A stretch of DNA of 64,000 bases, taken from positions 5,833-69,832 of the forward strand of contig CAZKPU010000001.1 in the NCBI GenBank assembly GCA_964554715.1, in the 5' to 3' direction. Below the pieces are notes generated by a model. It ran no database searches. It saw only the letters and a program-made list of their open reading frames with translations, and was not told the DNA's origin. The stretch is from an uncultured Thermotogae bacterium (GTDB taxonomy: Bacteria > Bipolaricaulota > Bipolaricaulia > UBA7950 > UBA9294). The position numbers and the translations under genes were made by a program. Below are positions 1 to 64,000 of this stretch, piece after piece; position 1 is the stretch's first letter; every line of letters begins with the position of its first letter.

Positions 1-1302
1 CAGAGGAGCCTTGAGCTTCTCGAGCATCGTGAAGAATCCGGGAAACGAATCGTGCGTTCGATCGTCTCCGCTTACGATGGGACGATTGCCGGAAGTGATC
101 AGAGATGCAATCGCCAGCATCATCGCCAAACGGTGGTCTCCGTGATCGCTGACGTTCGCCCCATGAAGCGGTGTCGGACCTTCGACGACAAACCCGTCGT
201 CGGTGGCGGTGATCGCTGCCCCCAGGGCTCGTAGCTCGTTGACCACGGTTGCGATCCGATCCGTCTCCTTGAACCGCAACTCGCCGGCGTTTCTAACGAT
301 GGTTGTGCCGAGCGCTTGCGTGGCAAGCAGCGCAAGGACCGGTAATTCGTCGATCATGCGGGGAATAAGCTCTCCACCGATGGTGACCCCGCGCAGCGCC
401 GATGAACGAGCACGGATCGTTGCGGTCGGCTCGTTTCCGAACGCTTCCGGCGCATCGGTGATGATCTCGATATCAGCGCCCATGGCCCTGAGCACGTCAA
501 GCAGGCCCGTTCGGGTCGGATTGATCCCTACTCGATGAAGCTTGACGTCAGAGTCCGGGGATATCAGGGCCCCGGCAAGAAGAAACGCCGCCGACGATAG
601 ATCGCCCGGAACGGAGATCGACAGCGGGCGTAGGGAGCGTGTGTTGTGGATCGACACCTCGGAAGTCGTCTCATTCACAACGACTGGAGCTCCCATCCTC
701 CGGAGCATTCGCTCGGTGTGGTCACGCGTTGGCGCGCCCTGTGTGATCCGCGTGATTCCTGCGGCGGTCAGTCCCGCAAGAAGAATGGCGCTTTTCACCT
801 GGGCGCTCGGGACGGCAAGCTGATGCTCGATCCCGTGCAGCGCCCGTCCTTCAATCCGCAGCGGAGCTTTCCCGTCTGTATCCTCGATGAGCGCTCCCAT
901 CTTGCGGAGCGGTTCGACAACGCGGCCCATCGGACGGCGTAGCAGCTGCGGTTCGCCGAGCAGCGTTGCGTGCACCCGCTGTCCCGCGAGTGTCCCTGCG
1001 AGCAAGCGCATTGCGGTTCCGGATCTGCGGCAATCAAGGTGAACAGGGGCTTCCGTAGGTCGGAAACGGCTCAATCCCTCTCCGACCACACGAAGGGAGA
1101 GTTCATTGCTGCGCTCGATTTCGACCCCCAAGCGGCGCAGACACGCGATGGTTGCCAGACAGTCCTCGCACGGCAGGAACCCCTTGATATGCGACGATCC
1201 CTCGGCCAATGCAGCAAGGATCAGCGCTCGATGCGTGATCGACTTATCACCCGGGATGACCGCCTCGCCCCTCAGACTCGCCACTGTGCAGTGTTGCATC
1301 AT
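1..1302 (-). CDS. aroA: 3-phosphoshikimate 1-carboxyvinyltransferase (EPSP synthase), partial; C-terminus lies beyond the window start
   Basis: Hand translation of the minus strand from ATG 1302-1300 gives [34 protein letters not shown]..., the EPSP synthase N-terminal signature. It is absent from the ORF track because its stop is outside the window. The start overlaps the tyrA stop (tcATGa). Confidence 0.8.
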   Translation of the reverse strand, partial: MMQHCTVASLRGEAVIPGDKSITHRALILAALAEGSSHIKGFLPCEDCLATIACLRRLGVEIERSNELSLRVVGEGLSRFRPTEAPVHLDCRRSGTAMRLLAGTLAGQRVHATLLGEPQLLRRPMGRVVEPLRKMGALIEDTDGKAPLRIEGRALHGIEHQLAVPSAQVKSAILLAGLTAAGITRITQGAPTRDHTERMLRRMGAPVVVNETTSEVSIHNTRSLRPLSISVPGDLSSAAFLLAGALISPDSDVKLHRVGINPTRTGLLDVLRAMGADIEIITDAPEAFGNEPTATIRARSSALRGVTIGGELIPRMIDELPVLALLATQALGTTIVRNAGELRFKETDRIATVVNELRALGAAITATDDGFVVEGPTPLHGANVSDHGDHRLAMMLAIASLITSGNRPIVSGDDRTHDSFPGFFTMLEKLKAPL

Positions 1303-2159
1303 GGGAACATCCTTCTTCTCTCAGCACGGATCTTCGACAGCGCTTCCCGTAAGGCCGATTCATCCTCTTCGGCGATCCACTGCGTCAATTGCCCCAGCCT
1401 GCCCTGGAACGCGGCAACGGCGGAACAGATCTCCTGACGGTTCGTGAGCAGGATATCGATCATCATGTCGATATCGCTCCCGGAGATCCGCGATGTGTCA
1501 CGGAACCCGCCGGCGACGATCTCCCATGCCGCCGGATCACCGGATGTCACAGCATCGGCCGTAGCAACAAGACCGCACGACAGGAGATACGGGAGATGGC
1601 TGAGTGTTGCCGTCAGATGGTCCTGACGGGATGGATCGAGGATCAGGGGCACGCTTCCGATGGCACGAACAAGTGCTTCTGCCGTGGTAAGCGCCTCCGG
1701 AGTCGTTCGATCGAGCGGTGTCAGAATGAATGTGGCATCGTTGAAGATCTGCGGATCGGCGTGGCGGATCCCCGACAGCTCCTTGCCACACATCGGATGA
1801 CCGCCGAGTGCATGCACCGATGCGGGCAGGATCTCCATTCTCCTGACAATCTCCTGCTTTGTGCTTCCCAGATCGAGAAGCAAAGAGCCGGCGGGCCAGG
1901 AACGCGCATATGTGCTGATTTGGTCGAGGATTGCGCGAACCGGTGCCGCAAGGATCGTGATGTCGATGTCCGACACGGCTTCCTCGATGTCTGAGACGCC
2001 GGCATCGATGAGGTTGTGATCCAGCGCGAACTGAACGGCTTCGGGCCGTCGATCCATCCCGATAACCGTTGCACAACGATCACGGATCGCCGCGGCGAAC
2101 GATCCCCCCATGAGGCCAAGACCTAGCACGGCAACTCGACTGGATTCGATCGGCTTCAC
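1299..2159 (-). CDS. tyrA: prephenate dehydrogenase
   Basis: 286-aa ORF with an N-terminal Rossmann motif ([14 protein letters not shown]) and PDH-family similarity. The start codon is GTG, overlapping the aroF stop (GTGA). Confidence 0.8.
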
Positions 2160-3169
2160 AGCGTCCTCCCCACGGCGGCGGCCACGGCACCAACGGAATC
2201 CACAAGAGACGAGAACATCTCGGGAGGAAGCGACTGCGGACCGTCCGACAACGCAAGCTCTGGATGAGCGTGAACCTCGACCAGCAGTCCATCGGCGCCG
2301 CCGGCGACGGAGGCTTGCGCTACCGGAGTCACCAACTCCCGCTTGCCTGTTCCGTGACTGGGGTCGACGACCACGGGAAGATGTGTCAGCTGCTTCAGAA
2401 GAGGAATCGCGTTGATGTCCACCGTATTCCTTGTGTACGGCTCGAATGTACGGATTCCTCGCTCACACAGAACAACCCGTTCGTTCCCGTGGCTAAGGAT
2501 GTACTCGGCGGCCATCAACAGTTCCTCGATGGTCGACATCATTCCGCGCTTGAGGAGTACCGGTCGTTGCGCTCTACCGGCGGCATGCAGCAACGCGAAG
2601 TTCTGCATGTTCCTCGCGCCGATCTGCAGCATGTCCGCGTAGCTCGTGACCAAGGGAACGAGTTCCGGATCCATGACCTCCGTCACAACTGGGAGGCCCG
2701 TTTCCCGCCGTGCCTCCGCCAGAATCCGCAAGCCGGCCTCGCCCATTCCTTGGAAGCTGTACGGGGATGTTCGCGGCTTGAACGCTCCACCTCGTAGCAT
2801 GTGCGCACCTCTTTCCATGACGGAGTTTGCCGTTTCGAGAAAAGCATCCCGGCTCTCGACGGCGCAAGGGCCGGCAATGAGAGCCACTTGGCTTCCTCCG
2901 ATGCGCAAGTCGCCGATCGGCACAATCGTGTCTTCGGGATGAAACTCACGGCTTGCGCGCTTGAACGGCTTCTGGATCGGTACCGCTTCTTCAACGCCCC
3001 CCATCTGGCGGATGCGATCTGCATACACCGTCGCCCCGTCTCCGATAATTCCGACCACAGAGTGATCCTTGCCTTGAGAAACGTGCGTTTGGCAGCCCAT
3101 CTGCTCGATGAGAGCAATGACGTTGTTCAGTTGGATCGGCGTCGCATCCTGTTTCATGATGATAAGCAT
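2156..3169 (-). CDS. aroF: 3-deoxy-7-phosphoheptulonate (DAHP) synthase, type I-beta with N-terminal regulatory domain
   Basis: 337-aa ORF; the KDO8P/DAHP-synthase core (…GPCAVES…KPRTSP…) is preceded by a short ACT/FL-like N-terminal domain. Confidence 0.8.
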
Positions 3170-4044
3170 GGGTCTTTCTCACCTCGCTTTCGATCTTCGG
3201 GCGAGGACTCGTGAAGCTCGGCAATCGGCGTGGTGGCCGCAGGATACGACCCAAGCAGCTTGACGAAAGAGGATCGCCTTAGCAGCCCGCTGATCGCCGC
3301 CTCACACGCTGGGTCCTGACAGTGACCCTCGAAATCCAGGTAAAACACGTACTGCCACGGGCGGGTGGCCCGAGGTCTCGACTCCAGCTTACTTAGACTG
3401 ATGTGCCGTACCGCGAACTCTCCGAGACACTCGTACAAGGCGCCGGGATGGTGGGGGGTCGTAAAGATGATGGAGGTCTTGTTCCGTGGGGCACGCTCTG
3501 GAGCCTTTGTCGACAGGACGAAGAAGCGGGTGTAGTTCTGAGGAAAATCCTCGATGTTCCGGTCGAGGATCTCCAATCCCGAAAGCTGCGCAGCATCCTG
3601 GCTCGCGATCACGCCTACCGTGAGGTCGGGATGGGCTGCCAGATCATGTGCGGAGCTTGCCGTATCTGATGTGGCTTGTGGTCGGAAGTTCCTTTTCTGG
3701 AGGTAGTGCCGGCACTGAGAGAGTGCTTGCGGATGAGAACGTACGCTGACGAGCGACTCGATTGTCGCTCCCGGGGTACCGAGGAGCATGTGGTGCACGG
3801 AGAAGATGACTTCTGCGTAGATGCGAAGATCGTGCTCCATCAGCAATTCATAGCTCTGGTTCACCGATCCGGCGATGGAGTTCTCCACGGGAATCATTCC
3901 GTACTCTGTAGAACCTCGCTCGACCCGGGAGAAAACGTCGGCAAACGTCTCGCACGGGATCGATTCCGACGAACCTCCGAAGAACTGCCGAATCGCCTTC
4001 TCGGAGTAGGCCCCCGACTCTCCTTGGAATGCAACACGTGTCAT
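3154..4044 (-). CDS. pheA: prephenate dehydratase with C-terminal ACT domain
   Basis: The track ORF (353 aa) has a spurious N-terminal extension. The true start is [15 protein letters not shown] at ATG 4044 with an AAGGAGAG SD; it overlaps the aroH stop (ATGA). Confidence 0.85.
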
Positions 4045-4439
4045 GGTTGTCTCTCCTTCAAGGCCCAATCGGGGCGTAGAGTCCGCGTCTCGCCAAGGTA
4101 GATGTGGCGTATGGGATTCGATGAACGGCGGCACACAAGCAGCACTCGGATGCAATGGCGCAGGCTTCCGAGTACGTTCATTTCTTGCAAGCAGAGAAGA
4201 GGTGTGGCATGCCATCCCATGGCACGTGCCGCTTCGGCCGGATAGGCGGCATCCAAGTCGGATGTTGCGGTGAACAGGACATACGTGATCGCATCCACCG
4301 AGATGTCATTCTCACGAACGAGCGTCGCCAGCAATGTTCGTGTTGCGTCATGGATCGCTCTGACGGTGTTGGCCTCTGCCACAACAGCACCCCGGATCCC
4401 CACCTGTCCTTCCGGCACATCCAACCTCTCGATCTGCAT
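4041..4439 (-). CDS. aroH: chorismate mutase, AroH class (monofunctional)
   Basis: MQIERLDVPEGQVGIRGAVVAE…CLQEMNVLGSL…IRHIYLGETRTLRPD matches B. subtilis AroH. Start ATG 4439 with a GGAAGGAG SD. Confidence 0.8.
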   Translation of the reverse strand: MQIERLDVPEGQVGIRGAVVAEANTVRAIHDATRTLLATLVRENDISVDAITYVLFTATSDLDAAYPAEAARAMGWHATPLLCLQEMNVLGSLRHCIRVLLVCRRSSNPIRHIYLGETRTLRPDWALKERQP

Positions 4440-4461
4440 CGCGCTCCTTCCGTGCGAGGAA

Positions 4462-4497
4462 GCAAAAAAGAAAGACCGCAGGCACTTGCCTGCAGTC
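4462..4497 (-). terminator. intrinsic terminator (attenuator) in the aro operon leader
   Basis: Minus-strand RNA GACUGCAGGC-AAGU-GCCUGCGGUC (10-bp stem, 4-nt loop, one GU) followed by UUUCUUUUUUGC, ending 22 nt upstream of the aroH SD. Confidence 0.6.
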
Positions 4498-4531
4498 CAC
4501 AACGGCTTCCCTGGTCCGAATCGCCTATTCG

Positions 4532-4630
4532 CTAGACGACGTCAGGAAAGCCAACCGGAAAATAATAGTAAAAACGGACCTGGGTGGGCGAACTACTTCG
4601 ACTCACATCCACCATCAGGTCTTTCCGCAT
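4532..4630 (-). CDS. aromatic amino-acid attenuator leader peptide MRKDLMVDVSRSSSPTQVRFYYYFPVGFPDVV
   Basis: Hand-translated 32-codon ORF. The ATG lies 3 nt after the predicted TSS (leaderless). The codon run UUU-UAC-UAU-UAU-UUU (F-Y-Y-Y-F) plus two further Phe codons sits between hairpin A and the terminator. Confidence 0.6.
   Translation of the reverse strand: MRKDLMVDVSRSSSPTQVRFYYYFPVGFPDVV
4577..4621 (-). promoter_or_regulatory. leader hairpin A (pause / alternative-structure element) inside the leader-peptide ORF
   Basis: GACCUGAUGGUGG…CCACCCAGGUC forms an 11-bp stem with a 2-nt bulge, immediately upstream of the Phe/Tyr codons. The segment CCCAGGUCCG can alternatively pair with CGGACCAGGG at 4509-4518. 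Confidence 0.4.
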
Positions 4631-4639
4631 GATGCGAGC

Positions 4640-4668
4640 ATCATAGGATGGACAGGATGCAGTGTCAA
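4640..4668 (-). promoter_or_regulatory. sigma70-type promoter of the aro leader/operon
   Basis: Minus-strand TTGACA (4668-4663), 17-nt spacer, TATGAT (4645-4640). Confidence 0.6.
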
Positions 4669-4727
4669 GCCCCGCATCGATCCGCCCGTCTCCAACCACT
4701 CTCGGGCAGGAGGTCACAGGCGCTGCC

Positions 4728-5495
4728 CTATTGCGGCATCTCGATCTTTCCGACCGGTGCAACATACAGTGCGATCTCGTCGTCCCCATCGACGCCCAGA
4801 TACGTATCCAGCATGCTCTGGCTGTAGGCAACGATAGCACACGTCCCTGCCCTGATCGCTTCACACGCCAGATACAAGTTCTGACAGATATGACCACAGG
4901 ATAGCAGGATATCCTTAAGCGAATCGGTGGGATAGCGCCACTCGCTGCGATAAGGAATTGCTGTCCACACGAACGATACGGTCGCTGTGTCGACGAACGA
5001 TTGCCCAAAGCAGACTGCGCCGAGGGTCGGATCCTGTGGGCTTCGATCATCCTCAGGCCACAGTTCGACCAGCTGATGCTCGATCGGCGCATATCGGTAC
5101 AGACCCGGGACAACTCCTTCGACGTTGCGAATCCGCAGGTAGGTCTCGAACGGATGACGGCATCCGCCGGACGGCACGGTGCGAAACGCGTGGATCTTCT
5201 TGGGATGGATGCTGCGGATCCCTTGGGTGGACCACAGCAAGAAGGACAGCTCCACAAGGGAAAGAGGCTCGCCGTTGAACGATCGGTGACTCTGCCGATC
5301 CCGGATTGCGGCGATCAGAGGCACGTCTCCCAGCGTCGTAGGGAACTGCTCCGGCGGGACCAAGTCGATCAGCCGGGCTCCGCGGGGGATTTCCTTCTCG
5401 ATCGGAGGAGCGGGGATGCCTTTTTGCTGATCGGATTCAACATCAGGAAAAGAAGAGAAGTCTGGGTTCCGCAGATGCTTACGCGTATCACTCAT
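4728..5495 (-). CDS. SagB/ThcOx-type nitroreductase-family dehydrogenase
   Basis: 255 aa with nitroreductase-fold motifs (…RSFNGEPLSL…, …GGCRHPFETYL…); AAAGGAG SD. Confidence 0.6.
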   Translation of the reverse strand: MSDTRKHLRNPDFSSFPDVESDQQKGIPAPPIEKEIPRGARLIDLVPPEQFPTTLGDVPLIAAIRDRQSHRSFNGEPLSLVELSFLLWSTQGIRSIHPKKIHAFRTVPSGGCRHPFETYLRIRNVEGVVPGLYRYAPIEHQLVELWPEDDRSPQDPTLGAVCFGQSFVDTATVSFVWTAIPYRSEWRYPTDSLKDILLSCGHICQNLYLACEAIRAGTCAIVAYSQSMLDTYLGVDGDDEIALYVAPVGKIEMPQ

Positions 5496-5861
5496 TCTTG
5501 TTTTCTCCTTTGGTCTGCGATCATCTTCTTCTAGGTCGCCGGCAATCCCATGGGCGGTTCAATCAGGTCTCCGCAAGGCAGTCTCAGCGTGCGTCATCCT
5601 GACGGCTCACTCAATGGGCACGTTTTGAGCACGATCATCATCACGAAGCTGTGGAAGCACTCTTCGGTGGCTCGCGATCTCGGTGCCTTTCAAGACGAGC
5701 TGGCTTGGTGGACCAGCGATGGCTCACCTGAATGGATCCCTCCTGTCGATGGCCTCATGGGCCGCCCTGATCATACCAGCAAGCGAACGCTGCGATGGAG
5801 TTCGGACGCGTCTTCTTGTGTTCACAGCTTCTTCCGATCCGTGTGATAGGATACCCTCACG

Positions 5862-6581
5862 ATGGATGTGAAAAAGGCCTTTCGTGCCGTAGTTTGGGTC
5901 GTGCTTGCCGGAGTTACGCTTCTCTTGTCTGCTTGCTTCACAGTTGGGGGTCCTGGTGACCTAGTGGCTGTCTTATCGGCCGAGCCGCAGCAAGGGACCG
6001 CTCCGCTTGGGGTCGAATTCGATGCTTCGGCATCCACAGCTCCGGGAGCGAACATCGTCGCTTACTCGTGGGATTTTGGCGATGGTGCAAGCGGTACCGG
6101 CGTGACGGCAGTGCACACGTTTCACGCCGATGTCGAACGTGTTTTCACCGTGACGCTGACGATCCACGACAGCCAAGGCCGCCAGGCCACTGCCTCGGCG
6201 ACGGTTCTTGTGCGGCCGGCTGACGCGCCCTCGATTGACGTGCAAGTGGAGTTCATCTGGCCGTTCCACTACGACGCAGAGGGGGAGGACGCCGCCAACC
6301 TCAACGACGAGTACTTCGTCCTTCAGAACACCGGGGCCGATCCGGTGGATCTCGGGGGGTGGACGTTGGAGAACGAAAGGGGGTTCCGCTACCGGATTCC
6401 CAACGGATTCACGCTAGCGGCAGGTGCAGTGGTCTACATCCACAGCGGAGCGGGCATCGACACGGCGCAGATCCTCTACTGGAACGCACCTGCCCCCGTG
6501 TGGAACAACAACTCAGACATTGCCGTCCTTCGCGACGCGACGGGAACGATCGTCACCTACTACGCCTACTTCTCCTGCTGA
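5862..6581 (+). CDS. lipoprotein with PKD domain and C-terminal lamin-tail domain (LTD)
   Basis: Signal peptide plus lipobox LLLSAC; a PKD repeat (WDFGDGASGTG…HTF); the C-terminus (EYFVLQNTGADPVDLGGWTLE…) matches the LTD pattern. Confidence 0.65.
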   Translation: MDVKKAFRAVVWVVLAGVTLLLSACFTVGGPGDLVAVLSAEPQQGTAPLGVEFDASASTAPGANIVAYSWDFGDGASGTGVTAVHTFHADVERVFTVTLTIHDSQGRQATASATVLVRPADAPSIDVQVEFIWPFHYDAEGEDAANLNDEYFVLQNTGADPVDLGGWTLENERGFRYRIPNGFTLAAGAVVYIHSGAGIDTAQILYWNAPAPVWNNNSDIAVLRDATGTIVTYYAYFSC

Positions 6582-6641
6582 TCACCTAGAGGAAGAAGCC
6601 GCGCCCCCGGCTTCCGTCGATCTCCTCCCGCCCGATCCGTG

Positions 6642-8093
6642 TCATAGCTCCTTGACCAGCTTCTTCACGGCGTTGCGTCCCATACTTGCGCATCCGGGGA
6701 TCCCACCACCGCCCGCCGATTGCCCGATGTAGAAGAAGTTGTCCAGGCGCGGGAGCGTCTTGGGTATCGAGAACATCATCGACATCGTCTCGAGCTTCCC
6801 GGACTCGGACGTGTAGGTAAGGCCGTTTCCGGTGAAACGCTCCGTGGTCAACGGCGTGGCGACATCGCTGACTTCGATCTGGTTTGTCAGGCCGGGAAAA
6901 CGAGGCTCGAGCTGCCTCACGACGACCTCGACCAGCTGCTCCTTGGCTTCGCGGTAGCGGGACTTGTCTGTGGCCAGATCCGCCCAATACGCATAGCTGG
7001 TGCTGATCAGCACCTTGATCACGCTTCTCCCCGCTGGAGCGAGGGTCGGATCGAAGCCGTACAGCTCGATCGGGATGCGATCTACGGTCTGGTCGGCTAG
7101 CTTGACCGGTTCATCCAACAGCCACACCAGCGCATGCGGTTCCTCCGTCAGATCGCGGTCAACGCCGAGGCTCACGTGGATCCCCATGGTCATCTCGTCG
7201 ACGGGAACAGCGTGTTTCGCGAGCGTCTTCGGGTCTACGAACTCCCTGCCCAGAAACTGAAACAGCGTGGTGTGAGCAAAGGCATTGGAGATAACGGCAT
7301 CCGCAGGGATTTCCCGTCCATCGGCAAGCCGGACACCTGTTACCCGATGTCTGCTTGTCAGGATCTTGGACACAGAGGAGTTGTAGTGCACCGAGCCCCC
7401 CAATTCGGTGAAGCGCTCGGCGATGGATCGAGCGAACGAGAGTGAGCCGCCTTCCGGGAAACCGTAGTTCCGCACGGAGCATTGGCTGAGCAGGTTGAGG
7501 TGAATAAGGACAGGAATCTCCGGCCAATCGTATTGGATGGTTGGAAACGCCCGGCGAAGGAACGGGTGGCGGAATCCTTCCGCGTACTGATGCATGGTGA
7601 CACTCCCCCATCGCACGATGCGCGGGAGAACAGGGAGTGCCGGGACAAGCCCGAGCGGCCCTGCTGCGGTGAGCGCGAGCAAGTCGTGCCGCTGCATGGC
7701 GCGCAATGCTCGAAGGTAGGGAGCGATCCGCCGCCGGTCCTCCGGGAACGACGACATCATGTGATCCTCGAGTCGATCGAGATCGGTATACACTGTGAAC
7801 GCCTTACCGTCAGGGGACTCTACGTGCGTCAGATCTTCCGGGAATAAGACGTTCCTGGGCATCGCTCCAAGCTCTTCCCACATTCGATACAACACACTGT
7901 CGGGGTGACAACCGGCAAGATGGTGGATGCTGCCGTCAAACGTGTATCCCTGCCGCGTCCACGCCGTGCACATCCCTCCCGGCAGCGCGTGCATCTCGAA
8001 GATGTGGGCGTCCATCCCCATCTGCTGTGCCGTTACGCCTGCAGCCAATCCGCCGATCCCTGCGCCGATAATCACAAGTCTCTTCTGCGCCAT
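6642..8093 (-). CDS. FAD-dependent oxidoreductase, phytoene-desaturase (CrtI) family
   Basis: 483 aa; N-terminal GAGIGGLAAG dinucleotide motif; overall CrtI-like. Paralogous to the partial ORF at 63539. Confidence 0.7.
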   Translation of the reverse strand: MAQKRLVIIGAGIGGLAAGVTAQQMGMDAHIFEMHALPGGMCTAWTRQGYTFDGSIHHLAGCHPDSVLYRMWEELGAMPRNVLFPEDLTHVESPDGKAFTVYTDLDRLEDHMMSSFPEDRRRIAPYLRALRAMQRHDLLALTAAGPLGLVPALPVLPRIVRWGSVTMHQYAEGFRHPFLRRAFPTIQYDWPEIPVLIHLNLLSQCSVRNYGFPEGGSLSFARSIAERFTELGGSVHYNSSVSKILTSRHRVTGVRLADGREIPADAVISNAFAHTTLFQFLGREFVDPKTLAKHAVPVDEMTMGIHVSLGVDRDLTEEPHALVWLLDEPVKLADQTVDRIPIELYGFDPTLAPAGRSVIKVLISTSYAYWADLATDKSRYREAKEQLVEVVVRQLEPRFPGLTNQIEVSDVATPLTTERFTGNGLTYTSESGKLETMSMMFSIPKTLPRLDNFFYIGQSAGGGGIPGCASMGRNAVKKLVKEL

Positions 8094-8212
8094 GAACTCC
8101 TCCCCAAGGACGTCGATTCGTACCCGAGTGTAGTACGCAAGACGGCGAGCTGGCTACGAGGTCCGGATCGAACTGCAAATGCTCATCAGCCCGCACCATG
8201 ATGTCGAGCTAC

Positions 8213-8650
8213 TCAGAGATGGAACGGTCCTCGTCCGGTGATATGCGGGAGGAGATCCTCCAAGGCGCGTTGCGGAAGGACGATCCGCGTGCCGGAGACG
8301 GCGGGGAAAGCAAGCTGCCGGCCGGCAACGGTCCGTCCTGTGGCTTCCTCGATCCGCATCTCGCTCCACGGGACAAGAAGTGGGCGGTGAAACGGGCGGA
8401 AGATGCGATAGGGAGCCAGAAACATCCCGCGGTCATCGATGGCGAGTCGGAGGACGCCGTTGTAGCGAACCGCGCCGATGAACGCATGGCCAAGCCGACG
8501 TGCGTCGGTGGGAGCGAGCGGGAGCGCATCGAACTGCCTAGCGAGCCTCCTCCATCCGCTGGCAACGGAGAGAATCCAAAGAACCAGAAACCAGATCCCC
8601 AGGGAATAGGCGATTGCCCCAAGTGAGATCCAGACCCCAAGCGGAACCAT
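8213..8650 (-). CDS. hypothetical membrane protein (two N-terminal TM helices plus a small soluble domain, possibly bacterial PH-like)
   Basis: 145-aa ORF with a hydrophobic N-terminus (GVWISLGAIAYSLGIWFLVLWILSV); I could not assign a family. Confidence 0.35.
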   Translation of the reverse strand: MVPLGVWISLGAIAYSLGIWFLVLWILSVASGWRRLARQFDALPLAPTDARRLGHAFIGAVRYNGVLRLAIDDRGMFLAPYRIFRPFHRPLLVPWSEMRIEEATGRTVAGRQLAFPAVSGTRIVLPQRALEDLLPHITGRGPFHL

Positions 8651-8847
8651 CTGCCCTCCTTACGTTGATCGATCATTGATCCCGGCTCGAGCACGTGCGG
8701 GATCCGGTTTGCCAGAATGGTATCGCGTAGGCCTTGCTCCTGCGCGAAGCGAAGCCGGGACTCCTCGCGAAAACCCGGGCACGCTGAGACGTTGTGATGT
8801 CCCGGAGCCCTGAGGCTACGTCTCGCTGGCGAGCGCGATGCCGATTT

Positions 8848-9837
8848 CTAATGAGACGCAACCCACGTACCGATTCGCTTGGCGATCTCTTTCGCGTAGG
8901 CCAGCGGTGACAGGTCGGTTCCACCGCTGTAACAATTGGAGCCTGCATTCCATCGTCCGCCGAAGTGAGGATCGAACCCCGAATCCTTCAACCGCAGGGC
9001 GAAGAGAGTCAACCCATCTGGTCGACCTTGCCCCAGCCAGAGCTTGATCCCGTGGCGATACATGCCGTCCTTCGAGCATTTGCCGGGCAAGACGAACATG
9101 ATGGCAGAAGCCTGTGGGAGGAGGGGAAGGAAGAGGCAGCCATCCACGTTGTGCTCCAAGGTTGCATAGCGAACGCTGCCGACGCTCTCGAAGACCTCCC
9201 GGGCAAGCGTCTCGGCTTCCCTCCGCTCTCGCTTGCGGTCCTCGAGTGCCCTCTTTGCAGCGTCCTCGAGCGGTTCTCTCGACAGCAGTTGCTTGAGGTT
9301 CCGCAGAGAGAGTCCGTAGTCGTGGCTGTGGCGTAACCCCTGGAGCAGGTCGGCGATCTCGTTTTCTTCTCCCGTGTGATCGGCGGCGATGGATGCCTTT
9401 CCGAAGCGTTCTTCGGGGGCGAGGTCACCCGCTAGGATTGCTGCAGCGAGGATGCTGTCGCAGTCCGTGTGGTTGATGGCAACCTGTGCTACGCAATCCG
9501 GCTTGCCGAACGCCTGAACTCTCTCGATGGCAAGCGTGGTGCTCGTGACCTCCTGCTGCATTCTCGTTGTGTGTGCGTGATGATCGACGTTGACGATACG
9601 CCCCCATTGATAGCCGCCTGCCGTCTCTCTGCCGTTGGACTCGATTCCCGCGACGCGGAAGTCACACGCGAAGATGAGCCCTCTCGGATAGCAGGCATCG
9701 AGGTTGCGGTATGTGGGCTCACCATCCTTCTCCTTCCACAGGTGGACTCTTTCGTAGCATGGGCTCCCGGGTGGGACGTCTCGCGACGCGTGGTGCGCTA
9801 CGTCGAGCTCAGAGAATCTCATGTTCTCTTGAAGCAT
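8848..9837 (-). CDS. hypothetical protein (possible metal-dependent phosphoesterase-like motifs)
   Basis: 329-aa ORF with an AGGGGG SD. The motifs VNVDHH and NHTDCDS resemble DHH-type signatures, but the family is uncertain. Confidence 0.4.
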   Translation of the reverse strand: MLQENMRFSELDVAHHASRDVPPGSPCYERVHLWKEKDGEPTYRNLDACYPRGLIFACDFRVAGIESNGRETAGGYQWGRIVNVDHHAHTTRMQQEVTSTTLAIERVQAFGKPDCVAQVAINHTDCDSILAAAILAGDLAPEERFGKASIAADHTGEENEIADLLQGLRHSHDYGLSLRNLKQLLSREPLEDAAKRALEDRKRERREAETLAREVFESVGSVRYATLEHNVDGCLFLPLLPQASAIMFVLPGKCSKDGMYRHGIKLWLGQGRPDGLTLFALRLKDSGFDPHFGGRWNAGSNCYSGGTDLSPLAYAKEIAKRIGTWVASH

Positions 9838-9933
9838 GTTGATGAAATGCCCCCTGTTGCGTGGTCGCGGCTATGGCATGAACGGTTGCTTCCGGATGGT
9901 ACCGTGCCGGAGCGCGTCTTGCTCCAACAAGAA

Positions 9934-9956
9934 GCCGGGCCCGTGATGGGCCCGGC
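9934..9956 (-). terminator. GC-rich hairpin downstream of aclA (candidate terminator)
   Basis: GCCGGGCCC-gtgat-GGGCCCGGC is a perfect 9-bp inverted repeat; the U-tract is weak. Confidence 0.35.
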
Positions 9957-9989
9957 GCCTGCGTTTCCAGGGTTTTACCCTGTCCCTGC

Positions 9990-11837
9990 CTATCCCACCT
10001 TGTCCGGTTGCTCCGGCACGTCGTAGAGGATGTCATCCAGTGGATGACGGTACAGACCCTGAGCGAGCCGGTTCTGGTCGAAGTAGTGGCCCATCAGGCC
10101 GATCGAGCGGCCGAGGACGAACAGCGCGTTGAACATCCCCATCTTGATCATCTGGTCGATCTCGGCGTCGCCGAAGCCGACTTCCTTGAGGAGGTCGACA
10201 AGGAGAACGCCGATGCATCCGTCGACGTTGAGGATGAGGTTGTTCTTCTTCTGGGTTGTCACCGCTTCCACTGACAGCGCGTAGTCGAGAAGCGGCGTGG
10301 CCTTGAAGTTCTTCTTGGCGAAGCCCTTCATCAACTCGACCCGTTTGTCGGGGTTCTCCACGGTGTGCAGACGGTGACCGATCCCCTGAACCCGCACGTT
10401 CTTCGCCTTCATGTGGGCGATGAACTCACGGGGCGGCAGTTCGTTTCGCAGTCCGAACAGGAAGTGCTCGGCTGCGCCGTTGACCGCTCCGCCGAATCGG
10501 GGGCCGATGGTGAGGATTCCGCTGACCAGCGAGCTTATCAGGTCTTTGCCCGCCCGGGCCGTGACGATCGTGTTGTGGGCGCCGGATACGGCTGCACCGT
10601 GGTCGGCGATGATCTGGATGACCATCTCCATGAACCGGCGGGCGTAGGCGGGGATGTCCTTCTTGAACCACAGCAATCCAAGGACACCGCCGATCCCGTA
10701 GCCCTGCTCGATCACGTCGTCGATCGGCACTCCGCAGTAGTTGTGGACTTCACCGGATTCATCGCAGATGGTCGAGATGAAGTTGGTGGGCTTACGGACA
10801 AGGCCTTCGGCCTTCGCCTGCTTGTAGTCCATCGGCACATGGGGCGGCTCGAACTCTTCAGCCGGTACGATCGTCCCCGCGGCCACGAGCTTGTCGTAGG
10901 TCGCCTTGATCTTCTCGGCGTAGTCGTCGAAGGAGTCGGGGACGATGACGCCTGCGTCGCGCAACGCTTGATTCTTGGCGTCTGCGGTCTCGTCTTCGCC
11001 GCCGGCCTTGGCGCCGGCGTGGCCGAACTGCACCTGACCGGGAAGAACCTTAGCGCAGGTTCCGGTCGTCCACATCACCAGCGGCTTGGTGATCCGATGA
11101 TCTCTGACAGCGGCTGCGATCTCATGCTCGGCGGTGCCACCGACCTCGCCGAGGCACACGAGCATCTTGATCGCCGGGTTCTGCTCGTATCGGAGAAGGT
11201 GATCGAGAAGACTGGCGCCTGGGTGAGCGTCACCTCCGATCGCGATCCCCTCGTAGACACCGTCGGTGGTCCGCGAAACGATGTTGTATGCTTCGTTCGA
11301 CATCCCTCCGGAGACCGAGACGAACCCCACCGAGCCGGGACGATACAGCTTGGACATCTTGATGTTGTCCATCGTTCCGGCGGTGTTCCCGATTTTGAAC
11401 GCGCCCGCTTTGATCCCGCCGACGGTGGCCGGGCCGATGATCCACTTGTTCTTCGCCTTGGCGGTGGCGGAGAGGATGCGGGCATGACGCTCGGGAACGC
11501 CCTCGGCAATCACGGCGATCGTGCGGATCGTATCCGTCTCCAGGGCCTCCATGGTGGTCTCGAACGCCGAGCGCTGGGATGCGAAGTTGACCATCACATC
11601 CGCGTTGGGGAACTTGCTGACCGCGTCGGCGATGGAGCGAAGCCGCGGGATCGTGATCTCGCGGGTTCCCCAGAAGAACTTCTCGAATCCACCGCGTTCC
11701 GGCGTGATCATCGCAACAACGCTCGGGCTTTCTTTACGGCAGAGATAGTCGAAGTCGAGCATCCGCTGCACTGCGTTGGTCTGCGCACCGTAGATGAACG
11801 CTTTGGTGTCGCGAGAGAAGAGTTCGTAGCTATTCAT
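9990..11837 (-). CDS. aclA: ATP-citrate lyase large subunit (CoA-binding / phospho-His / citrate-synthase-like domains)
   Basis: 615 aa. It aligns to the C-terminal two-thirds of eukaryotic ACLY and carries the GHAGA active-site His region. It overlaps aclB by 8 nt. Confidence 0.85.
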   Translation of the reverse strand: MNSYELFSRDTKAFIYGAQTNAVQRMLDFDYLCRKESPSVVAMITPERGGFEKFFWGTREITIPRLRSIADAVSKFPNADVMVNFASQRSAFETTMEALETDTIRTIAVIAEGVPERHARILSATAKAKNKWIIGPATVGGIKAGAFKIGNTAGTMDNIKMSKLYRPGSVGFVSVSGGMSNEAYNIVSRTTDGVYEGIAIGGDAHPGASLLDHLLRYEQNPAIKMLVCLGEVGGTAEHEIAAAVRDHRITKPLVMWTTGTCAKVLPGQVQFGHAGAKAGGEDETADAKNQALRDAGVIVPDSFDDYAEKIKATYDKLVAAGTIVPAEEFEPPHVPMDYKQAKAEGLVRKPTNFISTICDESGEVHNYCGVPIDDVIEQGYGIGGVLGLLWFKKDIPAYARRFMEMVIQIIADHGAAVSGAHNTIVTARAGKDLISSLVSGILTIGPRFGGAVNGAAEHFLFGLRNELPPREFIAHMKAKNVRVQGIGHRLHTVENPDKRVELMKGFAKKNFKATPLLDYALSVEAVTTQKKNNLILNVDGCIGVLLVDLLKEVGFGDAEIDQMIKMGMFNALFVLGRSIGLMGHYFDQNRLAQGLYRHPLDDILYDVPEQPDKVG

Positions 11838-13116
11838 TCGTTCCTCCCGAAAGCGCCATCGAAACGATGCGCGTCATGTGAGTTTCGGGTCCGTAGACTT
11901 CGACCGGAACGCCGATCTCCTCACCGACGCGGCGCATGTTTTCCAGGCCTTCTTTGAAGTTGGGACCGCCACGGCGGACGTAGACCCTGACCTTGTTCTG
12001 TTGCAGCTTGTCTTTGTAGGCTTTGAGCGCTTGGATGATCCCGGTGAACGTCTTTGCCACGTCCGTGAAGTTGGCGATTCCGCCGCCGATCAGCAGGAAC
12101 TTCGGGCGTCCTTGCGGGTCCGGCTTCCGGGTCATCAAGTCGAGAAGGGTCTTGGCGTATTCGTAGGTCATCTCGGTCGAAGGGTTCCCGGAGTATTCGC
12201 CGTAGCAGGCGAGTTCTTTTGCGAACCCAAGGTCGACGACCGTGTCGGCATAGATCACGCTGGCGCCGCCGCCGGCGACCATCGGCCAAACCCGTCCGTC
12301 CGGGTTGAGAACGGTCAGCTTCAGTGAAGCTCCGGTCTTCTCATCGAGCGACGCGATGTACGCCTCTTCGGGGGTCGCCGTCGATCCGAACGGCTTGGGG
12401 AACTCCAGCTTTCCCCAGACCTCGGCGCATTGGAAGGCGGCCGTGTCATCCATCTTAGCGACCGTATCCAACGGGACGAGTGCGCCTTCGGCAAACGTGA
12501 TCGGGTTGAACTCCAAGTAGGTGAAGTGATACTCGGTGAACACCCGGTACAACGTCTCGATGAATCGGGCTACCTTCTCCTTCTCAGGCAGATCGGGAAG
12601 GGCGTCGGCCACGTGGATCGCTGCCGGATCGCCGAGGATCGGGACATCGAGGGTTGTGACGCTTTCCCACACCTCTTCGATGTCGACGCCTCCCTTGGTC
12701 GAGAAGTGGATGGTGTCCTTGTCATGGCCGGTCGTGAACGCCAGGTAGTACTCTTCCTCGTGGGGGACGAACGGCTCGATCAGGAAGTGCGTCAGCGTAC
12801 CGGTGGTTTCCCCGGTGGTCTGCTGGATCGTGACCGTCTTGTTCATCCTCTCCCGAATCCATGCAACGACTTCATCGAGACGCTTGTTCACGAACAGCAG
12901 GTTGTTCTTGCCGCGCTTCCCGAATAACTGATCCGGCTTACAGACCAACGGCGCACCGGTCAACCACGGGTGTTGTTCGGCAAGCGCATTCAGATCGGTG
13001 TCCGGCGTCACGAGTACCAAGCGGTCCTCGAACTTGAGCGCTCCATCGGACAGCTTGTCGACGGCAGCGGCCAGCATCCGCTTCGCATCGTACTCGCGTA
13101 TTCCTTTCTGTGCCAT
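11830..13116 (-). CDS. aclB: ATP-citrate lyase small subunit (ATP-grasp)
   Basis: 428 aa. There is strong collinearity with the ACLY N-terminus (…HPWLxxxxLVxKPDQLxxRRGK…FLIEPFVPH…GASLKLTxLNPxGRxWxMVAGGGASVxYxDT…). Confidence 0.85.
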   Translation of the reverse strand: MAQKGIREYDAKRMLAAAVDKLSDGALKFEDRLVLVTPDTDLNALAEQHPWLTGAPLVCKPDQLFGKRGKNNLLFVNKRLDEVVAWIRERMNKTVTIQQTTGETTGTLTHFLIEPFVPHEEEYYLAFTTGHDKDTIHFSTKGGVDIEEVWESVTTLDVPILGDPAAIHVADALPDLPEKEKVARFIETLYRVFTEYHFTYLEFNPITFAEGALVPLDTVAKMDDTAAFQCAEVWGKLEFPKPFGSTATPEEAYIASLDEKTGASLKLTVLNPDGRVWPMVAGGGASVIYADTVVDLGFAKELACYGEYSGNPSTEMTYEYAKTLLDLMTRKPDPQGRPKFLLIGGGIANFTDVAKTFTGIIQALKAYKDKLQQNKVRVYVRRGGPNFKEGLENMRRVGEEIGVPVEVYGPETHMTRIVSMALSGGTNE

Positions 13117-13134
13117 GTTGGCTTTCCCCCTACC

Positions 13135-14439
13135 CTAAAGGTTTCCGATGATCTCGTCGCCGAATTCGGAGCACGACAGAAGTGTGGCTCCGTCCATCTG
13201 ACGTTCGAGATCGTAGGTGACACGCTTGTTGTCGATCGCCTTCTTGATCCCGTCAATCACAAGATCCGCGGCCTCCGTCCAGCCCAGATACCGGAGCATC
13301 TCCACGGCCGACAGGATGATGCTGCCGGGGTTCACCCTGTTCTTGCCGGCATGCTTCGGAGCGGTTCCGTGAGTTGCCTCGAAAATGGCGTGGCCGGTGT
13401 TGTAATTGATGTTGGCCCCGGGTGCGACGCCCAGCCCGCCAACCTGAGCTGCGGCCGCATCGGTGACGTAGTCGCCGTTCAGGTTCATGGTTGCAACCAC
13501 CGAGTACTCCGTAGGACGAAGCAGCATCTGCTGGAAGAACTGATCGGCGATCCGATCGTTGATGACGATCTTCCCCTCGGGAACGGTGCCTCCATGTTTC
13601 TGGGCGACCTCGTTCTCGGTGACGAGTTGCGGGTAGTCCTTGGCGACCTCGTATCCCCAATCCCGGAACGCACCCTCGGTGAACTTCATGATATTGCCTT
13701 TGTGGACCAGGGTTACAGTGGGCCTGCCACTCTTGATCGCATACTCGATCGCGGCGCGAACCAGACGCTTCGTTCCTTCTTCACTGATCGGCTTGATCCC
13801 GATTCCGCACATCTTCGGGAAACGGATCGCGGTCGTGACCCCCATCTCGTCCCGCAGCCAGCCTATGACCTTGTCGGCGTCCGGGGTTCCGGCGCGCCAC
13901 TCGATCCCGGCATAGACGTCTTCCGTGTTCTCGCGGAAGAATACAACGTCGACGTCGCCCGGGCGTTTCACGGGTGCCGGCGTGCCGATGTGCTGGACAG
14001 GCCGAACACACGCGTACAGGTCGAGCAGCTTGCGCAGCGTCACATTTAGGCTGCGGATTCCTCCCCCCACCGGGGTCGTCAGGGGACCCTTGATGGCAAC
14101 GAAGTACTTGCGGATGGCTTCGACGGTCTCCTCCGGCAAGTACAGCGCCTGGCGCCTGTCCGGCGGGATCGCGACGATCTCCTCTTCGGAAAGCTCCGGA
14201 TGATTGGTCGCCACGGCCTCATCACCGGCGAGGACCTTCATCCACTCGATCTTTCTTGCCTCCCCGTACGCCTTTCGAACGGCCGCATCAACGACCTTCT
14301 GCATGACGGGAGAAATGTCGACTCCGGTGCCATCTCCACGAATGGCGGGAACAATCGGATGATCGGGGACGTTGAGACGACCGTTGACCATCGTGATCGG
14401 AACACCCGACTCCGGCGGCTGCGGGATGTAGTTGGACAT
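13135..14439 (-). CDS. icd: isocitrate dehydrogenase (NADP, homodimeric prokaryotic type)
   Basis: Near-collinear with E. coli Icd (GDGIGVD…, [19 protein letters not shown]…, NLNGDY…). The true start is MSNYIPQ at ATG 14439 (AAAGGAG SD); the track ORF is N-terminally over-extended. Confidence 0.85.
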
Positions 14440-14456
14440 GGTGTCCTGGCTCCTTT

Positions 14457-15215
14457 TTACTGCACGTGGCTTGCGTGCAGGCCCTCTGAAATCTTCCCGG
14501 CGGAACGCACGACCCGCCGGATCACTCGGTCTCGCTTCTTGCCCTCCAAGCGGTGGGACGGTGCCGACACGCACAACGACGCCACGACTTGGCCGTCTGC
14601 AGCAAGGATCGGCGCACCGATCCCATAGGTTCCTTCATCGACTTCGCTGTCGGACTCTGCGTATCCCAGACTGCGGATTCTGTTGAGTTCCTCATGCAGC
14701 TTCTTGGGGGTTGTGATCGTATTGGCGGTAAACCGCGCAAGCCCGTACCGCTCGATGATGGTGTCTTGGCGTTCGGGATCCAGGAACGCCATCAGCGCCT
14801 TTCCGGATGCACCTGCGTGCAGAGGGAAGACCGCCCCACGCTGGTGCGACACGCGAAGCGCGTGAAGACCTTCGATCCTCTCCAAGCACACGCCGTCGTG
14901 ATCGCGCAGCGAAGAGAGAATCACTGTTTCACCTTCCTGTCTGGACAAGGTACGCATGATCGGCAACGCGATCTCACGCAGGCTTGGCCGGACAACGCAG
15001 CCGGCGAGTTCGAGAATCTTCGTTCCCAGACGATAGATTCCGCTGCGTTCTTGGACGATGAGATGGTGCTTGCGGAGCACGGCGAGATATCGATACGCCG
15101 TACTCGCTGGCAGATCCATGCGCTCAGCGATCTCCCCGGCCGACAGGGCAGGTGTCTCAGGTGAGAACAGGGTGAGGATCCGGATCCCTTTCTCCAGCGT
15201 TGATAGCCCGCTCAT
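14457..15215 (-). CDS. IclR-family transcriptional regulator
   Basis: N-terminal wHTH ([24 protein letters not shown]) and C-terminal IclR effector domain. The preferred start is MSGLST (GGGGG SD). Confidence 0.75.
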
Positions 15216-15305
15216 GACGCCCCCGGCTCGAGAGGATCGCACAGAGGCCGTGCGGGCCTCTTCTTGGGGAGGCGCACGCACGGCTTAGATCCACAATCGG
15301 AGTCG

Positions 15306-15331
15306 ATGGAGACACATTTCCTCATCTCCAT
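15306..15331 (-). promoter_or_regulatory. perfect 7-bp inverted repeat ATGGAGA-N12-TCTCCAT upstream of iclR (candidate operator)
   Basis: Seen directly in the acn-iclR spacer. Confidence 0.3.
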
Positions 15332-15351
15332 CGTCGCCGGATTGATATCGT

Positions 15352-17235
15352 TCATTGTGTTGTGTAGGCAAGCAGTCCGCCCGCTCGGATCATGTCCATC
15401 TCGCGCTCGGACAGATCGTGGCGGATCTCGATCGTCTCCCCCGTGGTCCGGTTGAGCACGGAAAGCGGCCGGGTGAGATCCGAAACATCGATCTCGAGTT
15501 CGTCTCCCGGATTCAACCGATCCGTATCGGCCATGAACGGGATGATCCCGACGTTGATCAGATTCGCACGGTGAATCCGTGCGTAGGTCTTGGCAAAGAC
15601 GGCCTTGATGCCGAGCTGCCAAGGAGCGAGCGCTGCGTGCTCTCTGGAAGAGCCTTGGCCGTAGTTGTCTCCACCCACAATGAAGCCGCCGTTCTTCTCG
15701 GTGGCGCGGTCGGCGAACTCCTTATCCTCGTAGAAGAAGGTGAACTTCGCGATCTCCGGAAGGTTGCTGCGGAGATGCTGAGTCAACGGACCGGCCGGAA
15801 GGATGGCGTCTGTAGAGATGCCGTCTCCGACCTTGAGAAGGACCTCTCCTTTCAGCGTCTGAGGGAGAGGCTGTTGCGGTCGCAGAGCGACGATATTCGG
15901 TCCTCGGCGGATCTCCATCGAAGCGCCGGCCGGCTCGAGGATGAGCGTGTCGTCGATCGTTAGGCTGGAGACCTCGACTTCGACCGCGGGCAGCTTCCGC
16001 GGATCGGCGATCGCCCCAGCGAGCGCCGAAGCCGCAGCAACCTGCGGGCTGCAAAGGGCGAGCTTCCCGAACTTGTTTCCGCCGCGACCTTTCCAGTTTC
16101 GGTTCACCGTTCGCAGAGAGAGGTGTTCGTGACCGGGAACGAACCCGATTCCGATGCAAGCATTGCATCCCGGCTCGATCATCCGGACACCGGCCTTGGT
16201 CATCGCCAAGAAGCTTCCGTCCTCCATCAGCATCTCCCAGGCCTGTCGCGATCCGGGTGATACAACGACATCGATGTCGGGAGAGACCTTCTTGCCCTTC
16301 AGAATCTCGGCCGCGATCTTCACATCCTGATAGCTTCCGTTTGTGCACGATCCGATGTAGACCTGATCGATCTTCGTACCCTCGACTTCTTCGATGTCGA
16401 AGACGTTGTCGGGCATTCCGGGCATGGCAACCAGCGGCTTCAGCGCAGACAGGTCGATCTCGATCGTCTTGTCGTAGGTTGCCCCCGGATCAGGCTGTAC
16501 GGCGACCCAATCCCCCTCTCGCTCCTGCATGGCAAGGAACTGCCGGGTGATGTCGTCGGACGGGAAGATCGACGAGGTAGCTCCCGTTTCCGTACACAGG
16601 TTGGTGATCGTAGCGCGTTCGGGAACGGTCAGCGTCTTTACTCCGGGGCCGTCGAATTCGAGGAAGTACCCCACGCCTCCCTTCACCGAGATGCGTCGCA
16701 GAATCTCGAACGCGATGTCTTTGGCCGCAGCGCCCCAGGGCAGCTTCCCGGTGAGCACGACCCGCAGCGTTTGCGGAACGGTCAAATAAAACAACCCGCC
16801 GCCCATGGCGACGGCGACATCGACCCCTCCTGCACCGATTCCGAGCATCCCCAATCCGCCTGCCGTCGGGGTGTGCGAATCGGACCCGAGAAGCGTCTTG
16901 CCGGGAACGCCGAACCGCTCGTAGTGAAGCTGGTGGCAAACGCCGTTCCCGTTCTTGGAGAACTTGGCGCCGTAGTGGGAAGCGATCGTCTGCAGGAAGA
17001 TATGGTCGTCCGTTGACTCGCCCTTGAATCCGAGCGATGTGTGATCGGAGTACGATACGACCGTCTCCGCCTTGACCCGATCCAATCCGAGCGATTCGAA
17101 CTCCAGCCAGGCCATCGTTCCGGTCGAATCCTGCGTCAGACAGTGATCAATCTGGATTCCGACGGGGGTTCCTTTGGTGAGTTCCCCCTCCCGAATGTGA
17201 TGGGAGAGGATCTTTTCCGTGATCGTCTGCGGCAC
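15352..17235 (-). CDS. acn: aconitate hydratase, ~630-aa Aquifex/archaeal type (fused catalytic and swivel domains)
   Basis: Aconitase-family Fe-S ligand motifs (…GSCTNGS…, …CNACIGIG…) and a C-terminal swivel domain. The likely start is GTG 17235 (MPQTITEKIL, AGAGGTGAT SD); the track start at 17292 is an alternative. Confidence 0.75.
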   Translation of the reverse strand: MPQTITEKILSHHIREGELTKGTPVGIQIDHCLTQDSTGTMAWLEFESLGLDRVKAETVVSYSDHTSLGFKGESTDDHIFLQTIASHYGAKFSKNGNGVCHQLHYERFGVPGKTLLGSDSHTPTAGGLGMLGIGAGGVDVAVAMGGGLFYLTVPQTLRVVLTGKLPWGAAAKDIAFEILRRISVKGGVGYFLEFDGPGVKTLTVPERATITNLCTETGATSSIFPSDDITRQFLAMQEREGDWVAVQPDPGATYDKTIEIDLSALKPLVAMPGMPDNVFDIEEVEGTKIDQVYIGSCTNGSYQDVKIAAEILKGKKVSPDIDVVVSPGSRQAWEMLMEDGSFLAMTKAGVRMIEPGCNACIGIGFVPGHEHLSLRTVNRNWKGRGGNKFGKLALCSPQVAAASALAGAIADPRKLPAVEVEVSSLTIDDTLILEPAGASMEIRRGPNIVALRPQQPLPQTLKGEVLLKVGDGISTDAILPAGPLTQHLRSNLPEIAKFTFFYEDKEFADRATEKNGGFIVGGDNYGQGSSREHAALAPWQLGIKAVFAKTYARIHRANLINVGIIPFMADTDRLNPGDELEIDVSDLTRPLSVLNRTTGETIEIRHDLSEREMDMIRAGGLLAYTTQ

Positions 17236-17345
17236 AGCAATCACCTCTGCGCTGCGCGCGGCGGAAGGCTGCATGCGCAACTGCGCCGCCACGCGCGGGT
17301 GCGTTTCTCACATGATGAGAAGGGAGTCTCATTTTGTGGTTGCGC

Positions 17346-17374
17346 ATCGTAGACGATCCTTGAGGAATTGTCAA
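17346..17374 (-). promoter_or_regulatory. sigma70-type promoter of the acn/rTCA cluster
   Basis: Minus-strand TTGACA (17374-17369), 17-nt spacer, TACGAT (17351-17346). Confidence 0.55.
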
Positions 17375-17408
17375 GCGGAAACCCCGGGAAGTAAGGAGAG
17401 CGTTTGTC

Positions 17409-18791
17409 CTATGCGAGGAGGTCAGATTTCGCATCGGCGTAAGCGCCGTTTCGAACGGATTTTGCGGCGTTGAGTCCAGCGCGCACGGCCCCCTCGATCG
17501 TTGAGGGCCATCCGGTTTCGATCCAGTCTCCGGCGAGCTGCAACCCAGCAATCCCTGAACAGGCGTGAGGGCGAAACGCATCGGCACCGGGGTCGGCAAC
17601 AAACGTCGCTTCTCGCCAACGAGATGCGAACCATCCGCGAAGGCCGGCCGATGCCGTTGGGGGCAGAAGGCGCGTCAGCGGGTCGAGGAGCGAGTTGAGG
17701 ATCTCTACGTCGGGAAGCGAGATGAGATCGTGGGCGTTGCTCTGCGAAAGCACGAGATGATGACCGATCGGCTCATGCCGGATCGCCGACACGTCGAAGA
17801 CCGCTTGAACCGGTCCGTCCACGGCGATGAAAAACGGTTGCTTCCTCTGCATCACCGGTCGATCGAACCACAGGTGCAGGTTCACAATCGGTGCCCAGCG
17901 GAGGTTCAAGGCAGAGCGGATGGCTTGCTGGATGCGCCCTTCGACGTTGCTGCGGAGCATCGCGACCAGATGGGCGGGAGGAACGGCGGCAACCACCGAG
18001 GACGCGCTGATGCGATCTCCGGTGGATAGCTGAACACCGACACAACGCCCGTCTCGAATCTCGATCGATCGGACCCGGGTCCTCAGCCGGACCGTTCCAC
18101 CATGATGTTCGATGTACGGAACCGCTGCACCGAACAACTGGGAGAGAGGGCGAAGGAAGAAGCCCAAGTCCGCACCGTGAGGGGAAAGAAACGCATCCCG
18201 AAACACCTTGGCTGCAGCGCCGATGTCAACAGTGGACGCAGCTGCATTGAGTGCGGCGATCGACACCGGATCCCAAAAACGGGCGATCGTTCTCTCCGAC
18301 TGAGCCCTGCGGCGAAGCCACGCGGCGAACGTCTCCTCTTCTTTGGGCGCCCTCAGCCAGAGAGTCAGTGCCGCTGGGAGAACTCGGATCCGGTCTGCCG
18401 TCGACAACGGGCGGTACCGAAGCAGGCTGGGGAGGAGGTTGAGCGGCGAGGGAAGAGGGGCTGAGGCGATCCGCGCGCGAATCGGTTCTGGAACGTCATG
18501 GGTTGTGATCGGTACTTCCAGCGAGGGCTGGAAGCAGACATCATCTCCGACGCCAAGACGTCGGAACAACGCTGTCGATTCGGTACAGCAGCGCATGAGA
18601 ACGTGCTGTCCTGCATCAAGATCGCCGAATATCGGGTGAGAAAGCGAACCGGCGCGTCCTCCGAGCCGGGGACCCTGCTCGATGAGGGTGACGCGGTATC
18701 CGTGGTCTGCGAGCGAGCAGGCGCAAGCGATGCCGGCGGCACCGCCGCCGACTATGATGATCGGGTCGGAAGGCATCTTGTCCCGATCCAT
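17409..18791 (-). CDS. hpnE: hydroxysqualene dehydroxylase (FAD-dependent, HpnE)
   Basis: 460 aa with an N-terminal GGGAAG FAD motif. It is the last gene after hpnC-hpnD. Confidence 0.75.
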   Translation of the reverse strand: MDRDKMPSDPIIIVGGGAAGIACACSLADHGYRVTLIEQGPRLGGRAGSLSHPIFGDLDAGQHVLMRCCTESTALFRRLGVGDDVCFQPSLEVPITTHDVPEPIRARIASAPLPSPLNLLPSLLRYRPLSTADRIRVLPAALTLWLRAPKEEETFAAWLRRRAQSERTIARFWDPVSIAALNAAASTVDIGAAAKVFRDAFLSPHGADLGFFLRPLSQLFGAAVPYIEHHGGTVRLRTRVRSIEIRDGRCVGVQLSTGDRISASSVVAAVPPAHLVAMLRSNVEGRIQQAIRSALNLRWAPIVNLHLWFDRPVMQRKQPFFIAVDGPVQAVFDVSAIRHEPIGHHLVLSQSNAHDLISLPDVEILNSLLDPLTRLLPPTASAGLRGWFASRWREATFVADPGADAFRPHACSGIAGLQLAGDWIETGWPSTIEGAVRAGLNAAKSVRNGAYADAKSDLLA

Positions 18792-19657
18792 GTTTTCGTT
18801 ACCAGGAGCAGCTTCGTGCTTGTGCCGATCGGTGTGATGGAGAGAGAGGCCCGACCTACGGCCTGAGAGATCCTGCGGAAGTATTCCTCGTAGACAGCAG
18901 CCATCAACGCCGGTGCGAGCCGGCTTCGAGCGGGAAGCATCCGGAACAGCTTCTTGCCTTCGACCAGATAGGAGTTCGCTCGTCGGAGCTGGAACTCCAG
19001 CATTTCACGCGCCGGGCCGGTGAGGGGGTCCTCCAACAGATCCCGTTCGGACAACCCGAAGCGGACAAGATCCTCTTGGGGCAGGTACACGCGATCGATC
19101 GCGTGGTCCGCGCGGACATCGCGCAGGATGTTGATCAGTTGAAGCGCCAGTCCGAGCGCTTCGCCTTTCTCCCGGAGTTGCTCCCGATGGCAGGGGTAGC
19201 GTCCTTGGGCGAGAATCGGCAGCACAGACAGTCCAACCGCGGACGCAACCAGGGCGCAATACCTTTGAAGCTGCTCGAACGTTCGGTACCGGCTGATCGT
19301 CAGATCCATCTCCACACCATCGATGATGGCGATCAGGTCGTCAAGTTCAATCCCGAAACGTTGGATGGCATCGCCAAGCGCGATGTCGCGGAGTTCGGAG
19401 TCATCGGAATCACGGTTTGCGCAACGGACGAGGCGTTCACGCAGTTTCACAAGCTTCGGTCTCTTTGCCTCGACGGAGGCGTCGCCGTCGGCGATGTCAT
19501 CGGCCTCTCGACAGAACGCATACACGGCACACATGGCGAGCCGTTGCTGTGTTGGCAGAGATCGGATCCCGAGCGCGAAGCTGCTGGATGCGGCCTGCGT
19601 GGCTTGCTCGGCCGCGCGATAGGCATGGAGGATCTGCGGTGAGATGACGTGGGTCAT
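18752..19657 (-). CDS. hpnD: presqualene diphosphate synthase (HpnD)
   Basis: Squalene/phytoene-synthase fold with Asp-rich motifs; its start overlaps the hpnC stop (ATGA). Confidence 0.75.
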   Translation of the reverse strand: MTHVISPQILHAYRAAEQATQAASSSFALGIRSLPTQQRLAMCAVYAFCREADDIADGDASVEAKRPKLVKLRERLVRCANRDSDDSELRDIALGDAIQRFGIELDDLIAIIDGVEMDLTISRYRTFEQLQRYCALVASAVGLSVLPILAQGRYPCHREQLREKGEALGLALQLINILRDVRADHAIDRVYLPQEDLVRFGLSERDLLEDPLTGPAREMLEFQLRRANSYLVEGKKLFRMLPARSRLAPALMAAVYEEYFRRISQAVGRASLSITPIGTSTKLLLVTKTWIGTRCLPTRSS

Positions 19658-20580
19658 GGGTGGCTGAGTAGGCTGAGCAGAAACAGCCTCAGCTTGTCCT
19701 TTCCGCCGACCTCCGGACGGGTGATCAGCGTATCAAAGCCCTGGTCCGAGATCTTCCTGAGGATCGCCTGTCCGCCGCGGCTGAACAGCGCCAGATCGAC
19801 ACGCAGGTGTCCGCGCACATGCCTGACAAGCGGCCATCCTTGCTCGAACAGCGCCTCGGTTCTACCGGCCTCGAACGCCACCAAACGCCGGAGAGAGTCG
19901 GATGCCGCTGCCCGATCAAGATCGCCCTCGCGGACGTTGAAGCGGTCCATATCTTCTTGGGGAAGGTAGATCCTGCCCATGGCACGGTCCCGGCGGATGT
20001 CCTGCCAGAAGTTGGTCAGTTGCAGCGCCGTGCAGGTGGCGTCCGACAGCTGATGGAGCTTCTCATCCCGATAGCCGTACAGGAGGAGGAAGAGGCGTCC
20101 GACCGGGACGGCGGAGAAGCGGCAGTAGCTCAGAAGATCCTCGTAGGTCTCGTAGCGATGGTTGACCTGGTCCAGTCGATTCGCGGTCACAAGATCGATG
20201 AACAGTTGTTCCGGCAGGCAGTAGTCCGCGACGGTCTTCTGCAAGGCGATGAGGATCGGATGGGTCGTGTCTCTCCCGGCGATCGCGTCCCGTAGCATCC
20301 TCTCGAACCGGTCGAGGAGTTCGGTGCGATCCCCCGGAGCCTCGTCGCCAAGATCATCGACCGTGCGGCAGAAGCCGTACAATGCCGCGAGATGCGGTCG
20401 CAGTCGCCGGGGAACCAACCACGAGATGACGGTGAAGTTCTCGTAATGTCTCCCTGCGAGGCGAAGGCATGCGGCCTGGGCTTCCGGCAACGAGACAGCG
20501 GAAGCCGGAGGAGCGATGACGGCAGCAACATGAGGAGCGGGTTCGGACATCGTCCGGGTCTCCGTTTCCGGATCTACCAT
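19654..20580 (-). CDS. hpnC: hydroxysqualene synthase (HpnC)
   Basis: Squalene-synthase-like, 308 aa, paralogous to hpnD. Confidence 0.75.
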   Translation of the reverse strand: MVDPETETRTMSEPAPHVAAVIAPPASAVSLPEAQAACLRLAGRHYENFTVISWLVPRRLRPHLAALYGFCRTVDDLGDEAPGDRTELLDRFERMLRDAIAGRDTTHPILIALQKTVADYCLPEQLFIDLVTANRLDQVNHRYETYEDLLSYCRFSAVPVGRLFLLLYGYRDEKLHQLSDATCTALQLTNFWQDIRRDRAMGRIYLPQEDMDRFNVREGDLDRAAASDSLRRLVAFEAGRTEALFEQGWPLVRHVRGHLRVDLALFSRGGQAILRKISDQGFDTLITRPEVGGKDKLRLFLLSLLSHP

Positions 20581-21029
20581 CCCTGTACCTGCACGATCAC
20601 CTCACGGTCTCGAGGTCGGTCGAGTTCGATGAGGAACAAAGTCTGCCACCGCCCGAGCATTAACTCGCCGTTACAGATCGGGATGGTCTCGCTCGTTGTC
20701 ATCAGCAAGTGCTGACAGTGCGAATGACCGTTCGGGCATTCATCTTCGGTCATGTTCGCAGTTCGTACGGCGAAATCGTTGTGCCGGTACGGTGCTTCTC
20801 TTGGGGCGATCCGTTTTAGGAAGTACGTCATGTCCTGCAGCAACAGGGGCTCGTTCTCGTTGATCTTCACCGCGGCCGTCGTGTGCCGCGAGAAGATGAC
20901 GACGGATCCTTCTTGGATTCCCGAACGCCCGACGATCTCTCTGACGTTGGCCGTGATGTCCATGAATTCGGGCGCCGCTTTCGCTTGACGACGGATCGTC
21001 TCCCGGTGCCCTCGGACCATCGGAGGCAT
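20574..21029 (-). CDS. YjbQ/UPF0047-family protein (secondary thiamine-phosphate-synthase-like)
   Basis: The C-terminus LMLGRWQTLFLIELDRPRDREVIVQVQGW resembles the E. coli YjbQ C-terminus. The start is uncertain (track ORF begins at 21110). Confidence 0.55.
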   Translation of the reverse strand: MPPMVRGHRETIRRQAKAAPEFMDITANVREIVGRSGIQEGSVVIFSRHTTAAVKINENEPLLLQDMTYFLKRIAPREAPYRHNDFAVRTANMTEDECPNGHSHCQHLLMTTSETIPICNGELMLGRWQTLFLIELDRPRDREVIVQVQGW

Positions 21030-21130
21030 CTCCCGATCGTGGTTTTGATCCTGCGCTGTGTCACGGTCTTGAACCGGAACCTGCATCGGATGGGTTGCTT
21101 TCCTGTTCATGAGGTGTTATCAGCACGATC

Positions 21131-22009
21131 TTAGCGATCTGCCTTCCCTCCTTTCGTACAAGATTTCGTCGAGAGCTCGAGTTGCTCCACGACTTCGGCG
21201 ATCACATCATCCGGGGTGGACGCACCGGCGGTAACGCCGATCCGTTCGAAGGTACCGCTGGTAATCTCCTGAAGCTCATCTGCCGATTCGATGTGGTAGG
21301 TCGGGATTCCGGTAGCTCGGCAGGTCTCGGCCAGTTTTCGGGTGTTCGCCGAGGAACGGCTTCCAACCACGATCAGCGCGTCGACTTCCATCGCGAGGTG
21401 CTTCGCCGCGTCGTAGCGGCGCCCGGTTTCCGGACATGTTGTGTTGACGATCCGAATCTCCGGAGTCCTGCCGGCGAATCGGCGCGTCAGTGCCTGAGCA
21501 AACTCTGCGAACAGCTCGGGCTTCTTTGTCGTCTGAGCAATGATGCCGATCCCCTTTGTGCCTTCGGGGACCTCGACATCGGCAGAGACCGTTGCTGCTC
21601 CGCACCCTCTTGTCCATGAGAGGATGCCCTTCACCTCGGGATGATCGGCATCGCCGTAGAGAATGACGTAGAACCCGTCATCGACCAGCTTGGCTGCCGT
21701 TTCCTGCGCCCGACGGACGATCGGACAGGTTGTGTCGACCAACCGAAGACCTCGCTGACGGATTTCGGTATGAACCTCCTCGCCGGCGCCGTGGGCGGTG
21801 ATGGCGACGGTTCCTCCCTCCGGAACCTCATCCAGGGTGGACACCAGGTGCGCCCCCTTGCGAGCGAGGCCGTTGACAACATGCGTGTTGTGGACGATTG
21901 CACCGAGCGTGCACAACGGGCCGTGCTCGGAAAGGTCCGTCTCAATCATATTGACGGCTCTTCGGACGCCGAAACAGAACCCGAAGATGTTCGCGCGAAC
22001 GATGTTCAT
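21131..22009 (-). CDS. ispH: 4-hydroxy-3-methylbut-2-enyl diphosphate reductase
   Basis: Collinear with LytB/IspH (…FGFCFGVRRAV…, …TTCP…, …NTTCPET…). The true start is MNIVRAN at ATG 22009, overlapping the shc stop (ATGA). Confidence 0.85.
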   Translation of the reverse strand: MNIVRANIFGFCFGVRRAVNMIETDLSEHGPLCTLGAIVHNTHVVNGLARKGAHLVSTLDEVPEGGTVAITAHGAGEEVHTEIRQRGLRLVDTTCPIVRRAQETAAKLVDDGFYVILYGDADHPEVKGILSWTRGCGAATVSADVEVPEGTKGIGIIAQTTKKPELFAEFAQALTRRFAGRTPEIRIVNTTCPETGRRYDAAKHLAMEVDALIVVGSRSSANTRKLAETCRATGIPTYHIESADELQEITSGTFERIGVTAGASTPDDVIAEVVEQLELSTKSCTKGGKADR

Positions 22010-23964
22010 ACCGACTCTCCCCCGTTTCTCAAGCTGCGACACTTCTTCTCGTACCGCCCCAGCGCCATCAGAGGGAACACATCGCGATAGATGTGATAGC
22101 GGATCATGAAGTCGGTCGGGAACCCTGTTCCTGTGAACCACGGCTCGTCCCACCCGCCGTCATCGCGCTGCGTGCGGATGAGGTATTCGATCCCGCGCTC
22201 CACCGCCGGATGGTGCACCTCTCCAGCAGCGATCAATCCGAGAAGAGCCCATCCGGTCTGCGATGCAGTTGATGGACCACGGCCGCGATACGTCGGGCCG
22301 TGATAACTCTCCACCCTCTCTCCCCAGCCTCCGTCTTCGTTCTGCCGTTCGAGAAGCCATGACACCGCGCGCCTCACGTACGGTGCCCTCATGTCTTCCC
22401 CCACCGCTTCCAGCGCCGGGAGGACGGTACCGGTTCCGTAGATCAGATTGACGCCCCATCGGCCGTACCAGGCGCCGTCTTCTTCCTGTTGCTGCTTCAG
22501 ATACCGGAGGGCACGTCGGAGAACGGGATGATGCATCGGCCATCCCAGCCGGCCGAGGAACTCGACGATATGACCGGTCACATCGGCGGACGGAGGATCG
22601 ATCATCTCACCGAAGTCGGCGAAGGGGATCTTGCGCGTCCAGGTTTGCGTGTTGTTCCGGTCAAACGCACCCCACCCACCGCCACGGCTCTGCATCCCCA
22701 CCAACCACTCGGTACCGCGGGCAATCGCTTCCCGTTTGCGACCCTCATCCAGTTTCGCCTCGGCAAGAGCCATCATGACCACTGCGGAGTCGTCCGTGTC
22801 CGGATAGATGTCGTTGTCGAACTCGAACGCCCACCCGCCCGGGCGAGCGTTGCAGCGAACCTGCCAATCTCCACCGACAAGGATCTGCTCGCGCAGCAGC
22901 CATTCCCCTGCACGGATCAGAACATCATCATCTTCCGAGACGCCCGCATCCTCCAGCGCCATCATCGCCAATCCGGTATCCCAGACCGGCGAAAGACACG
23001 ACTGCAAGTGGAACGTATCCTCGTCCTCCATCGCGAACCCCTGAGGTCCGTAGAACCCGTCGAGACCCTTCTTGATCACAGGATGATCGAGTTTGTATCC
23101 GAGTTCATGCAGAGCGATCAGCGAGTACACCCACGGGGGCTGGATGCCGCCCCACGACCCATCGGCTTCCTGCCGATCCGCGATCCACCGCTCGGCTCTG
23201 CGAAGCGCCGTCTTCCGAAGAGGTTTGTACGGGAGCCGGTTGTAGAGGCGATAGAGCTTGTCGAACACCACGAACATCCGGCTGATCGGTGTCTTCTTGC
23301 GGTCGGGGACACGATCGTCGGCTCCTTCGCGTCCGTTGACGAACAGCTCGTCGATCGTTGCTTCCCGCGGAAGCGGTACGACCGGTTCCAGAGTTCGGAC
23401 GACGGCCAACGCCCCAACGGTCTGCCTTGCCCAGCATGCGAAGGAGTAGATGTTCACCGGGAAACGGCGCGGCAGAAGGAACAGCTCGATAGGGATCATC
23501 GGCGTTCCCCGCCACGTCCACTCACCCATCATGGCGAACCACATCTTGGTGAAGATGCGCGCGTTCTCCATGCCCCCTTCAGACAAGATGTAGTCTCGAG
23601 CCCGCACCATCTCGGGGGTCTCCACGGGGATGTCGGCCATCTTCAGGGCCAGATACGCTTCGATCGTGGTCGAAAGGTCGGCTGCTCCCTCGAACCAGTT
23701 GCTCCATGTCCCATCTTCCCGTTGCATCTCGAGGATGTAGCGGGCCGCCTTTTTCTGTTCCTTCTTGTCGGAGATCCCGAGGATATGGCGGAGAAAGACG
23801 TGTTCCGCCGTGATGGTGACGTTGGACTCCAGCTCGGCCCACCAGTAACCGTCTTCATGTTGCATCCTGCGAAGATGCTCAATGGCCTGCTCGATCGCGT
23901 GTTGCCGCGCTTGGGCAGCAGATCCCGTTCTCACCGTTGTCGTTGCCGTCTGTTCGATACTCAT
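22006..23964 (-). CDS. shc: squalene-hopene cyclase
   Basis: 652 aa with repeated QW motifs and a DGGWG-type terpene-cyclase signature. Confidence 0.85.
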   Translation of the reverse strand: MSIEQTATTTVRTGSAAQARQHAIEQAIEHLRRMQHEDGYWWAELESNVTITAEHVFLRHILGISDKKEQKKAARYILEMQREDGTWSNWFEGAADLSTTIEAYLALKMADIPVETPEMVRARDYILSEGGMENARIFTKMWFAMMGEWTWRGTPMIPIELFLLPRRFPVNIYSFACWARQTVGALAVVRTLEPVVPLPREATIDELFVNGREGADDRVPDRKKTPISRMFVVFDKLYRLYNRLPYKPLRKTALRRAERWIADRQEADGSWGGIQPPWVYSLIALHELGYKLDHPVIKKGLDGFYGPQGFAMEDEDTFHLQSCLSPVWDTGLAMMALEDAGVSEDDDVLIRAGEWLLREQILVGGDWQVRCNARPGGWAFEFDNDIYPDTDDSAVVMMALAEAKLDEGRKREAIARGTEWLVGMQSRGGGWGAFDRNNTQTWTRKIPFADFGEMIDPPSADVTGHIVEFLGRLGWPMHHPVLRRALRYLKQQQEEDGAWYGRWGVNLIYGTGTVLPALEAVGEDMRAPYVRRAVSWLLERQNEDGGWGERVESYHGPTYRGRGPSTASQTGWALLGLIAAGEVHHPAVERGIEYLIRTQRDDGGWDEPWFTGTGFPTDFMIRYHIYRDVFPLMALGRYEKKCRSLRNGGESV

Positions 23965-25019
23965 GGCTTCGCTTCCCCTGCGGTTTTTCGGATAGTGGAC
24001 ACCATCTGCGCGACAAGATCCCCTTCTGGGACGTTGACGGCAGCGGGTTCTCCGTGGACGTAAATCGTCGCCCGTCCCGGAGCACCGACCATGCCGACAT
24101 CCGCCTCACGTGCCTCCCCGAGTCCGTTGACCACGCAGCCCATCATGGCAACCGTCAACGGAGCATCAAGATCTCGGACCGCCTCTTGCACGCCAAGGGC
24201 GATTTTCTCCAGCGGAATCCCGGTCCGTCCGCACGTCGGACAGACACGGAAGGTGATCCCTCGCTGGCGCAGGCCGAGAGCACGGAGGATGGCATAGGCG
24301 ACCCGCACTTCTTCGACGGGATCGCCGGTCAGGGAGACGCGGACTGTGTCGCCGATCCCCTGTTCGAGCAGCACGCCGAGACCGACGGCCGATCGGATTC
24401 CGCCTTCCCATGCCGTTCCCGCTTCCGTGATCCCGATGTGCAAGGGGTAATCGCGTTCATCGGCCATTCTGCGGTAAGCGGCGACCGTCATCGGAACATC
24501 GGTTCCCTTGAGCGAGACGACGATCTCCGTGAACCCGTGATCTTCGAGAAGACGCACCTGTGCGAGAGCGCTTTCGACCATTCCTTGTGCGGTAGCGCGA
24601 CCGTGCTCATCGAGGAACTCTCGCGCGAGAGACCCGGAGTTGGCCCCGACCCGGATCGGGATCCCAGCGGCGGATGCAGCGTCAACGACTTCCATAACCT
24701 TCTTCGGATCAGTGATATTCCCTGGGTTGAGCCGCAGCTTGTCGACTCCGGCGTGGATCGATGCCAGGGCGATGCGATGATCGAAGTGGATGTCGGCCAC
24801 AAGGGGGATGCTGATCCGCTCACGGATGCCGGGGATCGCGGCCGCTGCGGCCACGTCGGGAACGGCAACGCGGACAAGCTCGCAACCCGCGGCCTCTAAT
24901 CTTCGGATCTGGTTCACGGTGGCATCGATATCGTGAGTGTCCGTATTGGTCATCGACTGGACGATGATCGGAGCCCCCCCACCGATACGAACGCCGCCGA
25001 CAAGGATCTCGCGTGTCAT
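23961..25019 (-). CDS. ispG: 4-hydroxy-3-methylbut-2-enyl diphosphate synthase
   Basis: GcpE-family with the C-terminal CPTCGRT cluster motif. The true start is MTREILVGG at ATG 25019; the track ORF is over-extended. Confidence 0.85.
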   Translation of the reverse strand: MTREILVGGVRIGGGAPIIVQSMTNTDTHDIDATVNQIRRLEAAGCELVRVAVPDVAAAAAIPGIRERISIPLVADIHFDHRIALASIHAGVDKLRLNPGNITDPKKVMEVVDAASAAGIPIRVGANSGSLAREFLDEHGRATAQGMVESALAQVRLLEDHGFTEIVVSLKGTDVPMTVAAYRRMADERDYPLHIGITEAGTAWEGGIRSAVGLGVLLEQGIGDTVRVSLTGDPVEEVRVAYAILRALGLRQRGITFRVCPTCGRTGIPLEKIALGVQEAVRDLDAPLTVAMMGCVVNGLGEAREADVGMVGAPGRATIYVHGEPAAVNVPEGDLVAQMVSTIRKTAGEAKP

Positions 25020-25657
25020 GATTCGACCCCTTGCTCGATTTCTTCCTGGACCAATGCAACAGCACGGCCGATGGTTGCTGCAGCCCGCACGGCGCTTCGA
25101 GCGATGCGCCGGGTCGCGACGGGATGGCAAAACGCTGATCGGACCGGCGAATCTGCGTTGGAGAACGGGAGGTCTTGATCCGCCGAGTCCAGAACGACAC
25201 GGACGATGACCAACTCTCCGCCGTGGCCGGAAACCATCTCGGCCAACGGTCCGCTCTCGGTATCGACGGCGAGCGCGTGTGTCCTTGCCCAAAGCGCGCG
25301 CTTGGCGGCGGGGGTTGAGAAGACATCCGGGCGGTATGCGACGGTGCCGCGCAGGCAGCGGACTCCTCCGCGTTCAAGGCGTTCTGCAATCCGCTCCGCG
25401 AGATGGCTGTTGAGAGGGCGCAGACCCGTCCCGTCTTCGATCGATTCGGCGATGATGACCTCATTCGCCCTTAGGTGGCTGGCGAGCGCACCACAGTATC
25501 CTGTGGAGACGACGGTCGTCGGCTGGACCGTCCGGCCCAAGAAGCCCGCCAAGGTCTTCCCGGCATCTTCTCCCATGCCGGTCTTGACCTTCTCCCAGCC
25601 GCGCCTGCGCGGGATGCGGGAGAGTTCTATGCGCGTGCTTGCCGCCACGACGTTCAT
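25016..25657 (-). CDS. hpnG: hopanoid-associated phosphorylase/nucleosidase (HpnG, PNP/MTAN family)
   Basis: PNP_UDP-like fold. The true start is MNVVAAS at ATG 25657, overlapping the hpnH stop (ATGA). Confidence 0.65.
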   Translation of the reverse strand: MNVVAASTRIELSRIPRRRGWEKVKTGMGEDAGKTLAGFLGRTVQPTTVVSTGYCGALASHLRANEVIIAESIEDGTGLRPLNSHLAERIAERLERGGVRCLRGTVAYRPDVFSTPAAKRALWARTHALAVDTESGPLAEMVSGHGGELVIVRVVLDSADQDLPFSNADSPVRSAFCHPVATRRIARSAVRAAATIGRAVALVQEEIEQGVES

Positions 25658-26658
25658 GATCGGCCTTCCTCCAGCGCAACCTTCAGCAGATCCCACGGCC
25701 TCCGGAACGATGCAAGGATGCTCGCTCCTTCGAACGACGAGTGAATCATGCAGTTCGCGCACCGTTTGTCCTTCCCGGGGCCGTAGCGCTTCCACAACGC
25801 CGGATCCAGGAGTGGATCGATGGAATCCACGTGTTCATCGGCGATCAAATAGCAGGGAAGCCGCCATCCGCGGACCGTGTAGGTGGGCGTGGTCCACGCC
25901 GCGCAGTCGTAGGTGCGGTTACCACGGAGGAACTCGAGATACAGAGGGTTGTTGTAGAACGGCAGCTTCCGTGAGGGATCGAGAACCTCGCGAAATACAC
26001 GGATCGCCTCTTGCCGTTGCAGGAACTGCTCCTGCTCACTGACGTCCTCGTAGGCGTATCCGGCCGAGACCATCAATCCCTCGATCCCGACGTTCTTGAG
26101 CCGGTCGAACGACGCATGAAGGTCTTCGACATCCGAGCCGTGGAAGATCGTCGTATTCGTGTTGACCCGGAACCCGCGGCGGATCGCCTCTTGGATTGCC
26201 GAGAAGGCGGTGTCGTACGAACCCGGACGTCCGGTCACCTGATCGTGAATCTTGGCGGTTCCGTCCATGTGAACGACAAACGCCAGGTACGGTGATGGTT
26301 TGAACAGGTCGAGATTCTCCTCGAGCAACAGCCCGTTCGTGCACAGGAAGATGAACCGCTTGTCTTCCACCAACGCGCGGATCAGTTCATCCAGATGCTC
26401 ATACAGCAGAGGCTCTCCACCGGACACCGAGACGACGGGCGCTCCCGCAGACTGCACGGCAGTCATGGCATCATCGACGGACATCCGTTGATCAAGGACA
26501 TCCTGGTATTCTCGGATGCGTCCGCAGCCCTGACAGCGAAGGTTGCACGCCTCCAACGGTTCGATCATGGTCACGAACGGGAAGTGCGATTGCCGTGACA
26601 GCTTCTTCTTCAGGATGTACCTGGCCATCGTCATATCGAATGTGGCTGGCCTTTTCAT
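25654..26658 (-). CDS. hpnH: adenosylhopane synthase (radical SAM, HpnH)
   Basis: CNLRCQGCG radical-SAM motif. 334 aa. Confidence 0.75.
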   Translation of the reverse strand: MKRPATFDMTMARYILKKKLSRQSHFPFVTMIEPLEACNLRCQGCGRIREYQDVLDQRMSVDDAMTAVQSAGAPVVSVSGGEPLLYEHLDELIRALVEDKRFIFLCTNGLLLEENLDLFKPSPYLAFVVHMDGTAKIHDQVTGRPGSYDTAFSAIQEAIRRGFRVNTNTTIFHGSDVEDLHASFDRLKNVGIEGLMVSAGYAYEDVSEQEQFLQRQEAIRVFREVLDPSRKLPFYNNPLYLEFLRGNRTYDCAAWTTPTYTVRGWRLPCYLIADEHVDSIDPLLDPALWKRYGPGKDKRCANCMIHSSFEGASILASFRRPWDLLKVALEEGRS

Positions 26659-27650
26659 TTGTCTCTCCTTGCCAAGAAGGCCACCAGTTCACGCATCTCA
26701 TCTTTTCCGGACGGATCGAACGGCAGGCTTTCGAGGATGGTTTCTGCTTGTTGTAGGTCGGAGTGTACGTGCACTCCCGATTGCTCCCTTGTGTCGGTTC
26801 GCTGGAGGATATTCATGACGGTGGAAACCTGCTCATCATCGATCGAGCCGCCGGCGTACACGGACGTCAGGGTGGAACGATCCTCCGCGCTGGCGTGCTC
26901 GAACGCATGCGCAATGGGGAACGACTTCTTCCGCCGCCGGATGTCGGAGCCTCTCGGTTTTCCGGTGGTCCCCGGATCCCCCCAGATTCCGAGCATGTCG
27001 TCCCGGATCTGGAATGCACGCCCGACGTGACGTCCGAATGAGACCAGGTCACGTCGTACACCGGCGGGCGCATCGGCACATACGGCCCCCAGTTCGAACG
27101 CGCAGCGAAGAAGGGCGCCGGTCTTACGATCGATCATCTCCAAGTATTCGGCCACATCCACGTGACGTTCCTCGAACGACAGGTCCATGGCTTGTCCTTC
27201 GATCATCGCTGTCGTTGCCCGGTTCAGCACGCTCAGTGCCTCGGTGCCGCTTTCGAGAGCTTCTCCGATGGCCATCGAATGCAGGAGATCGCCGGCGTTG
27301 ATCGCTTGTGCAACGCCGATGCGGCTCCACACGGTGGGACAGCCACGTCGTGTGGGATCCTTGTCCTGGATGTCGTCGTGGATCAGCGAGAAGTTGTGCA
27401 CAAGCTCCAGCGCAACCGCCGCTCGGAGCGCTCGATCGAGCCGCCCGCCCAAGCGTTCGCAGGTGAACAGGACAAGAGATGGGCGGAGCAGTTTCCCCAA
27501 CCGGTTTCTTGATGCACCGTGTTCATCCTCGAGGCCGACGTGGTATCGAAGAACAGGGTGGAGAAGGCTGTCCCCGCACAGGGCGGATCGCAGCGCCTTC
27601 TCGAGAGGCTCGGTGTAACGGCTGAGGAGAAGCGGGGCGTTTGAGGTCAT
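26655..27650 (-). CDS. ispA: polyprenyl diphosphate synthase (FPP/GGPP synthase)
   Basis: DDxxD motifs (LIHDDIQD, FQIRDDMLG). The true start is MTSNAPL at ATG 27650; the 512-aa track ORF carries an Arg-rich spurious extension. Confidence 0.8.
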   Translation of the reverse strand: MTSNAPLLLSRYTEPLEKALRSALCGDSLLHPVLRYHVGLEDEHGASRNRLGKLLRPSLVLFTCERLGGRLDRALRAAVALELVHNFSLIHDDIQDKDPTRRGCPTVWSRIGVAQAINAGDLLHSMAIGEALESGTEALSVLNRATTAMIEGQAMDLSFEERHVDVAEYLEMIDRKTGALLRCAFELGAVCADAPAGVRRDLVSFGRHVGRAFQIRDDMLGIWGDPGTTGKPRGSDIRRRKKSFPIAHAFEHASAEDRSTLTSVYAGGSIDDEQVSTVMNILQRTDTREQSGVHVHSDLQQAETILESLPFDPSGKDEMRELVAFLARRDK

Positions 27651-28291
27651 GTTGTCCTTTCCGGAGGCCGCAAGTCCACGAGGTGCATCCGCTCCGCGAC
27701 GGTGATGAGATCTGCGGCCGTTCCCACACCGAGCTTGCGCATGATTCGAGCGCGGTGATTCCTGACGGTGTGGAGACTGCGCATCATGATGTCGGCGATT
27801 TCCGCGTTCCGTCTTCCTTCGACGATTAGTTGCAGGACTTCTCGTTCTCGTGATGTGAGTGCTCCGACGTTTTCGTTTGCGCTGTCTTCTTGTTGCGCCC
27901 CTTCGACGTTCGGGAACACGCGTTCTCCGCCGGCGACTCTGTGCAACATCTCCAGCATGGTGGCTGCCGGAGTGTCTTTGAAGACGTAGCCGGAGACACC
28001 ACGCTGCCGCGCCTGATTCACGAGCTCCCGGCTGGTGTGCATCGACAGGATGACAATCTTCGTCTCGGGTGAGACTCTGCGGACGTGGCGAATCGCTTCC
28101 AGCCCGTTTAGAAGGGGCATCGAGATATCTACAAGCACGATGTCCGGCTGGTGAACGCGGGTCAGCCGAACGAGCTCGCGCCCGTCTCCGCACACACCGA
28201 CCACGTCAAACGATGCGCTGGCAAGAAGGGTAGAGAGACCCTCTCGCACCAACGCATGATCGTCTGCAAGCACCACCCGAAGCGAACTCAT
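27647..28291 (-). CDS. NarL/LuxR-family response regulator (REC plus HTH)
   Basis: REC domain with the phospho-acceptor Asp in LVDISMP and a LuxR-type HTH. Its stop overlaps the ispA start (ATGA). Confidence 0.8.
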   Translation of the reverse strand: MSSLRVVLADDHALVREGLSTLLASASFDVVGVCGDGRELVRLTRVHQPDIVLVDISMPLLNGLEAIRHVRRVSPETKIVILSMHTSRELVNQARQRGVSGYVFKDTPAATMLEMLHRVAGGERVFPNVEGAQQEDSANENVGALTSREREVLQLIVEGRRNAEIADIMMRSLHTVRNHRARIMRKLGVGTAADLITVAERMHLVDLRPPERTT

Positions 28292-28392
28292 AACCCATTA
28301 TTCTATCGAGGACAACCCGAGCAACCACGGGGTAAATGTATCAATCGTGCGTGCGGCTCTCCGGGCCGTTCGACGAGTCATCTGAGGCGTGC

Positions 28393-29040
28393 TCAGGAAC
28401 CCCGGCATGGCTCGTCATCGGCCATCGACGTTTCGTTGTCGAGCAGCGCTCTTGTGCCGACTCGACGCGCGTGGGCGACCAGCCCGGTCCTCGTACGGAT
28501 ATCGAGTTTGGACATCAACCCTTGAATCCTGTTTTCGACCGACCTCGGGCGAAGGGAAAGGCACTCGGCGATCTCCTCGTTGTCCTTGCCGAGGCACAAG
28601 AGAGAGAGGATCTGACACTCTCGTGGGGTCAGCAGGGTGGAGGGCGGAATCGTCCTGCCGCGGGCCGCCTGCCGAATGGCAGCGCAGAGTTCCTCTCGCG
28701 AGCAGGTCTTGGAGATCAACCCCAGTGCTCCGAGACGCAATGCGCGCTGGGCGATCTCCGGCTCGTCGTACATGGAAAGCATAAGCACCGCTGTGTTCGG
28801 GGAAGCGGAGAGGAACGTCGGAATCGCGTCAAGTCCGTTGCCATCGGATAATGCGATATCCAAGAGCATCACATCGGGGTGCTGGGCCGCGGCAAGACGG
28901 ACACCTGAGGCAAGGTTGTCTGCCGCACCGATCACGGAGAACTCAGGATCGGAACCGAGCAGCAGGTTCAAACCCTGCCGTACGAGTTCATGATCGTCAA
29001 CGATGAGAATGTGGATCGGGCTCATACGGTACCTTGGCAA
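28393..29040 (-). CDS. NarL/LuxR-family response regulator
   Basis: REC domain plus LuxR-type HTH; it overlaps the 3' end of the kinase gene. Confidence 0.8.
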   Translation of the reverse strand: MPRYRMSPIHILIVDDHELVRQGLNLLLGSDPEFSVIGAADNLASGVRLAAAQHPDVMLLDIALSDGNGLDAIPTFLSASPNTAVLMLSMYDEPEIAQRALRLGALGLISKTCSREELCAAIRQAARGRTIPPSTLLTPRECQILSLLCLGKDNEEIAECLSLRPRSVENRIQGLMSKLDIRTRTGLVAHARRVGTRALLDNETSMADDEPCRGS

Positions 29041-30241
29041 TCAGCTCCGTTCCTTCCCCCGGAGATGCATTGATCAGCAAACGTCCGCCAACGGCGTCCA
29101 GCCGCTCGGACGCGCTACGGAGGCCCAGCCCCTGCATGTGTGATGGGTCGAACCCGATGCCGTTGTCTTTGACTTGGACATGAAGCGAGGCGGGGTGCTG
29201 CCGGATGGTGATCGATACTTCGCTTGCATGGGCATGACGGGTGACGTTTCGTAGGGCTTCGGAGATCACCGTGTAGACCAGCCACTCGATTCCCTCGGGC
29301 AAGCGATGCTCGATGTCGATCTCGGTCACGATCCGCAGATCGGTCGCCTCGCCGCTCATCCGCCCCAATTCCCGGATCGCCGGCTCGAGTCCCAGTTCAT
29401 CGAGAAGCGGAGGTCGCAGTGTACGGGTGAGATGACGCGTCTGGCGGATGGCGTGATCCGCAACGGCTTCCAGCTTGCTTCGGTCATCTTGCGAGATCGA
29501 GGGAAGAACGGCTGCATGAAGCTTAATCGCCGCCAGAGATTGACCGACTTCATCGTGAAGCTGTCGAGCGATCCGCCGCCGCTCCTCATCTTGGGCGATA
29601 AGAAGCTGGCGCGAGAGGCGTGCGAGATCAGCCTCTCTGCGTACCAACGCTCGCTGCTTGCTCCAGTAGTATCCGTTGAAGGAGCGCACGGTGTGAGAGA
29701 TGACCACATAGATCGCGAGCGCGCCGGCAAGGATGGTCGGGAGCACGTATCCAAGGCTCCGATAGCCGTTGGGACCAAGCGATGAGAACAACGAACGGTG
29801 GGGAAGCACGCCGAGATACTCCAGAAGGACGAGGCCCGTGTACAGCAGGATCACGGTCGACGTTAGGATGATGCTGTGGCGGTTGGACAAGAAGTAATTG
29901 GCGGTAACAACTGTGGGCATGTAGAAGATGATCCCGATCCACTCCGCACCTCCCATCAGATGAACCAGGATCGTAATGACCATGGCTTCAAGGACGGAGT
30001 AGCTGATGTGTGCCCACTGCAGCTCCCGCTCGTTTTGTTGACGTCGGATGAGGAACGAGAACAGAAACGTTAGCGCGAGCCACGCGAACGGAGAGTAGAA
30101 GAGAGGGTTGAGATAGCTGATGTCGGTGGCAAGGATCACCACCGAAGCAATCACACAGAAGACCGACAGTGTCACCAGACGTGAACGGACCGTTCGTTGA
30201 ACGGACGCGCGCAGCTGCTCCAGAGCCGATTCCGTCGGCAT
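28997..30241 (-). CDS. sensor histidine kinase, HisKA_3 (DesK/NarX-like) with polytopic membrane N-terminus and no periplasmic domain
   Basis: About 6 predicted TM helices in the first 200 aa, then an H-box (LHDEVGQSL) and HATPase_c. Confidence 0.75.
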   Translation of the reverse strand: MPTESALEQLRASVQRTVRSRLVTLSVFCVIASVVILATDISYLNPLFYSPFAWLALTFLFSFLIRRQQNERELQWAHISYSVLEAMVITILVHLMGGAEWIGIIFYMPTVVTANYFLSNRHSIILTSTVILLYTGLVLLEYLGVLPHRSLFSSLGPNGYRSLGYVLPTILAGALAIYVVISHTVRSFNGYYWSKQRALVRREADLARLSRQLLIAQDEERRRIARQLHDEVGQSLAAIKLHAAVLPSISQDDRSKLEAVADHAIRQTRHLTRTLRPPLLDELGLEPAIRELGRMSGEATDLRIVTEIDIEHRLPEGIEWLVYTVISEALRNVTRHAHASEVSITIRQHPASLHVQVKDNGIGFDPSHMQGLGLRSASERLDAVGGRLLINASPGEGTELIAKVPYEPDPHSHR

Positions 30242-30252
30242 GATCTTCGTCC

Positions 30253-30537
30253 TCAGGTGAGCTTCGCGGGAAGGACGATCTGGCCGAAGTTCTTCTCGTA
30301 CCGTTGGATGTTCTCACCGATCGCCTGGTAAAGGCGTTTCATGTGTCCGGGGTTGAGAATCACGCGGGACGTGAGAAACGCCTGGCTTGGCTTGCTTCCC
30401 CCCGCCGGTGTCTGAGGATCGAGGAACAAGAAATCGAGGACGAACTCCTCTTTGCGGTGTGAGATCAGTGCAAGGTTGGCGTACTTGCCTCGTCTTGTCT
30501 CGTTGTCTGCAGCGATCTGCATCTGGCGTTCCGGCAT
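30253..30537 (-). CDS. DUF3467-family protein
   Basis: …EFVLDFLFLDP…GHMKRLYQAIGENIQRYEKNFG matches the DUF3467 C-terminal signature. Start MPERQ with an AAGGGGG SD. Confidence 0.5.
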   Translation of the reverse strand: MPERQMQIAADNETRRGKYANLALISHRKEEFVLDFLFLDPQTPAGGSKPSQAFLTSRVILNPGHMKRLYQAIGENIQRYEKNFGQIVLPAKLT

Positions 30538-30597
30538 ATGGACATACCCCCTTGGTCTAAGGATGATGGTAGCTCCGGGGGGGCGGAACGGCAACGC

Positions 30598-31857
30598 CTA
30601 CGGACGTAGGAAGCGGCGGAAGAACTCCGAAATCGTGGCTGCGTGATGGCCCGGAAGGAGCACGTGGTGATTGCCGAGCGGCGAAAGGAGCAGTTCACTC
30701 ATGTCTTCCTTCATGGTCAAGGAGGCTTGGGTACGGCACTGCCCCTCCATCGGCGTGGTTTCGTGGATCGAACCCTCGCGGATAAACAGCCGATCCAGCC
30801 TCTCGCCACCCAGACGGAAGAGGGTGCAAGGCCCGTCCGGGATCTTCGCGGAGATCCCGACGCCGATCCCGGACTCAAAATGACTGCGGATGACATATCC
30901 CTCGGACAAGGAAAGGGGACACGTGCAGTGGGCGATCAACACACCGCGTTTCGGCACGTCCACGGAGGCGATGTTGCCCATGAATCCGATCCGATCAGTC
31001 AGCAGCGAGCCGAGCAGCAACGAGAACAGGGTTTGCAGGTCTCCTTCGCAGGACGACGGGATGTTCTCATCGTTCAGACGGGACAGGGCGTAGCAGCCTG
31101 TGTTGTGGAGGGCGTCGAGAAGATCGAAACAGCGAACGGTGCAAGCGGTTAGGCGGTTTTCATCGACAAGAGAGCGGAGGGCATGGTAGATCGACACCGC
31201 GCCGCGAACATCTTCCTTTGACGTCTCCTGAGACGCGTCAGCTTGCTTGCTGAACGAAGCCGCTGTCCTGCGATCCGCCTTGGCTTCGCGCGTCCGCTCG
31301 ATCAGCGTCTCGATGGAGATATCGACCAGCTCGATCCCCAGCTTCCCCTTCAGGAACGACCGATCGACACCGCTGGAGACCAGCCACTCGGACGGCTCAC
31401 CGACCAGTCCGATGCGGCTGAAACGGAGCATGTCCCAAGCAGCGGCGATCCTCTGCTCCCGAAGGAGATCGTTGGCCACTTCCGAGGGCGGCCCGAACAG
31501 GATTCTCCCTTCACCTCCGTCTTGACGGATCCGGGCGAGGATCTCGAGCGCTGCCGGGAGGGAGTTCTGAGATCCGTGAGCGATGAGCAGCGCAGGAGAG
31601 GGGAGTTGCGAGAGGATCTTGAGGATCTCCCGCTCCGTTCCGCCGGTCAGAACCAACGTGGCAGCCAACGCGTTTCCGGTCGGGTACTCAACCTCGACAA
31701 CAGGTGCACCCGCGGCTCGCCACTCGGACAACAGCCGCTGCTTCATATCCCTTACGGCTTGCGGGTTGTGCAATCCGGATGCTCGCACAACGACTTCGAT
31801 GTTCTCCATGAGGGATAGGGTAGCTTGTCCCACCAAGCTGGTGGACTCATGAGTCAT
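30598..31857 (-). CDS. L-fucose/L-arabinose isomerase-family protein (COG2407-like)
   Basis: CEGDLQTLFSLLLGSLLT matches the catalytic-core motif of FucI-like proteins; ~419 aa. Confidence 0.45.
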   Translation of the reverse strand: MTHESTSLVGQATLSLMENIEVVVRASGLHNPQAVRDMKQRLLSEWRAAGAPVVEVEYPTGNALAATLVLTGGTEREILKILSQLPSPALLIAHGSQNSLPAALEILARIRQDGGEGRILFGPPSEVANDLLREQRIAAAWDMLRFSRIGLVGEPSEWLVSSGVDRSFLKGKLGIELVDISIETLIERTREAKADRRTAASFSKQADASQETSKEDVRGAVSIYHALRSLVDENRLTACTVRCFDLLDALHNTGCYALSRLNDENIPSSCEGDLQTLFSLLLGSLLTDRIGFMGNIASVDVPKRGVLIAHCTCPLSLSEGYVIRSHFESGIGVGISAKIPDGPCTLFRLGGERLDRLFIREGSIHETTPMEGQCRTQASLTMKEDMSELLLSPLGNHHVLLPGHHAATISEFFRRFLRP

Positions 31858-31992
31858 CTAAATAGCAGGACATGGATCACCTTTTCAGGCGCACGAGGTG
31901 TGAAGGAGGGTACGCGTGTGCAGGGATGGCCTGCGAAGTGACGGATGACGAGACGGCAAGGTATACTCCAGCGAGCCGATCAAGGGGGTGCG

Positions 31993-33051
31993 ATGGGGTT
32001 TCTGAGCGAGTTGTGGTATGGCAACGAGATCTGGAAATGGTTGCTTGCCGTGGCGGTCGTTGTCCTTGTTGCTGCGTTCTTTTGGATTGCCGTCCGCTTG
32101 CTTCTCCGCCGTTTGTCCAAGATTGCCGCGCAGACGTCAACGCGGTTCGATGATCTTGTCCTCAAGCTTCTCGAGCGGACGAAGCTCCTCTTCCTGATCG
32201 TCGGGGCTGTGTATGCCGGATCGCTGGTTGTGAAGCTTCCCGATGTGGCGGATCGGGTGTTGAGGGTATTTTCCGTCTTAGCATTGCTTTTCCAGGCAGG
32301 ATACTGGGGAAACGCTCTCATCTCTTATTGGATCGACCGCTCGATCAGGGATCGGCTGTCGTCCGATGCGCGGAAGGCGACATCGCTTTCCGCGATCGGG
32401 TTTGTGGCGAAGGTCGTTGTCTGGTCTGTGGTCATCCTGATCGGGCTGGACAACATCGGTGTGGACATCACTGCATTGATCGCCGGCCTTGGCGTCACGG
32501 GGATCGCTATCTCGCTTGCCGTACAGAATATCCTGGGAGATCTGTTTGCTTCTCTGTCGATCGTTATTGACAAACCGTTCGAGATCGACGATTTCGTTGT
32601 GGTCGGAGAGCTTTCCGGAACGGTGGAGAAGATCGGCCTCAAGTCGACGCGTGTTCGAAGCCTGTCGGGCGAACAGCTCATCTTCGGCAATAGCGATCTG
32701 TTGTCCAGCAGGATCAAGAACTACAAGCGGATGGACGAACGACGGATCGTCTTCAGCTTGGGAGTCGCCTATGAAACACCGAAAGAGAAGCTTGAGGCGA
32801 TCCCGGAGATGATCGCCGAGATCGTCGAGCGCCGTGAAAACACGCGGTTTGACCGCTGCCACTTCAAGAGCTACGGGGACTTCGCGCTTCTATTCGAGAC
32901 GGTGTACTTCATGCTCATCCCCGACTACGCAGCGTACATGGATGCGCAACAGGCGATCAACCTTGAGATCCATGAGAGGTTCGATGCTGCCGGAATCGAG
33001 TTTGCCTATCCGACGCAGACCATCCGCCTGGAGAACAGCCCTCGGTCATAA
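31993..33051 (+). CDS. mechanosensitive ion channel (MscS family)
   Basis: N-terminal TM helices followed by the MscS beta-domain (…ISLAVQNILGDLFASLSIVIDKPFEIDDFV…); AAGGGGG SD. Confidence 0.8.
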   Translation: MGFLSELWYGNEIWKWLLAVAVVVLVAAFFWIAVRLLLRRLSKIAAQTSTRFDDLVLKLLERTKLLFLIVGAVYAGSLVVKLPDVADRVLRVFSVLALLFQAGYWGNALISYWIDRSIRDRLSSDARKATSLSAIGFVAKVVVWSVVILIGLDNIGVDITALIAGLGVTGIAISLAVQNILGDLFASLSIVIDKPFEIDDFVVVGELSGTVEKIGLKSTRVRSLSGEQLIFGNSDLLSSRIKNYKRMDERRIVFSLGVAYETPKEKLEAIPEMIAEIVERRENTRFDRCHFKSYGDFALLFETVYFMLIPDYAAYMDAQQAINLEIHERFDAAGIEFAYPTQTIRLENSPRS

Positions 33052-33098
33052 GTGGGCGCCTTCCTGCGGAGAGAACGTCGTTTCGGAGAGTCTCCTTC

Positions 33099-34319
33099 CT
33101 AAAGGAGCAGCCAACCGGCGACAACGGTCAACCCCCATCCGATCGCCACGGGAACAGCGATTCGACGGAGAAACGCACTGATCGATGTGTGGAAGTACTC
33201 GACCGACACCGAGATGCACGGGTGGACCGGGGTGAGGATGTAGCCGAGGAACACGGCGGTGTACGTGACGGCGAACGCGATCATCCCCATCGCTCCATAG
33301 GTGCTGACGAAGATCGGAATCAGGATGGCCATCGGCGCTTGGATCCGGCCGGTGACGGCGCCGAGCAAAAACCCGACAACGACACACAGGAGAACCGGAT
33401 GGAGCGACATGTCGGCAATCGCCTCGGGGATTCCGGAACTCTGGAACACGGCCAAGAACAGAAACATCGCCAGGATGATGAGCGCGTACTTCCACGGACG
33501 CATACGCCGAAACACGGTCCTCAGGGTGGCTCGCTGCGTCCGCCCGACAACAGCAGAGATCACAAGGCTCACCGAAATCCCGATCGCCGTTCCGATCTCC
33601 GCGTAGGGAAGCGAGCAGGTCATCGCCAGCGTCAGATCGAGGATCGGGGCGATGAGGATCAGCATCAGCGGGATGAGGAGCCCTTTCCAAGAGAAGGGAT
33701 CGCGACCGTCTCCATCGGATCCGTCGTTGCTCCCCGGAAGCGTCCCAGCGGGGCCTTCCGCTCGACGCAACAGAAACACCACGCCTAACAGCGCGATGAT
33801 CAGGCACGACGGCACCATGAACGGAATGACACGATAGACGCTGAGGCCGGCTGCCTTGGACGAGGCGATCAAGGCGGAGCCAAGCGGATAGACCAGAAGC
33901 AGCACGTGCCGGAACCAAACGTTGGCCGATGCCTTGATATCGTTGGGTACATGCCCTGCACCCCGTTCAACAAGGGGTGCAGACAGCAAGGCGCCGCCGG
34001 GCATCGGAAGCATGCCGAGGAGCGCGGGAGCAAACGCCAGGAACGGACGAACGCCGATCCGCAGGTTCGAGACGAGCCGATCCATCTGCCCGGACTCCTC
34101 GAGGACGCCGCCGATCATCGGAATCAGAGCGACGACCCACGCTAGAAGCCACACCGAAGGGTCTGCTGCCGTGGAAGCAAGGGCGCTTACGATCTGGCGG
34201 CCGGACAAGGAGAACGCCGCGAGCACGACGGCAGCGACGAACATCCCAAGGGCGAGGTTGCGGCGCGAGAGGACAAGCAGTAGAACGATAGAGAGCGAGA
34301 ACCCGATCCATGTGCCCAT
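33099..34319 (-). CDS. polytopic membrane transporter (DUF401/ArsB-NhaD-like permease superfamily)
   Basis: About 10-12 TM helices. Start MGTWIGF with an AGGAGG SD. Confidence 0.5.
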   Translation of the reverse strand: MGTWIGFSLSIVLLLVLSRRNLALGMFVAAVVLAAFSLSGRQIVSALASTAADPSVWLLAWVVALIPMIGGVLEESGQMDRLVSNLRIGVRPFLAFAPALLGMLPMPGGALLSAPLVERGAGHVPNDIKASANVWFRHVLLLVYPLGSALIASSKAAGLSVYRVIPFMVPSCLIIALLGVVFLLRRAEGPAGTLPGSNDGSDGDGRDPFSWKGLLIPLMLILIAPILDLTLAMTCSLPYAEIGTAIGISVSLVISAVVGRTQRATLRTVFRRMRPWKYALIILAMFLFLAVFQSSGIPEAIADMSLHPVLLCVVVGFLLGAVTGRIQAPMAILIPIFVSTYGAMGMIAFAVTYTAVFLGYILTPVHPCISVSVEYFHTSISAFLRRIAVPVAIGWGLTVVAGWLLL

Positions 34320-34428
34320 GTGACCTCCTGTGTTGATCAGGCAGGTTTCGATGGAACAGGGTACAGGGCCGGAGCGATTCATGCACAGCAAGGAGACTCG
34401 ACGAACCTTGGAAAGAGGAGCTGACAAG

Positions 34429-34812
34429 ATGTCTTTGATCGAAGAACGTTTGAAGGAAGCATCAGCGGAAGGGCGGATCGCCTGCGCGAAGCTGTTCGAG
34501 ATGGCCGCCGAACTGGGCGTTGCGCCGGTGCAGCTCGGGACAGCGGCCAGCGAGATGGATCTACGGATCGAGCACTGCCAGTTGGGAGCGTTCGGCTACG
34601 ACACCTTCGGAGAACGGCGTCTGCTTCGTGCGTTGCCCGAGCTTCCCGAACCGGTTGCCACCGCGCTTGCCAAGGGCGTCGTCGATGGCAGGCTTCCCTG
34701 TGTGACGGCGTGGAAGATCGCCGAGCGGTTCGGACTGCCTCGGTTCGTCGTCGGCTGTGCCGCGGAAACGAAGGAGATTCGAATCGGGCCGTGCCAGCTC
34801 GGTTGCTTCTAG
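34429..34812 (+). CDS. hypothetical protein with two R-I-x-x-C-Q-L-G motifs
   Basis: ATG 34429 follows an AAGAGGAG SD. 127 aa; the motifs are LRIEHCQLGAF and IRIGPCQLGCF. Confidence 0.5.
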   Translation: MSLIEERLKEASAEGRIACAKLFEMAAELGVAPVQLGTAASEMDLRIEHCQLGAFGYDTFGERRLLRALPELPEPVATALAKGVVDGRLPCVTAWKIAERFGLPRFVVGCAAETKEIRIGPCQLGCF

Positions 34813-34946
34813 GCGATACCCATCAGGCGAGATCGCTCTCTCCGACCGGTTGAGGGCGATGTTCGCTTTGCCAAGTGAGAACCTGACCCGCAGTGCCGTG
34901 GATCTTTCTTGGCGTTCCCGGATTGGGGCAACCGCACGTGTTGCCC

Positions 34947-35852
34947 ATGAAGGGCAGTCGATTTGTCCTCCATGGTGCTGGCTCCCACTTCTTGGTCGTG
35001 CTACCATCCCCGTGTGATGATGTGCATCTCAGGCAGTACCCGTTCGAGACAAGCGAGGTCGTCCTCAACTGCATCGAAGGTCCAGCGCCTGGGCCGCCGT
35101 TTCTCCTCTTGCACGGGCTCTGTGACCGGTGGCAGTGGCTTCTCCCCGTAGTGAATCACGTATCCACGTACGCAAAGGTTCATGCATTCGATATGCGTGG
35201 CCACGGTAGGTCGAGCCGTGCGCAAGGAGCGTATCTTCCGGCGGACTTCTGCCGTGATGCGGAAGCTTTCCTCTGCGCTCACCTTTCCGAACCGGCCATC
35301 ATCTTTGGCCACTCGGCAGGCGGACTCGTCGCCCTCTGGTGTGCAGCCGCCCATCCCGACAAAGTGCGAGCGGTCGTCAACGGTGACCTCTTCGCTTCGA
35401 CGCAACGGTTAGCTGCTCTGATCAAGCGTCCGGAGTCAATCTCGTTCTACAAGGCACTACAGTCGCTCGCTGGCCAACCCCAAGATCAGATTGAGGCATC
35501 AGCGTTGGCCAGCCATGTGTCCAAGAAGACGCTGACTAGCTGGTCGATCTCCACAAGCCTCCTTGACCCATCTACATTGACCTACTACGCTTCCGGAGAG
35601 GGAGAAGCCTACGTAGCTGGCATCAGTATGGATGAGATTCTTGCAGCGGTGGTCTGCCCTTGTCTGCTGGTGAGTGGAGATCGTTCTCTCGGCGGCGTCA
35701 TGGCAGAGGAGGACGTCATCTATGCTTCTGATCGACTCAGTGATGTGCGTCACGTTCGGCTGAAAGGAGTTGGGCACGGAATCGGGTTGTCCACAGCGAG
35801 CCCCGGGCAACTCCTTCGGGCGATTGACGGGTTCATCGAATCGCTCCGCTAG
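34947..35852 (+). CDS. alpha/beta-fold hydrolase
   Basis: …LLLHGLCDRW…HSAGG… nucleophile elbow. The start is uncertain (GTG 34893 is an alternative). Confidence 0.6.
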   Translation: MKGSRFVLHGAGSHFLVVLPSPCDDVHLRQYPFETSEVVLNCIEGPAPGPPFLLLHGLCDRWQWLLPVVNHVSTYAKVHAFDMRGHGRSSRAQGAYLPADFCRDAEAFLCAHLSEPAIIFGHSAGGLVALWCAAAHPDKVRAVVNGDLFASTQRLAALIKRPESISFYKALQSLAGQPQDQIEASALASHVSKKTLTSWSISTSLLDPSTLTYYASGEGEAYVAGISMDEILAAVVCPCLLVSGDRSLGGVMAEEDVIYASDRLSDVRHVRLKGVGHGIGLSTASPGQLLRAIDGFIESLR

Positions 35853-36160
35853 CGCCGAAACGGTCGCGAACCACCATGCAGCAGCGAACGAACGCGTTCT
35901 GCATTCAGTCCCCAAAGGCTCCAATACCCCCCCTATGGTGGCGCGATTTCTGAAACATACTCATTCGCTTCTGCACGATGAAGCGCATCGGATCTGGTTT
36001 GTCGATCGAATTGATGTTCGCACGGAAGCGCTGTCATCGGTGACGCCGATGGCCGGCCTCGCACCCTTTGCGCTCACCTGCTACTCTTCCTTGGGAAAAA
36101 CAGCCGGATTCTTTGAGGAAGCGAACACGTCGAGTTGATGGAAGTCGGGAGGGAAACCAA

Positions 36161-36652
36161 GTGCATAACGACGCATGCAGATGTTCACAGCGCACATATC
36201 TGGGTGCCTACGCGCTGACTGTTGACACCCGCAATCGCCTCCTTCTGTGCCGTCTGAGCACGGAGTGCGTCGAAGCGGGCTATTGGACGCTCCCGGGCGG
36301 AGGCGTCAAGTGGGGCGAGCCACCTGAATACGCAGTTGCGCGTGAACTCCTTGAGGAGACCGGCCTGAAGGCATCCGGACCCGGAATGGAACTCGTTCAA
36401 AGCGTCTTCTCGAAAGTGTATCCCGAGACCGAGGAGACACGTGGAGGTCCGGTTCACCACGTCGGCCTCCTCTATCGAGTTCGAGAACCTGAGGGGGTGC
36501 TACGGCCGGAAGCCGCTGGCACCACGGATCTCTGTGCCTGGTTCACAGAAGAGGAAGCACGGAACCTGCCGCTCACACCGCTTGCCCGATTCGCTCTCTC
36601 CATTGCGTGGAAGCAGGCGCCGACCTCATCGGGGGATGGATTCGCTGGCTGA
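36161..36652 (+). CDS. NUDIX hydrolase
   Basis: Nudix box GGGVKWGEPPEYAVARELLEETG. The preferred start is GTG 36161 after GGGAGGG; the track ORF starts at 36068. Confidence 0.7.
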   Translation: MHNDACRCSQRTYLGAYALTVDTRNRLLLCRLSTECVEAGYWTLPGGGVKWGEPPEYAVARELLEETGLKASGPGMELVQSVFSKVYPETEETRGGPVHHVGLLYRVREPEGVLRPEAAGTTDLCAWFTEEEARNLPLTPLARFALSIAWKQAPTSSGDGFAG

Positions 36653-36701
36653 TCTCCATCGCCGTTAGCAACTCAGACGTCACCACCCAGCGTCATACGA
36701 A

Positions 36702-36733
36702 CGGGTTCTACATGTAGTCCCCCAGGCTTTTTT
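36702..36733. terminator. candidate bidirectional terminator between NUDIX and rnhA
   Basis: Palindrome GGGTTCTACATGTAGTCCC followed by CAGGCTTTTTTG. Confidence 0.4.
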
Positions 36734-36766
36734 GCCGAAACGAGAACCCTCGGCGGTGGTCGTTCT

Positions 36767-37219
36767 CTACGGCTCTTCTGCGGCGGGGATCGCCGAGCGG
36801 GCAAGCTCGTCGCATCGCTCGTTCTCCTCATGACCGTTGTGACCCTTGACCCAATGGAACCGGACTTCATGGATCTCCGTGAGCGCGTCCAACTCCTTCC
36901 AAAGGTCGACGTTCTTCACAGGGAGCCACCGCTTTCCGCTGCGTCGCCGCCAGCCGTTTCGCTTCCATCCCGGGAGCCACTCGGTGATTCCGTTCTTCAG
37001 ATACGTCGAGTCGGTATGGAGATCGACGCGAGACGGCGAACGAAGCGTCTTCAGCGCTTCGATCGCCGCGGTCAGTTCCATCCGGTTGTTCGTTGTTGCC
37101 GGTTCACCGCCGGCAAGCTCCTTGCGGTGCTTGCCGGAGATTAACACCGCTCCCCAGCCGCCGGGACCGGGGTTGCCGCTGCATGCGCCGTCCGTGTAGA
37201 TCGTGACATCATGGATCAT
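36767..37219 (-). CDS. rnhA: ribonuclease HI
   Basis: [26 protein letters not shown] is collinear with the E. coli RnhA N-terminus. Confidence 0.85.
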
Positions 37220-37306
37220 GCTGCTAGGTATAGCCGATCGCCGCCTGCCTGTCGAGAGCGCAGGCAAGCGGCCGTCCGAAGTGTTGCTCGGAGATTCGGC
37301 GCATCT

Positions 37307-37738
37307 TCAGTCGTACGCCTTGCGGATCTCCTCGGTGGCGAGAAGATCCTCGAGATCCTTCATGCTTCCCCATGACGGAAGCTCGCGATGGACCAGGAAG
37401 TACTTCTGCGGGATCGGATGGGTTCCGATGACGACAGGGACGCCGTAGCGAGCTTCGATGAACTGCTTGAAGTACTCCCGTCGCGGGCACGGCGGGTATC
37501 CGACGACAAGACCGGTCGCCACATGGATGACCTCTGCGCCGTTCTTGATCATCTCTTCGGGAACGTACTCGATGTTCCCGCCCGGACAACCTCCGCAGGT
37601 GGAGTAGCCGACCAGTTCCACCGGTTCGTCCTTGGCGTAGCGAGCGAACCCGCCGACGCGTTCGTGCATCGCGCGGATGCACTTCCCGCCGCCACACGTC
37701 CTGTATCGATCGCAGATGATGATTCCGATGCGTGCCAT
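37307..37738 (-). CDS. CGGC-domain protein
   Basis: YSTCGGCPGG motif plus additional Cys pairs; 143 aa. Confidence 0.6.
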   Translation of the reverse strand: MARIGIIICDRYRTCGGGKCIRAMHERVGGFARYAKDEPVELVGYSTCGGCPGGNIEYVPEEMIKNGAEVIHVATGLVVGYPPCPRREYFKQFIEARYGVPVVIGTHPIPQKYFLVHRELPSWGSMKDLEDLLATEEIRKAYD

Positions 37739-37767
37739 GCAAACCTCCTCGATGAGTGGGTGGGTTT

Positions 37768-38625
37768 CTACTGTGTGTTGTCGTGATCAAACTTGCTGCC
37801 TGTGGCCGCCGGATCCGAGCAGCCGAGGTCAAGTCCGAGCCGGTTGACGATCGACCGGAACGCTCGAGCCGAAGGCGACTCCGGATGGGATACAACGATC
37901 GGCTCCCCTTGGTCACTTCCGGTCCGCAGATCCGGATCGATCGGGATCTGTCCGAGGTACTCAACCCCAAGGCGCGCGGCATCGGATTGCGCCGTTCCCG
38001 ATCCGAACAGATCCAGGCGTGTTCCGCAGTTCGGACAGACGAACCCCGACATGTTCTCCAGTAGGGCGATCCGCGGAATCTTCAGCTCCTTCGCCATGTT
38101 GACCGCGCGGCGTGCATCCATCAATGAAACCTCTTGAGGCGTAGTGACCACAATCGCCATCTGCGGCGACGTTCGTTGGGCGATCGTCAATACCTCATCT
38201 CCGGTCCCCGGGGGAAGATCGATGATCAACGCATCCAGCGTTCCCCAAGCTGTTTCTCCCAGGAGCTGCTCAATCGCGTTGGATCGCATCGGCCCTCGCC
38301 AAATCACCGGTGCTTCTGCGGGTACCATCGATGCGAGGGACACAACCTTCACCCCGTAAGCTTCTTGGGGCTGGATTTCGGTCCCGATCGCTTCGGCAGG
38401 ATCGTGAATCCCCAACATGTGGGGGATGTTCGGGCCGGTGATATCTGCGTCGAGCAGCCCGACCGAGCAGCAGCTTTCCGTAAGGGCGCACGCAAGGTTG
38501 ACGGCCACCGTAGACTTGCCGACTCCGCCTTTGCCGCTGAATACGACGATCCGGAAGCGGATGTTCTCCAGAGCCTGTGCAACAGCTTCATGTCGTGCGT
38601 TGATGCCTTCTTGCTTTGCGTTCAT
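37768..38625 (-). CDS. Mrp/NBP35 (ApbC) Fe-S cluster carrier ATPase
   Basis: Walker A GKGGVGKST and a CPNCG motif. Confidence 0.8.
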   Translation of the reverse strand: MNAKQEGINARHEAVAQALENIRFRIVVFSGKGGVGKSTVAVNLACALTESCCSVGLLDADITGPNIPHMLGIHDPAEAIGTEIQPQEAYGVKVVSLASMVPAEAPVIWRGPMRSNAIEQLLGETAWGTLDALIIDLPPGTGDEVLTIAQRTSPQMAIVVTTPQEVSLMDARRAVNMAKELKIPRIALLENMSGFVCPNCGTRLDLFGSGTAQSDAARLGVEYLGQIPIDPDLRTGSDQGEPIVVSHPESPSARAFRSIVNRLGLDLGCSDPAATGSKFDHDNTQ

Positions 38626-38637
38626 GAAATCCCTTCC

Positions 38638-39633
38638 CTATCCTGCGGGTATCGTTCGAGTGTCGGTAACAGGCATCCCCGATTTCGGAAGCGGTGGCGG
38701 ATCCTTTGCTGTTCGATCTCCCTGATTGCCTTGCCGAACAGGGCCCTGATCGAGCTTCAGATCCTGATGCGGCAGATCGCTCCCCGAGCGAAGAACGATC
38801 GTTCCCATCGGGGTGCAGGCATGCTGTGCAACGACATGGCACTTAACACGAAACAGAAAGAAGATCCGCAGCGGCTCTCCCGAGAGCCCTTCGTAGTTTC
38901 CTTGTCCCTTGGACAAGATCAGACGCGCGTTGCGGACTCGTCCTGCGAACCCCGGATCGGCAAGACGCAGCGAGGTTCCCGGCCCTCGTTGACCGCTTGC
39001 GATGACATCGGCGAACTCGTGGATCCCGGCAACTTCCGCATCTTCCATCGTTGCATCGTTGAGGATCGGCCCTCCCCGCACAACGAACGTGACTTCTTTC
39101 CCGAGCGCCGCGAGCTGCTCGACCACGAGCCGGTCGAACACAATCTCCCCGGCGTTATCTGCCAGATACAACACGCGGTCGGTTGTGTCCAGGTGTTCAC
39201 GGAATACGGCATAGCCGTCGAAGCCGAACCGGCCCTCGAGGATCTTGTCGAGCGCGACAGCCACATCGTACGTGTGGCCGAAGCTTGGCCCGACATCGAT
39301 TGCGTTGGCAGCAGCGGCAAGCCGCATCGCTGTGAGCAGGGGTTCGGGCGATTCCGCAACGGACCGCCGGTAGCGAGGGAGCACGTCCAGGCAGATGCGG
39401 TTGCTGGTCTGTTTGATCTGCCGGAACGGATCGTCGCATCCGAGGGTCTGTCGAGCGATCTGATGAACGATGTTTCCGTTGTCGGCGGGGGTCGCACTCA
39501 GATCCATGTGTGGAATCTGTTGGGAAACCGCCTCAAGGACAGCCCTCTGGCGTGTGAGATCCGATGTCACATGCTGTGCTGCGGTCAGCGATTGCCGCAG
39601 GAGGCAGGGGAAGCATTCCAGGTACGTACGCAT
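38638..39633 (-). CDS. DUF89 (ARMT1-like damage-control phosphatase family) protein
   Basis: Diagnostic LADNAGE motif; 331 aa. Confidence 0.6.
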   Translation of the reverse strand: MRTYLECFPCLLRQSLTAAQHVTSDLTRQRAVLEAVSQQIPHMDLSATPADNGNIVHQIARQTLGCDDPFRQIKQTSNRICLDVLPRYRRSVAESPEPLLTAMRLAAAANAIDVGPSFGHTYDVAVALDKILEGRFGFDGYAVFREHLDTTDRVLYLADNAGEIVFDRLVVEQLAALGKEVTFVVRGGPILNDATMEDAEVAGIHEFADVIASGQRGPGTSLRLADPGFAGRVRNARLILSKGQGNYEGLSGEPLRIFFLFRVKCHVVAQHACTPMGTIVLRSGSDLPHQDLKLDQGPVRQGNQGDRTAKDPPPLPKSGMPVTDTRTIPAG

Positions 39634-39788
39634 CTTGCTTTTCGTGTTTCCCTTCGGGACCGTGGGTCCTCAGAACCGGTGCGATGCACATCGTAACGCA
39701 TTTGCCGCGCCGTTCCAGCAACCCCTTCTCACATTCCCGTTCTCGTTGGGGTTGGGAAAATGGGGGCGGCACTCGTCCTGATGAACGA

Positions 39789-40655
39789 TCATGCCACAGC
39801 CTCAAGAAACCGGGAAAACACCGTTCGCATCGCTTGTCCGGCGGGGCTTTCCGGATCGTCCACGGGGCTTCTCCGCGTGAGAAGATACTGGGGTACGAGG
39901 CTGTCGTAGGGGATCCTGCCGAGAACGCGAACGGACGAGCGGCGTGCATGGTCTTCCAGAGCGTCGGACATCTCGGTGCAGAGGTCGGCCTTGTTGATGA
40001 CGAGATACGCGGGAACCTTGAAGTGCTCAAGGACTCCGAGAATTCTCTCAAGGTCGTGCTTCCCGGACGCTGTCGGCTCCGTAACGAGGACGGCGGCATC
40101 CGCGCCGCTGATCGACGCAATCACCGGACAACCGATCCCCGGTGCGCCGTCGATCAACTGGAATTCGATCTCCGCTTCCTGCGACGCTGCGAGCTGATCC
40201 GCACGCTTCTTGACCTCGGTAACCAGTTTCCCGGATGTCTCTTCACCGGGGAACAGCTCTGCCCCGGCAAGCGGTCCTTGCGGTGTTTCGGCGGTGTACC
40301 ATTCGCCTGACTCGGTCGGATGCAGAGAGATCGCTGCCGTGGGGCAGACAGTGACACAGGCTCCGCATCCCTCACACATGAACGGGTCGATCGTGTATCT
40401 GTCGTCGATCGCGCGGAACCGGCACACCGGCTGACATGCACCGCACGAGGTGCAAAGATCGACGTCTTTCACGGCGATCTGCGCGCCTGAGTAGGTTCCC
40501 TGCTCACGGATGGTCGCCGCAAGGAGGAGATGGAGGTTGGCTGCATCGACGTCACAATCCACGAGGATCTTCCGGTCGAGCAAGCGGGCGAAGGCGCCGG
40601 CCAGCGAGGTCTTCCCCGTTCCACCCTTGCCGGAAAGGAACACAATGCGTTTCAT
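39789..40655 (-). CDS. MinD/CooC-like P-loop ATPase with inserted 4Fe-4S ferredoxin domain (COG1149)
   Basis: Walker A GKGGTGKT and two CxxCxxC clusters. The true start is MKRIVFL, overlapping the upstream paralogue's stop (ATGA). Confidence 0.75.
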   Translation of the reverse strand: MKRIVFLSGKGGTGKTSLAGAFARLLDRKILVDCDVDAANLHLLLAATIREQGTYSGAQIAVKDVDLCTSCGACQPVCRFRAIDDRYTIDPFMCEGCGACVTVCPTAAISLHPTESGEWYTAETPQGPLAGAELFPGEETSGKLVTEVKKRADQLAASQEAEIEFQLIDGAPGIGCPVIASISGADAAVLVTEPTASGKHDLERILGVLEHFKVPAYLVINKADLCTEMSDALEDHARRSSVRVLGRIPYDSLVPQYLLTRRSPVDDPESPAGQAMRTVFSRFLEAVA

Positions 40656-41497
40656 CGGATCACCGCCTTGAGATCGTCGTAGAGCTTCCGGAACGGCGGC
40701 ATCCATTCGGGGAACGTCCGCACAAGAGTTTCTCCGACGGCGTACGTTGCCGCGATCTCACGCCGGAACGGAATCCGCATGATCACCGGAATCTTCTCCT
40801 CGCGGCAGAAGGTTTCGACTTGATCGTCGCCGATGCCGTCACGGTTGATCACCACAGCAACGGGGATATCCAACGCTTTGGCGACGCCGACGGCTGCACG
40901 GAGATCATGGAGTCCGAACGGGGTTGGCTCAGTGACTAGCAAAGCGATATCGGCGCCATGCATGGCGGCGATGGTCGGACAACCGGTTCCCGGCGGGGCA
41001 TCGATGAGGCTGAGACGGGACGGATCGATCACGTCGCCGAGGGCGTGGATAATCGGCGTGGCCATGGCTTCCCCGACGCGAAGGAGCCCCTGGGCGAAGG
41101 CCAGGCGGGCTGAGGCTGTTCCGATCTCGATGACTCCAAGTTCATGGGGGTTCTCCGTGATGGCCCCTTCCGGGCAGACCAAGGTGCAGCGCCCGCAGCC
41201 GTGGCAGAGCTGGTCAAACACGAGGACCTTCCCGGCGACGACGGAGATGGCGTGGAACTGACACGCTTCGGCGCACGCACCGCACGCCGTACACTTCTGT
41301 TCATCCACAACCGGGAGCCGCTTGGTGACGGTGCGGCGAGATGTGATCTGCGGATGGAGAAACAGATGAGCGTTGGGCTCTTCGACATCCGCATCAACCA
41401 GTTGTGGTTCTTCCAGATCTTCGAGCGCAAGGGCGAGGTTGACGGCAACGGTCGTCTTGCCGGTCCCACCCTTCCCACTGGCGATGACGATTCTCAT
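40652..41497 (-). CDS. MinD/CooC-like P-loop ATPase with inserted 4Fe-4S ferredoxin domain (COG1149)
   Basis: Walker A GKGGTGKT and CTACGACAEAC / CHGCGRC clusters. Confidence 0.75.
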   Translation of the reverse strand: MRIVIASGKGGTGKTTVAVNLALALEDLEEPQLVDADVEEPNAHLFLHPQITSRRTVTKRLPVVDEQKCTACGACAEACQFHAISVVAGKVLVFDQLCHGCGRCTLVCPEGAITENPHELGVIEIGTASARLAFAQGLLRVGEAMATPIIHALGDVIDPSRLSLIDAPPGTGCPTIAAMHGADIALLVTEPTPFGLHDLRAAVGVAKALDIPVAVVINRDGIGDDQVETFCREEKIPVIMRIPFRREIAATYAVGETLVRTFPEWMPPFRKLYDDLKAVIR

Positions 41498-41895
41498 TGG
41501 TTACGGCCTTGCGGATCGAGCTTCTCGTGGTCATGGAAGGTGTGTTGCTGACAAGCCGAGTCCTCGCCGACCGGATTTGTCTTGCCTTGCTTCCAGGCAT
41601 CGATGGCTTCTGCAGCGCTGCCGCGGAATCCGATCGACACATGGATTCCGCGTTGCGAGAGGATACTGATGGCGCGTCTTCCGAGCCCTTGGCACAATAC
41701 GACATCGATCCCCATGTTGGCGAGGAGGTCCGCAGGCAAGCCTTGGCCTCCCATGTGTTCGGAGGTGTTCGGCACAACGCGGGCGCTGCCGGATTCGGTA
41801 TCGAACACGGTGAAGGTCGGAACTCGACCGAAGTGTTCACCAACCGCAGCATCCAGACCGCCTGCGCCCTCTGTGGGTATGCAGATCTTGGTCAT
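41494..41895 (-). CDS. NifX/NafY-like (dinitrogenase FeMo-cofactor-binding fold) protein
   Basis: 133 aa, Nitro_FeMo-Co-like; ATGA overlaps on both sides. Confidence 0.6.
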   Translation of the reverse strand: MTKICIPTEGAGGLDAAVGEHFGRVPTFTVFDTESGSARVVPNTSEHMGGQGLPADLLANMGIDVVLCQGLGRRAISILSQRGIHVSIGFRGSAAEAIDAWKQGKTNPVGEDSACQQHTFHDHEKLDPQGRNQ

Positions 41896-42254
41896 CTCAT
41901 CCCTCCTTGGTGTTGCCGGCCGGTGGGGGCATCCGTTTGATCGATTGTGCCGGCCTGGAAAGCGGTGAGCGCGTCGCGAACCGTCCCCGATGCATTCACG
42001 TGGACTTTGACACCGGCTGCGTTCAACACACTGAACGCGTTGGGTCCGATGCGTCCCGTGATCACGACCGAAGCGCTTCGATCGATGACGAGCTGGGCGG
42101 ATTGAACCCCAGCACCGTGAGCTCCTGGGGAGTTGGTCACGGATTGGAGTTCGTTCGTTTCGGAATCCACAAACAAGAAGTGGGCGGCACGGCCGAACGT
42201 CGGATCGATCTGGGCATCAAGGGTTTCTCCTGTGGCGGAAAAGCAAATGATCAT
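41892..42254 (-). CDS. NifX/NafY-like protein (orange-protein-like)
   Basis: 120 aa; paralogue of the previous gene. Confidence 0.6.
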   Translation of the reverse strand: MIICFSATGETLDAQIDPTFGRAAHFLFVDSETNELQSVTNSPGAHGAGVQSAQLVIDRSASVVITGRIGPNAFSVLNAAGVKVHVNASGTVRDALTAFQAGTIDQTDAPTGRQHQGGMR

Positions 42255-42365
42255 GGTTGGCTCCTTTCGGTGGGCGATCTGATTCTACGCGGGCAATCCC
42301 CGTTTTTCCGGCGCGAGTCGAACCCCAACGATCACGAGGATCGCCCGAGGGTCAAGCAACGTCCT

Positions 42366-42394
42366 CGAGCATGGCGATTATAGGCATATGCACA
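42366..42394 (-). promoter_or_regulatory. candidate sigma70 promoter of the nifX-like/MinD-Fd operon
   Basis: Minus-strand TTGCTG, 16-nt spacer, TATAAT (42371-42366), in an AT-rich island. Confidence 0.4.
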
Positions 42395-42438
42395 GAAACA
42401 GCAAGCGGGTTGTGTCTCTTGTTTGCTGGATCTTACGG

Positions 42439-42467
42439 TTGGGACGGGCTTCCCCGCAGCGTATACT
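42439..42467 (+). promoter_or_regulatory. candidate sigma70 promoter of DUF134-holA
   Basis: TTGGGA, 17-nt spacer, TATACT; the predicted TSS is only ~3 nt before ATG 42477. Confidence 0.35.
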
Positions 42468-42476
42468 CTGAAGATC

Positions 42477-42866
42477 ATGGAATCTGAGACCCAGAAGCCC
42501 GGTGTCGGGAGGCCGAAGAAGCCCCGATACTGCCAAACGTTCCGCGGTCCGGCGTTGTTCAAGCCAGCAGGCGTCCCGATGGCCGAGCTGGAGATCGTTT
42601 CACTGGGCATCGATGAGCTGGAAGCGTTGAGGCTCTGTGACGTAGAGGGGTTTCATCAGCAACAGGCGGCCGATGCCATGGGGATCTCGCGTGGAACCGT
42701 GCAGAGGCTTCTGGAATCAGGGCACAGGAAACTGACCGATTCGGTGCTTGTCGGCAAGGCGCTTGCCGTCGAAAGCGCTGATCATGTTATCGTTCCGGAC
42801 CGCCGCGGCGGACGTCACCGACACCACGGACGGTTCGGACCAGCTCCGAGACCGGGCCGGCGATGA
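42477..42866 (+). CDS. DUF134 (UPF0251) putative DNA-binding protein
   Basis: MESETQKPGVGRPKKPRYCQTF…ELEALRLCDVEGFHQQQAADAMGISRGTVQRLL is a conserved DUF134 pattern with a sigma-70 region-4-like HTH. Its stop overlaps the holA start (ATGA). Confidence 0.7.
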   Translation: MESETQKPGVGRPKKPRYCQTFRGPALFKPAGVPMAELEIVSLGIDELEALRLCDVEGFHQQQAADAMGISRGTVQRLLESGHRKLTDSVLVGKALAVESADHVIVPDRRGGRHRHHGRFGPAPRPGRR

Positions 42867-43804
42867 CCGTTCCTCGAGTTGCTCTGGTCCACGGAGATGA
42901 TCTTCGGGCAACGCAGGCTCTTGTGCAGCGGCAGGAGACGCTCGCTGCAGAGATCGACGGAATCGAACGGATCGTCAAATTCGCCGACGATCTGAACCCC
43001 GCCGAGTTTCACATCGAACTGCAGCTGCAAGGACTGTTCTCTCAGGCAAGGCACTTCGTCATCCGTCACGCAGAAGCCGTGAAGCGGCCGAAGGATCTTG
43101 TCGCAGCGCTGTGCTCGCAGCACGCCCCGGGAACCTATCTCACGGTTGTTGCGTCTTCCCTTCCGGCGACAAGTCTCTGGATCAAGGGTTTGAAGGGGGT
43201 GGCGGAGATCACGGCCGTCCCGGCACCCCATCGAAAGGATCTCCTCGCGCTCGCGAGGAGGATCTTCGCCGACCACGGACTTGCCGGTACGCCGGCGCTT
43301 ATCCGGGACGCTGTCGAAACCAGCGGCGGCGATCTGCTTGCTCTTGAGCAGGAAGCGACGAAGCTCCGTACCTATCTCGGACAGGGCGAAGGCCTGGAGG
43401 CGAGGAAGCTTGATCGGGACGCAATCCAATCGTTGGTGTTTCCCGTTGGCGAAACCACGATCTGGCCGGTGCTGGATCGGATCGGAGAACGAGACGCCAG
43501 CCGGTGTCTGAGTGCGCTTCGCGGGCTCCGGGAAGAGCCGGTCCGGGTGATGTCGATGATCATGCGGCATCTGACCCGCCTGGCGGTGGTCCGTGCCTTG
43601 CAGGACGAGGGGATGAACTCCGGCGACATCGGGACGTTCTTGGGGATCCCGGGCTGGCAACTCCGGAAGCTATCCGGGCAAGCGAAGCGGTGGACCGCCC
43701 AAGAACTCACCGCCGCCCTCGACCGCGCGATCCGATTGGATCTCGAGGTCAAGAGCGGCGATCGTCGTCCGTATGACGCTATGCTGAAACTCGTTTTGTC
43801 GTGA
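42863..43804 (+). CDS. holA: DNA polymerase III delta subunit
   Basis: 313 aa with overall delta-subunit architecture (N-terminal …LVHGDD… clamp-loader fold). Confidence 0.55.
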   Translation: MTVPRVALVHGDDLRATQALVQRQETLAAEIDGIERIVKFADDLNPAEFHIELQLQGLFSQARHFVIRHAEAVKRPKDLVAALCSQHAPGTYLTVVASSLPATSLWIKGLKGVAEITAVPAPHRKDLLALARRIFADHGLAGTPALIRDAVETSGGDLLALEQEATKLRTYLGQGEGLEARKLDRDAIQSLVFPVGETTIWPVLDRIGERDASRCLSALRGLREEPVRVMSMIMRHLTRLAVVRALQDEGMNSGDIGTFLGIPGWQLRKLSGQAKRWTAQELTAALDRAIRLDLEVKSGDRRPYDAMLKLVLS

Positions 43805-43846
43805 GTTTCAGCTCTATGCTGAAACTCGTTTTGTCGTGAGTTTCAG
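43779..43846 (+). repeat. tandem duplication (2 x ~34 nt), each copy containing a perfect 9-bp-stem hairpin CTGAAACTC-N10-GAGTTTCAG
   Basis: CTATGCTGAAACTCGTTTTGTCGTGAGTTTCAG occurs at 43779-43811 and 43814-43846. Copy 1 contains the last 8 codons and stop of holA. It lies between convergent holA and secD. Confidence 0.7.
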
Positions 43847-43852
43847 CCCTAT

Positions 43853-45232
43853 CTATGCTTCAGCTGCCTCCGACGCCCTATGCGGGATGTGCTTGGACAG
43901 CGACGTCTTCTCCAGCAGCAGCCGGCTTGCGACCAGTGCGCAGAACAGGCTTCCGATGATGCCGATCATCAGCGTGATGGCGAACCCTCGAACCGTCCCC
44001 GTGCCGACAAGCAGAAGCATCAACGCAGTGAGAAGCGTGGTGATGTTGGCGTCCATCAAAGTAGAGAGCGACTTCTCGAACCCCGCTCTTACGGCTGCAA
44101 GCGGGGACTTTCCTGTCTTGTGCTCTTCTTTGATGCGTTCGAAGATGATGACGTTGGCATCGACGGTCATACCGATCGTCAGGATGATTCCGGCGATTCC
44201 CGGAAGCGTCAGCGTTGCTTTGAACACCACAAGTGCGCCGACAACGATCAACATGTTCATCAGCAAGGCAGCGTCTGCGACGATTCCCAGCGTGCGGTAG
44301 TACGCCAGCATATAGATCAGGATGATCGCGAAACCGATCACGATCGACATCATCCCGCGGCGGATCGAATCGCTTCCCAGGCTCGGTCCCACCGTTTGCT
44401 CCTCGACGATGTTCAGCGCCACCGGAAGCTGACCGGATCGCAACACAACAGCCAGCAGCGTGGCTTCATCGCGTGTCGGGATGTTGGTAATGGAGGCCTC
44501 ATCGATCCCCCGGTTCCCGGAGGACAGCGCTGCACTCATGATGTCATCGGAGATCAGCGGAGCGCTGTACACGGTTCCATCAAGCACGATCGCCAGGCGA
44601 TCGCCGATATCGGAGTCGCGGATCATGCTGGCGAACTGGCGGGCTCCCTCATCGGTGAGTTCCATCCGGATCAGATACATCCCGCCCGAAGTCAGACTGC
44701 TTGATGCGGAGACGGTGGCGTTCTCCAACGCCGATCCAACAAGAACCGGTTGCGCCTCGAGAATGTAGGGAACGCCGTCTCGATCGCGCATGAACTGGTG
44801 AAGTACCGACGTGGGGACGAGTTCGTCCGTGGGGCTTGTGCCGGCTTCGATGACCCAATGGAACGTCAGGGCGGCGGTCTGCCCGATCAATTGCTTCGCT
44901 TCGTCCGGATCTTGTGCGCCAGGGATGCTGACCACGACCGTTCCCGAACTCTGCTTGCGGATCTCCGTATTGGCGAGTCCGTATTCATCCGTGCGCCGTG
45001 AGAGGATGTCGACGACTTGGTCCAGCGTGGACTCCTGTTGTTCGGCATCCATGCTCCCGATGCCCTCGGGCTCGAGAACCAGGCGGACACCGCCTTGGAG
45101 GTCGAGACCCAGGTTCACGATTTTGTCAACGGGCCGCAGCGGGAAAATGATCAAGGCGATGGCGGCGACAAACACCGCAACAACAACCCCCAAGCGCAGC
45201 CAGTCGTTTCGAGTCATGTGGACTTGAGACAT
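43853..45232 (-). CDS. secD: protein translocase subunit SecD
   Basis: 459 aa with SecD periplasmic-domain and C-terminal TM-bundle similarity. No secF follows. Confidence 0.75.
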   Translation of the reverse strand: MSQVHMTRNDWLRLGVVVAVFVAAIALIIFPLRPVDKIVNLGLDLQGGVRLVLEPEGIGSMDAEQQESTLDQVVDILSRRTDEYGLANTEIRKQSSGTVVVSIPGAQDPDEAKQLIGQTAALTFHWVIEAGTSPTDELVPTSVLHQFMRDRDGVPYILEAQPVLVGSALENATVSASSSLTSGGMYLIRMELTDEGARQFASMIRDSDIGDRLAIVLDGTVYSAPLISDDIMSAALSSGNRGIDEASITNIPTRDEATLLAVVLRSGQLPVALNIVEEQTVGPSLGSDSIRRGMMSIVIGFAIILIYMLAYYRTLGIVADAALLMNMLIVVGALVVFKATLTLPGIAGIILTIGMTVDANVIIFERIKEEHKTGKSPLAAVRAGFEKSLSTLMDANITTLLTALMLLLVGTGTVRGFAITLMIGIIGSLFCALVASRLLLEKTSLSKHIPHRASEAAEA

Positions 45233-45253
45233 CCTCTTGCTCCCCTCGTTGTA

Positions 45254-45604
45254 CTACTTCTCGAGTTTGTTGGCGATACTGCTCTTGGCGATGCGCAGCT
45301 TGACGCCCTCTTCGAGGATCAGGACAGCGCTCGTATCACCGATCGAATCAATTTCCCCGTGAATCCCGCCTGCCGTAACGACTTTGTCGCCCCGCTTGAG
45401 GTTGGTGACCAGGTCGTCATGCTTCGCCTGGCGTTTCCGCTGCGGGCGGATGAGCAGGAAGTAGAAGACGCCCACGAAGACAACAAGGATCACCACCATA
45501 GAGATGAGCGAACTTCCGGTTCCCTCCGTCGCCGCTTCCTGGGCCATCACCGACCCGGAAAACAAAGCGAGCATCAATCCGATGAGCGCGACAACTCGAC
45601 TCAT
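45254..45604 (-). CDS. yajC: preprotein translocase subunit YajC
   Basis: MSRVVALIGLML…FYFLLIRPQRKRQ…; ATG 45604 with an AAGGAG SD. The track ORF is over-extended. Confidence 0.8.
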   Translation of the reverse strand: MSRVVALIGLMLALFSGSVMAQEAATEGTGSSLISMVVILVVFVGVFYFLLIRPQRKRQAKHDDLVTNLKRGDKVVTAGGIHGEIDSIGDTSAVLILEEGVKLRIAKSSIANKLEK

Positions 45605-45615
45605 AGTATCACTCC

Positions 45616-46143
45616 TTAAGATCGACCGGCCCGCCTGTGGCGTTGGATCCCCACGTAGATGAAACCACAACCAAAGACAGCGAAGCAAGCTGCAAGAACA
45701 GCCGCCACCGATCCTTCCAATCCTCTTCCCGCAACGATTACGCGTTCTAGCAGGAAGAGCAATGCAGCCCAGATTATAGCGTAGCTTCCGGCTGATATCG
45801 ACGTTCTTCCCGTCCATCCGGACGCCGACCGGCCGACGGCATCGTAGACGATCGTCCACGGGATCACCAGCAACCAGACAACCATCAGCCACAGATCCGA
45901 TCCGGACGTGAACAAGATCGCGAACAGCAGCAACAAATGACCGGGAAGCAGCGTGATCAGACCCGCCAAAGGCTTGGGGCGATCCGCCTTCTGATCCATC
46001 CACCAAGCGTACCCGAGCCAGCCCAAGCAGCCGACCGTTACAAGAACCGACCAAAGCAGCGGCGTCGAGTTCACGAGCAACACGATTACCAGCAAGGCGG
46101 CGATCAACGGATACGTCCAGAAGGCAAGGCGGTCGGAGAACAT
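45616..46143 (-). CDS. hypothetical integral membrane protein
   Basis: 175 aa, 4-5 TM helices; between mgtE and yajC. Confidence 0.4.
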   Translation of the reverse strand: MFSDRLAFWTYPLIAALLVIVLLVNSTPLLWSVLVTVGCLGWLGYAWWMDQKADRPKPLAGLITLLPGHLLLLFAILFTSGSDLWLMVVWLLVIPWTIVYDAVGRSASGWTGRTSISAGSYAIIWAALLFLLERVIVAGRGLEGSVAAVLAACFAVFGCGFIYVGIQRHRRAGRS

Positions 46144-46144
46144 G

Positions 46145-47449
46145 TCAGCTCAACTCCGGTAGCAACAGCCACGCGAGGATAAACAACACGGCATAACCGA
46201 AGACGTCGGTGATTGTAGTCAGGAAGATCCCCGAAGCGAGCGCAGGATCCTTCCCGAGGGCTCGGACAAGAAGCGGGATCAACGCACCGGCGGCACCGGC
46301 CGCTGTCAGTGTCAGGGTCATCGCTCCGAGCATTGCCACACCGAGAAGGAGATCCCCTTTCCAGATGTAGGTGATCAATCCGACCGTAAGGCCGACAAGC
46401 AATCCGTTGACCATGCCCAGCAGCGCCTCCTTGCCGAGCAAGCGGAACCCCTTGCCTTGATCGATGTCCCCGAGGGCGATCCCGCGAGTCATGATCGTAA
46501 CCGTCTGCATCCCCGCGCTTCCGCCTTGTCCGGCAACGACCCCCATCAGAACGGCGAGCGCAGCGACCTTGGCGACCATGTCTTCGAACAATCCGACGAC
46601 GATCGCCGCCGCCAACCCGGTCGCCAGCCGGACATACATCCACGGAAGACGCATTCGAAACGAAGATCCCCAACTGGTGTCGACCCCCTCTTCGCGAGGG
46701 ACGGTCGCCAACCCATAGATGTCCTCGGTGGCCTCTTCTCGGATGACGTCGATCACATCGTCGACGGTGATGATCCCGAGAAGCTTCCCGCTCTCCTCAA
46801 CGACGGGCAGCGCAACGAAGTTGTACTTGTCGAACAGACGGGCGACGTCCTCGACGTCGTCGGTGACCGGCACGCTGATCACATCGCGGTCCAGGATCTG
46901 CACGAGCTGCGTACCGGGTGGCGCGAGAGCCATATCCCGCAGTCCGACCACGCCGACGAGAAGGCCTTCCGAATCGGTGATGTAGGCGTAGTAGACGGTT
47001 TCCGCTTCTTCGATCTGACGGCGCAACAGGTCGATTGCCTGTCCGGTTGTCATTTCGAGCGTAAGCGCGACGAACTCCGGCGACATCAACCCGCCGGCCG
47101 AATCGGGAGGATAGGCAAGGAGATTGCTGAGAAGCTCCGCGTCCTCATCGGCGAGGCGTGACAGCAGTTCCTGCTGGGTCTCGGCCGGAAGTTCTTCCAG
47201 GAGATCCACCGCATCATCAGGATCCATCCGCGAGAGGATCTTGATCGCTTCGTCACGATCCAACCGGGCGAGGATCTCCGCCGAGTCCTCGGGTTCCATC
47301 TCGGAAAGCGGCTCCGCTGCCTGCTGCCTGAGGAACAACCGGTGGACGAGTTCAATCGCCTGATCCTCGGAGATTTCCGTCAAGACCGCGGCCACATCTG
47401 CAGGGCGCTTCGACAGCAAGTCCCGCAAGATCACCCGTTGCTGCTCCAT
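46145..47449 (-). CDS. mgtE: magnesium transporter MgtE
   Basis: N-domain, CBS pair and TM domain are collinear with MgtE. The true start is MEQQRVIL at ATG 47449 (GGAGG SD); the 905-aa track ORF is an antisense-of-ggt artefact. Confidence 0.85.
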   Translation of the reverse strand: MEQQRVILRDLLSKRPADVAAVLTEISEDQAIELVHRLFLRQQAAEPLSEMEPEDSAEILARLDRDEAIKILSRMDPDDAVDLLEELPAETQQELLSRLADEDAELLSNLLAYPPDSAGGLMSPEFVALTLEMTTGQAIDLLRRQIEEAETVYYAYITDSEGLLVGVVGLRDMALAPPGTQLVQILDRDVISVPVTDDVEDVARLFDKYNFVALPVVEESGKLLGIITVDDVIDVIREEATEDIYGLATVPREEGVDTSWGSSFRMRLPWMYVRLATGLAAAIVVGLFEDMVAKVAALAVLMGVVAGQGGSAGMQTVTIMTRGIALGDIDQGKGFRLLGKEALLGMVNGLLVGLTVGLITYIWKGDLLLGVAMLGAMTLTLTAAGAAGALIPLLVRALGKDPALASGIFLTTITDVFGYAVLFILAWLLLPELS

Positions 47450-47479
47450 CGTGTGTCCTCCATCGATTGAAACGCGACC

Positions 47480-47485
47480 GGGATT
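47480..47485 (-). promoter_or_regulatory. perfect -10 hexamer TATAAT 30 nt upstream of mgtE
   Basis: The -35 is weak; the predicted 5' UTR is only ~24 nt. Confidence 0.25.
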
Positions 47486-47596
47486 ATACTTCGAGGAGCC
47501 GACGGATGTCCGGCGGAATATCGGACACGGGGAGCGGGATCGGCTCCGGTGTCGAGCCGAACGGCGTCGCGATGACCCAGCGAAAGAGGTGCTCGC

Positions 47597-49252
47597 GTGC
47601 AACAAACGAACGGACTGTCGGAGGATGCAAGATCGGAAAGCGGCCGGCGTTCGGCTGTCTTCGCGCCGCATGCGGTGGCTGCAACCAGCCAGCCGTTGGC
47701 GACGGCGGCGGCCGTTGAGATCATGAGGCGGGGCGGGACCGCCATCGACGCCGCGATCTGCGCCAACGCCGTTCTGGCTGTTGTCGAGCCGATGAGCTGC
47801 GGGATCGGCGGCGACCTGTTTGCGATCGTCTGGGAGGCGGACACGGCTCGTCTCTACGGCTTCAACGGAAGCGGTCGAGCCCCCGGCGGCCTGACCCGCG
47901 AGCTGTTTTCCGAACGCGGGATGCAACGGATCCCCGAGCAGGGTCCGCTGTCGTGGAGCGTTCCAGGGTGTGTGGACGGATGGGTTTCGCTTCATGAGCG
48001 GTTCGGACGTCTGGACATGACTGCGCTGCTGGCTCCGGCGATCGGATACGCACGCGGTGGATTCCCGGTTTCGCCGGTGATCGGCCAGGCGTGGAACGCG
48101 TCGGCGGAGATGCTCTGCGCAGACGACGGTGCGGCAAGAACCTTCCTCCCGGAAGGCCGAGCGCCCCGTGTCGGCGAGCTGTTCCGCAACCCTGCATTGG
48201 CCGAGGTGTTGGAGCGGATCGCCGCTGACGGCCGCAACGGCTTCTATGGAGGACGGACCGCAACTCAAATCGATGCGTACGCCCGATCGATCGGAGCCGT
48301 CCTGCGGGGAGACGACCTTGCCGAACACCGGTCCGACTGGGTCGATCCGGTCTCGGTCGAATACAGGGGGCATCGGGTGTGGGAGCTTCCGCCGAACACA
48401 CAGGGGATCGCCGTGCTGGAAATGCTGCAGGTCCTGAGCGGTTTCGACTTGCAGTCGCTGGAGCACAACACGGATGCGTACGTGCACGTGCTCACCGAGG
48501 CAAAGAAGCTTGCGTATGAGGACCGGGCCCGCTTCTACGCCGACATGGAGGCTGCGGATGTTCCCATCAAACGATTGTTGTCTTCGGAGTACGCGCAGCA
48601 GCAGCGCAAGCGGATCGATCCCGATCGTGCGGCGACGGAGTATCCGACCGTCGGGGCATCGTCGTTTGCGGCCGACACGGTGTACCTGTCGGTCGTTGAT
48701 GAGGAAGGAAATGCAGTCTCTCTGATCCAGAGTATCTTTCACCCGTTCGGCTCCGGGAACGTCCCCGCCGAACTGGGGTTCGCACTGCAGAACAGAGGTT
48801 GCCTCTTCTCCCTTGACGAAACCCACGCCAACCGGCTCGAACCGCGGAAGCGACCGTTTCACACGATTATTCCCGGTTTTGTCACCCGTGGGGGGAGACC
48901 CGTCTTCTGCTTCGGTGTGATGGGCGGAGACATGCAGCCGCAGGGTCAGGTTCAGGTTCTTCTCAACCTGCTAGAGTTCGGAATGGATCCGCAACAAGCG
49001 GGCGATGCACTCCGGTTTCGCCACGAGGGCTCATCAACACCGGTCGGAGATCGGATGCAAGACGGAGGAGAGGTGCTTCTCGAACCCGGATTCCCCAACA
49101 GCGTCATCCACGGACTCGAACGCCGGGGACATCGCGTTCGCGTGCAAACAGGAGGGTATGGCGGTTATCAGGGGATCTGGATCGATCCGAACACGGCCGT
49201 TCGAATCGGGGGATCGGAACCGCGCAAGGACGGCTGTGCGGTTGGGTACTAG
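47597..49252 (+). CDS. ggt: gamma-glutamyltranspeptidase-family protein (no signal peptide)
   Basis: GGT family with the catalytic Thr region (…LEPRKRPFHTIIP…). GTG start with an AAAGAGGTG SD. Confidence 0.8.
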   Translation: MQQTNGLSEDARSESGRRSAVFAPHAVAATSQPLATAAAVEIMRRGGTAIDAAICANAVLAVVEPMSCGIGGDLFAIVWEADTARLYGFNGSGRAPGGLTRELFSERGMQRIPEQGPLSWSVPGCVDGWVSLHERFGRLDMTALLAPAIGYARGGFPVSPVIGQAWNASAEMLCADDGAARTFLPEGRAPRVGELFRNPALAEVLERIAADGRNGFYGGRTATQIDAYARSIGAVLRGDDLAEHRSDWVDPVSVEYRGHRVWELPPNTQGIAVLEMLQVLSGFDLQSLEHNTDAYVHVLTEAKKLAYEDRARFYADMEAADVPIKRLLSSEYAQQQRKRIDPDRAATEYPTVGASSFAADTVYLSVVDEEGNAVSLIQSIFHPFGSGNVPAELGFALQNRGCLFSLDETHANRLEPRKRPFHTIIPGFVTRGGRPVFCFGVMGGDMQPQGQVQVLLNLLEFGMDPQQAGDALRFRHEGSSTPVGDRMQDGGEVLLEPGFPNSVIHGLERRGHRVRVQTGGYGGYQGIWIDPNTAVRIGGSEPRKDGCAVGY

Positions 49253-49254
49253 AG

Positions 49255-49722
49255 ATGGCGGCAAGAGGAATCGCCGAATTGCGACGGAACGGGATCGCAT
49301 TCGATGAGCTTCGGTACCGGTTCGAGCATGGGACGGATGTGGCACGGACGGCAGCGGATACGCTTGGGATCCCGCACGATGAGGTGGTCAAGAGCCTGGT
49401 TTTCCGTGCTTTCGATGGCTCTTTCCTGTTTGCCTTGCTCGGCAGTGATGCCCATGTCAGCGTCCGCAATCTAGGCCGCGCCACCGGACACAAGCATGTG
49501 GAGGCGGCTTCGCCGCGAGATGCGCAACGGATCACCGGCTATCAGGTTGGCGGAATCAGTCCTCTTGGGGCGAAGACACCGCTGCCGGTTGTGCTTGACG
49601 CCACCACGGCGAGGCATCCACAGCTTGTCATCAACGCCGGAGCGCGGGGCACGCTGATCCGGCTGAGAACTGACGATCTTGTCTGCGTCACCGGAGCAAC
49701 GGTTGCCGACATCCGCATGTAG
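49255..49722 (+). CDS. YbaK/ProX-type aminoacyl-tRNA deacylase
   Basis: 155 aa, YbaK fold (…GYQVGGISPLGAK…). Confidence 0.65.
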   Translation: MAARGIAELRRNGIAFDELRYRFEHGTDVARTAADTLGIPHDEVVKSLVFRAFDGSFLFALLGSDAHVSVRNLGRATGHKHVEAASPRDAQRITGYQVGGISPLGAKTPLPVVLDATTARHPQLVINAGARGTLIRLRTDDLVCVTGATVADIRM

Positions 49723-49723
49723 A

Positions 49724-49775
49724 GCCGATCCGGACCGGTAGGATCCGGATCGGCCATCGGCTCCATTCGATCCGG
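49724..49775. repeat. GC hairpin (GCCGATCCGG-N11-CCGGATCGGC) embedded in three copies of GATCCGG
   Basis: Seen directly between convergent ybaK and pepF; no U-tract. Confidence 0.4.
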
Positions 49776-49782
49776 TCGAACG

Positions 49783-51573
49783 TTACCGCCTGTCGACCTG
49801 TGACGTCAGATCCTCGATCTGCTCAATCATCTCGGCGATGATGTCGAAGCCGCCTTGCCAGAACGATGCCGGACGGATGTCGATGCCGGCCTCATCAAGG
49901 ATATCGATCGGACGGCGCGATCCGCCGCTTTCGAGAATGCGCTCATACTTGGGGACGAACGCCTGCTGCTCCTTCTGGTACTGCTGGTAGAGCGACAAGA
50001 CAAGCAGCTGCCCGAAGGTGTATGCGTAGCAGTAGAACGGTGTCGCGTAGATATGCGGGATGCTCGTCCACTCCCAGCGGAACTCCTCGGACAGTTCGAA
50101 GCTGTCCCCGAACTGCTCCTTGAGGTTGTCCATATACAAGGCGGCGAGCTGATCCGTGGTGGCTCCCTTGCCGTTGATCAGATCGTGAGCGTCCCGTTCG
50201 AACAGGACGAAAAACGCCTGACGGATCGCGGTCGCGTAGGTTTCATCAACGAACTGAGCCAGCAGGGTGCGGCGGATCTCCGGATCGGTCTCGTCGGCAA
50301 GAACGCGTTCCAGAAGAAGGATCTCCGAGAAGACGGATGCCGTCTCCGCCAACGGCAAGGACGAGTGGAACGTCAGCGGCGAGTGCCCGGAGGCGAGCAT
50401 GCTGTGGATCGCGTGTCCGAGTTCGTGGGCCATCGTCGACACCGACCCGTAGCGGCCGGTGTAGTTGACCGATACCCATGGGGTCTTGTCGGGGACGACG
50501 CCGTAGCAGAACGCTCCCGTGTCTTTGCCCGGACGCGTCTCCGAATCCAGATGCCCCTCGGCAAGGACACGTTTGGCGAGTCCGGCGATCCGCGGGGAGA
50601 AACGGCGCATGGCGTCGGAGATCAGCGGCACGGCCTCCTCGAACGCGTATGTCTTCTCTTCGGAAGCGAGAGGGGCGTACAGATCGTAGCGCCGGAGCTT
50701 CTCTTCGCCTAACCATGTGGCCTTGAGTTTGAAGTAGCGTTGGAAGAGCGATGCGTTCCGACGGCAAACCTCGAGAAGGGTGTCTACGACGTCATCCGGG
50801 ATGTCGTTGGCCAGATTCCGGACCGAAACCGGGCCGGCCATCCCGCGAAGCGCGACGTTCTCCTGGTACCAGTCGCCGACGACATAGCGGTAGATCTGGC
50901 CGAGAACGCCGCTGTGCTTCTCGTACTCACGGTATAGGATCTGATACGCGCGTGCCCGTTGCTCCGGGGACGCGCTGAACGCGAACGCCATCAGCTCCGA
51001 CCGCGTCAGGTGTTTGACCTCGCCGTCCGATTCCCATTCGAACAGAAGCCCGTTGGTGATCATGTCGTAGACCGTGACCAGACCTTGGGTGCCGTTGATA
51101 TCCTTGGTTGTGATGGCCTTCTCGACCGGTTCGGACAGCGTGTACGGAGCGTACCGCCGGAGCGACTCCAAGTGATAGCGGACATCGCCGCTGTTTTCGA
51201 GCAAAGGCGTGGCGTGCTGTTCGTCGAGCGATTTCCACCACAGGTCGAAGAACAGCGTACGGTTCTGAGCTTCCGCGAGCGTCTTCTCAACTCGCCCGCG
51301 GAATGCGAGCGCGTCCTGATCGCTGGTGTCCTCCGAGAACCAGAGGTGGGCGTATCCGTTGAGCTGGCGAACGAGATAGCCGATCCGTTCAACGGTCGTG
51401 AGCACCTCGGCCAGCCGCTGTGCGGGGATGTCATCCGTGAGCAGCGAACGTTTCGCTTCCAGCGTTTCGATGGCGGATTCCAGCTCTGTAAACACAGCCT
51501 CCATCTCGGGTCCGGTCGGCGAGGTGATCAGATCGTTCAGTGACCAGCGACCTTGCGTGTAGCGTTCGGACAT
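49783..51573 (-). CDS. pepF: oligoendopeptidase F (M3B)
   Basis: HELGHAIH zinc motif; 596 aa. Confidence 0.8.
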   Translation of the reverse strand: MSERYTQGRWSLNDLITSPTGPEMEAVFTELESAIETLEAKRSLLTDDIPAQRLAEVLTTVERIGYLVRQLNGYAHLWFSEDTSDQDALAFRGRVEKTLAEAQNRTLFFDLWWKSLDEQHATPLLENSGDVRYHLESLRRYAPYTLSEPVEKAITTKDINGTQGLVTVYDMITNGLLFEWESDGEVKHLTRSELMAFAFSASPEQRARAYQILYREYEKHSGVLGQIYRYVVGDWYQENVALRGMAGPVSVRNLANDIPDDVVDTLLEVCRRNASLFQRYFKLKATWLGEEKLRRYDLYAPLASEEKTYAFEEAVPLISDAMRRFSPRIAGLAKRVLAEGHLDSETRPGKDTGAFCYGVVPDKTPWVSVNYTGRYGSVSTMAHELGHAIHSMLASGHSPLTFHSSLPLAETASVFSEILLLERVLADETDPEIRRTLLAQFVDETYATAIRQAFFVLFERDAHDLINGKGATTDQLAALYMDNLKEQFGDSFELSEEFRWEWTSIPHIYATPFYCYAYTFGQLLVLSLYQQYQKEQQAFVPKYERILESGGSRRPIDILDEAGIDIRPASFWQGGFDIIAEMIEQIEDLTSQVDRR

Positions 51574-51618
51574 GTTCCCTTCTCCCTCCTGATCTTGATC
51601 CTGATTCGGGCATCAATC

Positions 51619-52236
51619 TCAACCTTCTCGGCCCGCTTTCTCGTGTTGCACCGGATCTGAGGCAAGAGAACCGTCCAACCCCAGCTCCGCCGCCGCGTCC
51701 TGCATCCCGGCGATCACATCGGCGAACAGATCCGGAAGTTCGATCCCGACGCGCTCGGCGCCTTCGCTGATCACGTCACGGTTTGCTCCGGCGGCGAACG
51801 CCTTGTCTTTCCATTTCTTCTTCAAAGACTTCACGGTCAGATCCGCAATGTTCTTCGACGGACGAACAAGCACCGCGGCGGTAACGAGCCCGGTGAGTTC
51901 GTCGATGGCATAGAGGACATTCTCCATCGGATGGGTCGGTTCGACGTCGGTGCACAGTTTCCAGCCATGAGAGACGACGGCATGAACGGCATCCTCCGGC
52001 CAGTGACGCTCGCGGAGGATCTTCTCGGTCATCTGGCAGTGTTGTGCCGGAAACTGCTCGTAGTCGAGATCGTGAACCAGTCCGATCGCACCCCACTTCT
52101 CCTCATCCTCATCGAGTTTTCGCGCCATGTATCGCATCACAGATTCCACGGCGAGCGCATGCTTGACCAGGCTCTCGCTCTTGTTGAACTCGACAAGCAG
52201 GTCGTACGCCTGTTGGCGGTTCGGCATCGTCATCAA
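51619..52236 (-). CDS. HD-domain phosphohydrolase
   Basis: H…HD motif (VHDLDYE); 205 aa. Confidence 0.6.
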   Translation of the reverse strand: MMTMPNRQQAYDLLVEFNKSESLVKHALAVESVMRYMARKLDEDEEKWGAIGLVHDLDYEQFPAQHCQMTEKILRERHWPEDAVHAVVSHGWKLCTDVEPTHPMENVLYAIDELTGLVTAAVLVRPSKNIADLTVKSLKKKWKDKAFAAGANRDVISEGAERVGIELPDLFADVIAGMQDAAAELGLDGSLASDPVQHEKAGREG

Positions 52237-52345
52237 CGGCCACCTCTTGAGTCGGGATGTGTGCTTGTGATGACTCTACCTCCGGGGCGGCCGGCCGTCC
52301 AGCGTTCGTGAGAAGCGTCCGCCGGTAACGTATAGTCCATCGCAT

Positions 52346-53134
52346 ATGATCTTGGGACTCGATGTAGCAACCTTCGTGGAGTTGTTCGCTGCGGCGATCG
52401 GCATCGGAACACTTGCCAGCCTGCTCGGTCTGGGAGGAGGCGTGTTCATGGTTCCCCTTCTTTCCCTTGGAGGGTTCGTGGCCACGATGCCGGAGGCCTC
52501 GGGTACGAGCATCGCCGCCGTGGTGTTCACCAGCCTCTCCGGTTCGATCGCCTACTACAAACAGCGAAAGATCAACGTGCGGATCGCCATTCTCTTCATG
52601 CCCACGGCGATCGCCGGGATCCTTGTCGGCGCCCAGCTGACCAGCGTTCTCGATCCATCGTGGCTGATGGTCGCGTTTGGCGTTTTCCTCTTGTATCCCG
52701 TCAGCATGATGATCACCGGACGCTCCCCGAAAGAGATCCGCTTCTCGCTCAAAGGACAGGCAGGGGGGAGCAAGCTGTATGGATTTGCTGCGGTGCTCGG
52801 CTTTGTCGCAGGGCTGGCCTCGGGTTTGTTCGGAATCGGTGGCGGAACGGTGTTTGTCCCCTCGCTTGCTGTGTTTCTCGGTCTCGACATTGTCACCGCG
52901 GTGGCAACCAGCCTATTCGTGATGGTCCCGACGACGATGGTCGGAGCGGCGAAACACTGGTTGCAGGGGAATCTTCATCCTGAGCTTGCACTGCCGATGA
53001 TCCTCGGGATCATCATCGGAGCGCAGATCGGCCCGCGGATCAGTCATCGGATCCCTAAGCGGAGGCTGCGCCAGCTGTTCGGAGTACTTCTCTTGTATGC
53101 CTCGATCCATATGCTCGTACAAGGCCTTTCCTAA
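52346..53134 (+). CDS. TSUP/TauE-SafE family membrane exporter (DUF81)
   Basis: Duplicated 4-TM halves with Gly-rich motifs. Confidence 0.65.
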   Translation: MILGLDVATFVELFAAAIGIGTLASLLGLGGGVFMVPLLSLGGFVATMPEASGTSIAAVVFTSLSGSIAYYKQRKINVRIAILFMPTAIAGILVGAQLTSVLDPSWLMVAFGVFLLYPVSMMITGRSPKEIRFSLKGQAGGSKLYGFAAVLGFVAGLASGLFGIGGGTVFVPSLAVFLGLDIVTAVATSLFVMVPTTMVGAAKHWLQGNLHPELALPMILGIIIGAQIGPRISHRIPKRRLRQLFGVLLLYASIHMLVQGLS

Positions 53135-53241
53135 CACTCCACATTGCTGTCCTTCTCGCATATCACAAGTGACGGCGAACCATCTCCGAGCGCCCGAGGA
53201 ACCGGCGTTTGACTTCCGAACGATCCGTTGCTAGACTTCGT

Positions 53242-53268
53242 TTAGCAGTTAAGGTATGAGACTGCTAA
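53242..53268 (+). promoter_or_regulatory. CIRCE-like HrcA operator TTAGCAGTT-N9-GACTGCTAA
   Basis: Compare the consensus TTAGCACTC-N9-GAGTGCTAA. It lies 14 nt upstream of the clp start codon; the spurious track start ATG 53256 falls inside its spacer. Confidence 0.55.
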
Positions 53269-53282
53269 CCAAGGAGATAGTC

Positions 53283-55505
53283 ATGATTCGCTTTGATAAG
53301 ATGACGCAGGGCGCACAGGAGCTTTTTCGCGAATCCCAGGATCTTCTCACGCGGTATAAGCACAATCAGCTCGATGTCGAGCACTTGGTCAGTGTTCTTG
53401 CCGGCAAAGAAGGAACCGGGCGCGAGATTCTGCAGGCGATGGGGGTTCATGTCGACGGTTTGGTGAAGGATCTTGACTTCCTGCTTCGCCGCAAACCAAC
53501 GGTCTCCGGCCCGACCGGCGGACAGATCTACATCACCCCCCGCCTCGAATCCGTCGTCACGGGGGCACAGATGGAGGCGGACCGCCTGCGGGACGAGTTC
53601 ATCGGGGTGGATCACCTGCTGCTGGCGATCAGCCGGGTGATCGAGCCTGAGTTCAAGCGGGTCCTCGATAAGCATCACATCACCCCCGAGGCGATCTACG
53701 CCGGACTGAAAGAGGTGCGCGGCGAGCAGCGGGTGACGGATCAGGACGCCGAAGATCGGTACCAGGTGTTGAAGAAGTACTCCAGCAACCTCACGGAGAT
53801 GGCTCAGCGCGGAGATCTCGATCCGGTGATCGGGCGCGATGAGGAAATCCACAGGATGCAGCAGATTCTCTCCCGGCGCCGCAAGAACAACCCGGTCTTG
53901 ATCGGGGAGCCCGGCGTGGGAAAGACGGCCGTGGTGGAAGGACTCGCTCAACGGATCGCTGACGGTGAGGTGCCGGAGGGGCTCAAGAACAAGGAGATCA
54001 TCTCCTTGGACATCGGGGCGATGGTTGCCGGTTCGAAATTCCGTGGCGAGTTCGAGGATCGGTTGAAGGCGGTCATCAAAGAGATCGAAGCGACGGCCGG
54101 CCAGTCGATCGTGTTCATCGACGAGGTCCACACCATTGTTGGTGCAGGGGCCGCGGAAGGTGCGATCGATGCATCGAACATGCTCAAAGAACCGCTTTCC
54201 CGGGGAAGGTTCCAATTGATCGGAGCGACAACGCTGGATGAGTACCGGGAGCATGTGGAGAAGGACTCCGCTTTGGAGCGCCGGTTCCAGAAGATCTTCG
54301 TTGACGAACCGACGATCGAGGAAACGGTGGCGATCTTGAATGGACTCCGGAGTACCCTTGAGGAACACCATGGGGTCAAGATCACCGACGACGCTCTTGT
54401 GGCGGCCGCCAAGCTGTCGGAGCGGTACATCTCGGATCGGTTCCTGCCCGACAAAGCGATCGATCTGATCGATGAGGCGGGCAGCCGCATCCGTGTCGAT
54501 GCCAGCGGAGAAGAGGTCACCGAGGCGCAGATCGCAGCGTTGGTCTCTCAATGGACGGGGATTCCGGCTGAACGGATGATCGAAGAGGAACGAGCGCGGC
54601 TGGCACAGATGGAGGACATCCTCCACGAGCGTGTGATCAACCAGGTGGAGGGGGTCCGCGCTGTATCCCAGGCGGTCCGCCACTCCCGTGCCGGTCTTTC
54701 GGATCCGCGCCGGCCGATCGGAACGTTTCTCTTCCTCGGCCCAACCGGCGTGGGGAAGACCGAACTCGCCAAGGCGCTGGCGTCGTTTCTGTTTGGCTCC
54801 GACGACGCGCTATTGCGGATCGACATGAGCGAGTACATGGAGCGCCACGCCGTATCGCGGCTGATCGGATCGCCCCCCGGGTATGTCGGGTATGAGGAAG
54901 GTGGCCAGCTCACCGAATCGGTCCGGCGTCGGCCGTATCAGGTTGTGCTTTTCGATGAGGCGGAAAAAGCCCATCCTCAGGTGATGAACCTGATGCTCCA
55001 ACTGCTTGACGAGGGGCGGCTCACGGACGGGCACGGGCGGACGGTGGATTTCAAGCACACGATCCTCATCCTCACATCCAACGTCGGCAGCGAGCGGTTC
55101 GAATCGGATGCGGCCTGGGAATCGATCGAGGAACAGGTGCGAGAAGATCTCAAGGGCGCGTTCCGGCCGGAGTTTCTGAACCGGATCGACGAGACGATCG
55201 TTTTCCACCGCCTCGAACAAGATGCAATTGCCCAGATCGTGGATCTGAAGATCGGCGCGCTCAACGAGCGGCTTGCCGAACAAGGGATCGCTCTCTTGTT
55301 GACGCAGAGCGCTCGAACGGCGCTTTCTCGGAAGGGGTTCGATCCGCACTACGGAGCGCGGCCGCTGGAGCGCGCGATCAAGCGGTTGATCGAGAACCCT
55401 CTTGCCGAGAAGATCGTAGCCGGAGAGATCGCAGAGGGAGATCACGTATCGGTCGATGCTGCGGCAATGTCCGACACGCTCCTCATCAGGAAAGCTTCGT
55501 CTTGA
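53283..55505 (+). CDS. Clp/Hsp100 AAA+ ATPase with ClpB-like N-domain and two NBDs but no M-domain and no ClpP-docking tripeptide
   Basis: Walker A GEPGVGKT / GPTGVGKT. The NBD1-NBD2 linker (…[33 protein letters not shown]…) is ~10 aa where ClpB has ~120. No IGF/L loop. Start ATG 53283 after AAGGAG. Confidence 0.7.
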
Positions 55506-55548
55506 ACGCTGACCGGATACGGTCTTCCGGGACCACGCTCCGGTGATG

Positions 55549-57162
55549 CTAGCTGGGCGGCTCGTAGCGGCTGACCTGAGGGGCCATGATGACGCGGGCG
55601 ACGTCCCAAACCTGATGGATGTCGCCTTCCTCCAGCCCCCATGGGTCCACCCCCAGCGGCAACGTTGAGCCGTCGACTGCCGTCTCCGCCAGTGCATAGA
55701 TCCGGCCCTCGATCACCCACAGACCGCCGGATTCAAACCCTTGCCGGGTGAGGCGGGCAGCAAAATCCTCACCCACGGGGACGAAGACCACCATGTGGTT
55801 GGCAACACCCGAGCCGCTCGTATCGACACCGGCAATCACCGCTCCGTGCCCGAGGGTGCGCAGCAAGCTGGCGTAAAGGATGGAAGAGTCTTCGCAATCC
55901 CCGATGCGTTCAACCAGCGTCTCCACGGGGTAGCGAGGGTACTCGACGCCGCTTGGATCAGGTGCATACGCAACGACGCTCTGCACGAACGCTAGGGCGT
56001 TGTCGGCGATATCGTAGTAGGCGGTGCTGTCTACGCTTGCCGTCAGCAACGCTGCAAGTTCGGCCATTAGCGGATCGTCGAGCGGGTCGAGAACGTACCG
56101 GTCATAGGTTCCGTAGACGGCGACGCATCTGGATCGCGATGAGTACTCCTCGATCAGCGACACGGGGATCGAGAGCGACACCGAGCTTCGCCGGCCGTCG
56201 AACCACCAGCTGTATCCGTAGGAGGCGGTTTCTCCGTGTTCGGTCGAGGGAGGATCTTGTCCATCGTCTGTGGGTTGAGTGACAAGGATCTCCGTCTCGC
56301 GCGAGGCGACCGATCCCGATGCGTCCGCGACGATCAGCCGTACGGTGAACTGCCCGGGTGCCAAATAACGGTGTGTCACGATCGATCCTTCGGTTGAATC
56401 GCCGTCCCCGAACGTCCACACGTAGTGGACGACCCTCCCCGTAGCGGATGTCGATGCGGTTCCGTCGAACGTCACCGCTTCTCCAAGCGCTAGAGACGCA
56501 GCCGATGCGGAAATGCGAGCGACAACGGCCCCGTCCTGAGCCTCCGCCTCGCCCTGCACGGACAGTGTTGTCGTTGCCGAGGACGTGGCTCCGTCCTCGT
56601 CGGTGACGACAAGTGTGACGGTGTAGTCTCCCGCGAGTTGGTACCTGTGGGATGCCGACGTTCCTTGCCCTTCCGAACCGTCTCCGAACGACCAGCGGCA
56701 GCCGATGATCCCTCTGTCGTCGGTGGACGCCGAGGCGGAGAACTCGACGTCCTGTCCGACCGATGCCGGATTGGGCGTAGCGGAGATCCTTGCCACGGGA
56801 GGAGTGTTCGGAGGATCGACCTCAACGGTGAGTTCGGTCTGGGAAAGCTGCCCGTGATCGTCGGTCACGGCGAGCGTTACCGTGTGCTGTCCGGCGCCGA
56901 CGAAGGTGTGCTCGGGAGACTCTCCCGTCACGGACTGGCCGTCGTCGAACCACCAGGTGTAGTCGACGATGATGCCGTCGGGATCATAAGAGGGCGAAGC
57001 ATCGAAGGTGACGACCAGCGGTGCGCGGCCGGTGGCCGGCGACACGGAGGCGCCCGGTACGGGAGGCTGATTGCGAAAGAACGTACATCCGGAAAGCAGG
57101 AGCGCCCCCAGCGTTACGAGCGTCAACAACAGCCCTGTGGCACGGGATAAGGGCCCAGACAT
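55549..57162 (-). CDS. lipoprotein with four PKD repeats and a C-terminal transglutaminase-like cysteine-peptidase-like domain
   Basis: Lipobox LLSGC; four repeats of the WxFGDG…HxY pattern; C-terminal GDCEDSSILYASLLRTLG / NHMVVFV motifs. The track ORF is over-extended to 57327. Confidence 0.6.
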   Translation of the reverse strand: MSGPLSRATGLLLTLVTLGALLLSGCTFFRNQPPVPGASVSPATGRAPLVVTFDASPSYDPDGIIVDYTWWFDDGQSVTGESPEHTFVGAGQHTVTLAVTDDHGQLSQTELTVEVDPPNTPPVARISATPNPASVGQDVEFSASASTDDRGIIGCRWSFGDGSEGQGTSASHRYQLAGDYTVTLVVTDEDGATSSATTTLSVQGEAEAQDGAVVARISASAASLALGEAVTFDGTASTSATGRVVHYVWTFGDGDSTEGSIVTHRYLAPGQFTVRLIVADASGSVASRETEILVTQPTDDGQDPPSTEHGETASYGYSWWFDGRRSSVSLSIPVSLIEEYSSRSRCVAVYGTYDRYVLDPLDDPLMAELAALLTASVDSTAYYDIADNALAFVQSVVAYAPDPSGVEYPRYPVETLVERIGDCEDSSILYASLLRTLGHGAVIAGVDTSGSGVANHMVVFVPVGEDFAARLTRQGFESGGLWVIEGRIYALAETAVDGSTLPLGVDPWGLEEGDIHQVWDVARVIMAPQVSRYEPPS

Positions 57163-57342
57163 GACGGCTTGATCAGCGGGATCTGTACGATTCGGCACAA
57201 CCGTTTCCTCTCTTTCCGAGTTGATCATCGCACGGCGGCTGAGCAAGCGTGGGAAGCGATGCGACAGAGGCGTGAGACATGCGCCAAGAACGAACGAGTC
57301 AGATGTCGGCCCGGTGGCCCGGGACATCGCGGCCGGCTGCGC

Positions 57343-58236
57343 TTAGTGGCGAAGTTCGCTGCTTCGAACCGCTTCGATCCGCCGGGACAGGACATCGATT
57401 TGAGAACGGATCGACGGTTCGATCAATGCAGGCGACTCCCCCGGCGGCGGCTTCAGCCCAAGCCGCTGATGCAGCTGGAGGGCGTTGACGACGCTCTGAC
57501 CGAGGTGACAGTTGTTGGTGAACACGAAGGTCTTGCGTGCGGTCCCCGCCTTCTCTTCTGCACGCCTTGCCCACGCTTCGAGGTTGTCAGCCGTATAGAG
57601 GTAGTCGTAGCGAAGGCCCGGAGCCTCATGGTGCCACCACGTCTTCGCGTTGCGGCCGTGAAGCCGGTAGTAGGCGATGTCGGATGTGACCTCGTTGCTG
57701 GGGCGGGGAAGTCCGGGAAGCGGCGGGAGATCGACATTGACGAAACCCAATCCGAGATTCCGCAGCGTCTCGAACGTCTCGGGTTCGTACCACCCGATGT
57801 GACGGAATTCGACGTTGATCGGGATGCCCTTGTCGGTCCGGATTCCGGACAGCTGCTCAAGATGACGGATGGAGTCAAGGTTGTTCTTGAACGCGTACGG
57901 GAACTGTGCAAGCAGCGCCGCGAGCTGGCCCCGCTCGACCAACGGAGCGATCGCGTCATAGAACGGCACGGTGATAGAGGCGAGCTTCTCCCGCTGGTGG
58001 GTCGCCTCCCGCGGCAGCTTGACGACGAACGTGAACTCCGGAGGAACCTTGGCCACGATCGCCTCGAACATCTTCGGTGAAGGGATGCGGTAGTACGTCG
58101 CGTTGATCTCGACGGCATCGAACCAGCGGGCGTAGTGCGTCAGGTACTTGACCGGCGGCGTCCCCGGCGGATAGACGGTGCCTACCCAGTCCCGGAAGCT
58201 GTAGCCCGAGGTTCCGACGTGAGTCTCATGTTCCAT
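57343..58236 (-). CDS. DUF72-family protein
   Basis: MEHETHVGTSGYSFRDW… is a typical DUF72 N-terminus. The 416-aa track ORF has a spurious Arg-rich extension. Confidence 0.6.
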   Translation of the reverse strand: MEHETHVGTSGYSFRDWVGTVYPPGTPPVKYLTHYARWFDAVEINATYYRIPSPKMFEAIVAKVPPEFTFVVKLPREATHQREKLASITVPFYDAIAPLVERGQLAALLAQFPYAFKNNLDSIRHLEQLSGIRTDKGIPINVEFRHIGWYEPETFETLRNLGLGFVNVDLPPLPGLPRPSNEVTSDIAYYRLHGRNAKTWWHHEAPGLRYDYLYTADNLEAWARRAEEKAGTARKTFVFTNNCHLGQSVVNALQLHQRLGLKPPPGESPALIEPSIRSQIDVLSRRIEAVRSSELRH

Positions 58237-58328
58237 GCTTCGATCGTAGGGAAACGTCGTTCTCTGCACAACGGGAAAACGAGCTGGGATCTCGGCGAGG
58301 TCCGTTTTCGTGATTGGCGAAGCTCTTC

Positions 58329-59558
58329 TTAGAACTCCCATGCTTCTCCTGAGGCGAACCCGCCGACGTGCTCGGGGATGGCGTCGAATAGCAGGGTTTC
58401 TCCGGTGACGATCGCCTTTTCGCCGAAACGGTCGCGGATATGGTCGATCGATGCATTCAAGGCGGCGCGTTTGCGATCCTCTTCGAGCAAGAAATCGGGA
58501 AGGTCCTTGCGATCGGTGAGGTTGCGAACGGAAACGCCGATGTTGAACACAGTTTCCGGGGGAAGGGGCATCTTGCGGTGGATGTTGAGACAAGCGTTGT
58601 AAAGGGTCTCGCCATCATCGGTGGGAAAGGGAAGCGAAATCTGCTTGCCGCAGTGAGGGCCGAGCGCGCCGAGTCGGCATCCAAAGTATACCGTCCGTCC
58701 GACGAACCCGAGCTTCCTCATTCTTCGCGCCACTTTGTCGCACAAGCCGCGGAGGACGAGGCAAGCAAGGGGAAACGGGCGCAGTTCCGGGGGGAGTGTC
58801 TTAGAGTGCCCCACCGATTTCACGGGAGCAGCGACCGTATAGGGAATGACCGGCGTCGGATCCTTGCCTTGTCCGACGGTGTGCAGGAAATGACCGTAGA
58901 CCCCGAATTCCTTCCGCAGGTACTCCAACGGCGTAGCGCCGAGTTCGGCGAGGGTGCGGATACCGACGCGTTGCAGACGAGCGGAGATCCGAGATCCGAT
59001 CCCGCAGATCTCTCCCACCGGTGTTGTTTGCAGAAGATCGGGGATCTGTTCGGGAAGAAGCATGCCGATCCCATTCGGTTTGTGTTTCTTGGCGATCAGT
59101 TTGGCGAAAGCGCGGCTCTCGGCGATGCCGATCGTGCCTGTGATGCAGGGGCCGAGCGATTCGCGGAATTCGGTTTGGATCGACCGGGCCATCGCCATCG
59201 GACCTCCGTATCGCACCGCTTCTTGTGTGACATCCATGAACACCTCGTCAATGCTGAAGACCTCGAGCTGTGGGGTGTAATTCTTGAGGATGCCGAGAAA
59301 TCTTTGGGTGACGGCGATATAGCGGGAGGCATGACCGGCGACGAACTGTAAGGAGGGACAAAGGCGGCGTGCTTCCCAGATCGGCATCGCGGATTGGACA
59401 CCGCGACGCTTCGCTTCACGGGACGCGGCGACCACGATGGAACGTTCCTGCGGCTTCCCGGTGACGGCAATCGGTTTTCCCCGCAGCCTTGGATCGGCTT
59501 GTTGCTCCACCGAGGCGAAATAGGAATCCATGTCGAGATGGACAATGATCCTTGCCAT
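58329..59558 (-). CDS. dinB: DNA polymerase IV (Y-family)
   Basis: MARIIVHLDMDSYFASVEQ… with catalytic D-D-E residues; 409 aa. Confidence 0.85.
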   Translation of the reverse strand: MARIIVHLDMDSYFASVEQQADPRLRGKPIAVTGKPQERSIVVAASREAKRRGVQSAMPIWEARRLCPSLQFVAGHASRYIAVTQRFLGILKNYTPQLEVFSIDEVFMDVTQEAVRYGGPMAMARSIQTEFRESLGPCITGTIGIAESRAFAKLIAKKHKPNGIGMLLPEQIPDLLQTTPVGEICGIGSRISARLQRVGIRTLAELGATPLEYLRKEFGVYGHFLHTVGQGKDPTPVIPYTVAAPVKSVGHSKTLPPELRPFPLACLVLRGLCDKVARRMRKLGFVGRTVYFGCRLGALGPHCGKQISLPFPTDDGETLYNACLNIHRKMPLPPETVFNIGVSVRNLTDRKDLPDFLLEEDRKRAALNASIDHIRDRFGEKAIVTGETLLFDAIPEHVGGFASGEAWEF

Positions 59559-59561
59559 ACG

Positions 59562-59816
59562 CTACTCCTCGATGTCGATCGTGGAGAGACTCCAATGACA
59601 CGCGCGGGTGTCAAACCGTATGCAACACCGCTGAGATCCGCAGCTGACCGCGTAATGGAGAAGCTTGGTTTGACCCTGATGCTCAGGATAGACGAGATGG
59701 GTGCCGGTGACGTCGAACCGGCGGTTCCTCCAGCGAAACGCACGCAAGAGGGGGTACGGGGCCCCGATGGGGTAGATCACATATGCGTCGATCCTCTCGT
59801 CTACGGCCTGATCCAT
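59562..59816 (-). CDS. small Cys-rich hypothetical protein immediately upstream of dinB
   Basis: 84 aa. Its stop lies 3 nt before the dinB start; C-terminal Cys cluster CGSQRCC…C. Confidence 0.45.
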   Translation of the reverse strand: MDQAVDERIDAYVIYPIGAPYPLLRAFRWRNRRFDVTGTHLVYPEHQGQTKLLHYAVSCGSQRCCIRFDTRACHWSLSTIDIEE

Positions 59817-59819
59817 GTC

Positions 59820-59862
59820 GGTTCACGTGGTTCAGTGTATAGGCTGAACCGAGCTTTGTCAA
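59820..59862 (-). promoter_or_regulatory. promoter plus palindromic operator of the small-ORF/dinB operon
   Basis: Minus-strand TTGACA (59862-59857), 15-nt spacer, TATACA. The inverted repeat GGTTCAG-N8-CTGAACC (59829-59850) brackets the -10, and a third GGTTCAC half-site sits at 59820-59826. Confidence 0.45.
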
Positions 59863-59882
59863 GCGGATGTTGAGCCGGTTTC

Positions 59883-60500
59883 TTATCGAGCCTGAAGATC
59901 GGAAAACAGCGATGCCAACTCATACATCGAATGCGGTCCGGCCGCTCCGACCCGCCGCCGATAGATCAACCGCAACGCCGCGAGACGGTTGACGCGATGA
60001 AGACAGGTGTTGTGTTGAATCTCCAGGTCGTCGGCCAACTGTCGGGCCGAGGTCTGACCGGCGGTGAGGATCCGAGCCAATGTCTCCCGCATCGGGTCCG
60101 GCAAGGGACCAAGAACGGTCCACGCGTCTTGCCGCGCATCGGGTCCGGGAAGCGGCCACGTATCGGGGGATGGAGAAGACACCCCAAGCATCGCCAGATG
60201 GCGGCGCTCCAGTTTGTGAGCGAGATCATCGACAATCTCGGACTCCGGCGACGAGATGACGATGGATCGCTCACCGTACTCGCCGGCGCAGATCCGGGCG
60301 TAGGGGATGGCGATCGTTTCGTCGGCAAACGAGCCGCTCAATACGTCGAGTCCGGCGAGCGAGACAAGGAGGAACCCCGGCTCGGGAACCGCAAGCAATG
60401 CAGGGAGAAGCGACTCGCGAGCCCTCCGCCCTTCAAGACGTGTGCCAAGCCGTGTGCCGAACTGCGAAATCTCGAACCGGAATCGATATCCAGCGATCAT
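59883..60500 (-). CDS. STAS-like (DUF4325-type) domain fused to a C-terminal winged-helix DNA-binding domain
   Basis: The N-terminus (…FRFEISQFGTRLGTRLEGRRARESLLPALLAVPEPGFLLVSLAGLDVLSGSFADE…) fits the DUF4325 pattern; the C-terminus (…TSARQLADDLEIQHNTCLHRVNRLAALRLIYRRRVG) is wHTH-like. Confidence 0.45.
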   Translation of the reverse strand: MIAGYRFRFEISQFGTRLGTRLEGRRARESLLPALLAVPEPGFLLVSLAGLDVLSGSFADETIAIPYARICAGEYGERSIVISSPESEIVDDLAHKLERRHLAMLGVSSPSPDTWPLPGPDARQDAWTVLGPLPDPMRETLARILTAGQTSARQLADDLEIQHNTCLHRVNRLAALRLIYRRRVGAAGPHSMYELASLFSDLQAR

Positions 60501-60534
60501 TGTACGTTCATTGAACCCACTGAACGTGCGTTCG

Positions 60535-61386
60535 TCAAGCCGTTCCCGGATCCGGCTCTACGCCCAGCACATAACGAGGAAGCGACACGGCGATCTGAAC
60601 ACCCGCCAGAAACGGGGTCTCATAGACGTCCCCGTGTTCACTGTCCATGTAGAGCACGGCATCCCCGCTACGGATGACCAGCGTCCCGTCCCACGTCTTG
60701 ATCAGCCGGGCGATCCGTCGCAGCTCTCCTCCGCGTCCCGGATCCTCATGCCGGCTGATCCCTTTGAACAGGATCTCGTTCAGGGCCTGTGCGTGGGTGA
60801 CGTCCGAATATGTCTCTCGTGTGGAAAGGCTCCCACGCAATCCGACGCCGTCATCGGCGACCGCAAGCATCAGCTGCTGCTGCGACAGATCCTCCATGGC
60901 GGCGAGGCCGAGGACATCCGGCGCGTCTCCGGTGGCGTTGGCGTGCTGCGGGATGTTCTGGAACAGTTCGAGCATGATGCGCACCAATCCACGGCGCGAT
61001 TGCTCGGTGAGCGGATATCGAAGCGCCAACCGACGGTCGAACGTCTCTACGATCCGGCGAACGCTCCGCTCGGTATCGATTTGGGTGATCGGCTGAGCAA
61101 CGGAGGATGCCGGATCCACCGGGGATGCCTCCGCAGCAGAGCGCCGCCCGAGCCACTGCGGAAATCCCATCCTGTTCAACCGGGTTCGTATGCGGTCGTT
61201 GCGCGGCCAATCCAACGGAAGCATCTGTCCCTGTCTTCGCTTCCGGTATTCGCGGGCGGTCACGACCAGGACAAGCAGCGCGTACGGATCGATCGCTTCG
61301 ACGTCCGAGAGATCGAGACGGCCTGCGTGTCTACAAAGAACATCATCCACCCATTGGTCGACGGTCTGGATCGTCAGCTGAACCAT
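60535..61386 (-). CDS. GHKL/HATPase_c-type ATP-binding protein (anti-sigma-factor-kinase-like)
   Basis: N-box LELFQNIPQHA, G1 VADDGVG and G2 GRGGEL, preceded by a ~130-aa unassigned N-terminal region. Confidence 0.5.
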   Translation of the reverse strand: MVQLTIQTVDQWVDDVLCRHAGRLDLSDVEAIDPYALLVLVVTAREYRKRRQGQMLPLDWPRNDRIRTRLNRMGFPQWLGRRSAAEASPVDPASSVAQPITQIDTERSVRRIVETFDRRLALRYPLTEQSRRGLVRIMLELFQNIPQHANATGDAPDVLGLAAMEDLSQQQLMLAVADDGVGLRGSLSTRETYSDVTHAQALNEILFKGISRHEDPGRGGELRRIARLIKTWDGTLVIRSGDAVLYMDSEHGDVYETPFLAGVQIAVSLPRYVLGVEPDPGTA

Positions 61387-61399
61387 GAGCCTCCTGGGA

Positions 61400-62545
61400 T
61401 TAGGCGGAGTGCGGAGGGGTCTTCTTCACACGCAGTTGAAAGGCAAGCCGCTGCAGGAGGTCGCGCAGCGAGACGATCCCCACCAACCGCGTCCCATCCA
61501 CGACCAGCAACCGCTTCTTGCCTGTACGACGCATTAGGGCCAACGCCTCGTTGGCATCGGTATCCAGCGGAATTGTGTTCTCGGGCGTACACGCAAGGGT
61601 GATCTCCTTGACCGTTGTGGACTCCCACCGCTCGCGCGGGAGCTTCTCGATCTCGTCGGCGGAGACGCAGCCGATGAGCGTGTCCTCCTGGATCACCGGA
61701 AACAGGCTGTCGGGACGACGGTAGACGTATTCGTCCACCAACTGATCGACGGAGATGTAGTACGAGACTGTCATCGTATCGCGTTCGATGAAGCGCACAA
61801 CCGGCTCCCCTTCCAGGTATTCGTGGATGAGGAGTTGTCGATACGCCCCTTGCGATGCATTGTGGAGGAACAGGCCGATCATGAACCACCAGACGGCGTT
61901 TAGCAGGCTCCCGCGCCACAATGAGAACACGGCGAAGCCCATCAGAAGGAAAGCGAAACCCGAGCCGATCATCGTTGCGATCCGCGTCGAGCGCCGGAGC
62001 CTGCCAGTGAACCTCCACAGGGCGGCGCGAAGAACGCGGCCCCCGTCCAGCGGGAACGCCGGAACTAGGTTGAACGCCGCGAGCGCCAAGTTGATCGGCC
62101 AGAGGTAGGCGAGAACGCCGAGAAGAGGAAGCGGCGCCGACCATCGGTCGGCAAGAAGCGTCAGTCCGTAGAACACACCGCCAAGGAACAAGCTGGTGAG
62201 TGGACCGGCGATTGCCATGAGGAATTCGGATCGCGGATCCGGGGGTTCATCGTGCATTTCTGCGACGCCGCCGAACAGAAACAGCGTAATCCCGTGGATC
62301 GTCATCCCGGATCTTCGGGCGACCCACGAGTGCATGAACTCGTGAGCGACAACCGATGCGAACAGGAGCAGCGCTCCGACGACGCCCATTCCCCAGTAGA
62401 CCGATGCCGCCAACCCGGGGAACGACTGCGGGAACAGAGACGAAGCAAGAGACCAAGCGACGAGGAACGCGATGATCAGCCAAGAAGCGTCGACGCGTAC
62501 CTCGAACCCGAATAAGTGAAACAGCGTGATCCGTTTCCCGAACAC
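61400..62545 (-). CDS. site-2 protease (M50) with C-terminal CBS pair
   Basis: HEFMH zinc motif within TM helices; two CBS domains. Its stop is 13 nt before the GHKL gene. Confidence 0.75.
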   Translation of the reverse strand: MFGKRITLFHLFGFEVRVDASWLIIAFLVAWSLASSLFPQSFPGLAASVYWGMGVVGALLLFASVVAHEFMHSWVARRSGMTIHGITLFLFGGVAEMHDEPPDPRSEFLMAIAGPLTSLFLGGVFYGLTLLADRWSAPLPLLGVLAYLWPINLALAAFNLVPAFPLDGGRVLRAALWRFTGRLRRSTRIATMIGSGFAFLLMGFAVFSLWRGSLLNAVWWFMIGLFLHNASQGAYRQLLIHEYLEGEPVVRFIERDTMTVSYYISVDQLVDEYVYRRPDSLFPVIQEDTLIGCVSADEIEKLPRERWESTTVKEITLACTPENTIPLDTDANEALALMRRTGKKRLLVVDGTRLVGIVSLRDLLQRLAFQLRVKKTPPHSA

Positions 62546-62655
62546 CCCTGCTTCCTCCCTTTTCCCTTATGATCGTATCCTCGCCCCTACGTGTGGAGCA
62601 ATGATGGCTGCCCGGTGGCTTCATCGTGTAGGGTTTCGCGAAGGAGGCGGATCTG

Positions 62656-63444
62656 TTGATGGTACATTCTCTTGTTGTGCTGCACTGCGGGCTTCAATGT
62701 CCCTGGCACGATTGGGCTGTATCGCAGGCAGAAGAAGCGGCCGAGCGACTTCGGGCGAAGTTTGAGGTCATCGACATCTGGCGGGATCGCGAGGCGGCGG
62801 AGACGCACCGGATCTTCTCCCCCTTCCTGCTGATGATCGATGAAACGCTTCGCATCTCTTCGCCGTTCTCGTCCCAGCAGATTGAGACGTTCGTGCAATC
62901 CGGCGTTCCGGACACGGAAATCGAGCCGGTTGCCCCGCGCGTGTCCGGGATCCCCGAAGAGATCGTGCCTCTCACCCCCGGCAATCTGATGGACAGCGCT
63001 CGTGTCTGTGGCTGTCGAACCGGATGCCGCGAGATGGTGGCCAAGCAGGATTGGTACTTGCGGGTTGCCGAAGAGACGGGCAGCGAAACGATCGGTCTCA
63101 TCGGATACTGCGAGCAACAGGCGGTATGCCATGCCGAGTTCCTTCCGGCCCTTCTCTCTCCGTATCCGCTGCCCGACAGATCCCCGCAGACTGCCGTGAT
63201 TCACTGTCTGTACAATCTTGAGCAAGGTCCGGATTACCGAAAAGCCCTTCTCGAAAGCACATTGAATCATCTTGTCGGCAGGGGCTACCGCCGGATCCAA
63301 GTGGTGGTCGGGCGTCACTCGCCCGCCCCCAACGGGCCGGCATCTTCCTATGCTGAGGCGGGGTTTCGCGAGATCGCGGAAGTCGATCGGTTCTTCGTGA
63401 AACGGGGCTGGGAGACGCTTGCGCTGATGGAGTGGCTCGCCTAG
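62656..63444 (+). CDS. GNAT-family acetyltransferase with N-terminal CxxxC-containing extension
   Basis: C-terminal GNAT core (…QVVVGRH…AGFREI…); N-terminal HCGLQCPW; AAGGAGG SD. Confidence 0.5.
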   Translation: MMVHSLVVLHCGLQCPWHDWAVSQAEEAAERLRAKFEVIDIWRDREAAETHRIFSPFLLMIDETLRISSPFSSQQIETFVQSGVPDTEIEPVAPRVSGIPEEIVPLTPGNLMDSARVCGCRTGCREMVAKQDWYLRVAEETGSETIGLIGYCEQQAVCHAEFLPALLSPYPLPDRSPQTAVIHCLYNLEQGPDYRKALLESTLNHLVGRGYRRIQVVVGRHSPAPNGPASSYAEAGFREIAEVDRFFVKRGWETLALMEWLA

Positions 63445-63456
63445 CGATCCGGGAGA

Positions 63457-63486
63457 TTGACCGGTGTCCGCGGGACGCGCTACGAT
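63457..63486 (+). promoter_or_regulatory. sigma70-type promoter
   Basis: TTGACC, 18-nt spacer, TACGAT, ~50 nt upstream of GTG 63539. Confidence 0.5.
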
Positions 63487-63538
63487 CCCGTCTTGAGCCG
63501 GAGATTCGTGGCTTCTTGCATCCCTCGGAGGGGGTCAG

Positions 63539-64000
63539 GTGAAACCGAACAAGACCGTGGCGATTGTTGGAGCCGGCGTTTCCGGGCTGTCGGCCGGCTG
63601 CTATGCCTGCATGAACGGGTTCATCACGCGGATCTATGAGATGAACAGCCATCCCGGCGGGCTTTGCGCGGTGCGGGAGAAGGACGGATACACGATCGAT
63701 GTGTGCCTGCAATCCGTTGATGGCTGCGCAGACCCAAATCCGTACTATCGGATGTGGCGTGAGTTGGGGATGATCGGCACGCAGACGTTCGTTTGTGACG
63801 AGGCGCTGGTGCGTATCGAGGATGCGGATGGCTCTGCGCTGACTCTTTATGCGGATGCGAAGCGGCTTCGGCGTCACCTTGCCGGTATTGCTCCCGAAGA
63901 CAGGGACCTGATCAGAGAGTTCAGCGAAGCCGTGCTGAGGCTGGGAGGGCGGCGATCTGGATTGACCAAGCCGAGAGAGCTGGCCGCTCCGGTGTCGTTC
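63539..64000 (+). CDS. FAD-dependent oxidoreductase, CrtI family (partial; paralogue of 6642-8093)
   Basis: GTG start after GGAGGGGG. VAIVGAGVSGLSAG dinucleotide motif. Its N-terminus is collinear with the 6642-8093 protein. Confidence 0.65.
   Translation, partial: MKPNKTVAIVGAGVSGLSAGCYACMNGFITRIYEMNSHPGGLCAVREKDGYTIDVCLQSVDGCADPNPYYRMWRELGMIGTQTFVCDEALVRIEDADGSALTLYADAKRLRRHLAGIAPEDRDLIREFSEAVLRLGGRRSGLTKPRELAAPVSF

Follow-up and report, generated by a model that had tools for sequence, protein, structure and literature searches.

Hopanoid synthesis in the candidate phylum Bipolaricaulota is probably controlled by a conserved, dedicated module with two promoters

The window, which is the whole 64,000-nucleotide stretch of DNA analysed, encoded a sensor kinase, two response regulators, and a hopanoid operon. 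Re-examination of the sequence confirmed that the genes described for this locus were all present, and all were on the minus strand, as are the features below. The histidine kinase HK (28997–30241, 414 aa) was composed of a six-transmembrane (6TM) sensor, a signalling helix, a HisKA_3 DHp domain carrying H229, and a HATPase_c domain. Downstream of it lay two NarL/GerE-type response regulators, RR1 (28393–29025) and RR2 (27647–28291), each with a REC and a GerE domain. Upstream of it a 94-aa DUF3467 protein was encoded (30253–30537), for which PF11950 was recorded in the homologous loci.

A polyprenyl diphosphate synthase, probably an FPP synthase (26655–27650; Pfam 216.7 bits), was the opening gene of a 10-gene hopanoid/isoprenoid operon, or 11 genes if RR2 is counted. 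The side-chain genes came next: HpnH, an adenosyl-hopene transferase of the radical SAM type (25654–26658), scored above its cutoff (TIGR03470, 402.8 bits vs. 225.05), and the HpnG-like nucleoside phosphorylase (25016–25657) scored below (best profile TIGR03468, 93.2 bits vs. 187.1; Pfam PNP_UDP_1). IspG (23961–25019; NF001540, 459.5 bits, cutoff 345), squalene-hopene cyclase (22006–23964; TIGR01507, 824.7 bits, cutoff 431.1), IspH (21131–22009; TIGR00216, 253 bits, cutoff 188), and an operon-internal YjbQ/UPF0047 protein (20574–21110) followed. The set for squalene synthesis closed the operon. Its HpnC squalene synthase (19654–20580; TIGR03464, 307.9 bits, cutoff 250.45) and the final gene, HpnE hydroxysqualene dehydroxylase (17409–18791; TIGR03467, 362.4 bits, cutoff 283.05), exceeded their cutoffs, and the HpnD-like presqualene diphosphate synthase (18752–19657) stayed below that of its best profile (TIGR03465, 219.3 bits, cutoff 278.6).

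HK is a member of the HisKA_3 sensor histidine kinases (DesK/NarX/LiaS/UhpB class), with matches to HisKA_3 (PF07730) over residues 220–279 and to HATPase_c (PF02518) of 42.6 and 47.7 bits against cutoffs of 24 and 26.4, respectively. H229 lies within an LHDE motif and was invariant across 36 orthologues. The sequence-only reading had described about six TM helices and no periplasmic domain, and this description held. Hydropathy and the AlphaFold2 model agreed on helices at about 22–40, 45–65, 77–96, 100–118, 122–145, and 162–184, and since the longest inter-helix loop has about 16 residues, there is no room for a periplasmic domain. The search of HK detected neither an extracytoplasmic nor a cytoplasmic sensor domain, and no HAMP or PAS domain between TM6 and DHp. 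In the AlphaFold2 model (mean pLDDT 74.8), residues 163–245 formed one continuous helix running from TM6 through the linker into DHp helix 1. The model superposed on the catalytic domains of VraS and DesK with TM-scores of 0.83–0.88 (normalised to the target), the DesK catalytic core being the closest solved structure in the PDB.

RR1 and RR2 are NarL/FixJ-type response regulators with a REC domain and a GerE/LuxR helix-turn-helix. RR1 scored 86.4 bits for PF00072 and 46.0 bits for PF00196 (cutoff 23.5); for RR2 these values were 90.5 bits and 60.3 bits. Their phospho-acceptor residues were complete, with D10, D11, D56, and K106 of RR1 (62 orthologues) and D10, D11, D55, and K105 of RR2 (53 orthologues) invariant or at least 90% conserved. 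The helix-turn-helix was better conserved in RR2 than in RR1. Translational linkage of HK to an RR1 spanning 28393–29040 had been proposed earlier. The overlap was real and measured 29 nt, from the RR1 start to the HK stop at 28997, but the start itself had to be moved: the open frame has its first TTG at 29040, and the homologues share the ATG at 29025. The overlap was 26, 29, or 32 nt long in 61 of the 64 related loci compared. The second regulator had been read as an orphan placed after a 101-nt gap and fused by overlap to the first hopanoid gene. Both the 101-nt gap between the RR1 stop and the RR2 ATG and the overlap were found, the RR2 stop sharing the sequence ATGA (27650–27647) with the synthase start. 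However, RR2 was as constant in the cluster as RR1 and is therefore not an orphan in the evolutionary sense. In 25 of the 46 loci compared, RR2 and the synthase gene overlapped by 4 nt; the remaining junctions were small overlaps or gaps of up to 32 nt.

For the comparison we used 83 non-duplicate homologous loci, with kinase TM domains 41–94% identical. The order HK–RR1–RR2–hopanoid genes was intact in every Bipolaricaulota locus long enough to judge. RR1, RR2, and the synthase were present in all 41 loci with at least 2.6 kb of downstream sequence, squalene-hopene cyclase in all 31 loci with at least 6.5 kb, and YjbQ in every locus reaching its position. The order was retained even in an outlier with 42% kinase identity (L173); a 34%-identical homologue (L172) was solitary, without regulators or hopanoid genes. 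Some parts of the locus varied. DUF3467 and unk419 were absent from one clade and ispG from some loci; the surroundings also differed, with MscS flanking some loci on one side and rhodanese/HTH genes flanking another, the MscS mechanosensitive channel gene being a frequent divergent neighbour. A functional link between the kinase system and the hopanoid genes, as first proposed from the sequence, thus gained strong comparative support from the invariant order, but the architecture fails to show that fluidity or thickness is the signal.

Co-location of this kind could also arise without control, if the two-component system merely travelled with the hopanoid genes, or shared their transcript, and acted on other targets. 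The comparative nature of the evidence leaves room for this reading: the loci all belong to a single phylum and so lack independence, and inheritance could account for some of the conservation. Against it, the order and the tight coupling were maintained down to about 42–50% kinase identity while the flanks rearranged, and in every locus examined RR2 was placed as the first cistron of the predicted hopanoid transcript, within about 30 nt of the synthase. Further evidence on both sides came from the promoters.

Two conserved promoter regions were present. The first, P1, lies upstream of DUF3467 and is by its motifs a predicted ordinary sigma-70-type promoter. Its −35 hexamer TTGCCG (30589–30594) belongs to a TTGyCn motif placed 17 nt upstream of the −10 hexamer TACCAT (30566–30571), which is followed by the Shine-Dalgarno-like AAGGGGGT. 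About 50 distinct loci shared TTGyCn upstream of DUF3467, with gCTACCAT (or TACGAT) at a fixed distance and GGAGGTG-type ribosome-binding sites next in the homologues. The DUF3467 gene lay ahead of the kinase gene in 55 of the 73 loci compared; in the clade without it, most loci had the P1 motif in front of the kinase. DUF3467 orthologues were 71–98% identical, and no other protein encoded at the locus was as well conserved.

The second promoter, P2, was located in the gap between RR1 and RR2. The spacer 28292–28392 had been singled out before as a binding region for RR1, and the choice proved apt, as it contains a conserved, apparently activator-type promoter with an operator-like element. 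This 22-nt element (GATTGATACATTTACCCCGTGGTT; 28323–28346, about −54 to −31) had the consensus aATTrrTaCnttTTCCCCaTTtC over 60 distinct loci and was followed by a 19-nt unconserved spacer, a TAnAAT −10 hexamer, and then 6–9 nt to the RR2 ATG, a distance departed from in one or two loci. In the window the hexamer is TAGAAT (28300–28305), 8 nt upstream of the ATG. Across 59 aligned loci, in which the best match was chosen as anchor, the T, A, and final T of TAnAAT were invariant. In the same 59 loci, the element and the −10 hexamer had an information content of up to 2 bits, and the spacer did not exceed about 0.3 bits. The element was kept also in loci where the RR1 stop codon lies outside it, and in a scan of 944 kb, position weight matrix (PWM) scores of 20 or more occurred at the P2 position alone. 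Neither a −35 match nor a ribosome-binding site was found in the aligned loci. P2 was also absent from the calls of the sigma-70 consensus scan, as expected of an activator-dependent promoter. These features fit an activator-dependent (class II-like) sigma-70 promoter in which the element abuts the −35 position.

A promoter lacking a −35 hexamer needs an activator, and two helix-turn-helix regulators are encoded on either side of P2, which argues against mere co-location. The element itself is asymmetric and to our knowledge resembles no NarL-family site, so a factor other than RR1 or RR2 could bind it, or it could serve promoter strength. In addition, the PWM scan found no second copy near P1 or the kinase genes, and HK therefore shows no sign of classical autoregulation. 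Weighing these points, we regard co-location without control as quite improbable. We consider it probable, from the comparative sequence evidence, that the locus forms a module with two promoters that is dedicated to regulating hopanoid synthesis and is conserved throughout the Bipolaricaulota, a candidate phylum.

In the proposed circuit, P1 would express DUF3467, HK, and RR1. P2 would produce a transcript with RR2 and the ten tightly packed genes from the polyprenyl synthase through HpnE. Judged from the spacing, this transcript would start at, or a few bases from, the RR2 ATG and would then be leaderless. The 6TM domain of HK would read an intramembrane cue, which would travel down the continuous TM6–DHp helix, and HK would set the phosphorylation state of RR1. 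We infer that a phosphorylated NarL-type regulator binds the P2 element, recruits RNA polymerase, and turns on hopanoid synthesis. RR2 made from the regulated transcript may act as feedback, either occupying the P2 element itself or competing for HK. The cue would most likely be the hopanoid sufficiency of the membrane, perceived as lipid packing or order, or as a hopanoid or another isoprenoid lipid itself.

Which of these cues HK reads would depend on its 6TM domain. A DesK-like mechanism would have the six helices measure bilayer thickness or fluidity, for instance after a temperature shift, with the kinase/phosphatase balance tuning hopanoids until membrane order is restored. Such physical sensing is suggested by the polytopic kinase without an outside domain, by TM6 running into DHp, and by the NarL-type partners. 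An output lipid that orders the membrane would be a logical counterpart of the desaturase controlled by DesK, and the frequent mechanosensitive channel gene next door would also suit it. The nearest solved structure points to DesK too, but that match is confined to the catalytic core common to all HisKA_3 kinases. Homology of the TM domain to that of DesK found no support: hhalign of profile A2, built from the TM domain, against the N-terminal region of a provisional DesK sequence gave a probability of 0.8% with no TM alignment. The parallel with DesK drawn in the sequence-only reading is therefore sound for the polytopic architecture, the TM6–DHp helix, the NarL-type partners, and the lipid-modifying target, and finds no support in the sensor sequence.

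The TM domain was also as conserved as the DHp domain (0.73 vs. 0.72). Polar residues within the membrane (N45, H78, E85, N115, E141, and H148) were invariant in the HK orthologues, and N45-P46, H78, and N115 were so solely in the hopanoid-linked ones; the GGxxWxG and LLEyG..PH core was common to the whole superfamily. A domain this conserved, with buried polar residues and multiple outputs, exceeds the needs of a hydrophobic ruler, and we consider DesK-like physical sensing unlikely. Given the conservation of the TM domain and its invariant intramembrane polar residues, a specific ligand or partner fits at least as well as sensing of the bulk bilayer. The 6TM domain may thus bind a membrane lipid (hopanoid, squalene, or another isoprenoid) or a membrane protein and act as a product-feedback homeostat, with a logic similar to eukaryotic sterol sensing. 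DUF3467, which is extremely conserved and opens the kinase unit, could have an accessory role.

Profile searches gave this reading some further support. By its similarity, the HK sensor appears to be a widespread, modular PilS-like 6TM domain scoring just under the gathering cutoff of PF25323 (22.7 bits with full-length HK, 25.2 bits with its isolated TM domain, cutoff 27). PF25323 matched 7 of 16 HK orthologues at E < 1 (best E 8.9e-6), and a distant carrier of the same TM domain (P0139) exceeded the cutoff with 28.1 bits. A domain profile search recovered 594 cluster representatives with the HK-type 6TM domain, fused elsewhere to HisKA kinases, PAS, GGDEF, adenylate cyclase, and SpoIIE outputs. 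The RegB family, whose TM domain binds ubiquinone (PMC3000548), gave a very weak, non-significant match over the HK TM region in 2 of 16 members (NCBIfam, E 0.03–0.1). However, the PilS and RegB similarities both fall under the family thresholds, a binding site is not definable from sequence, and the outgroup proteins with this domain occur in unrelated gene contexts. Ligand sensing with product feedback is thus possible but doubtful. A more specific form, in which the 6TM domain directly binds a hopanoid or precursor and the system is a lipid homeostat that measures and sets membrane hopanoid, with DUF3467 as accessory and RR2 as feedback arm, seems unlikely to us. If true, such a homeostat would do in prokaryotes, by means of a two-component system, what sterol sensing does in eukaryotes. 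The open literature searched contained no description of the HK–RR1–RR2–hopanoid wiring, and for hopanoids, the bacterial sterol-like lipids, the locus would be the first good candidate for a dedicated control circuit.

Among known systems, DesK–DesR of Bacillus subtilis senses membrane thickness or fluidity and controls the des desaturase. Like it, the present system pairs a HisKA_3 polytopic kinase lacking an extracytoplasmic domain, the last TM helix of which enters DHp, with a NarL/GerE regulator, and its output genes alter the physical properties of the membrane. DesK has five TM helices, and HK has six with no detectable TM-domain similarity; there are two regulators here instead of one, and the predicted target is an 11-gene operon headed by RR2 that yields a hopanoid instead of an unsaturated acyl chain. 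PilS, a HisKA kinase that works with an NtrC-type partner, senses pilin, a membrane-embedded protein. The PilS-like domain (PF25323) shares with HK the six TM helices, the short loops, and the position N-terminal to signalling outputs; HK differs in its sub-cutoff PF25323 score, its HisKA_3 output with NarL-type regulators, and its hopanoid context. RegB/PrrB is a 6TM redox kinase in which ubiquinone is bound via a GG-containing TM3–TM4 loop (PMC3000548), i.e., an isoprenoid lipid is sensed within the membrane. It resembles HK in its six TM helices, the lack of a periplasmic domain, and a GG motif in the short TM3–TM4 loop, but the motif is GGxxNPF in RegB and GGxxWxG in HK, and RegB, a HisKA kinase, carries a redox-active cysteine. 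Two-component control of hopanoid genes has a precedent in BesRS of Burkholderia thailandensis, as its regulon includes a hopanoid operon, with a putative regulator box at the 5′ end (PMC9426598). BesRS is a global envelope-stress system that responds to envelope disturbance, and the hopanoid operon is one of its many targets (PMC9426598). It is encoded outside the hopanoid cluster, whereas the Bipolaricaulota system lies within the operon itself and seems to serve it alone.

The kinase HK (414 aa; 28997–30241, minus strand) carried HisKA_3 and HATPase_c domains, both above the Pfam cutoffs. Its N-terminal 185 residues consisted of six hydrophobic helices joined by loops no longer than ~16 residues, and no periplasmic, HAMP, or PAS domain was found in the protein. 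In the AlphaFold2 model (mean pLDDT 74.8), residues 163–245 formed a single continuous helix running from TM6 through the linker into the DHp helix with H229. Two response regulators followed, each with REC and GerE domains and intact phospho-acceptor residues. RR1 was given an ATG start at 29025 (minus strand), which overlaps the HK stop by 29 nt and replaced the TTG at 29040 proposed in the sequence-only reading. RR2 (27647–28291, minus strand) came after a 101-nt gap, and its stop overlapped the start of the polyprenyl diphosphate synthase gene (ATGA). The layout described in that reading, a kinase and two regulators before the hopanoid operon, was borne out by the minus-strand gene run, the domains, and the overlaps. 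RR1 and RR2 shared just 31% identity. Helix-turn-helix conservation was 0.77 for RR2 versus 0.65 for RR1, with most invariant residues being family-wide.

After the polyprenyl synthase, the operon contained HpnH, an HpnG-like phosphorylase, IspG, squalene-hopene cyclase (SHC), IspH, YjbQ/UPF0047, HpnC, an HpnD-like protein, and HpnE, in that order. Most junctions downstream of the synthase showed 4-nt overlaps, and the majority of these genes scored above NCBIfam equivalog cutoffs. The YjbQ/UPF0047 gene (20574–21110, minus strand), located between IspH and HpnC, was present in every related locus reaching that far. A 117-nt gap follows HpnE, and beyond it lie unrelated central-metabolism genes. 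Those directly downstream (9990–17292, minus strand) encode aconitase, isocitrate dehydrogenase, and a two-subunit ATP-citrate lyase, a block suggestive of a reductive TCA cycle module. Scanning the window for Rfam families and tRNAs gave no hits.

Exact look-up of the window HK sequence returned no record. Full-length HK homologues showed 44–95% identity, and every named one belonged to Candidatus Bipolaricaulota/Acetothermia. On four annotated contigs, with HK 79%, 50%, 46%, and 46% identical to that of the window, the gene order was the same in all: kinase, RR, RR, polyprenyl synthase, HpnH, phosphorylase, IspG, SHC, IspH, YjbQ, two SQS_PSY genes, and amine oxidase. A contig scan with whole HK and H-box plus G-box patterns found only generic HisKA_3 kinases of at most 39% identity, with nearly all matches confined to the cytoplasmic/catalytic part, and was set aside as uninformative. 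A scan of metagenomes with only the TM domain as seed gave 80 additional loci (41–94% identical), whose gene content was scored by tblastn with the window proteins. RR1, RR2, and the synthase were found in order in all 41 loci extending 2.6 kb or more downstream, and SHC in 31/31 loci extending 6.5 kb or more. Even a 42%-identity homologue (L173) retained the arrangement.

The flanks of the cluster varied while this order stayed constant, so we regard HK-RR-RR-hopanoid as the conserved core. DUF3467 was detected in 55 of 73 loci, and unk419, which encodes a 419-aa protein and immediately precedes the sensor unit, in 38 of 55; one clade lacked both. In some loci ispG was absent from the cluster. 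An MscS-type mechanosensitive channel gene (31945–33051, plus strand) is divergent from the cluster, and past it lies a gene for a DUF401 membrane protein (33099–34427, minus strand). Many related loci had the channel at the same place (L001, L005, L006, L087, and others), though not all; it was replaced in L003. At locus L172 (1112–2365), a HisKA_3 homologue of 34% identity that shares the 6TM domain was solitary: neither a response regulator nor a hopanoid gene lay within 3 kb of it. It is thus membership of the orthologous group, rather than the domain architecture itself, that goes with the hopanoid linkage.

The unk419 gene (30598–31857, minus strand) showed no Pfam match and no PDB sequence match. 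Its product is distant kin of sugar aldose-ketose isomerases, with NCBIfam matches to sulfoquinovose isomerase SftI (E 7.7e-18) and L-arabinose isomerase (E 0.002), both far under the cutoffs. Because HpnH and HpnG make ribosylhopane, a role of unk419 in hopanoid side-chain processing is conceivable.

Two conserved promoters were observed. P1 was ordinary, with TTGyCn (−35, 30594–30589, minus strand), 17 nt, TACCAT (−10, 30571–30566, minus strand), and then GGAGGTG. It was conserved immediately before DUF3467; in the DUF3467-less clade, most loci had it immediately before the kinase. P2, located in the RR1-RR2 gap, was delineated by aligning the DNA ahead of the RR2 start from 60 distinct loci. 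Its −10 (28305–28300, minus strand), TAnAAT, was invariant and stood 6–9 nt before the RR2 ATG, with one or two loci excepted. No −35-like hexamer was present in P2, and a consensus scan did not call the site. No ribosome-binding site precedes RR2, and a transcript from P2 would therefore have little or no leader. The geometry recurs at two further window genes (starts at 5862 and 52346, both plus strand), which have TAnnnT 9 nt ahead of the ATG and lack a ribosome-binding site, so this genome seems to use leaderless-type starts at other places too. With two conserved promoters, the locus can be divided into a sensor unit (DUF3467-HK-RR1) and, after it, a regulated output unit made up of RR2 and the hopanoid genes.

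Upstream of the P2 −10 we observed a conserved operator-like element, aATTrrTaCnttTTCCCCaTTtC, at about −54 to −31 (28346–28323, minus strand). The 19 nt between the element and the −10 were essentially unconserved (at most ~0.3 bits). In loci with a long spacer the element persisted, there clear of the RR1 stop codon. Its weight matrix scored 20 or more at this position only, in 944 kb of loci plus the window. A search for a second copy near P1, near unk419, and over the rest of the window and of 83 loci gave nothing above noise. The element has some likeness to a sigma-54 site (TTAGCACG..CCCC against TGGCACG..TTGC), a reading rejected by inspection, as the invariant GG and GC are missing; NarL-type regulators without an AAA+ domain also disfavour it. 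Likewise, CCCCATTT looks like a sigma-32 −10, but this reading was rejected on inspection too: no conserved −35 stood 13–17 nt upstream, and the invariant TAnAAT would be left without explanation. In one relative (L088, 2537–2705; L089, 1738–1906) the RR1-RR2 spacer was lengthened to 168 nt by ~3 tandem copies of a ~23-nt unit (CTGCTTCGTGCAGTTGTGATCAA) upstream of the element, and the promoter was intact.

The best PDB match of HK was the DesK catalytic core, which only places HK in the HisKA_3 class. Foldseek of the HK model against the PDB matched the catalytic core alone and found no solved analogue of the TM domain. No homology to the DesK TM region was detected, as a DesK query sequence gave no alignment to the TM domain. 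The TM domain matched Pfam 6TM_PilS sub-threshold in 7/16 orthologues (best E 8.9e-6). Its match to RegB was insignificant and too weak for a claim of RegB-type homology. A TM-domain profile collected 594 cluster representatives at E<1e-3, of which 17 alone, at E<1e-30, form the orthologous group. Distant carriers ended in HisKA kinases, PAS, GGDEF, adenylate cyclase, SpoIIE, or almost nothing, and those that could be placed had unrelated gene contexts. The TM domain is therefore a modular membrane sensor domain. In L167 (510–971 and 3244–4341), a GGDEF protein with the same 6TM domain (30% identity to the window's TM domain) lay 2.3 kb from a sterol-carrier-like SCP2 gene, a single case on a short contig.

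Residues conserved across the whole superfamily were T90, G97-G98-x-x-W101-x-G103, Y107, and L140-E141...P147-H148, whereas N45-P46, H78, and N115 were invariant in the hopanoid-linked orthologues only. Conservation across orthologues was 0.73 for the TM domain, versus 0.72 for DHp and 0.60 for the ATPase domain.

Taken together, the comparative data support a dedicated regulatory link between the two-component system and hopanoid synthesis, with the control point probably located at P2. In the proposed circuit, an intramembrane cue would set the kinase/phosphatase balance of HK. Phosphorylated RR1, the kinase-coupled regulator, and/or RR2 would then bind the element and activate the −35-less P2, and RR2, as the first product of P2, would supply feedback. 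The cue might be bilayer order or thickness, as in a DesK-like reading, or a specific lipid, e.g., a hopanoid or a precursor. Given the strong TM conservation and the buried polar residues, we slightly favour a specific interaction.

Hopanoids, the bacterial equivalent of sterols, have left behind the most abundant molecular fossils, yet almost nothing is known of how cells set their amount. The present locus offers a compact candidate control circuit inside the operon, conserved across a whole phylum. With a candidate operator of 24 bp and a defined promoter, the signal setting hopanoid synthesis becomes directly testable. The locus also places a widespread but uncharacterised 6TM sensor domain in a functional setting for the first time. 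Full hopanoid pathways are hereby documented in Bipolaricaulota, an anaerobic, deep-branching lineage not discussed in the hopanoid literature searched.

Our searches of the open literature turned up neither a dedicated hopanoid two-component system nor an account of hopanoid genes in Bipolaricaulota. The hpnP gene is reportedly regulated by a stress sigma factor. The nearest precedent is BesRS of B. thailandensis, whose global envelope-stress regulon includes a hopanoid operon (PMC9426598). The present circuit shares its logic with DesK-DesR and departs from it in the sensor domain, the doubling of the regulator, and the target.

Follow-up and report, generated by a model that had tools for sequence, protein, structure and literature searches.

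Current views of Hsp100 machines rest on two rules. The coiled-coil M-domain acts as a switch that holds these potentially harmful unfoldases inactive until they are called on by Hsp70 or an adaptor, and the IGL/F loop determines whether a substrate is degraded or refolded.

The Hsp70 nucleotide-binding domain docks on motif 2 of the M-domain (PMC4428496), and cooperation with ClpP requires the IGL/F motif (PMC11006417). The stand-alone disaggregases ClpG/ClpK and ClpL lack this motif, need no Hsp70 and confer protection from heat (PMC11006417). ClpC from which the M-domain has been removed is constitutive and adaptor-independent in vitro, and point mutants with a de-repressed M-domain are toxic (PMC5699869). 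In the literature, the only natural Hsp100s without an M-domain that we found were ClpA and NSF, and the rest were engineered deletions. A CIRCE element ahead of an Hsp100 gene is precedented, with clpB and lon under HrcA/CIRCE control in Mollicutes (PMC5138195).

We analyzed an Hsp100 gene in a 64-kb stretch of DNA, which we call the window, from a Bipolaricaulota (Acetothermia/OP1) bacterium. An earlier interpretation made from the letters alone (the sequence-only reading) had proposed that a CIRCE element here controls a two-ring Clp ATPase that has neither an M-domain nor a ClpP-docking loop. The features of the locus are collected in Table 1.

Table 1. Features of the Hsp100 locus, in positions of the window.
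Feature	Position	Strand	Basis
Sigma-70-type promoter: -35 TTGACT (53209-53214), 17-nt spacer, TG-extended -10 TAGACT (53232-53237)	53209..53237	+	consensus scan
CIRCE-type operator TTAGCAGTT-N9-GACTGCTAA, presumed HrcA site	53242..53268		only match in the window, clade conservation, linkage elsewhere
Shine-Dalgarno AAGGAG, 6 nt ahead of the start codon	53271..53276	+	read from the sequence
Gene for a class-I Hsp100 (N-D1-D2) of 740 aa lacking M-domain and ClpP loop; monocistronic, stop included	53283..55505	+	Pfam, alignment, homologues
Clp N-terminal domain, about aa 1-150	53283..53732	+	Pfam Clp_N; model with eight helices, pLDDT 87-95
AAA+ module 1, aa 160-406: Walker A GEPGVGKT (53904-53927), Walker B FIDEVH, pore loop KFRG, arginine fingers ERRF	53760..54500	+	motifs
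Seven-residue junction DASGEEV, aa 407-413, where the M-domain would be	54501..54521	+	alignments (ClpB, ClpC, sister family); loop in the model
End of D1-small, AAA+ module 2 and D2-small, aa 414-725: Walker A GPTGVGKT, Walker B LFDEAEKA, pore loop GYVGYEEGG, sensor-2 GARPL	54522..55457	+	motifs
TSN-to-FRPEF segment, aa 600-626, at the ClpP-loop position of ClpA/ClpC/ClpX; 26 residues, no IGL/IGF-type tripeptide	55080..55160	+	motif search, alignments

Domain architecture of the protein

The choice of ATG 53283 as start codon is supported by the homologues, which are 734-754 aa long and cover 99-100% of the 740-aa reading. A mechanical ORF of 749 aa starts at ATG 53256, but that ATG sits in the operator spacer and the homologues favour 53283. 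The downstream gene is convergent.

Pfam found Clp_N (in two stretches), AAA, AAA_lid_9, AAA_2 and ClpB_D2-small, and as judged by its motifs the protein has the full double-ring set of a class-I Hsp100, with Walker A and B, arginine fingers, sensor-2 and aromatic pore loops all intact. The Clp N-domain and the two AAA+ modules of the sequence-only reading are thus borne out.

For the missing M-domain, we aligned the protein with Thermus thermophilus ClpB (1qvr). Residues 4-413 correspond to ClpB 3-404 and residues 411-727 to ClpB 520-840, which leaves ClpB residues 405-519 (about 115) unmatched in the 740-aa protein. The spacer between LPDKAID and TGIP is likewise 30 aa here against about 150 in ClpB. 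The AlphaFold2 model has a helix at 388-406, a loop of seven residues and another helix at 414-425, with no coiled coil. Its mean pLDDT is 87 with a deeper alignment; an earlier model from a shallow alignment had reached 67. With Foldseek, the best structural matches were ClpC and ClpB, and ClpC structures were on top. The link of about ten residues that had been read between the two nucleotide-binding domains is therefore closer to seven, and both the alignment and the predicted structure agree that the M-domain is gone.

For the ClpP loop, a motif search for the tripeptide [ILVMF]G[FLMI] found none anywhere in the 740-aa protein, and the segment where the loop would be is short. This matches the earlier observation that IGF and IGL are absent. 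Alignments with ClpA, ClpB, ClpC and a sister family (described below) uncovered neither a cryptic M-domain nor a ClpP loop.

Both losses extend to the homologues. Among the 120 homologue clusters listed, the ClpP-type tripeptide was absent from all 120, a spacer of 30 aa was shared by 119, the other having 31 aa, and the D2 segment was 26 aa in 119, the remaining one being unparsed. Judged from these alignments, the lack of the M-domain and of the ClpP loop is fixed throughout the family. A metagenome scan with the protein returned loci encoding Clp ATPases that are 40-53% identical and are not orthologues (at least 80 listed). The back-translated patterns used in that scan are generic Hsp100 motifs.

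The length of the gene is unusual, and it could be argued that the short form is an artefact of assembly, such as a deletion, or a pseudogene in decay. Nothing besides the length points that way, and we consider this explanation almost certainly wrong. Assemblies from JGI, ENA, NCBI and Logan give the same junction in more than 120 clusters, and the catalytic and pore-loop motifs of both rings are invariant across the family alignments. Against six orthologues, dN/dS was 0.04-0.12, which indicates strong purifying selection on the gene.

A more serious alternative is that ClpP or DnaK is still a partner of the protein, through a non-canonical contact or through an unknown adaptor that binds the N-domain; the protein would then continue to be part of a protease or of a bi-chaperone pair even without the two elements. 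The partners are encoded in the phylum: the supplement of PMC6092417 lists clpP, dnaK, dnaJ, hsp20, 'clpB' and groEL for a closed genome. The N-domain is well conserved relative to the ClpC-like sister family, and PMC12583610 describes ClpC-type N-domains as docking sites for adaptors. However, cooperation with ClpP needs the IGL/F loop (PMC11006417), the tripeptide of which is absent throughout the protein, and the docking site of Hsp70, motif 2 of the M-domain (PMC4428496), is absent too. A retained partnership is hard to reconcile with two losses that are fixed in 120 of the 120 clusters listed, and we think it unlikely.

The operator and its conservation

The inverted repeat upstream of the gene has the arms TTAGCAGTT (53242-53250) and GACTGCTAA (53260-53268), separated by the 9-nt spacer AAGGTATGA (53251-53259). 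The arms pair at 8 of 9 positions. Compared with the canonical CIRCE TTAGCACTC-N9-GAGTGCTAA, the site has three mismatches (15 of 18 arm positions identical), two of which form a symmetric pair, C7>G in one arm and G>C in the other. Compared with the consensus of the clade, TTAGCAGTC-N9-GACTGCTAA, there is one mismatch (17/18). This is the only CIRCE-like match in the 64-kb window at up to three mismatches, where shuffled sequences lead us to expect 0.01. The operator begins 4 nt past the -10, and 14 nt lie between its end and ATG 53283. The claim of a CIRCE element with N9 spacing, 8/9 complementary arms and this distance to the start codon is thus confirmed, and the window holds just the one. 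We also considered the repeat as a terminator of the upstream TauE gene and rejected this, as it lacks a T-run and lies 108 nt downstream.

The layout of promoter, operator and gene is common to 12 related loci, which together with the window make 278 kb of clade DNA. The operator site was present in 13 of these 13 loci, exactly once in each at up to four mismatches and always in the same position, after the -10 and ahead of the Shine-Dalgarno sequence. Hexamers of the form TTGAC...TAnAnT lie equally far upstream of it in the related loci, and in most of them a purine-rich GGAG, GGGG or GAGG precedes the ATG. Neighbouring genes in the clade (TauE, HD, M3 peptidase, PKD protein) vary while the operator stays; in one locus (L209) the upstream neighbours have been swapped and the operator is still in place. 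Since the operator is retained in all 13 loci although synonymous sites are saturated (dS > 1.2) and the flanking intergenic DNA has diverged, it is conserved beyond the neutral expectation.

We then scanned genomes with the variant TTAGCAGT-N11-ACTGCTAA and found it in at least 120 unrelated genomes from many phyla. Heat-shock genes (groES, hrcA, htpG, lon, clpB, rpoH) follow the G/C variant in most of these. Among the matches listed, the flanking ORFs were Cpn10/groES in at least 43 cases, HrcA in at least 21 and RpoH-type sigma factors in at least 13, followed by HSP90/htpG (at least 7), Hsp100 including clpB (at least 6), lon, GroEL and hsp18. Only one Bipolaricaulota-type locus (L009) was among the matches listed. 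The symmetric G/C variant TTAGCAGTC/GACTGCTAA is itself widespread. Position, conservation and linkage support the prediction that the inverted repeat acts as CIRCE operators do and is a site for HrcA.

The repressor itself was searched for in the window and the 12 clade loci, with motifs for hrcA, groES and dnaK and with local HMMs built from 14 HrcA and 38 GroES sequences. None of the three genes was found in the 64-kb window or in the 278 kb of clade DNA, so the repressor in this lineage is assumed and not seen. The Bipolaricaulota/Acetothermia genome literature and supplements that we consulted contain no mention of HrcA.

The missing hrcA leaves room for the idea that the inverted repeat is no HrcA operator, and that it acts instead as a stem-loop at the 5' end of the mRNA, affecting stability or translation, or as the site of another regulator. 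The transcript does form a hairpin of 9 bp with an MFE of -14.1 kcal/mol. This hairpin is ordinary for its composition, however (z = -1.6, with 15 of 200 shuffles folding as well or better), and it leaves the Shine-Dalgarno sequence free. What is conserved is the sequence of the arms and the 9-nt spacing of CIRCE, not compensatory pairing, and the identical motif stands ahead of hrcA in at least 21 other genomes. We judge this explanation highly unlikely and keep to a predicted HrcA operator.

A proposed stand-alone machine

Our main reading, to which we give a probability of roughly 0.6, is that the gene encodes a stand-alone N-D1-D2 unfoldase or disaggregase of ClpC-type descent that would be regulated by HrcA and restrained by transcription. 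The CIRCE element follows the promoter where the transcription start should be, and HrcA, if present, would bind there and keep the gene off. Heat or unfolded-protein stress would titrate GroEL, HrcA would become inactive and the gene would be turned on. The hexamer would then thread substrates unaided and release them for refolding. Because there is no docking loop, substrates would not be handed over to ClpP, and because there is no M-domain, DnaK would be able neither to recruit nor to activate the motor, which would also lack an M-domain-mediated resting state. With M-domain control lost, control would have shifted from the protein, where M-domain repression and adaptors act, to transcription. 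It is sound to conclude, as the sequence-only reading did, that such a protein would neither depend on DnaK nor partner with ClpP. What we say about the function of this Hsp100 we infer from its sequence, and the regulatory half has the precedent given above.

Hsp100s that lack both the M-domain and the loop also occur outside this family. One of them (P0157) lies in a type VI secretion cluster with DUF4280, IcmF-related and IglE proteins, and two others (P0174 and P0134) have no CIRCE. A dozen or more unrelated clusters of this kind were seen in protein sequences. Annotation pipelines name the proteins of the present family 'ClpC', 'ClpB' or 'AAA family ATPase', and the missing parts go unnoticed.

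That such forms arose several times and in varied contexts would fit a different role, in which the protein is a specialised remodelling ATPase, similar to ClpV or NSF, that takes apart one particular complex under stress and has simply kept an ancestral heat-shock promoter. NSF has no M-domain and uses adaptors at its N-domain. The clade gene, on the other hand, is monocistronic, and its neighbours are variable and unrelated housekeeping genes. The retention of CIRCE over saturated divergence points to a general heat-shock role, and a dedicated remodeller seems rather improbable to us.

Returning to the stand-alone machine, a bolder version of it is possible, though we are doubtful. It holds that a 'delta-M' Hsp100, familiar from the laboratory as a hyperactive construct, evolved repeatedly, that the Bipolaricaulota form is autonomous and constitutively de-repressed with HrcA repression as its only brake, and that this form and the dozen or more unrelated clusters may make up an overlooked class of stand-alone N-D1-D2 machines.

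Both elements are missing from the family of the 740-aa protein, which is conserved throughout a phylum under strong purifying selection, has a traceable ClpC-like ancestor and has kept the ancestral heat-shock operator. It amounts to a natural experiment: on the activity of a bare N-D1-D2 motor, on how toxicity might be avoided, and on transcriptional instead of post-translational control.

Ancestry and comparison with known Hsp100s

The sister family consists of proteins from genomes named Acetothermia or Fraserbacteria, which are 812-824 aa long and 55-57% identical to the protein. They have an M-domain of about 55 aa of the ClpC type and a K[MIL]GF loop; their D2 segment, which includes K[MIL]GF, is 17-21 residues longer (an alignment gap of 15-21 columns). 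The family also shares a SecD-YajC-MgtE neighbourhood and the CIRCE operator. Since this family retains the M-domain, the [MIL]GF loop, a similar neighbourhood and the same operator, the most probable origin of the 740-aa gene is a ClpC-type gene from which the short M-domain and the ClpP loop have disappeared, as placed by an NJ tree without support values. Most likely, then, it did not arise from a ClpB by loss of a 120-aa M-domain.

Every NCBIfam equivalog cut-off lies above the score of the 740-aa protein. For ClpB the scores were 1046 against 1232 (TIGR03346) and 885 against 1417 (NF008118), for ClpA 767 against 993 (TIGR02639), for ClpK 733 and for ClpG 714 against 1900, and for ClpV 713 against 885. 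In no studied family member that we found was the domain combination matched, so the architecture is as unusual as had been suggested.

ClpB/Hsp104 scores highest for each of the two rings in HMM and PDB sequence comparisons; it also lacks a ClpP loop and is likewise the product of a heat-shock gene. It differs in its M-domain of about 120 aa, which docks DnaK and represses the motor and in place of which the present protein has seven residues. ClpA shares the absence of an M-domain and aligns as one colinear stretch, but has an IGL loop and works with ClpP. We rejected the possibility of a ClpA orthologue, as its per-ring similarity was the lowest of the candidates (about 280 against about 370 bits). 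ClpC, the unfoldase of ClpC/ClpP in Firmicutes, Actinobacteria, Chloroflexi and cyanobacteria, likewise combines a Clp_N domain with two AAA+ modules, and the closest relatives in sequence, neighbourhood and operator are ClpC-like. The difference is that the protein here is without the coiled-coil M-domain of about 55 aa, which in ClpC makes the resting state and binds MecA, and without the [LVIM]GF loop for ClpP. Chloroflexi ClpC, too, has the short M-domain.

ClpG/ClpK and ClpL, on which our proposal is modelled, are alike in having no IGL/F motif, but they keep a coiled-coil M-domain and carry specialised aggregate-binding N-domains (PMC11006417). Since every characterised stand-alone disaggregase (ClpG, ClpL) has these two features, autonomous targeting of aggregates by the ordinary Clp_N domain of the present protein is conjectural.

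With the HrcA/CIRCE regulon (groESL, hrcA-grpE-dnaK and, in Mollicutes, clpB and lon) the locus has in common the 9-bp arms, the 9-nt spacer and the spot just past the -10. The arms here are the symmetric G/C variant, and the repressor gene was not found in the clade DNA examined.

Finally, engineered ClpC-deltaM has the same domain deletion. That deletion and the point mutants were made in the laboratory and can still dock ClpP, and the de-repressed mutants are toxic in a ClpP-dependent way, whereas the natural protein has lost the ClpP loop as well.

Operator, promoter and start codon of the clp gene

The sequence-only reading had placed an inverted repeat, with arms complementary at 8/9 positions, 14 nt before the real start codon of the clp gene, and reading the sequence directly we found it there (see table). 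Compared with canonical CIRCE (TTAGCACTC-N9-GAGTGCTAA), the operator has 3 mismatches. Two of these mirror each other: C>G at left-arm position 7 and G>C at the corresponding place in the right arm. It is the sole match at 3 or fewer mismatches on both strands of the 64-kb window, and shuffles give 0.01. Upstream, 4 nt separate the operator from a promoter-like site, TTGACT-17 nt-TAGACT, which carries a TG extension; AAGGAG precedes the ATG at 53283. The mechanically called ORF of 749 aa begins within the operator spacer, with the ATG at 53256. We rejected that reading and place the start at 53283, since the homologues are 734-754 aa long and match the 740-aa reading over 99-100% of its length. 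The downstream neighbour is convergent and the clp gene is therefore monocistronic.

Coordinates of the features discussed (window positions unless a locus is named)
Feature	Position (strand)	Details
CIRCE-type left arm TTAGCAGTT	53242-53250	read from sequence
CIRCE-type spacer AAGGTATGA		9 nt between the arms
CIRCE-type right arm GACTGCTAA	53260-53268	read from sequence
clp gene	53283-55505 (+)	740 aa
Convergent neighbour	55549-57327 (-)	592 aa, three PKD domains; C-terminal part without Pfam match
Mechanical MgtE ORF	46145-48862 (-)	905 aa, orthologues 430-434 aa
Gene block in relative L209	6369-9433	toxin-antitoxin and DUF4062/DUF8058 genes, inserted between TauE-asparaginase and clp
rpoH in L040	3581-4459	passes RpoH model TIGR02392
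CIRCE pair in L033 (Acidimicrobiaceae)	259-329	two copies before groEL, 44 nt start to start
P0157 locus, L214	397-6963	Hsp100 of 747 aa lacking M-domain and ClpP loop, between DUF4280 (PAAR-like) and IcmF-related plus IglE genes

Twelve related loci were fetched with flanks and, with the window, make 278 kb. Eight of them encode the short protein, at 76-90% identity to that of the window (L001-L004, L009, L208-L210), and a longer sister protein is encoded in the other four (L018, L205-L207). Each of the 13 stretches, window included, has exactly one CIRCE-like site at 4 or fewer mismatches, always with a TTGAC...TAnAnT promoter directly upstream and the start codon 10-20 nt downstream. The clade consensus is TTAGCAGTC-N9-GACTGCTAA, from which the window site deviates at one base. 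The intergenic DNA around the operator is poorly conserved across relatives, and the synonymous sites of the clp gene are saturated (dS 1.3-2.0). At L209, toxin-antitoxin genes replaced the upstream neighbours and clp kept its promoter and operator. The PKD neighbour is kept in the closest relative, L001, and more distant relatives have other genes in its place. The Pfam domains of the MgtE ORF begin at residue 486, which together with the orthologue lengths puts its real start about 470 codons further in; its upstream half probably covers a conserved 171-194-aa hypothetical gene of the related loci.

Genes behind the operator variant in other bacteria

We scanned one genome per species for the G/C variant (TTAGCAGT-N11-ACTGCTAA), which gave at least 120 loci from many phyla. 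For the loci listed, ORF starts were sought up to 250 nt away on either side and the longest ORF per side was kept; the resulting 163 ORFs were scanned with Pfam. These included Cpn10 (GroES, 43 ORFs), HrcA (21), sigma-70-family factors (13), HSP90 (HtpG, 7), Hsp100 with Clp_N (6), Lon (1) and GroEL (1); an Hsp18-type small heat-shock gene (L043) was also among them. Spot-checked ORFs passed curated models for RpoH, Lon and HrcA. As the variant lies upstream of hrcA, groES and other heat-shock genes, it is an ordinary, widespread form of CIRCE that also precedes hrcA itself.

We found no hrcA, groES or dnaK in the window or the 278 kb of clade DNA (motifs and HMMs built from collected sequences), and the papers and supplements searched make no mention of HrcA in this phylum. 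The absence of hrcA from this DNA speaks for a role of the repeat unrelated to HrcA, which is quite improbable. Against it stand the company the variant keeps elsewhere and the folding of the operator as RNA, which is no better than composition predicts (z = -1.6) and leaves the SD free.

In Xanthomonadales, 1-11 nt lie between the end of TTAGCAGTC-N9-GACTGCTAA and the rpoH start codon (L006, L017, L025, L030, L034, L040, L041, L042, L052, L073, L075, L087), so an HrcA-type operator sits directly on the sigma-32 gene; in L116 the variant ends 35 nt before rpoH. The variant also precedes htpG in Clostridia and Cloacimonetes (L032, L089, L099, L100, L106, L118) and lon in candidate-phyla-radiation genomes (L036, which passes TIGR00763, and L123).

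Architecture and ancestry of the short Hsp100

Pfam finds Clp_N, AAA, AAA_lid_9, AAA_2 and ClpB_D2-small in the window protein, bearing out the proposed N-domain and two AAA+ modules. It falls below the cut-off of every curated NCBIfam model: ClpB (TIGR03346) 1046 against 1232, ClpA (TIGR02639) 767 against 993, ClpK 733 and ClpG 714 against 1900 each, and ClpV 713 against 885. Each single ring is nearest to ClpB, with ClpC second and ClpA distant (ring 1: about 370, 345 and 282 bits; ring 2: about 425, 391 and 268 bits).

The absence of both the M-domain and an IGF/IGL tripeptide, also claimed from the sequence, held up. Residues 4-413 align with Thermus thermophilus ClpB 3-404 and residues 411-727 with 520-840, which leaves the roughly 115 residues of the M-domain without counterpart. 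A shallow alignment yielded a poor first structure model (pLDDT 67). The second, from 97 sequences (mean pLDDT 87), predicts a helix at 388-406, a 7-residue loop and a helix at 414-425, with no coiled coil; its closest structural matches are ClpC and ClpB. No [ILVMF]G[FLMI] occurs anywhere in the protein, and the TSN-to-FRPEF stretch, where ClpA, ClpC and ClpX have the ClpP loop, is only 26 residues long.

Among the best 120 homologue clusters (76-96% identity; JGI, ENA, NCBI and Logan), the spacer between LPDKAID and TGIP is 30 aa in 119 and 31 aa in one, the D2 segment is 26 aa in 119 (one was not parsed) and none has a ClpP-type tripeptide. The named clusters are Candidatus Bipolaricaulota, Acetothermia or Bipolaricaulis, and pipelines label such proteins ClpC, ClpB or 'AAA family ATPase'. 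Walker A and B, arginine fingers, sensor-2 and the aromatic pore loops KFRG and GYVGY are all intact and invariant, and dN/dS against six orthologues is 0.04-0.12. Judged from these sequences, the short Hsp100 without M-domain and loop is a real family, and the chance that it is an artefact or a product of decay is close to nil.

The operator scan also found L018, where the same operator precedes an 824-aa protein 56% identical to the window protein. The N-termini are nearly identical, and the longer protein has a coiled-coil insertion of about 55 residues at the junction and a 17-residue insertion with KMGF at the ClpP-loop position. Its family (61-100% identity to the L018 protein, 802-840 aa except one partial sequence) has named members in Acetothermia or Fraserbacteria, and its next best matches are short Bipolaricaulota proteins and Chloroflexi ClpC. 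By alignment, ClpB has a long M-domain and no loop, ClpC and the sister family have a short M-domain and an [MIL]GF loop, and the window family has neither. The SecD-YajC-MgtE block is found near the sister genes too, as is an M3 peptidase or amidohydrolase gene, and they share the promoter-CIRCE layout; a neighbour-joining tree, which carries no support values, makes the two families sisters. We read the short and sister genes as putative positional orthologues, and a ClpC-type, CIRCE-controlled gene would have lost its M-domain and ClpP loop in the window's lineage.

Among the best 150 representatives at 50% identity, at least 12 other clusters combine a spacer of no more than 46 aa with the lack of a ClpP tripeptide, and these are dispersed over the tree. 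We looked up three: P0174 (ten contigs) and P0134 have no CIRCE, and P0157, encoded within a type VI secretion cluster as its ATPase, shares the stripped architecture but differs in origin and likewise has no CIRCE. The M-domain was thus lost several times, in differing contexts. In the cases we looked at, the stripped architecture with CIRCE is specific to the window's clade. P0121 (877-aa representative) is a full-length ClpB type with a 150-aa M-domain spacer. Where the ClpP loop would lie it has the insertion 'QPMGFGAPG', so this ClpB may be able to dock ClpP.

Predicted function and known Hsp100 systems

M-domain motif 2 is the docking site of the Hsp70 nucleotide-binding domain, and M-domains repress the motor (PMC4428496). 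ClpC M-domains build up the resting state, in which ClpC is inactive; ClpC without them is fully active and needs no adaptor, and the toxicity of de-repressed M-domain point mutants requires ClpP (PMC5699869). Cooperation with ClpP requires the IGL/F motif, and ClpB, ClpG and ClpL lack it but all have an M-domain (PMC11006417). From this established knowledge, the most likely reading (probability about 0.6) is that the window protein would work on its own as an ATP-driven unfoldase or disaggregase and release its substrates, with HrcA restraining it at the level of transcription. There is a small chance that it is instead a specialised remodeller. ClpP, DnaK, DnaJ and GroEL are encoded in the phylum (supplement of PMC6092417), so partners are available; the docking elements were lost anyway, and a partnership with ClpP or DnaK retained through other contacts is unlikely.

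The stripped architecture is real and conserved, and it is provocative for M-domain control mechanisms; in the literature searched we found no ClpB/ClpC-type protein that lacks both M-domain and ClpP loop. The function of the protein is a prediction. The regulatory half is conventional, as CIRCE before an Hsp100 gene has a precedent in Mollicutes, where clpB and lon are under HrcA/CIRCE control (PMC5138195). Each absence also has its known counterpart: ClpA is an Hsp100 without M-domain, and ClpB, ClpL, ClpG and ClpV are Hsp100s without the ClpP loop.
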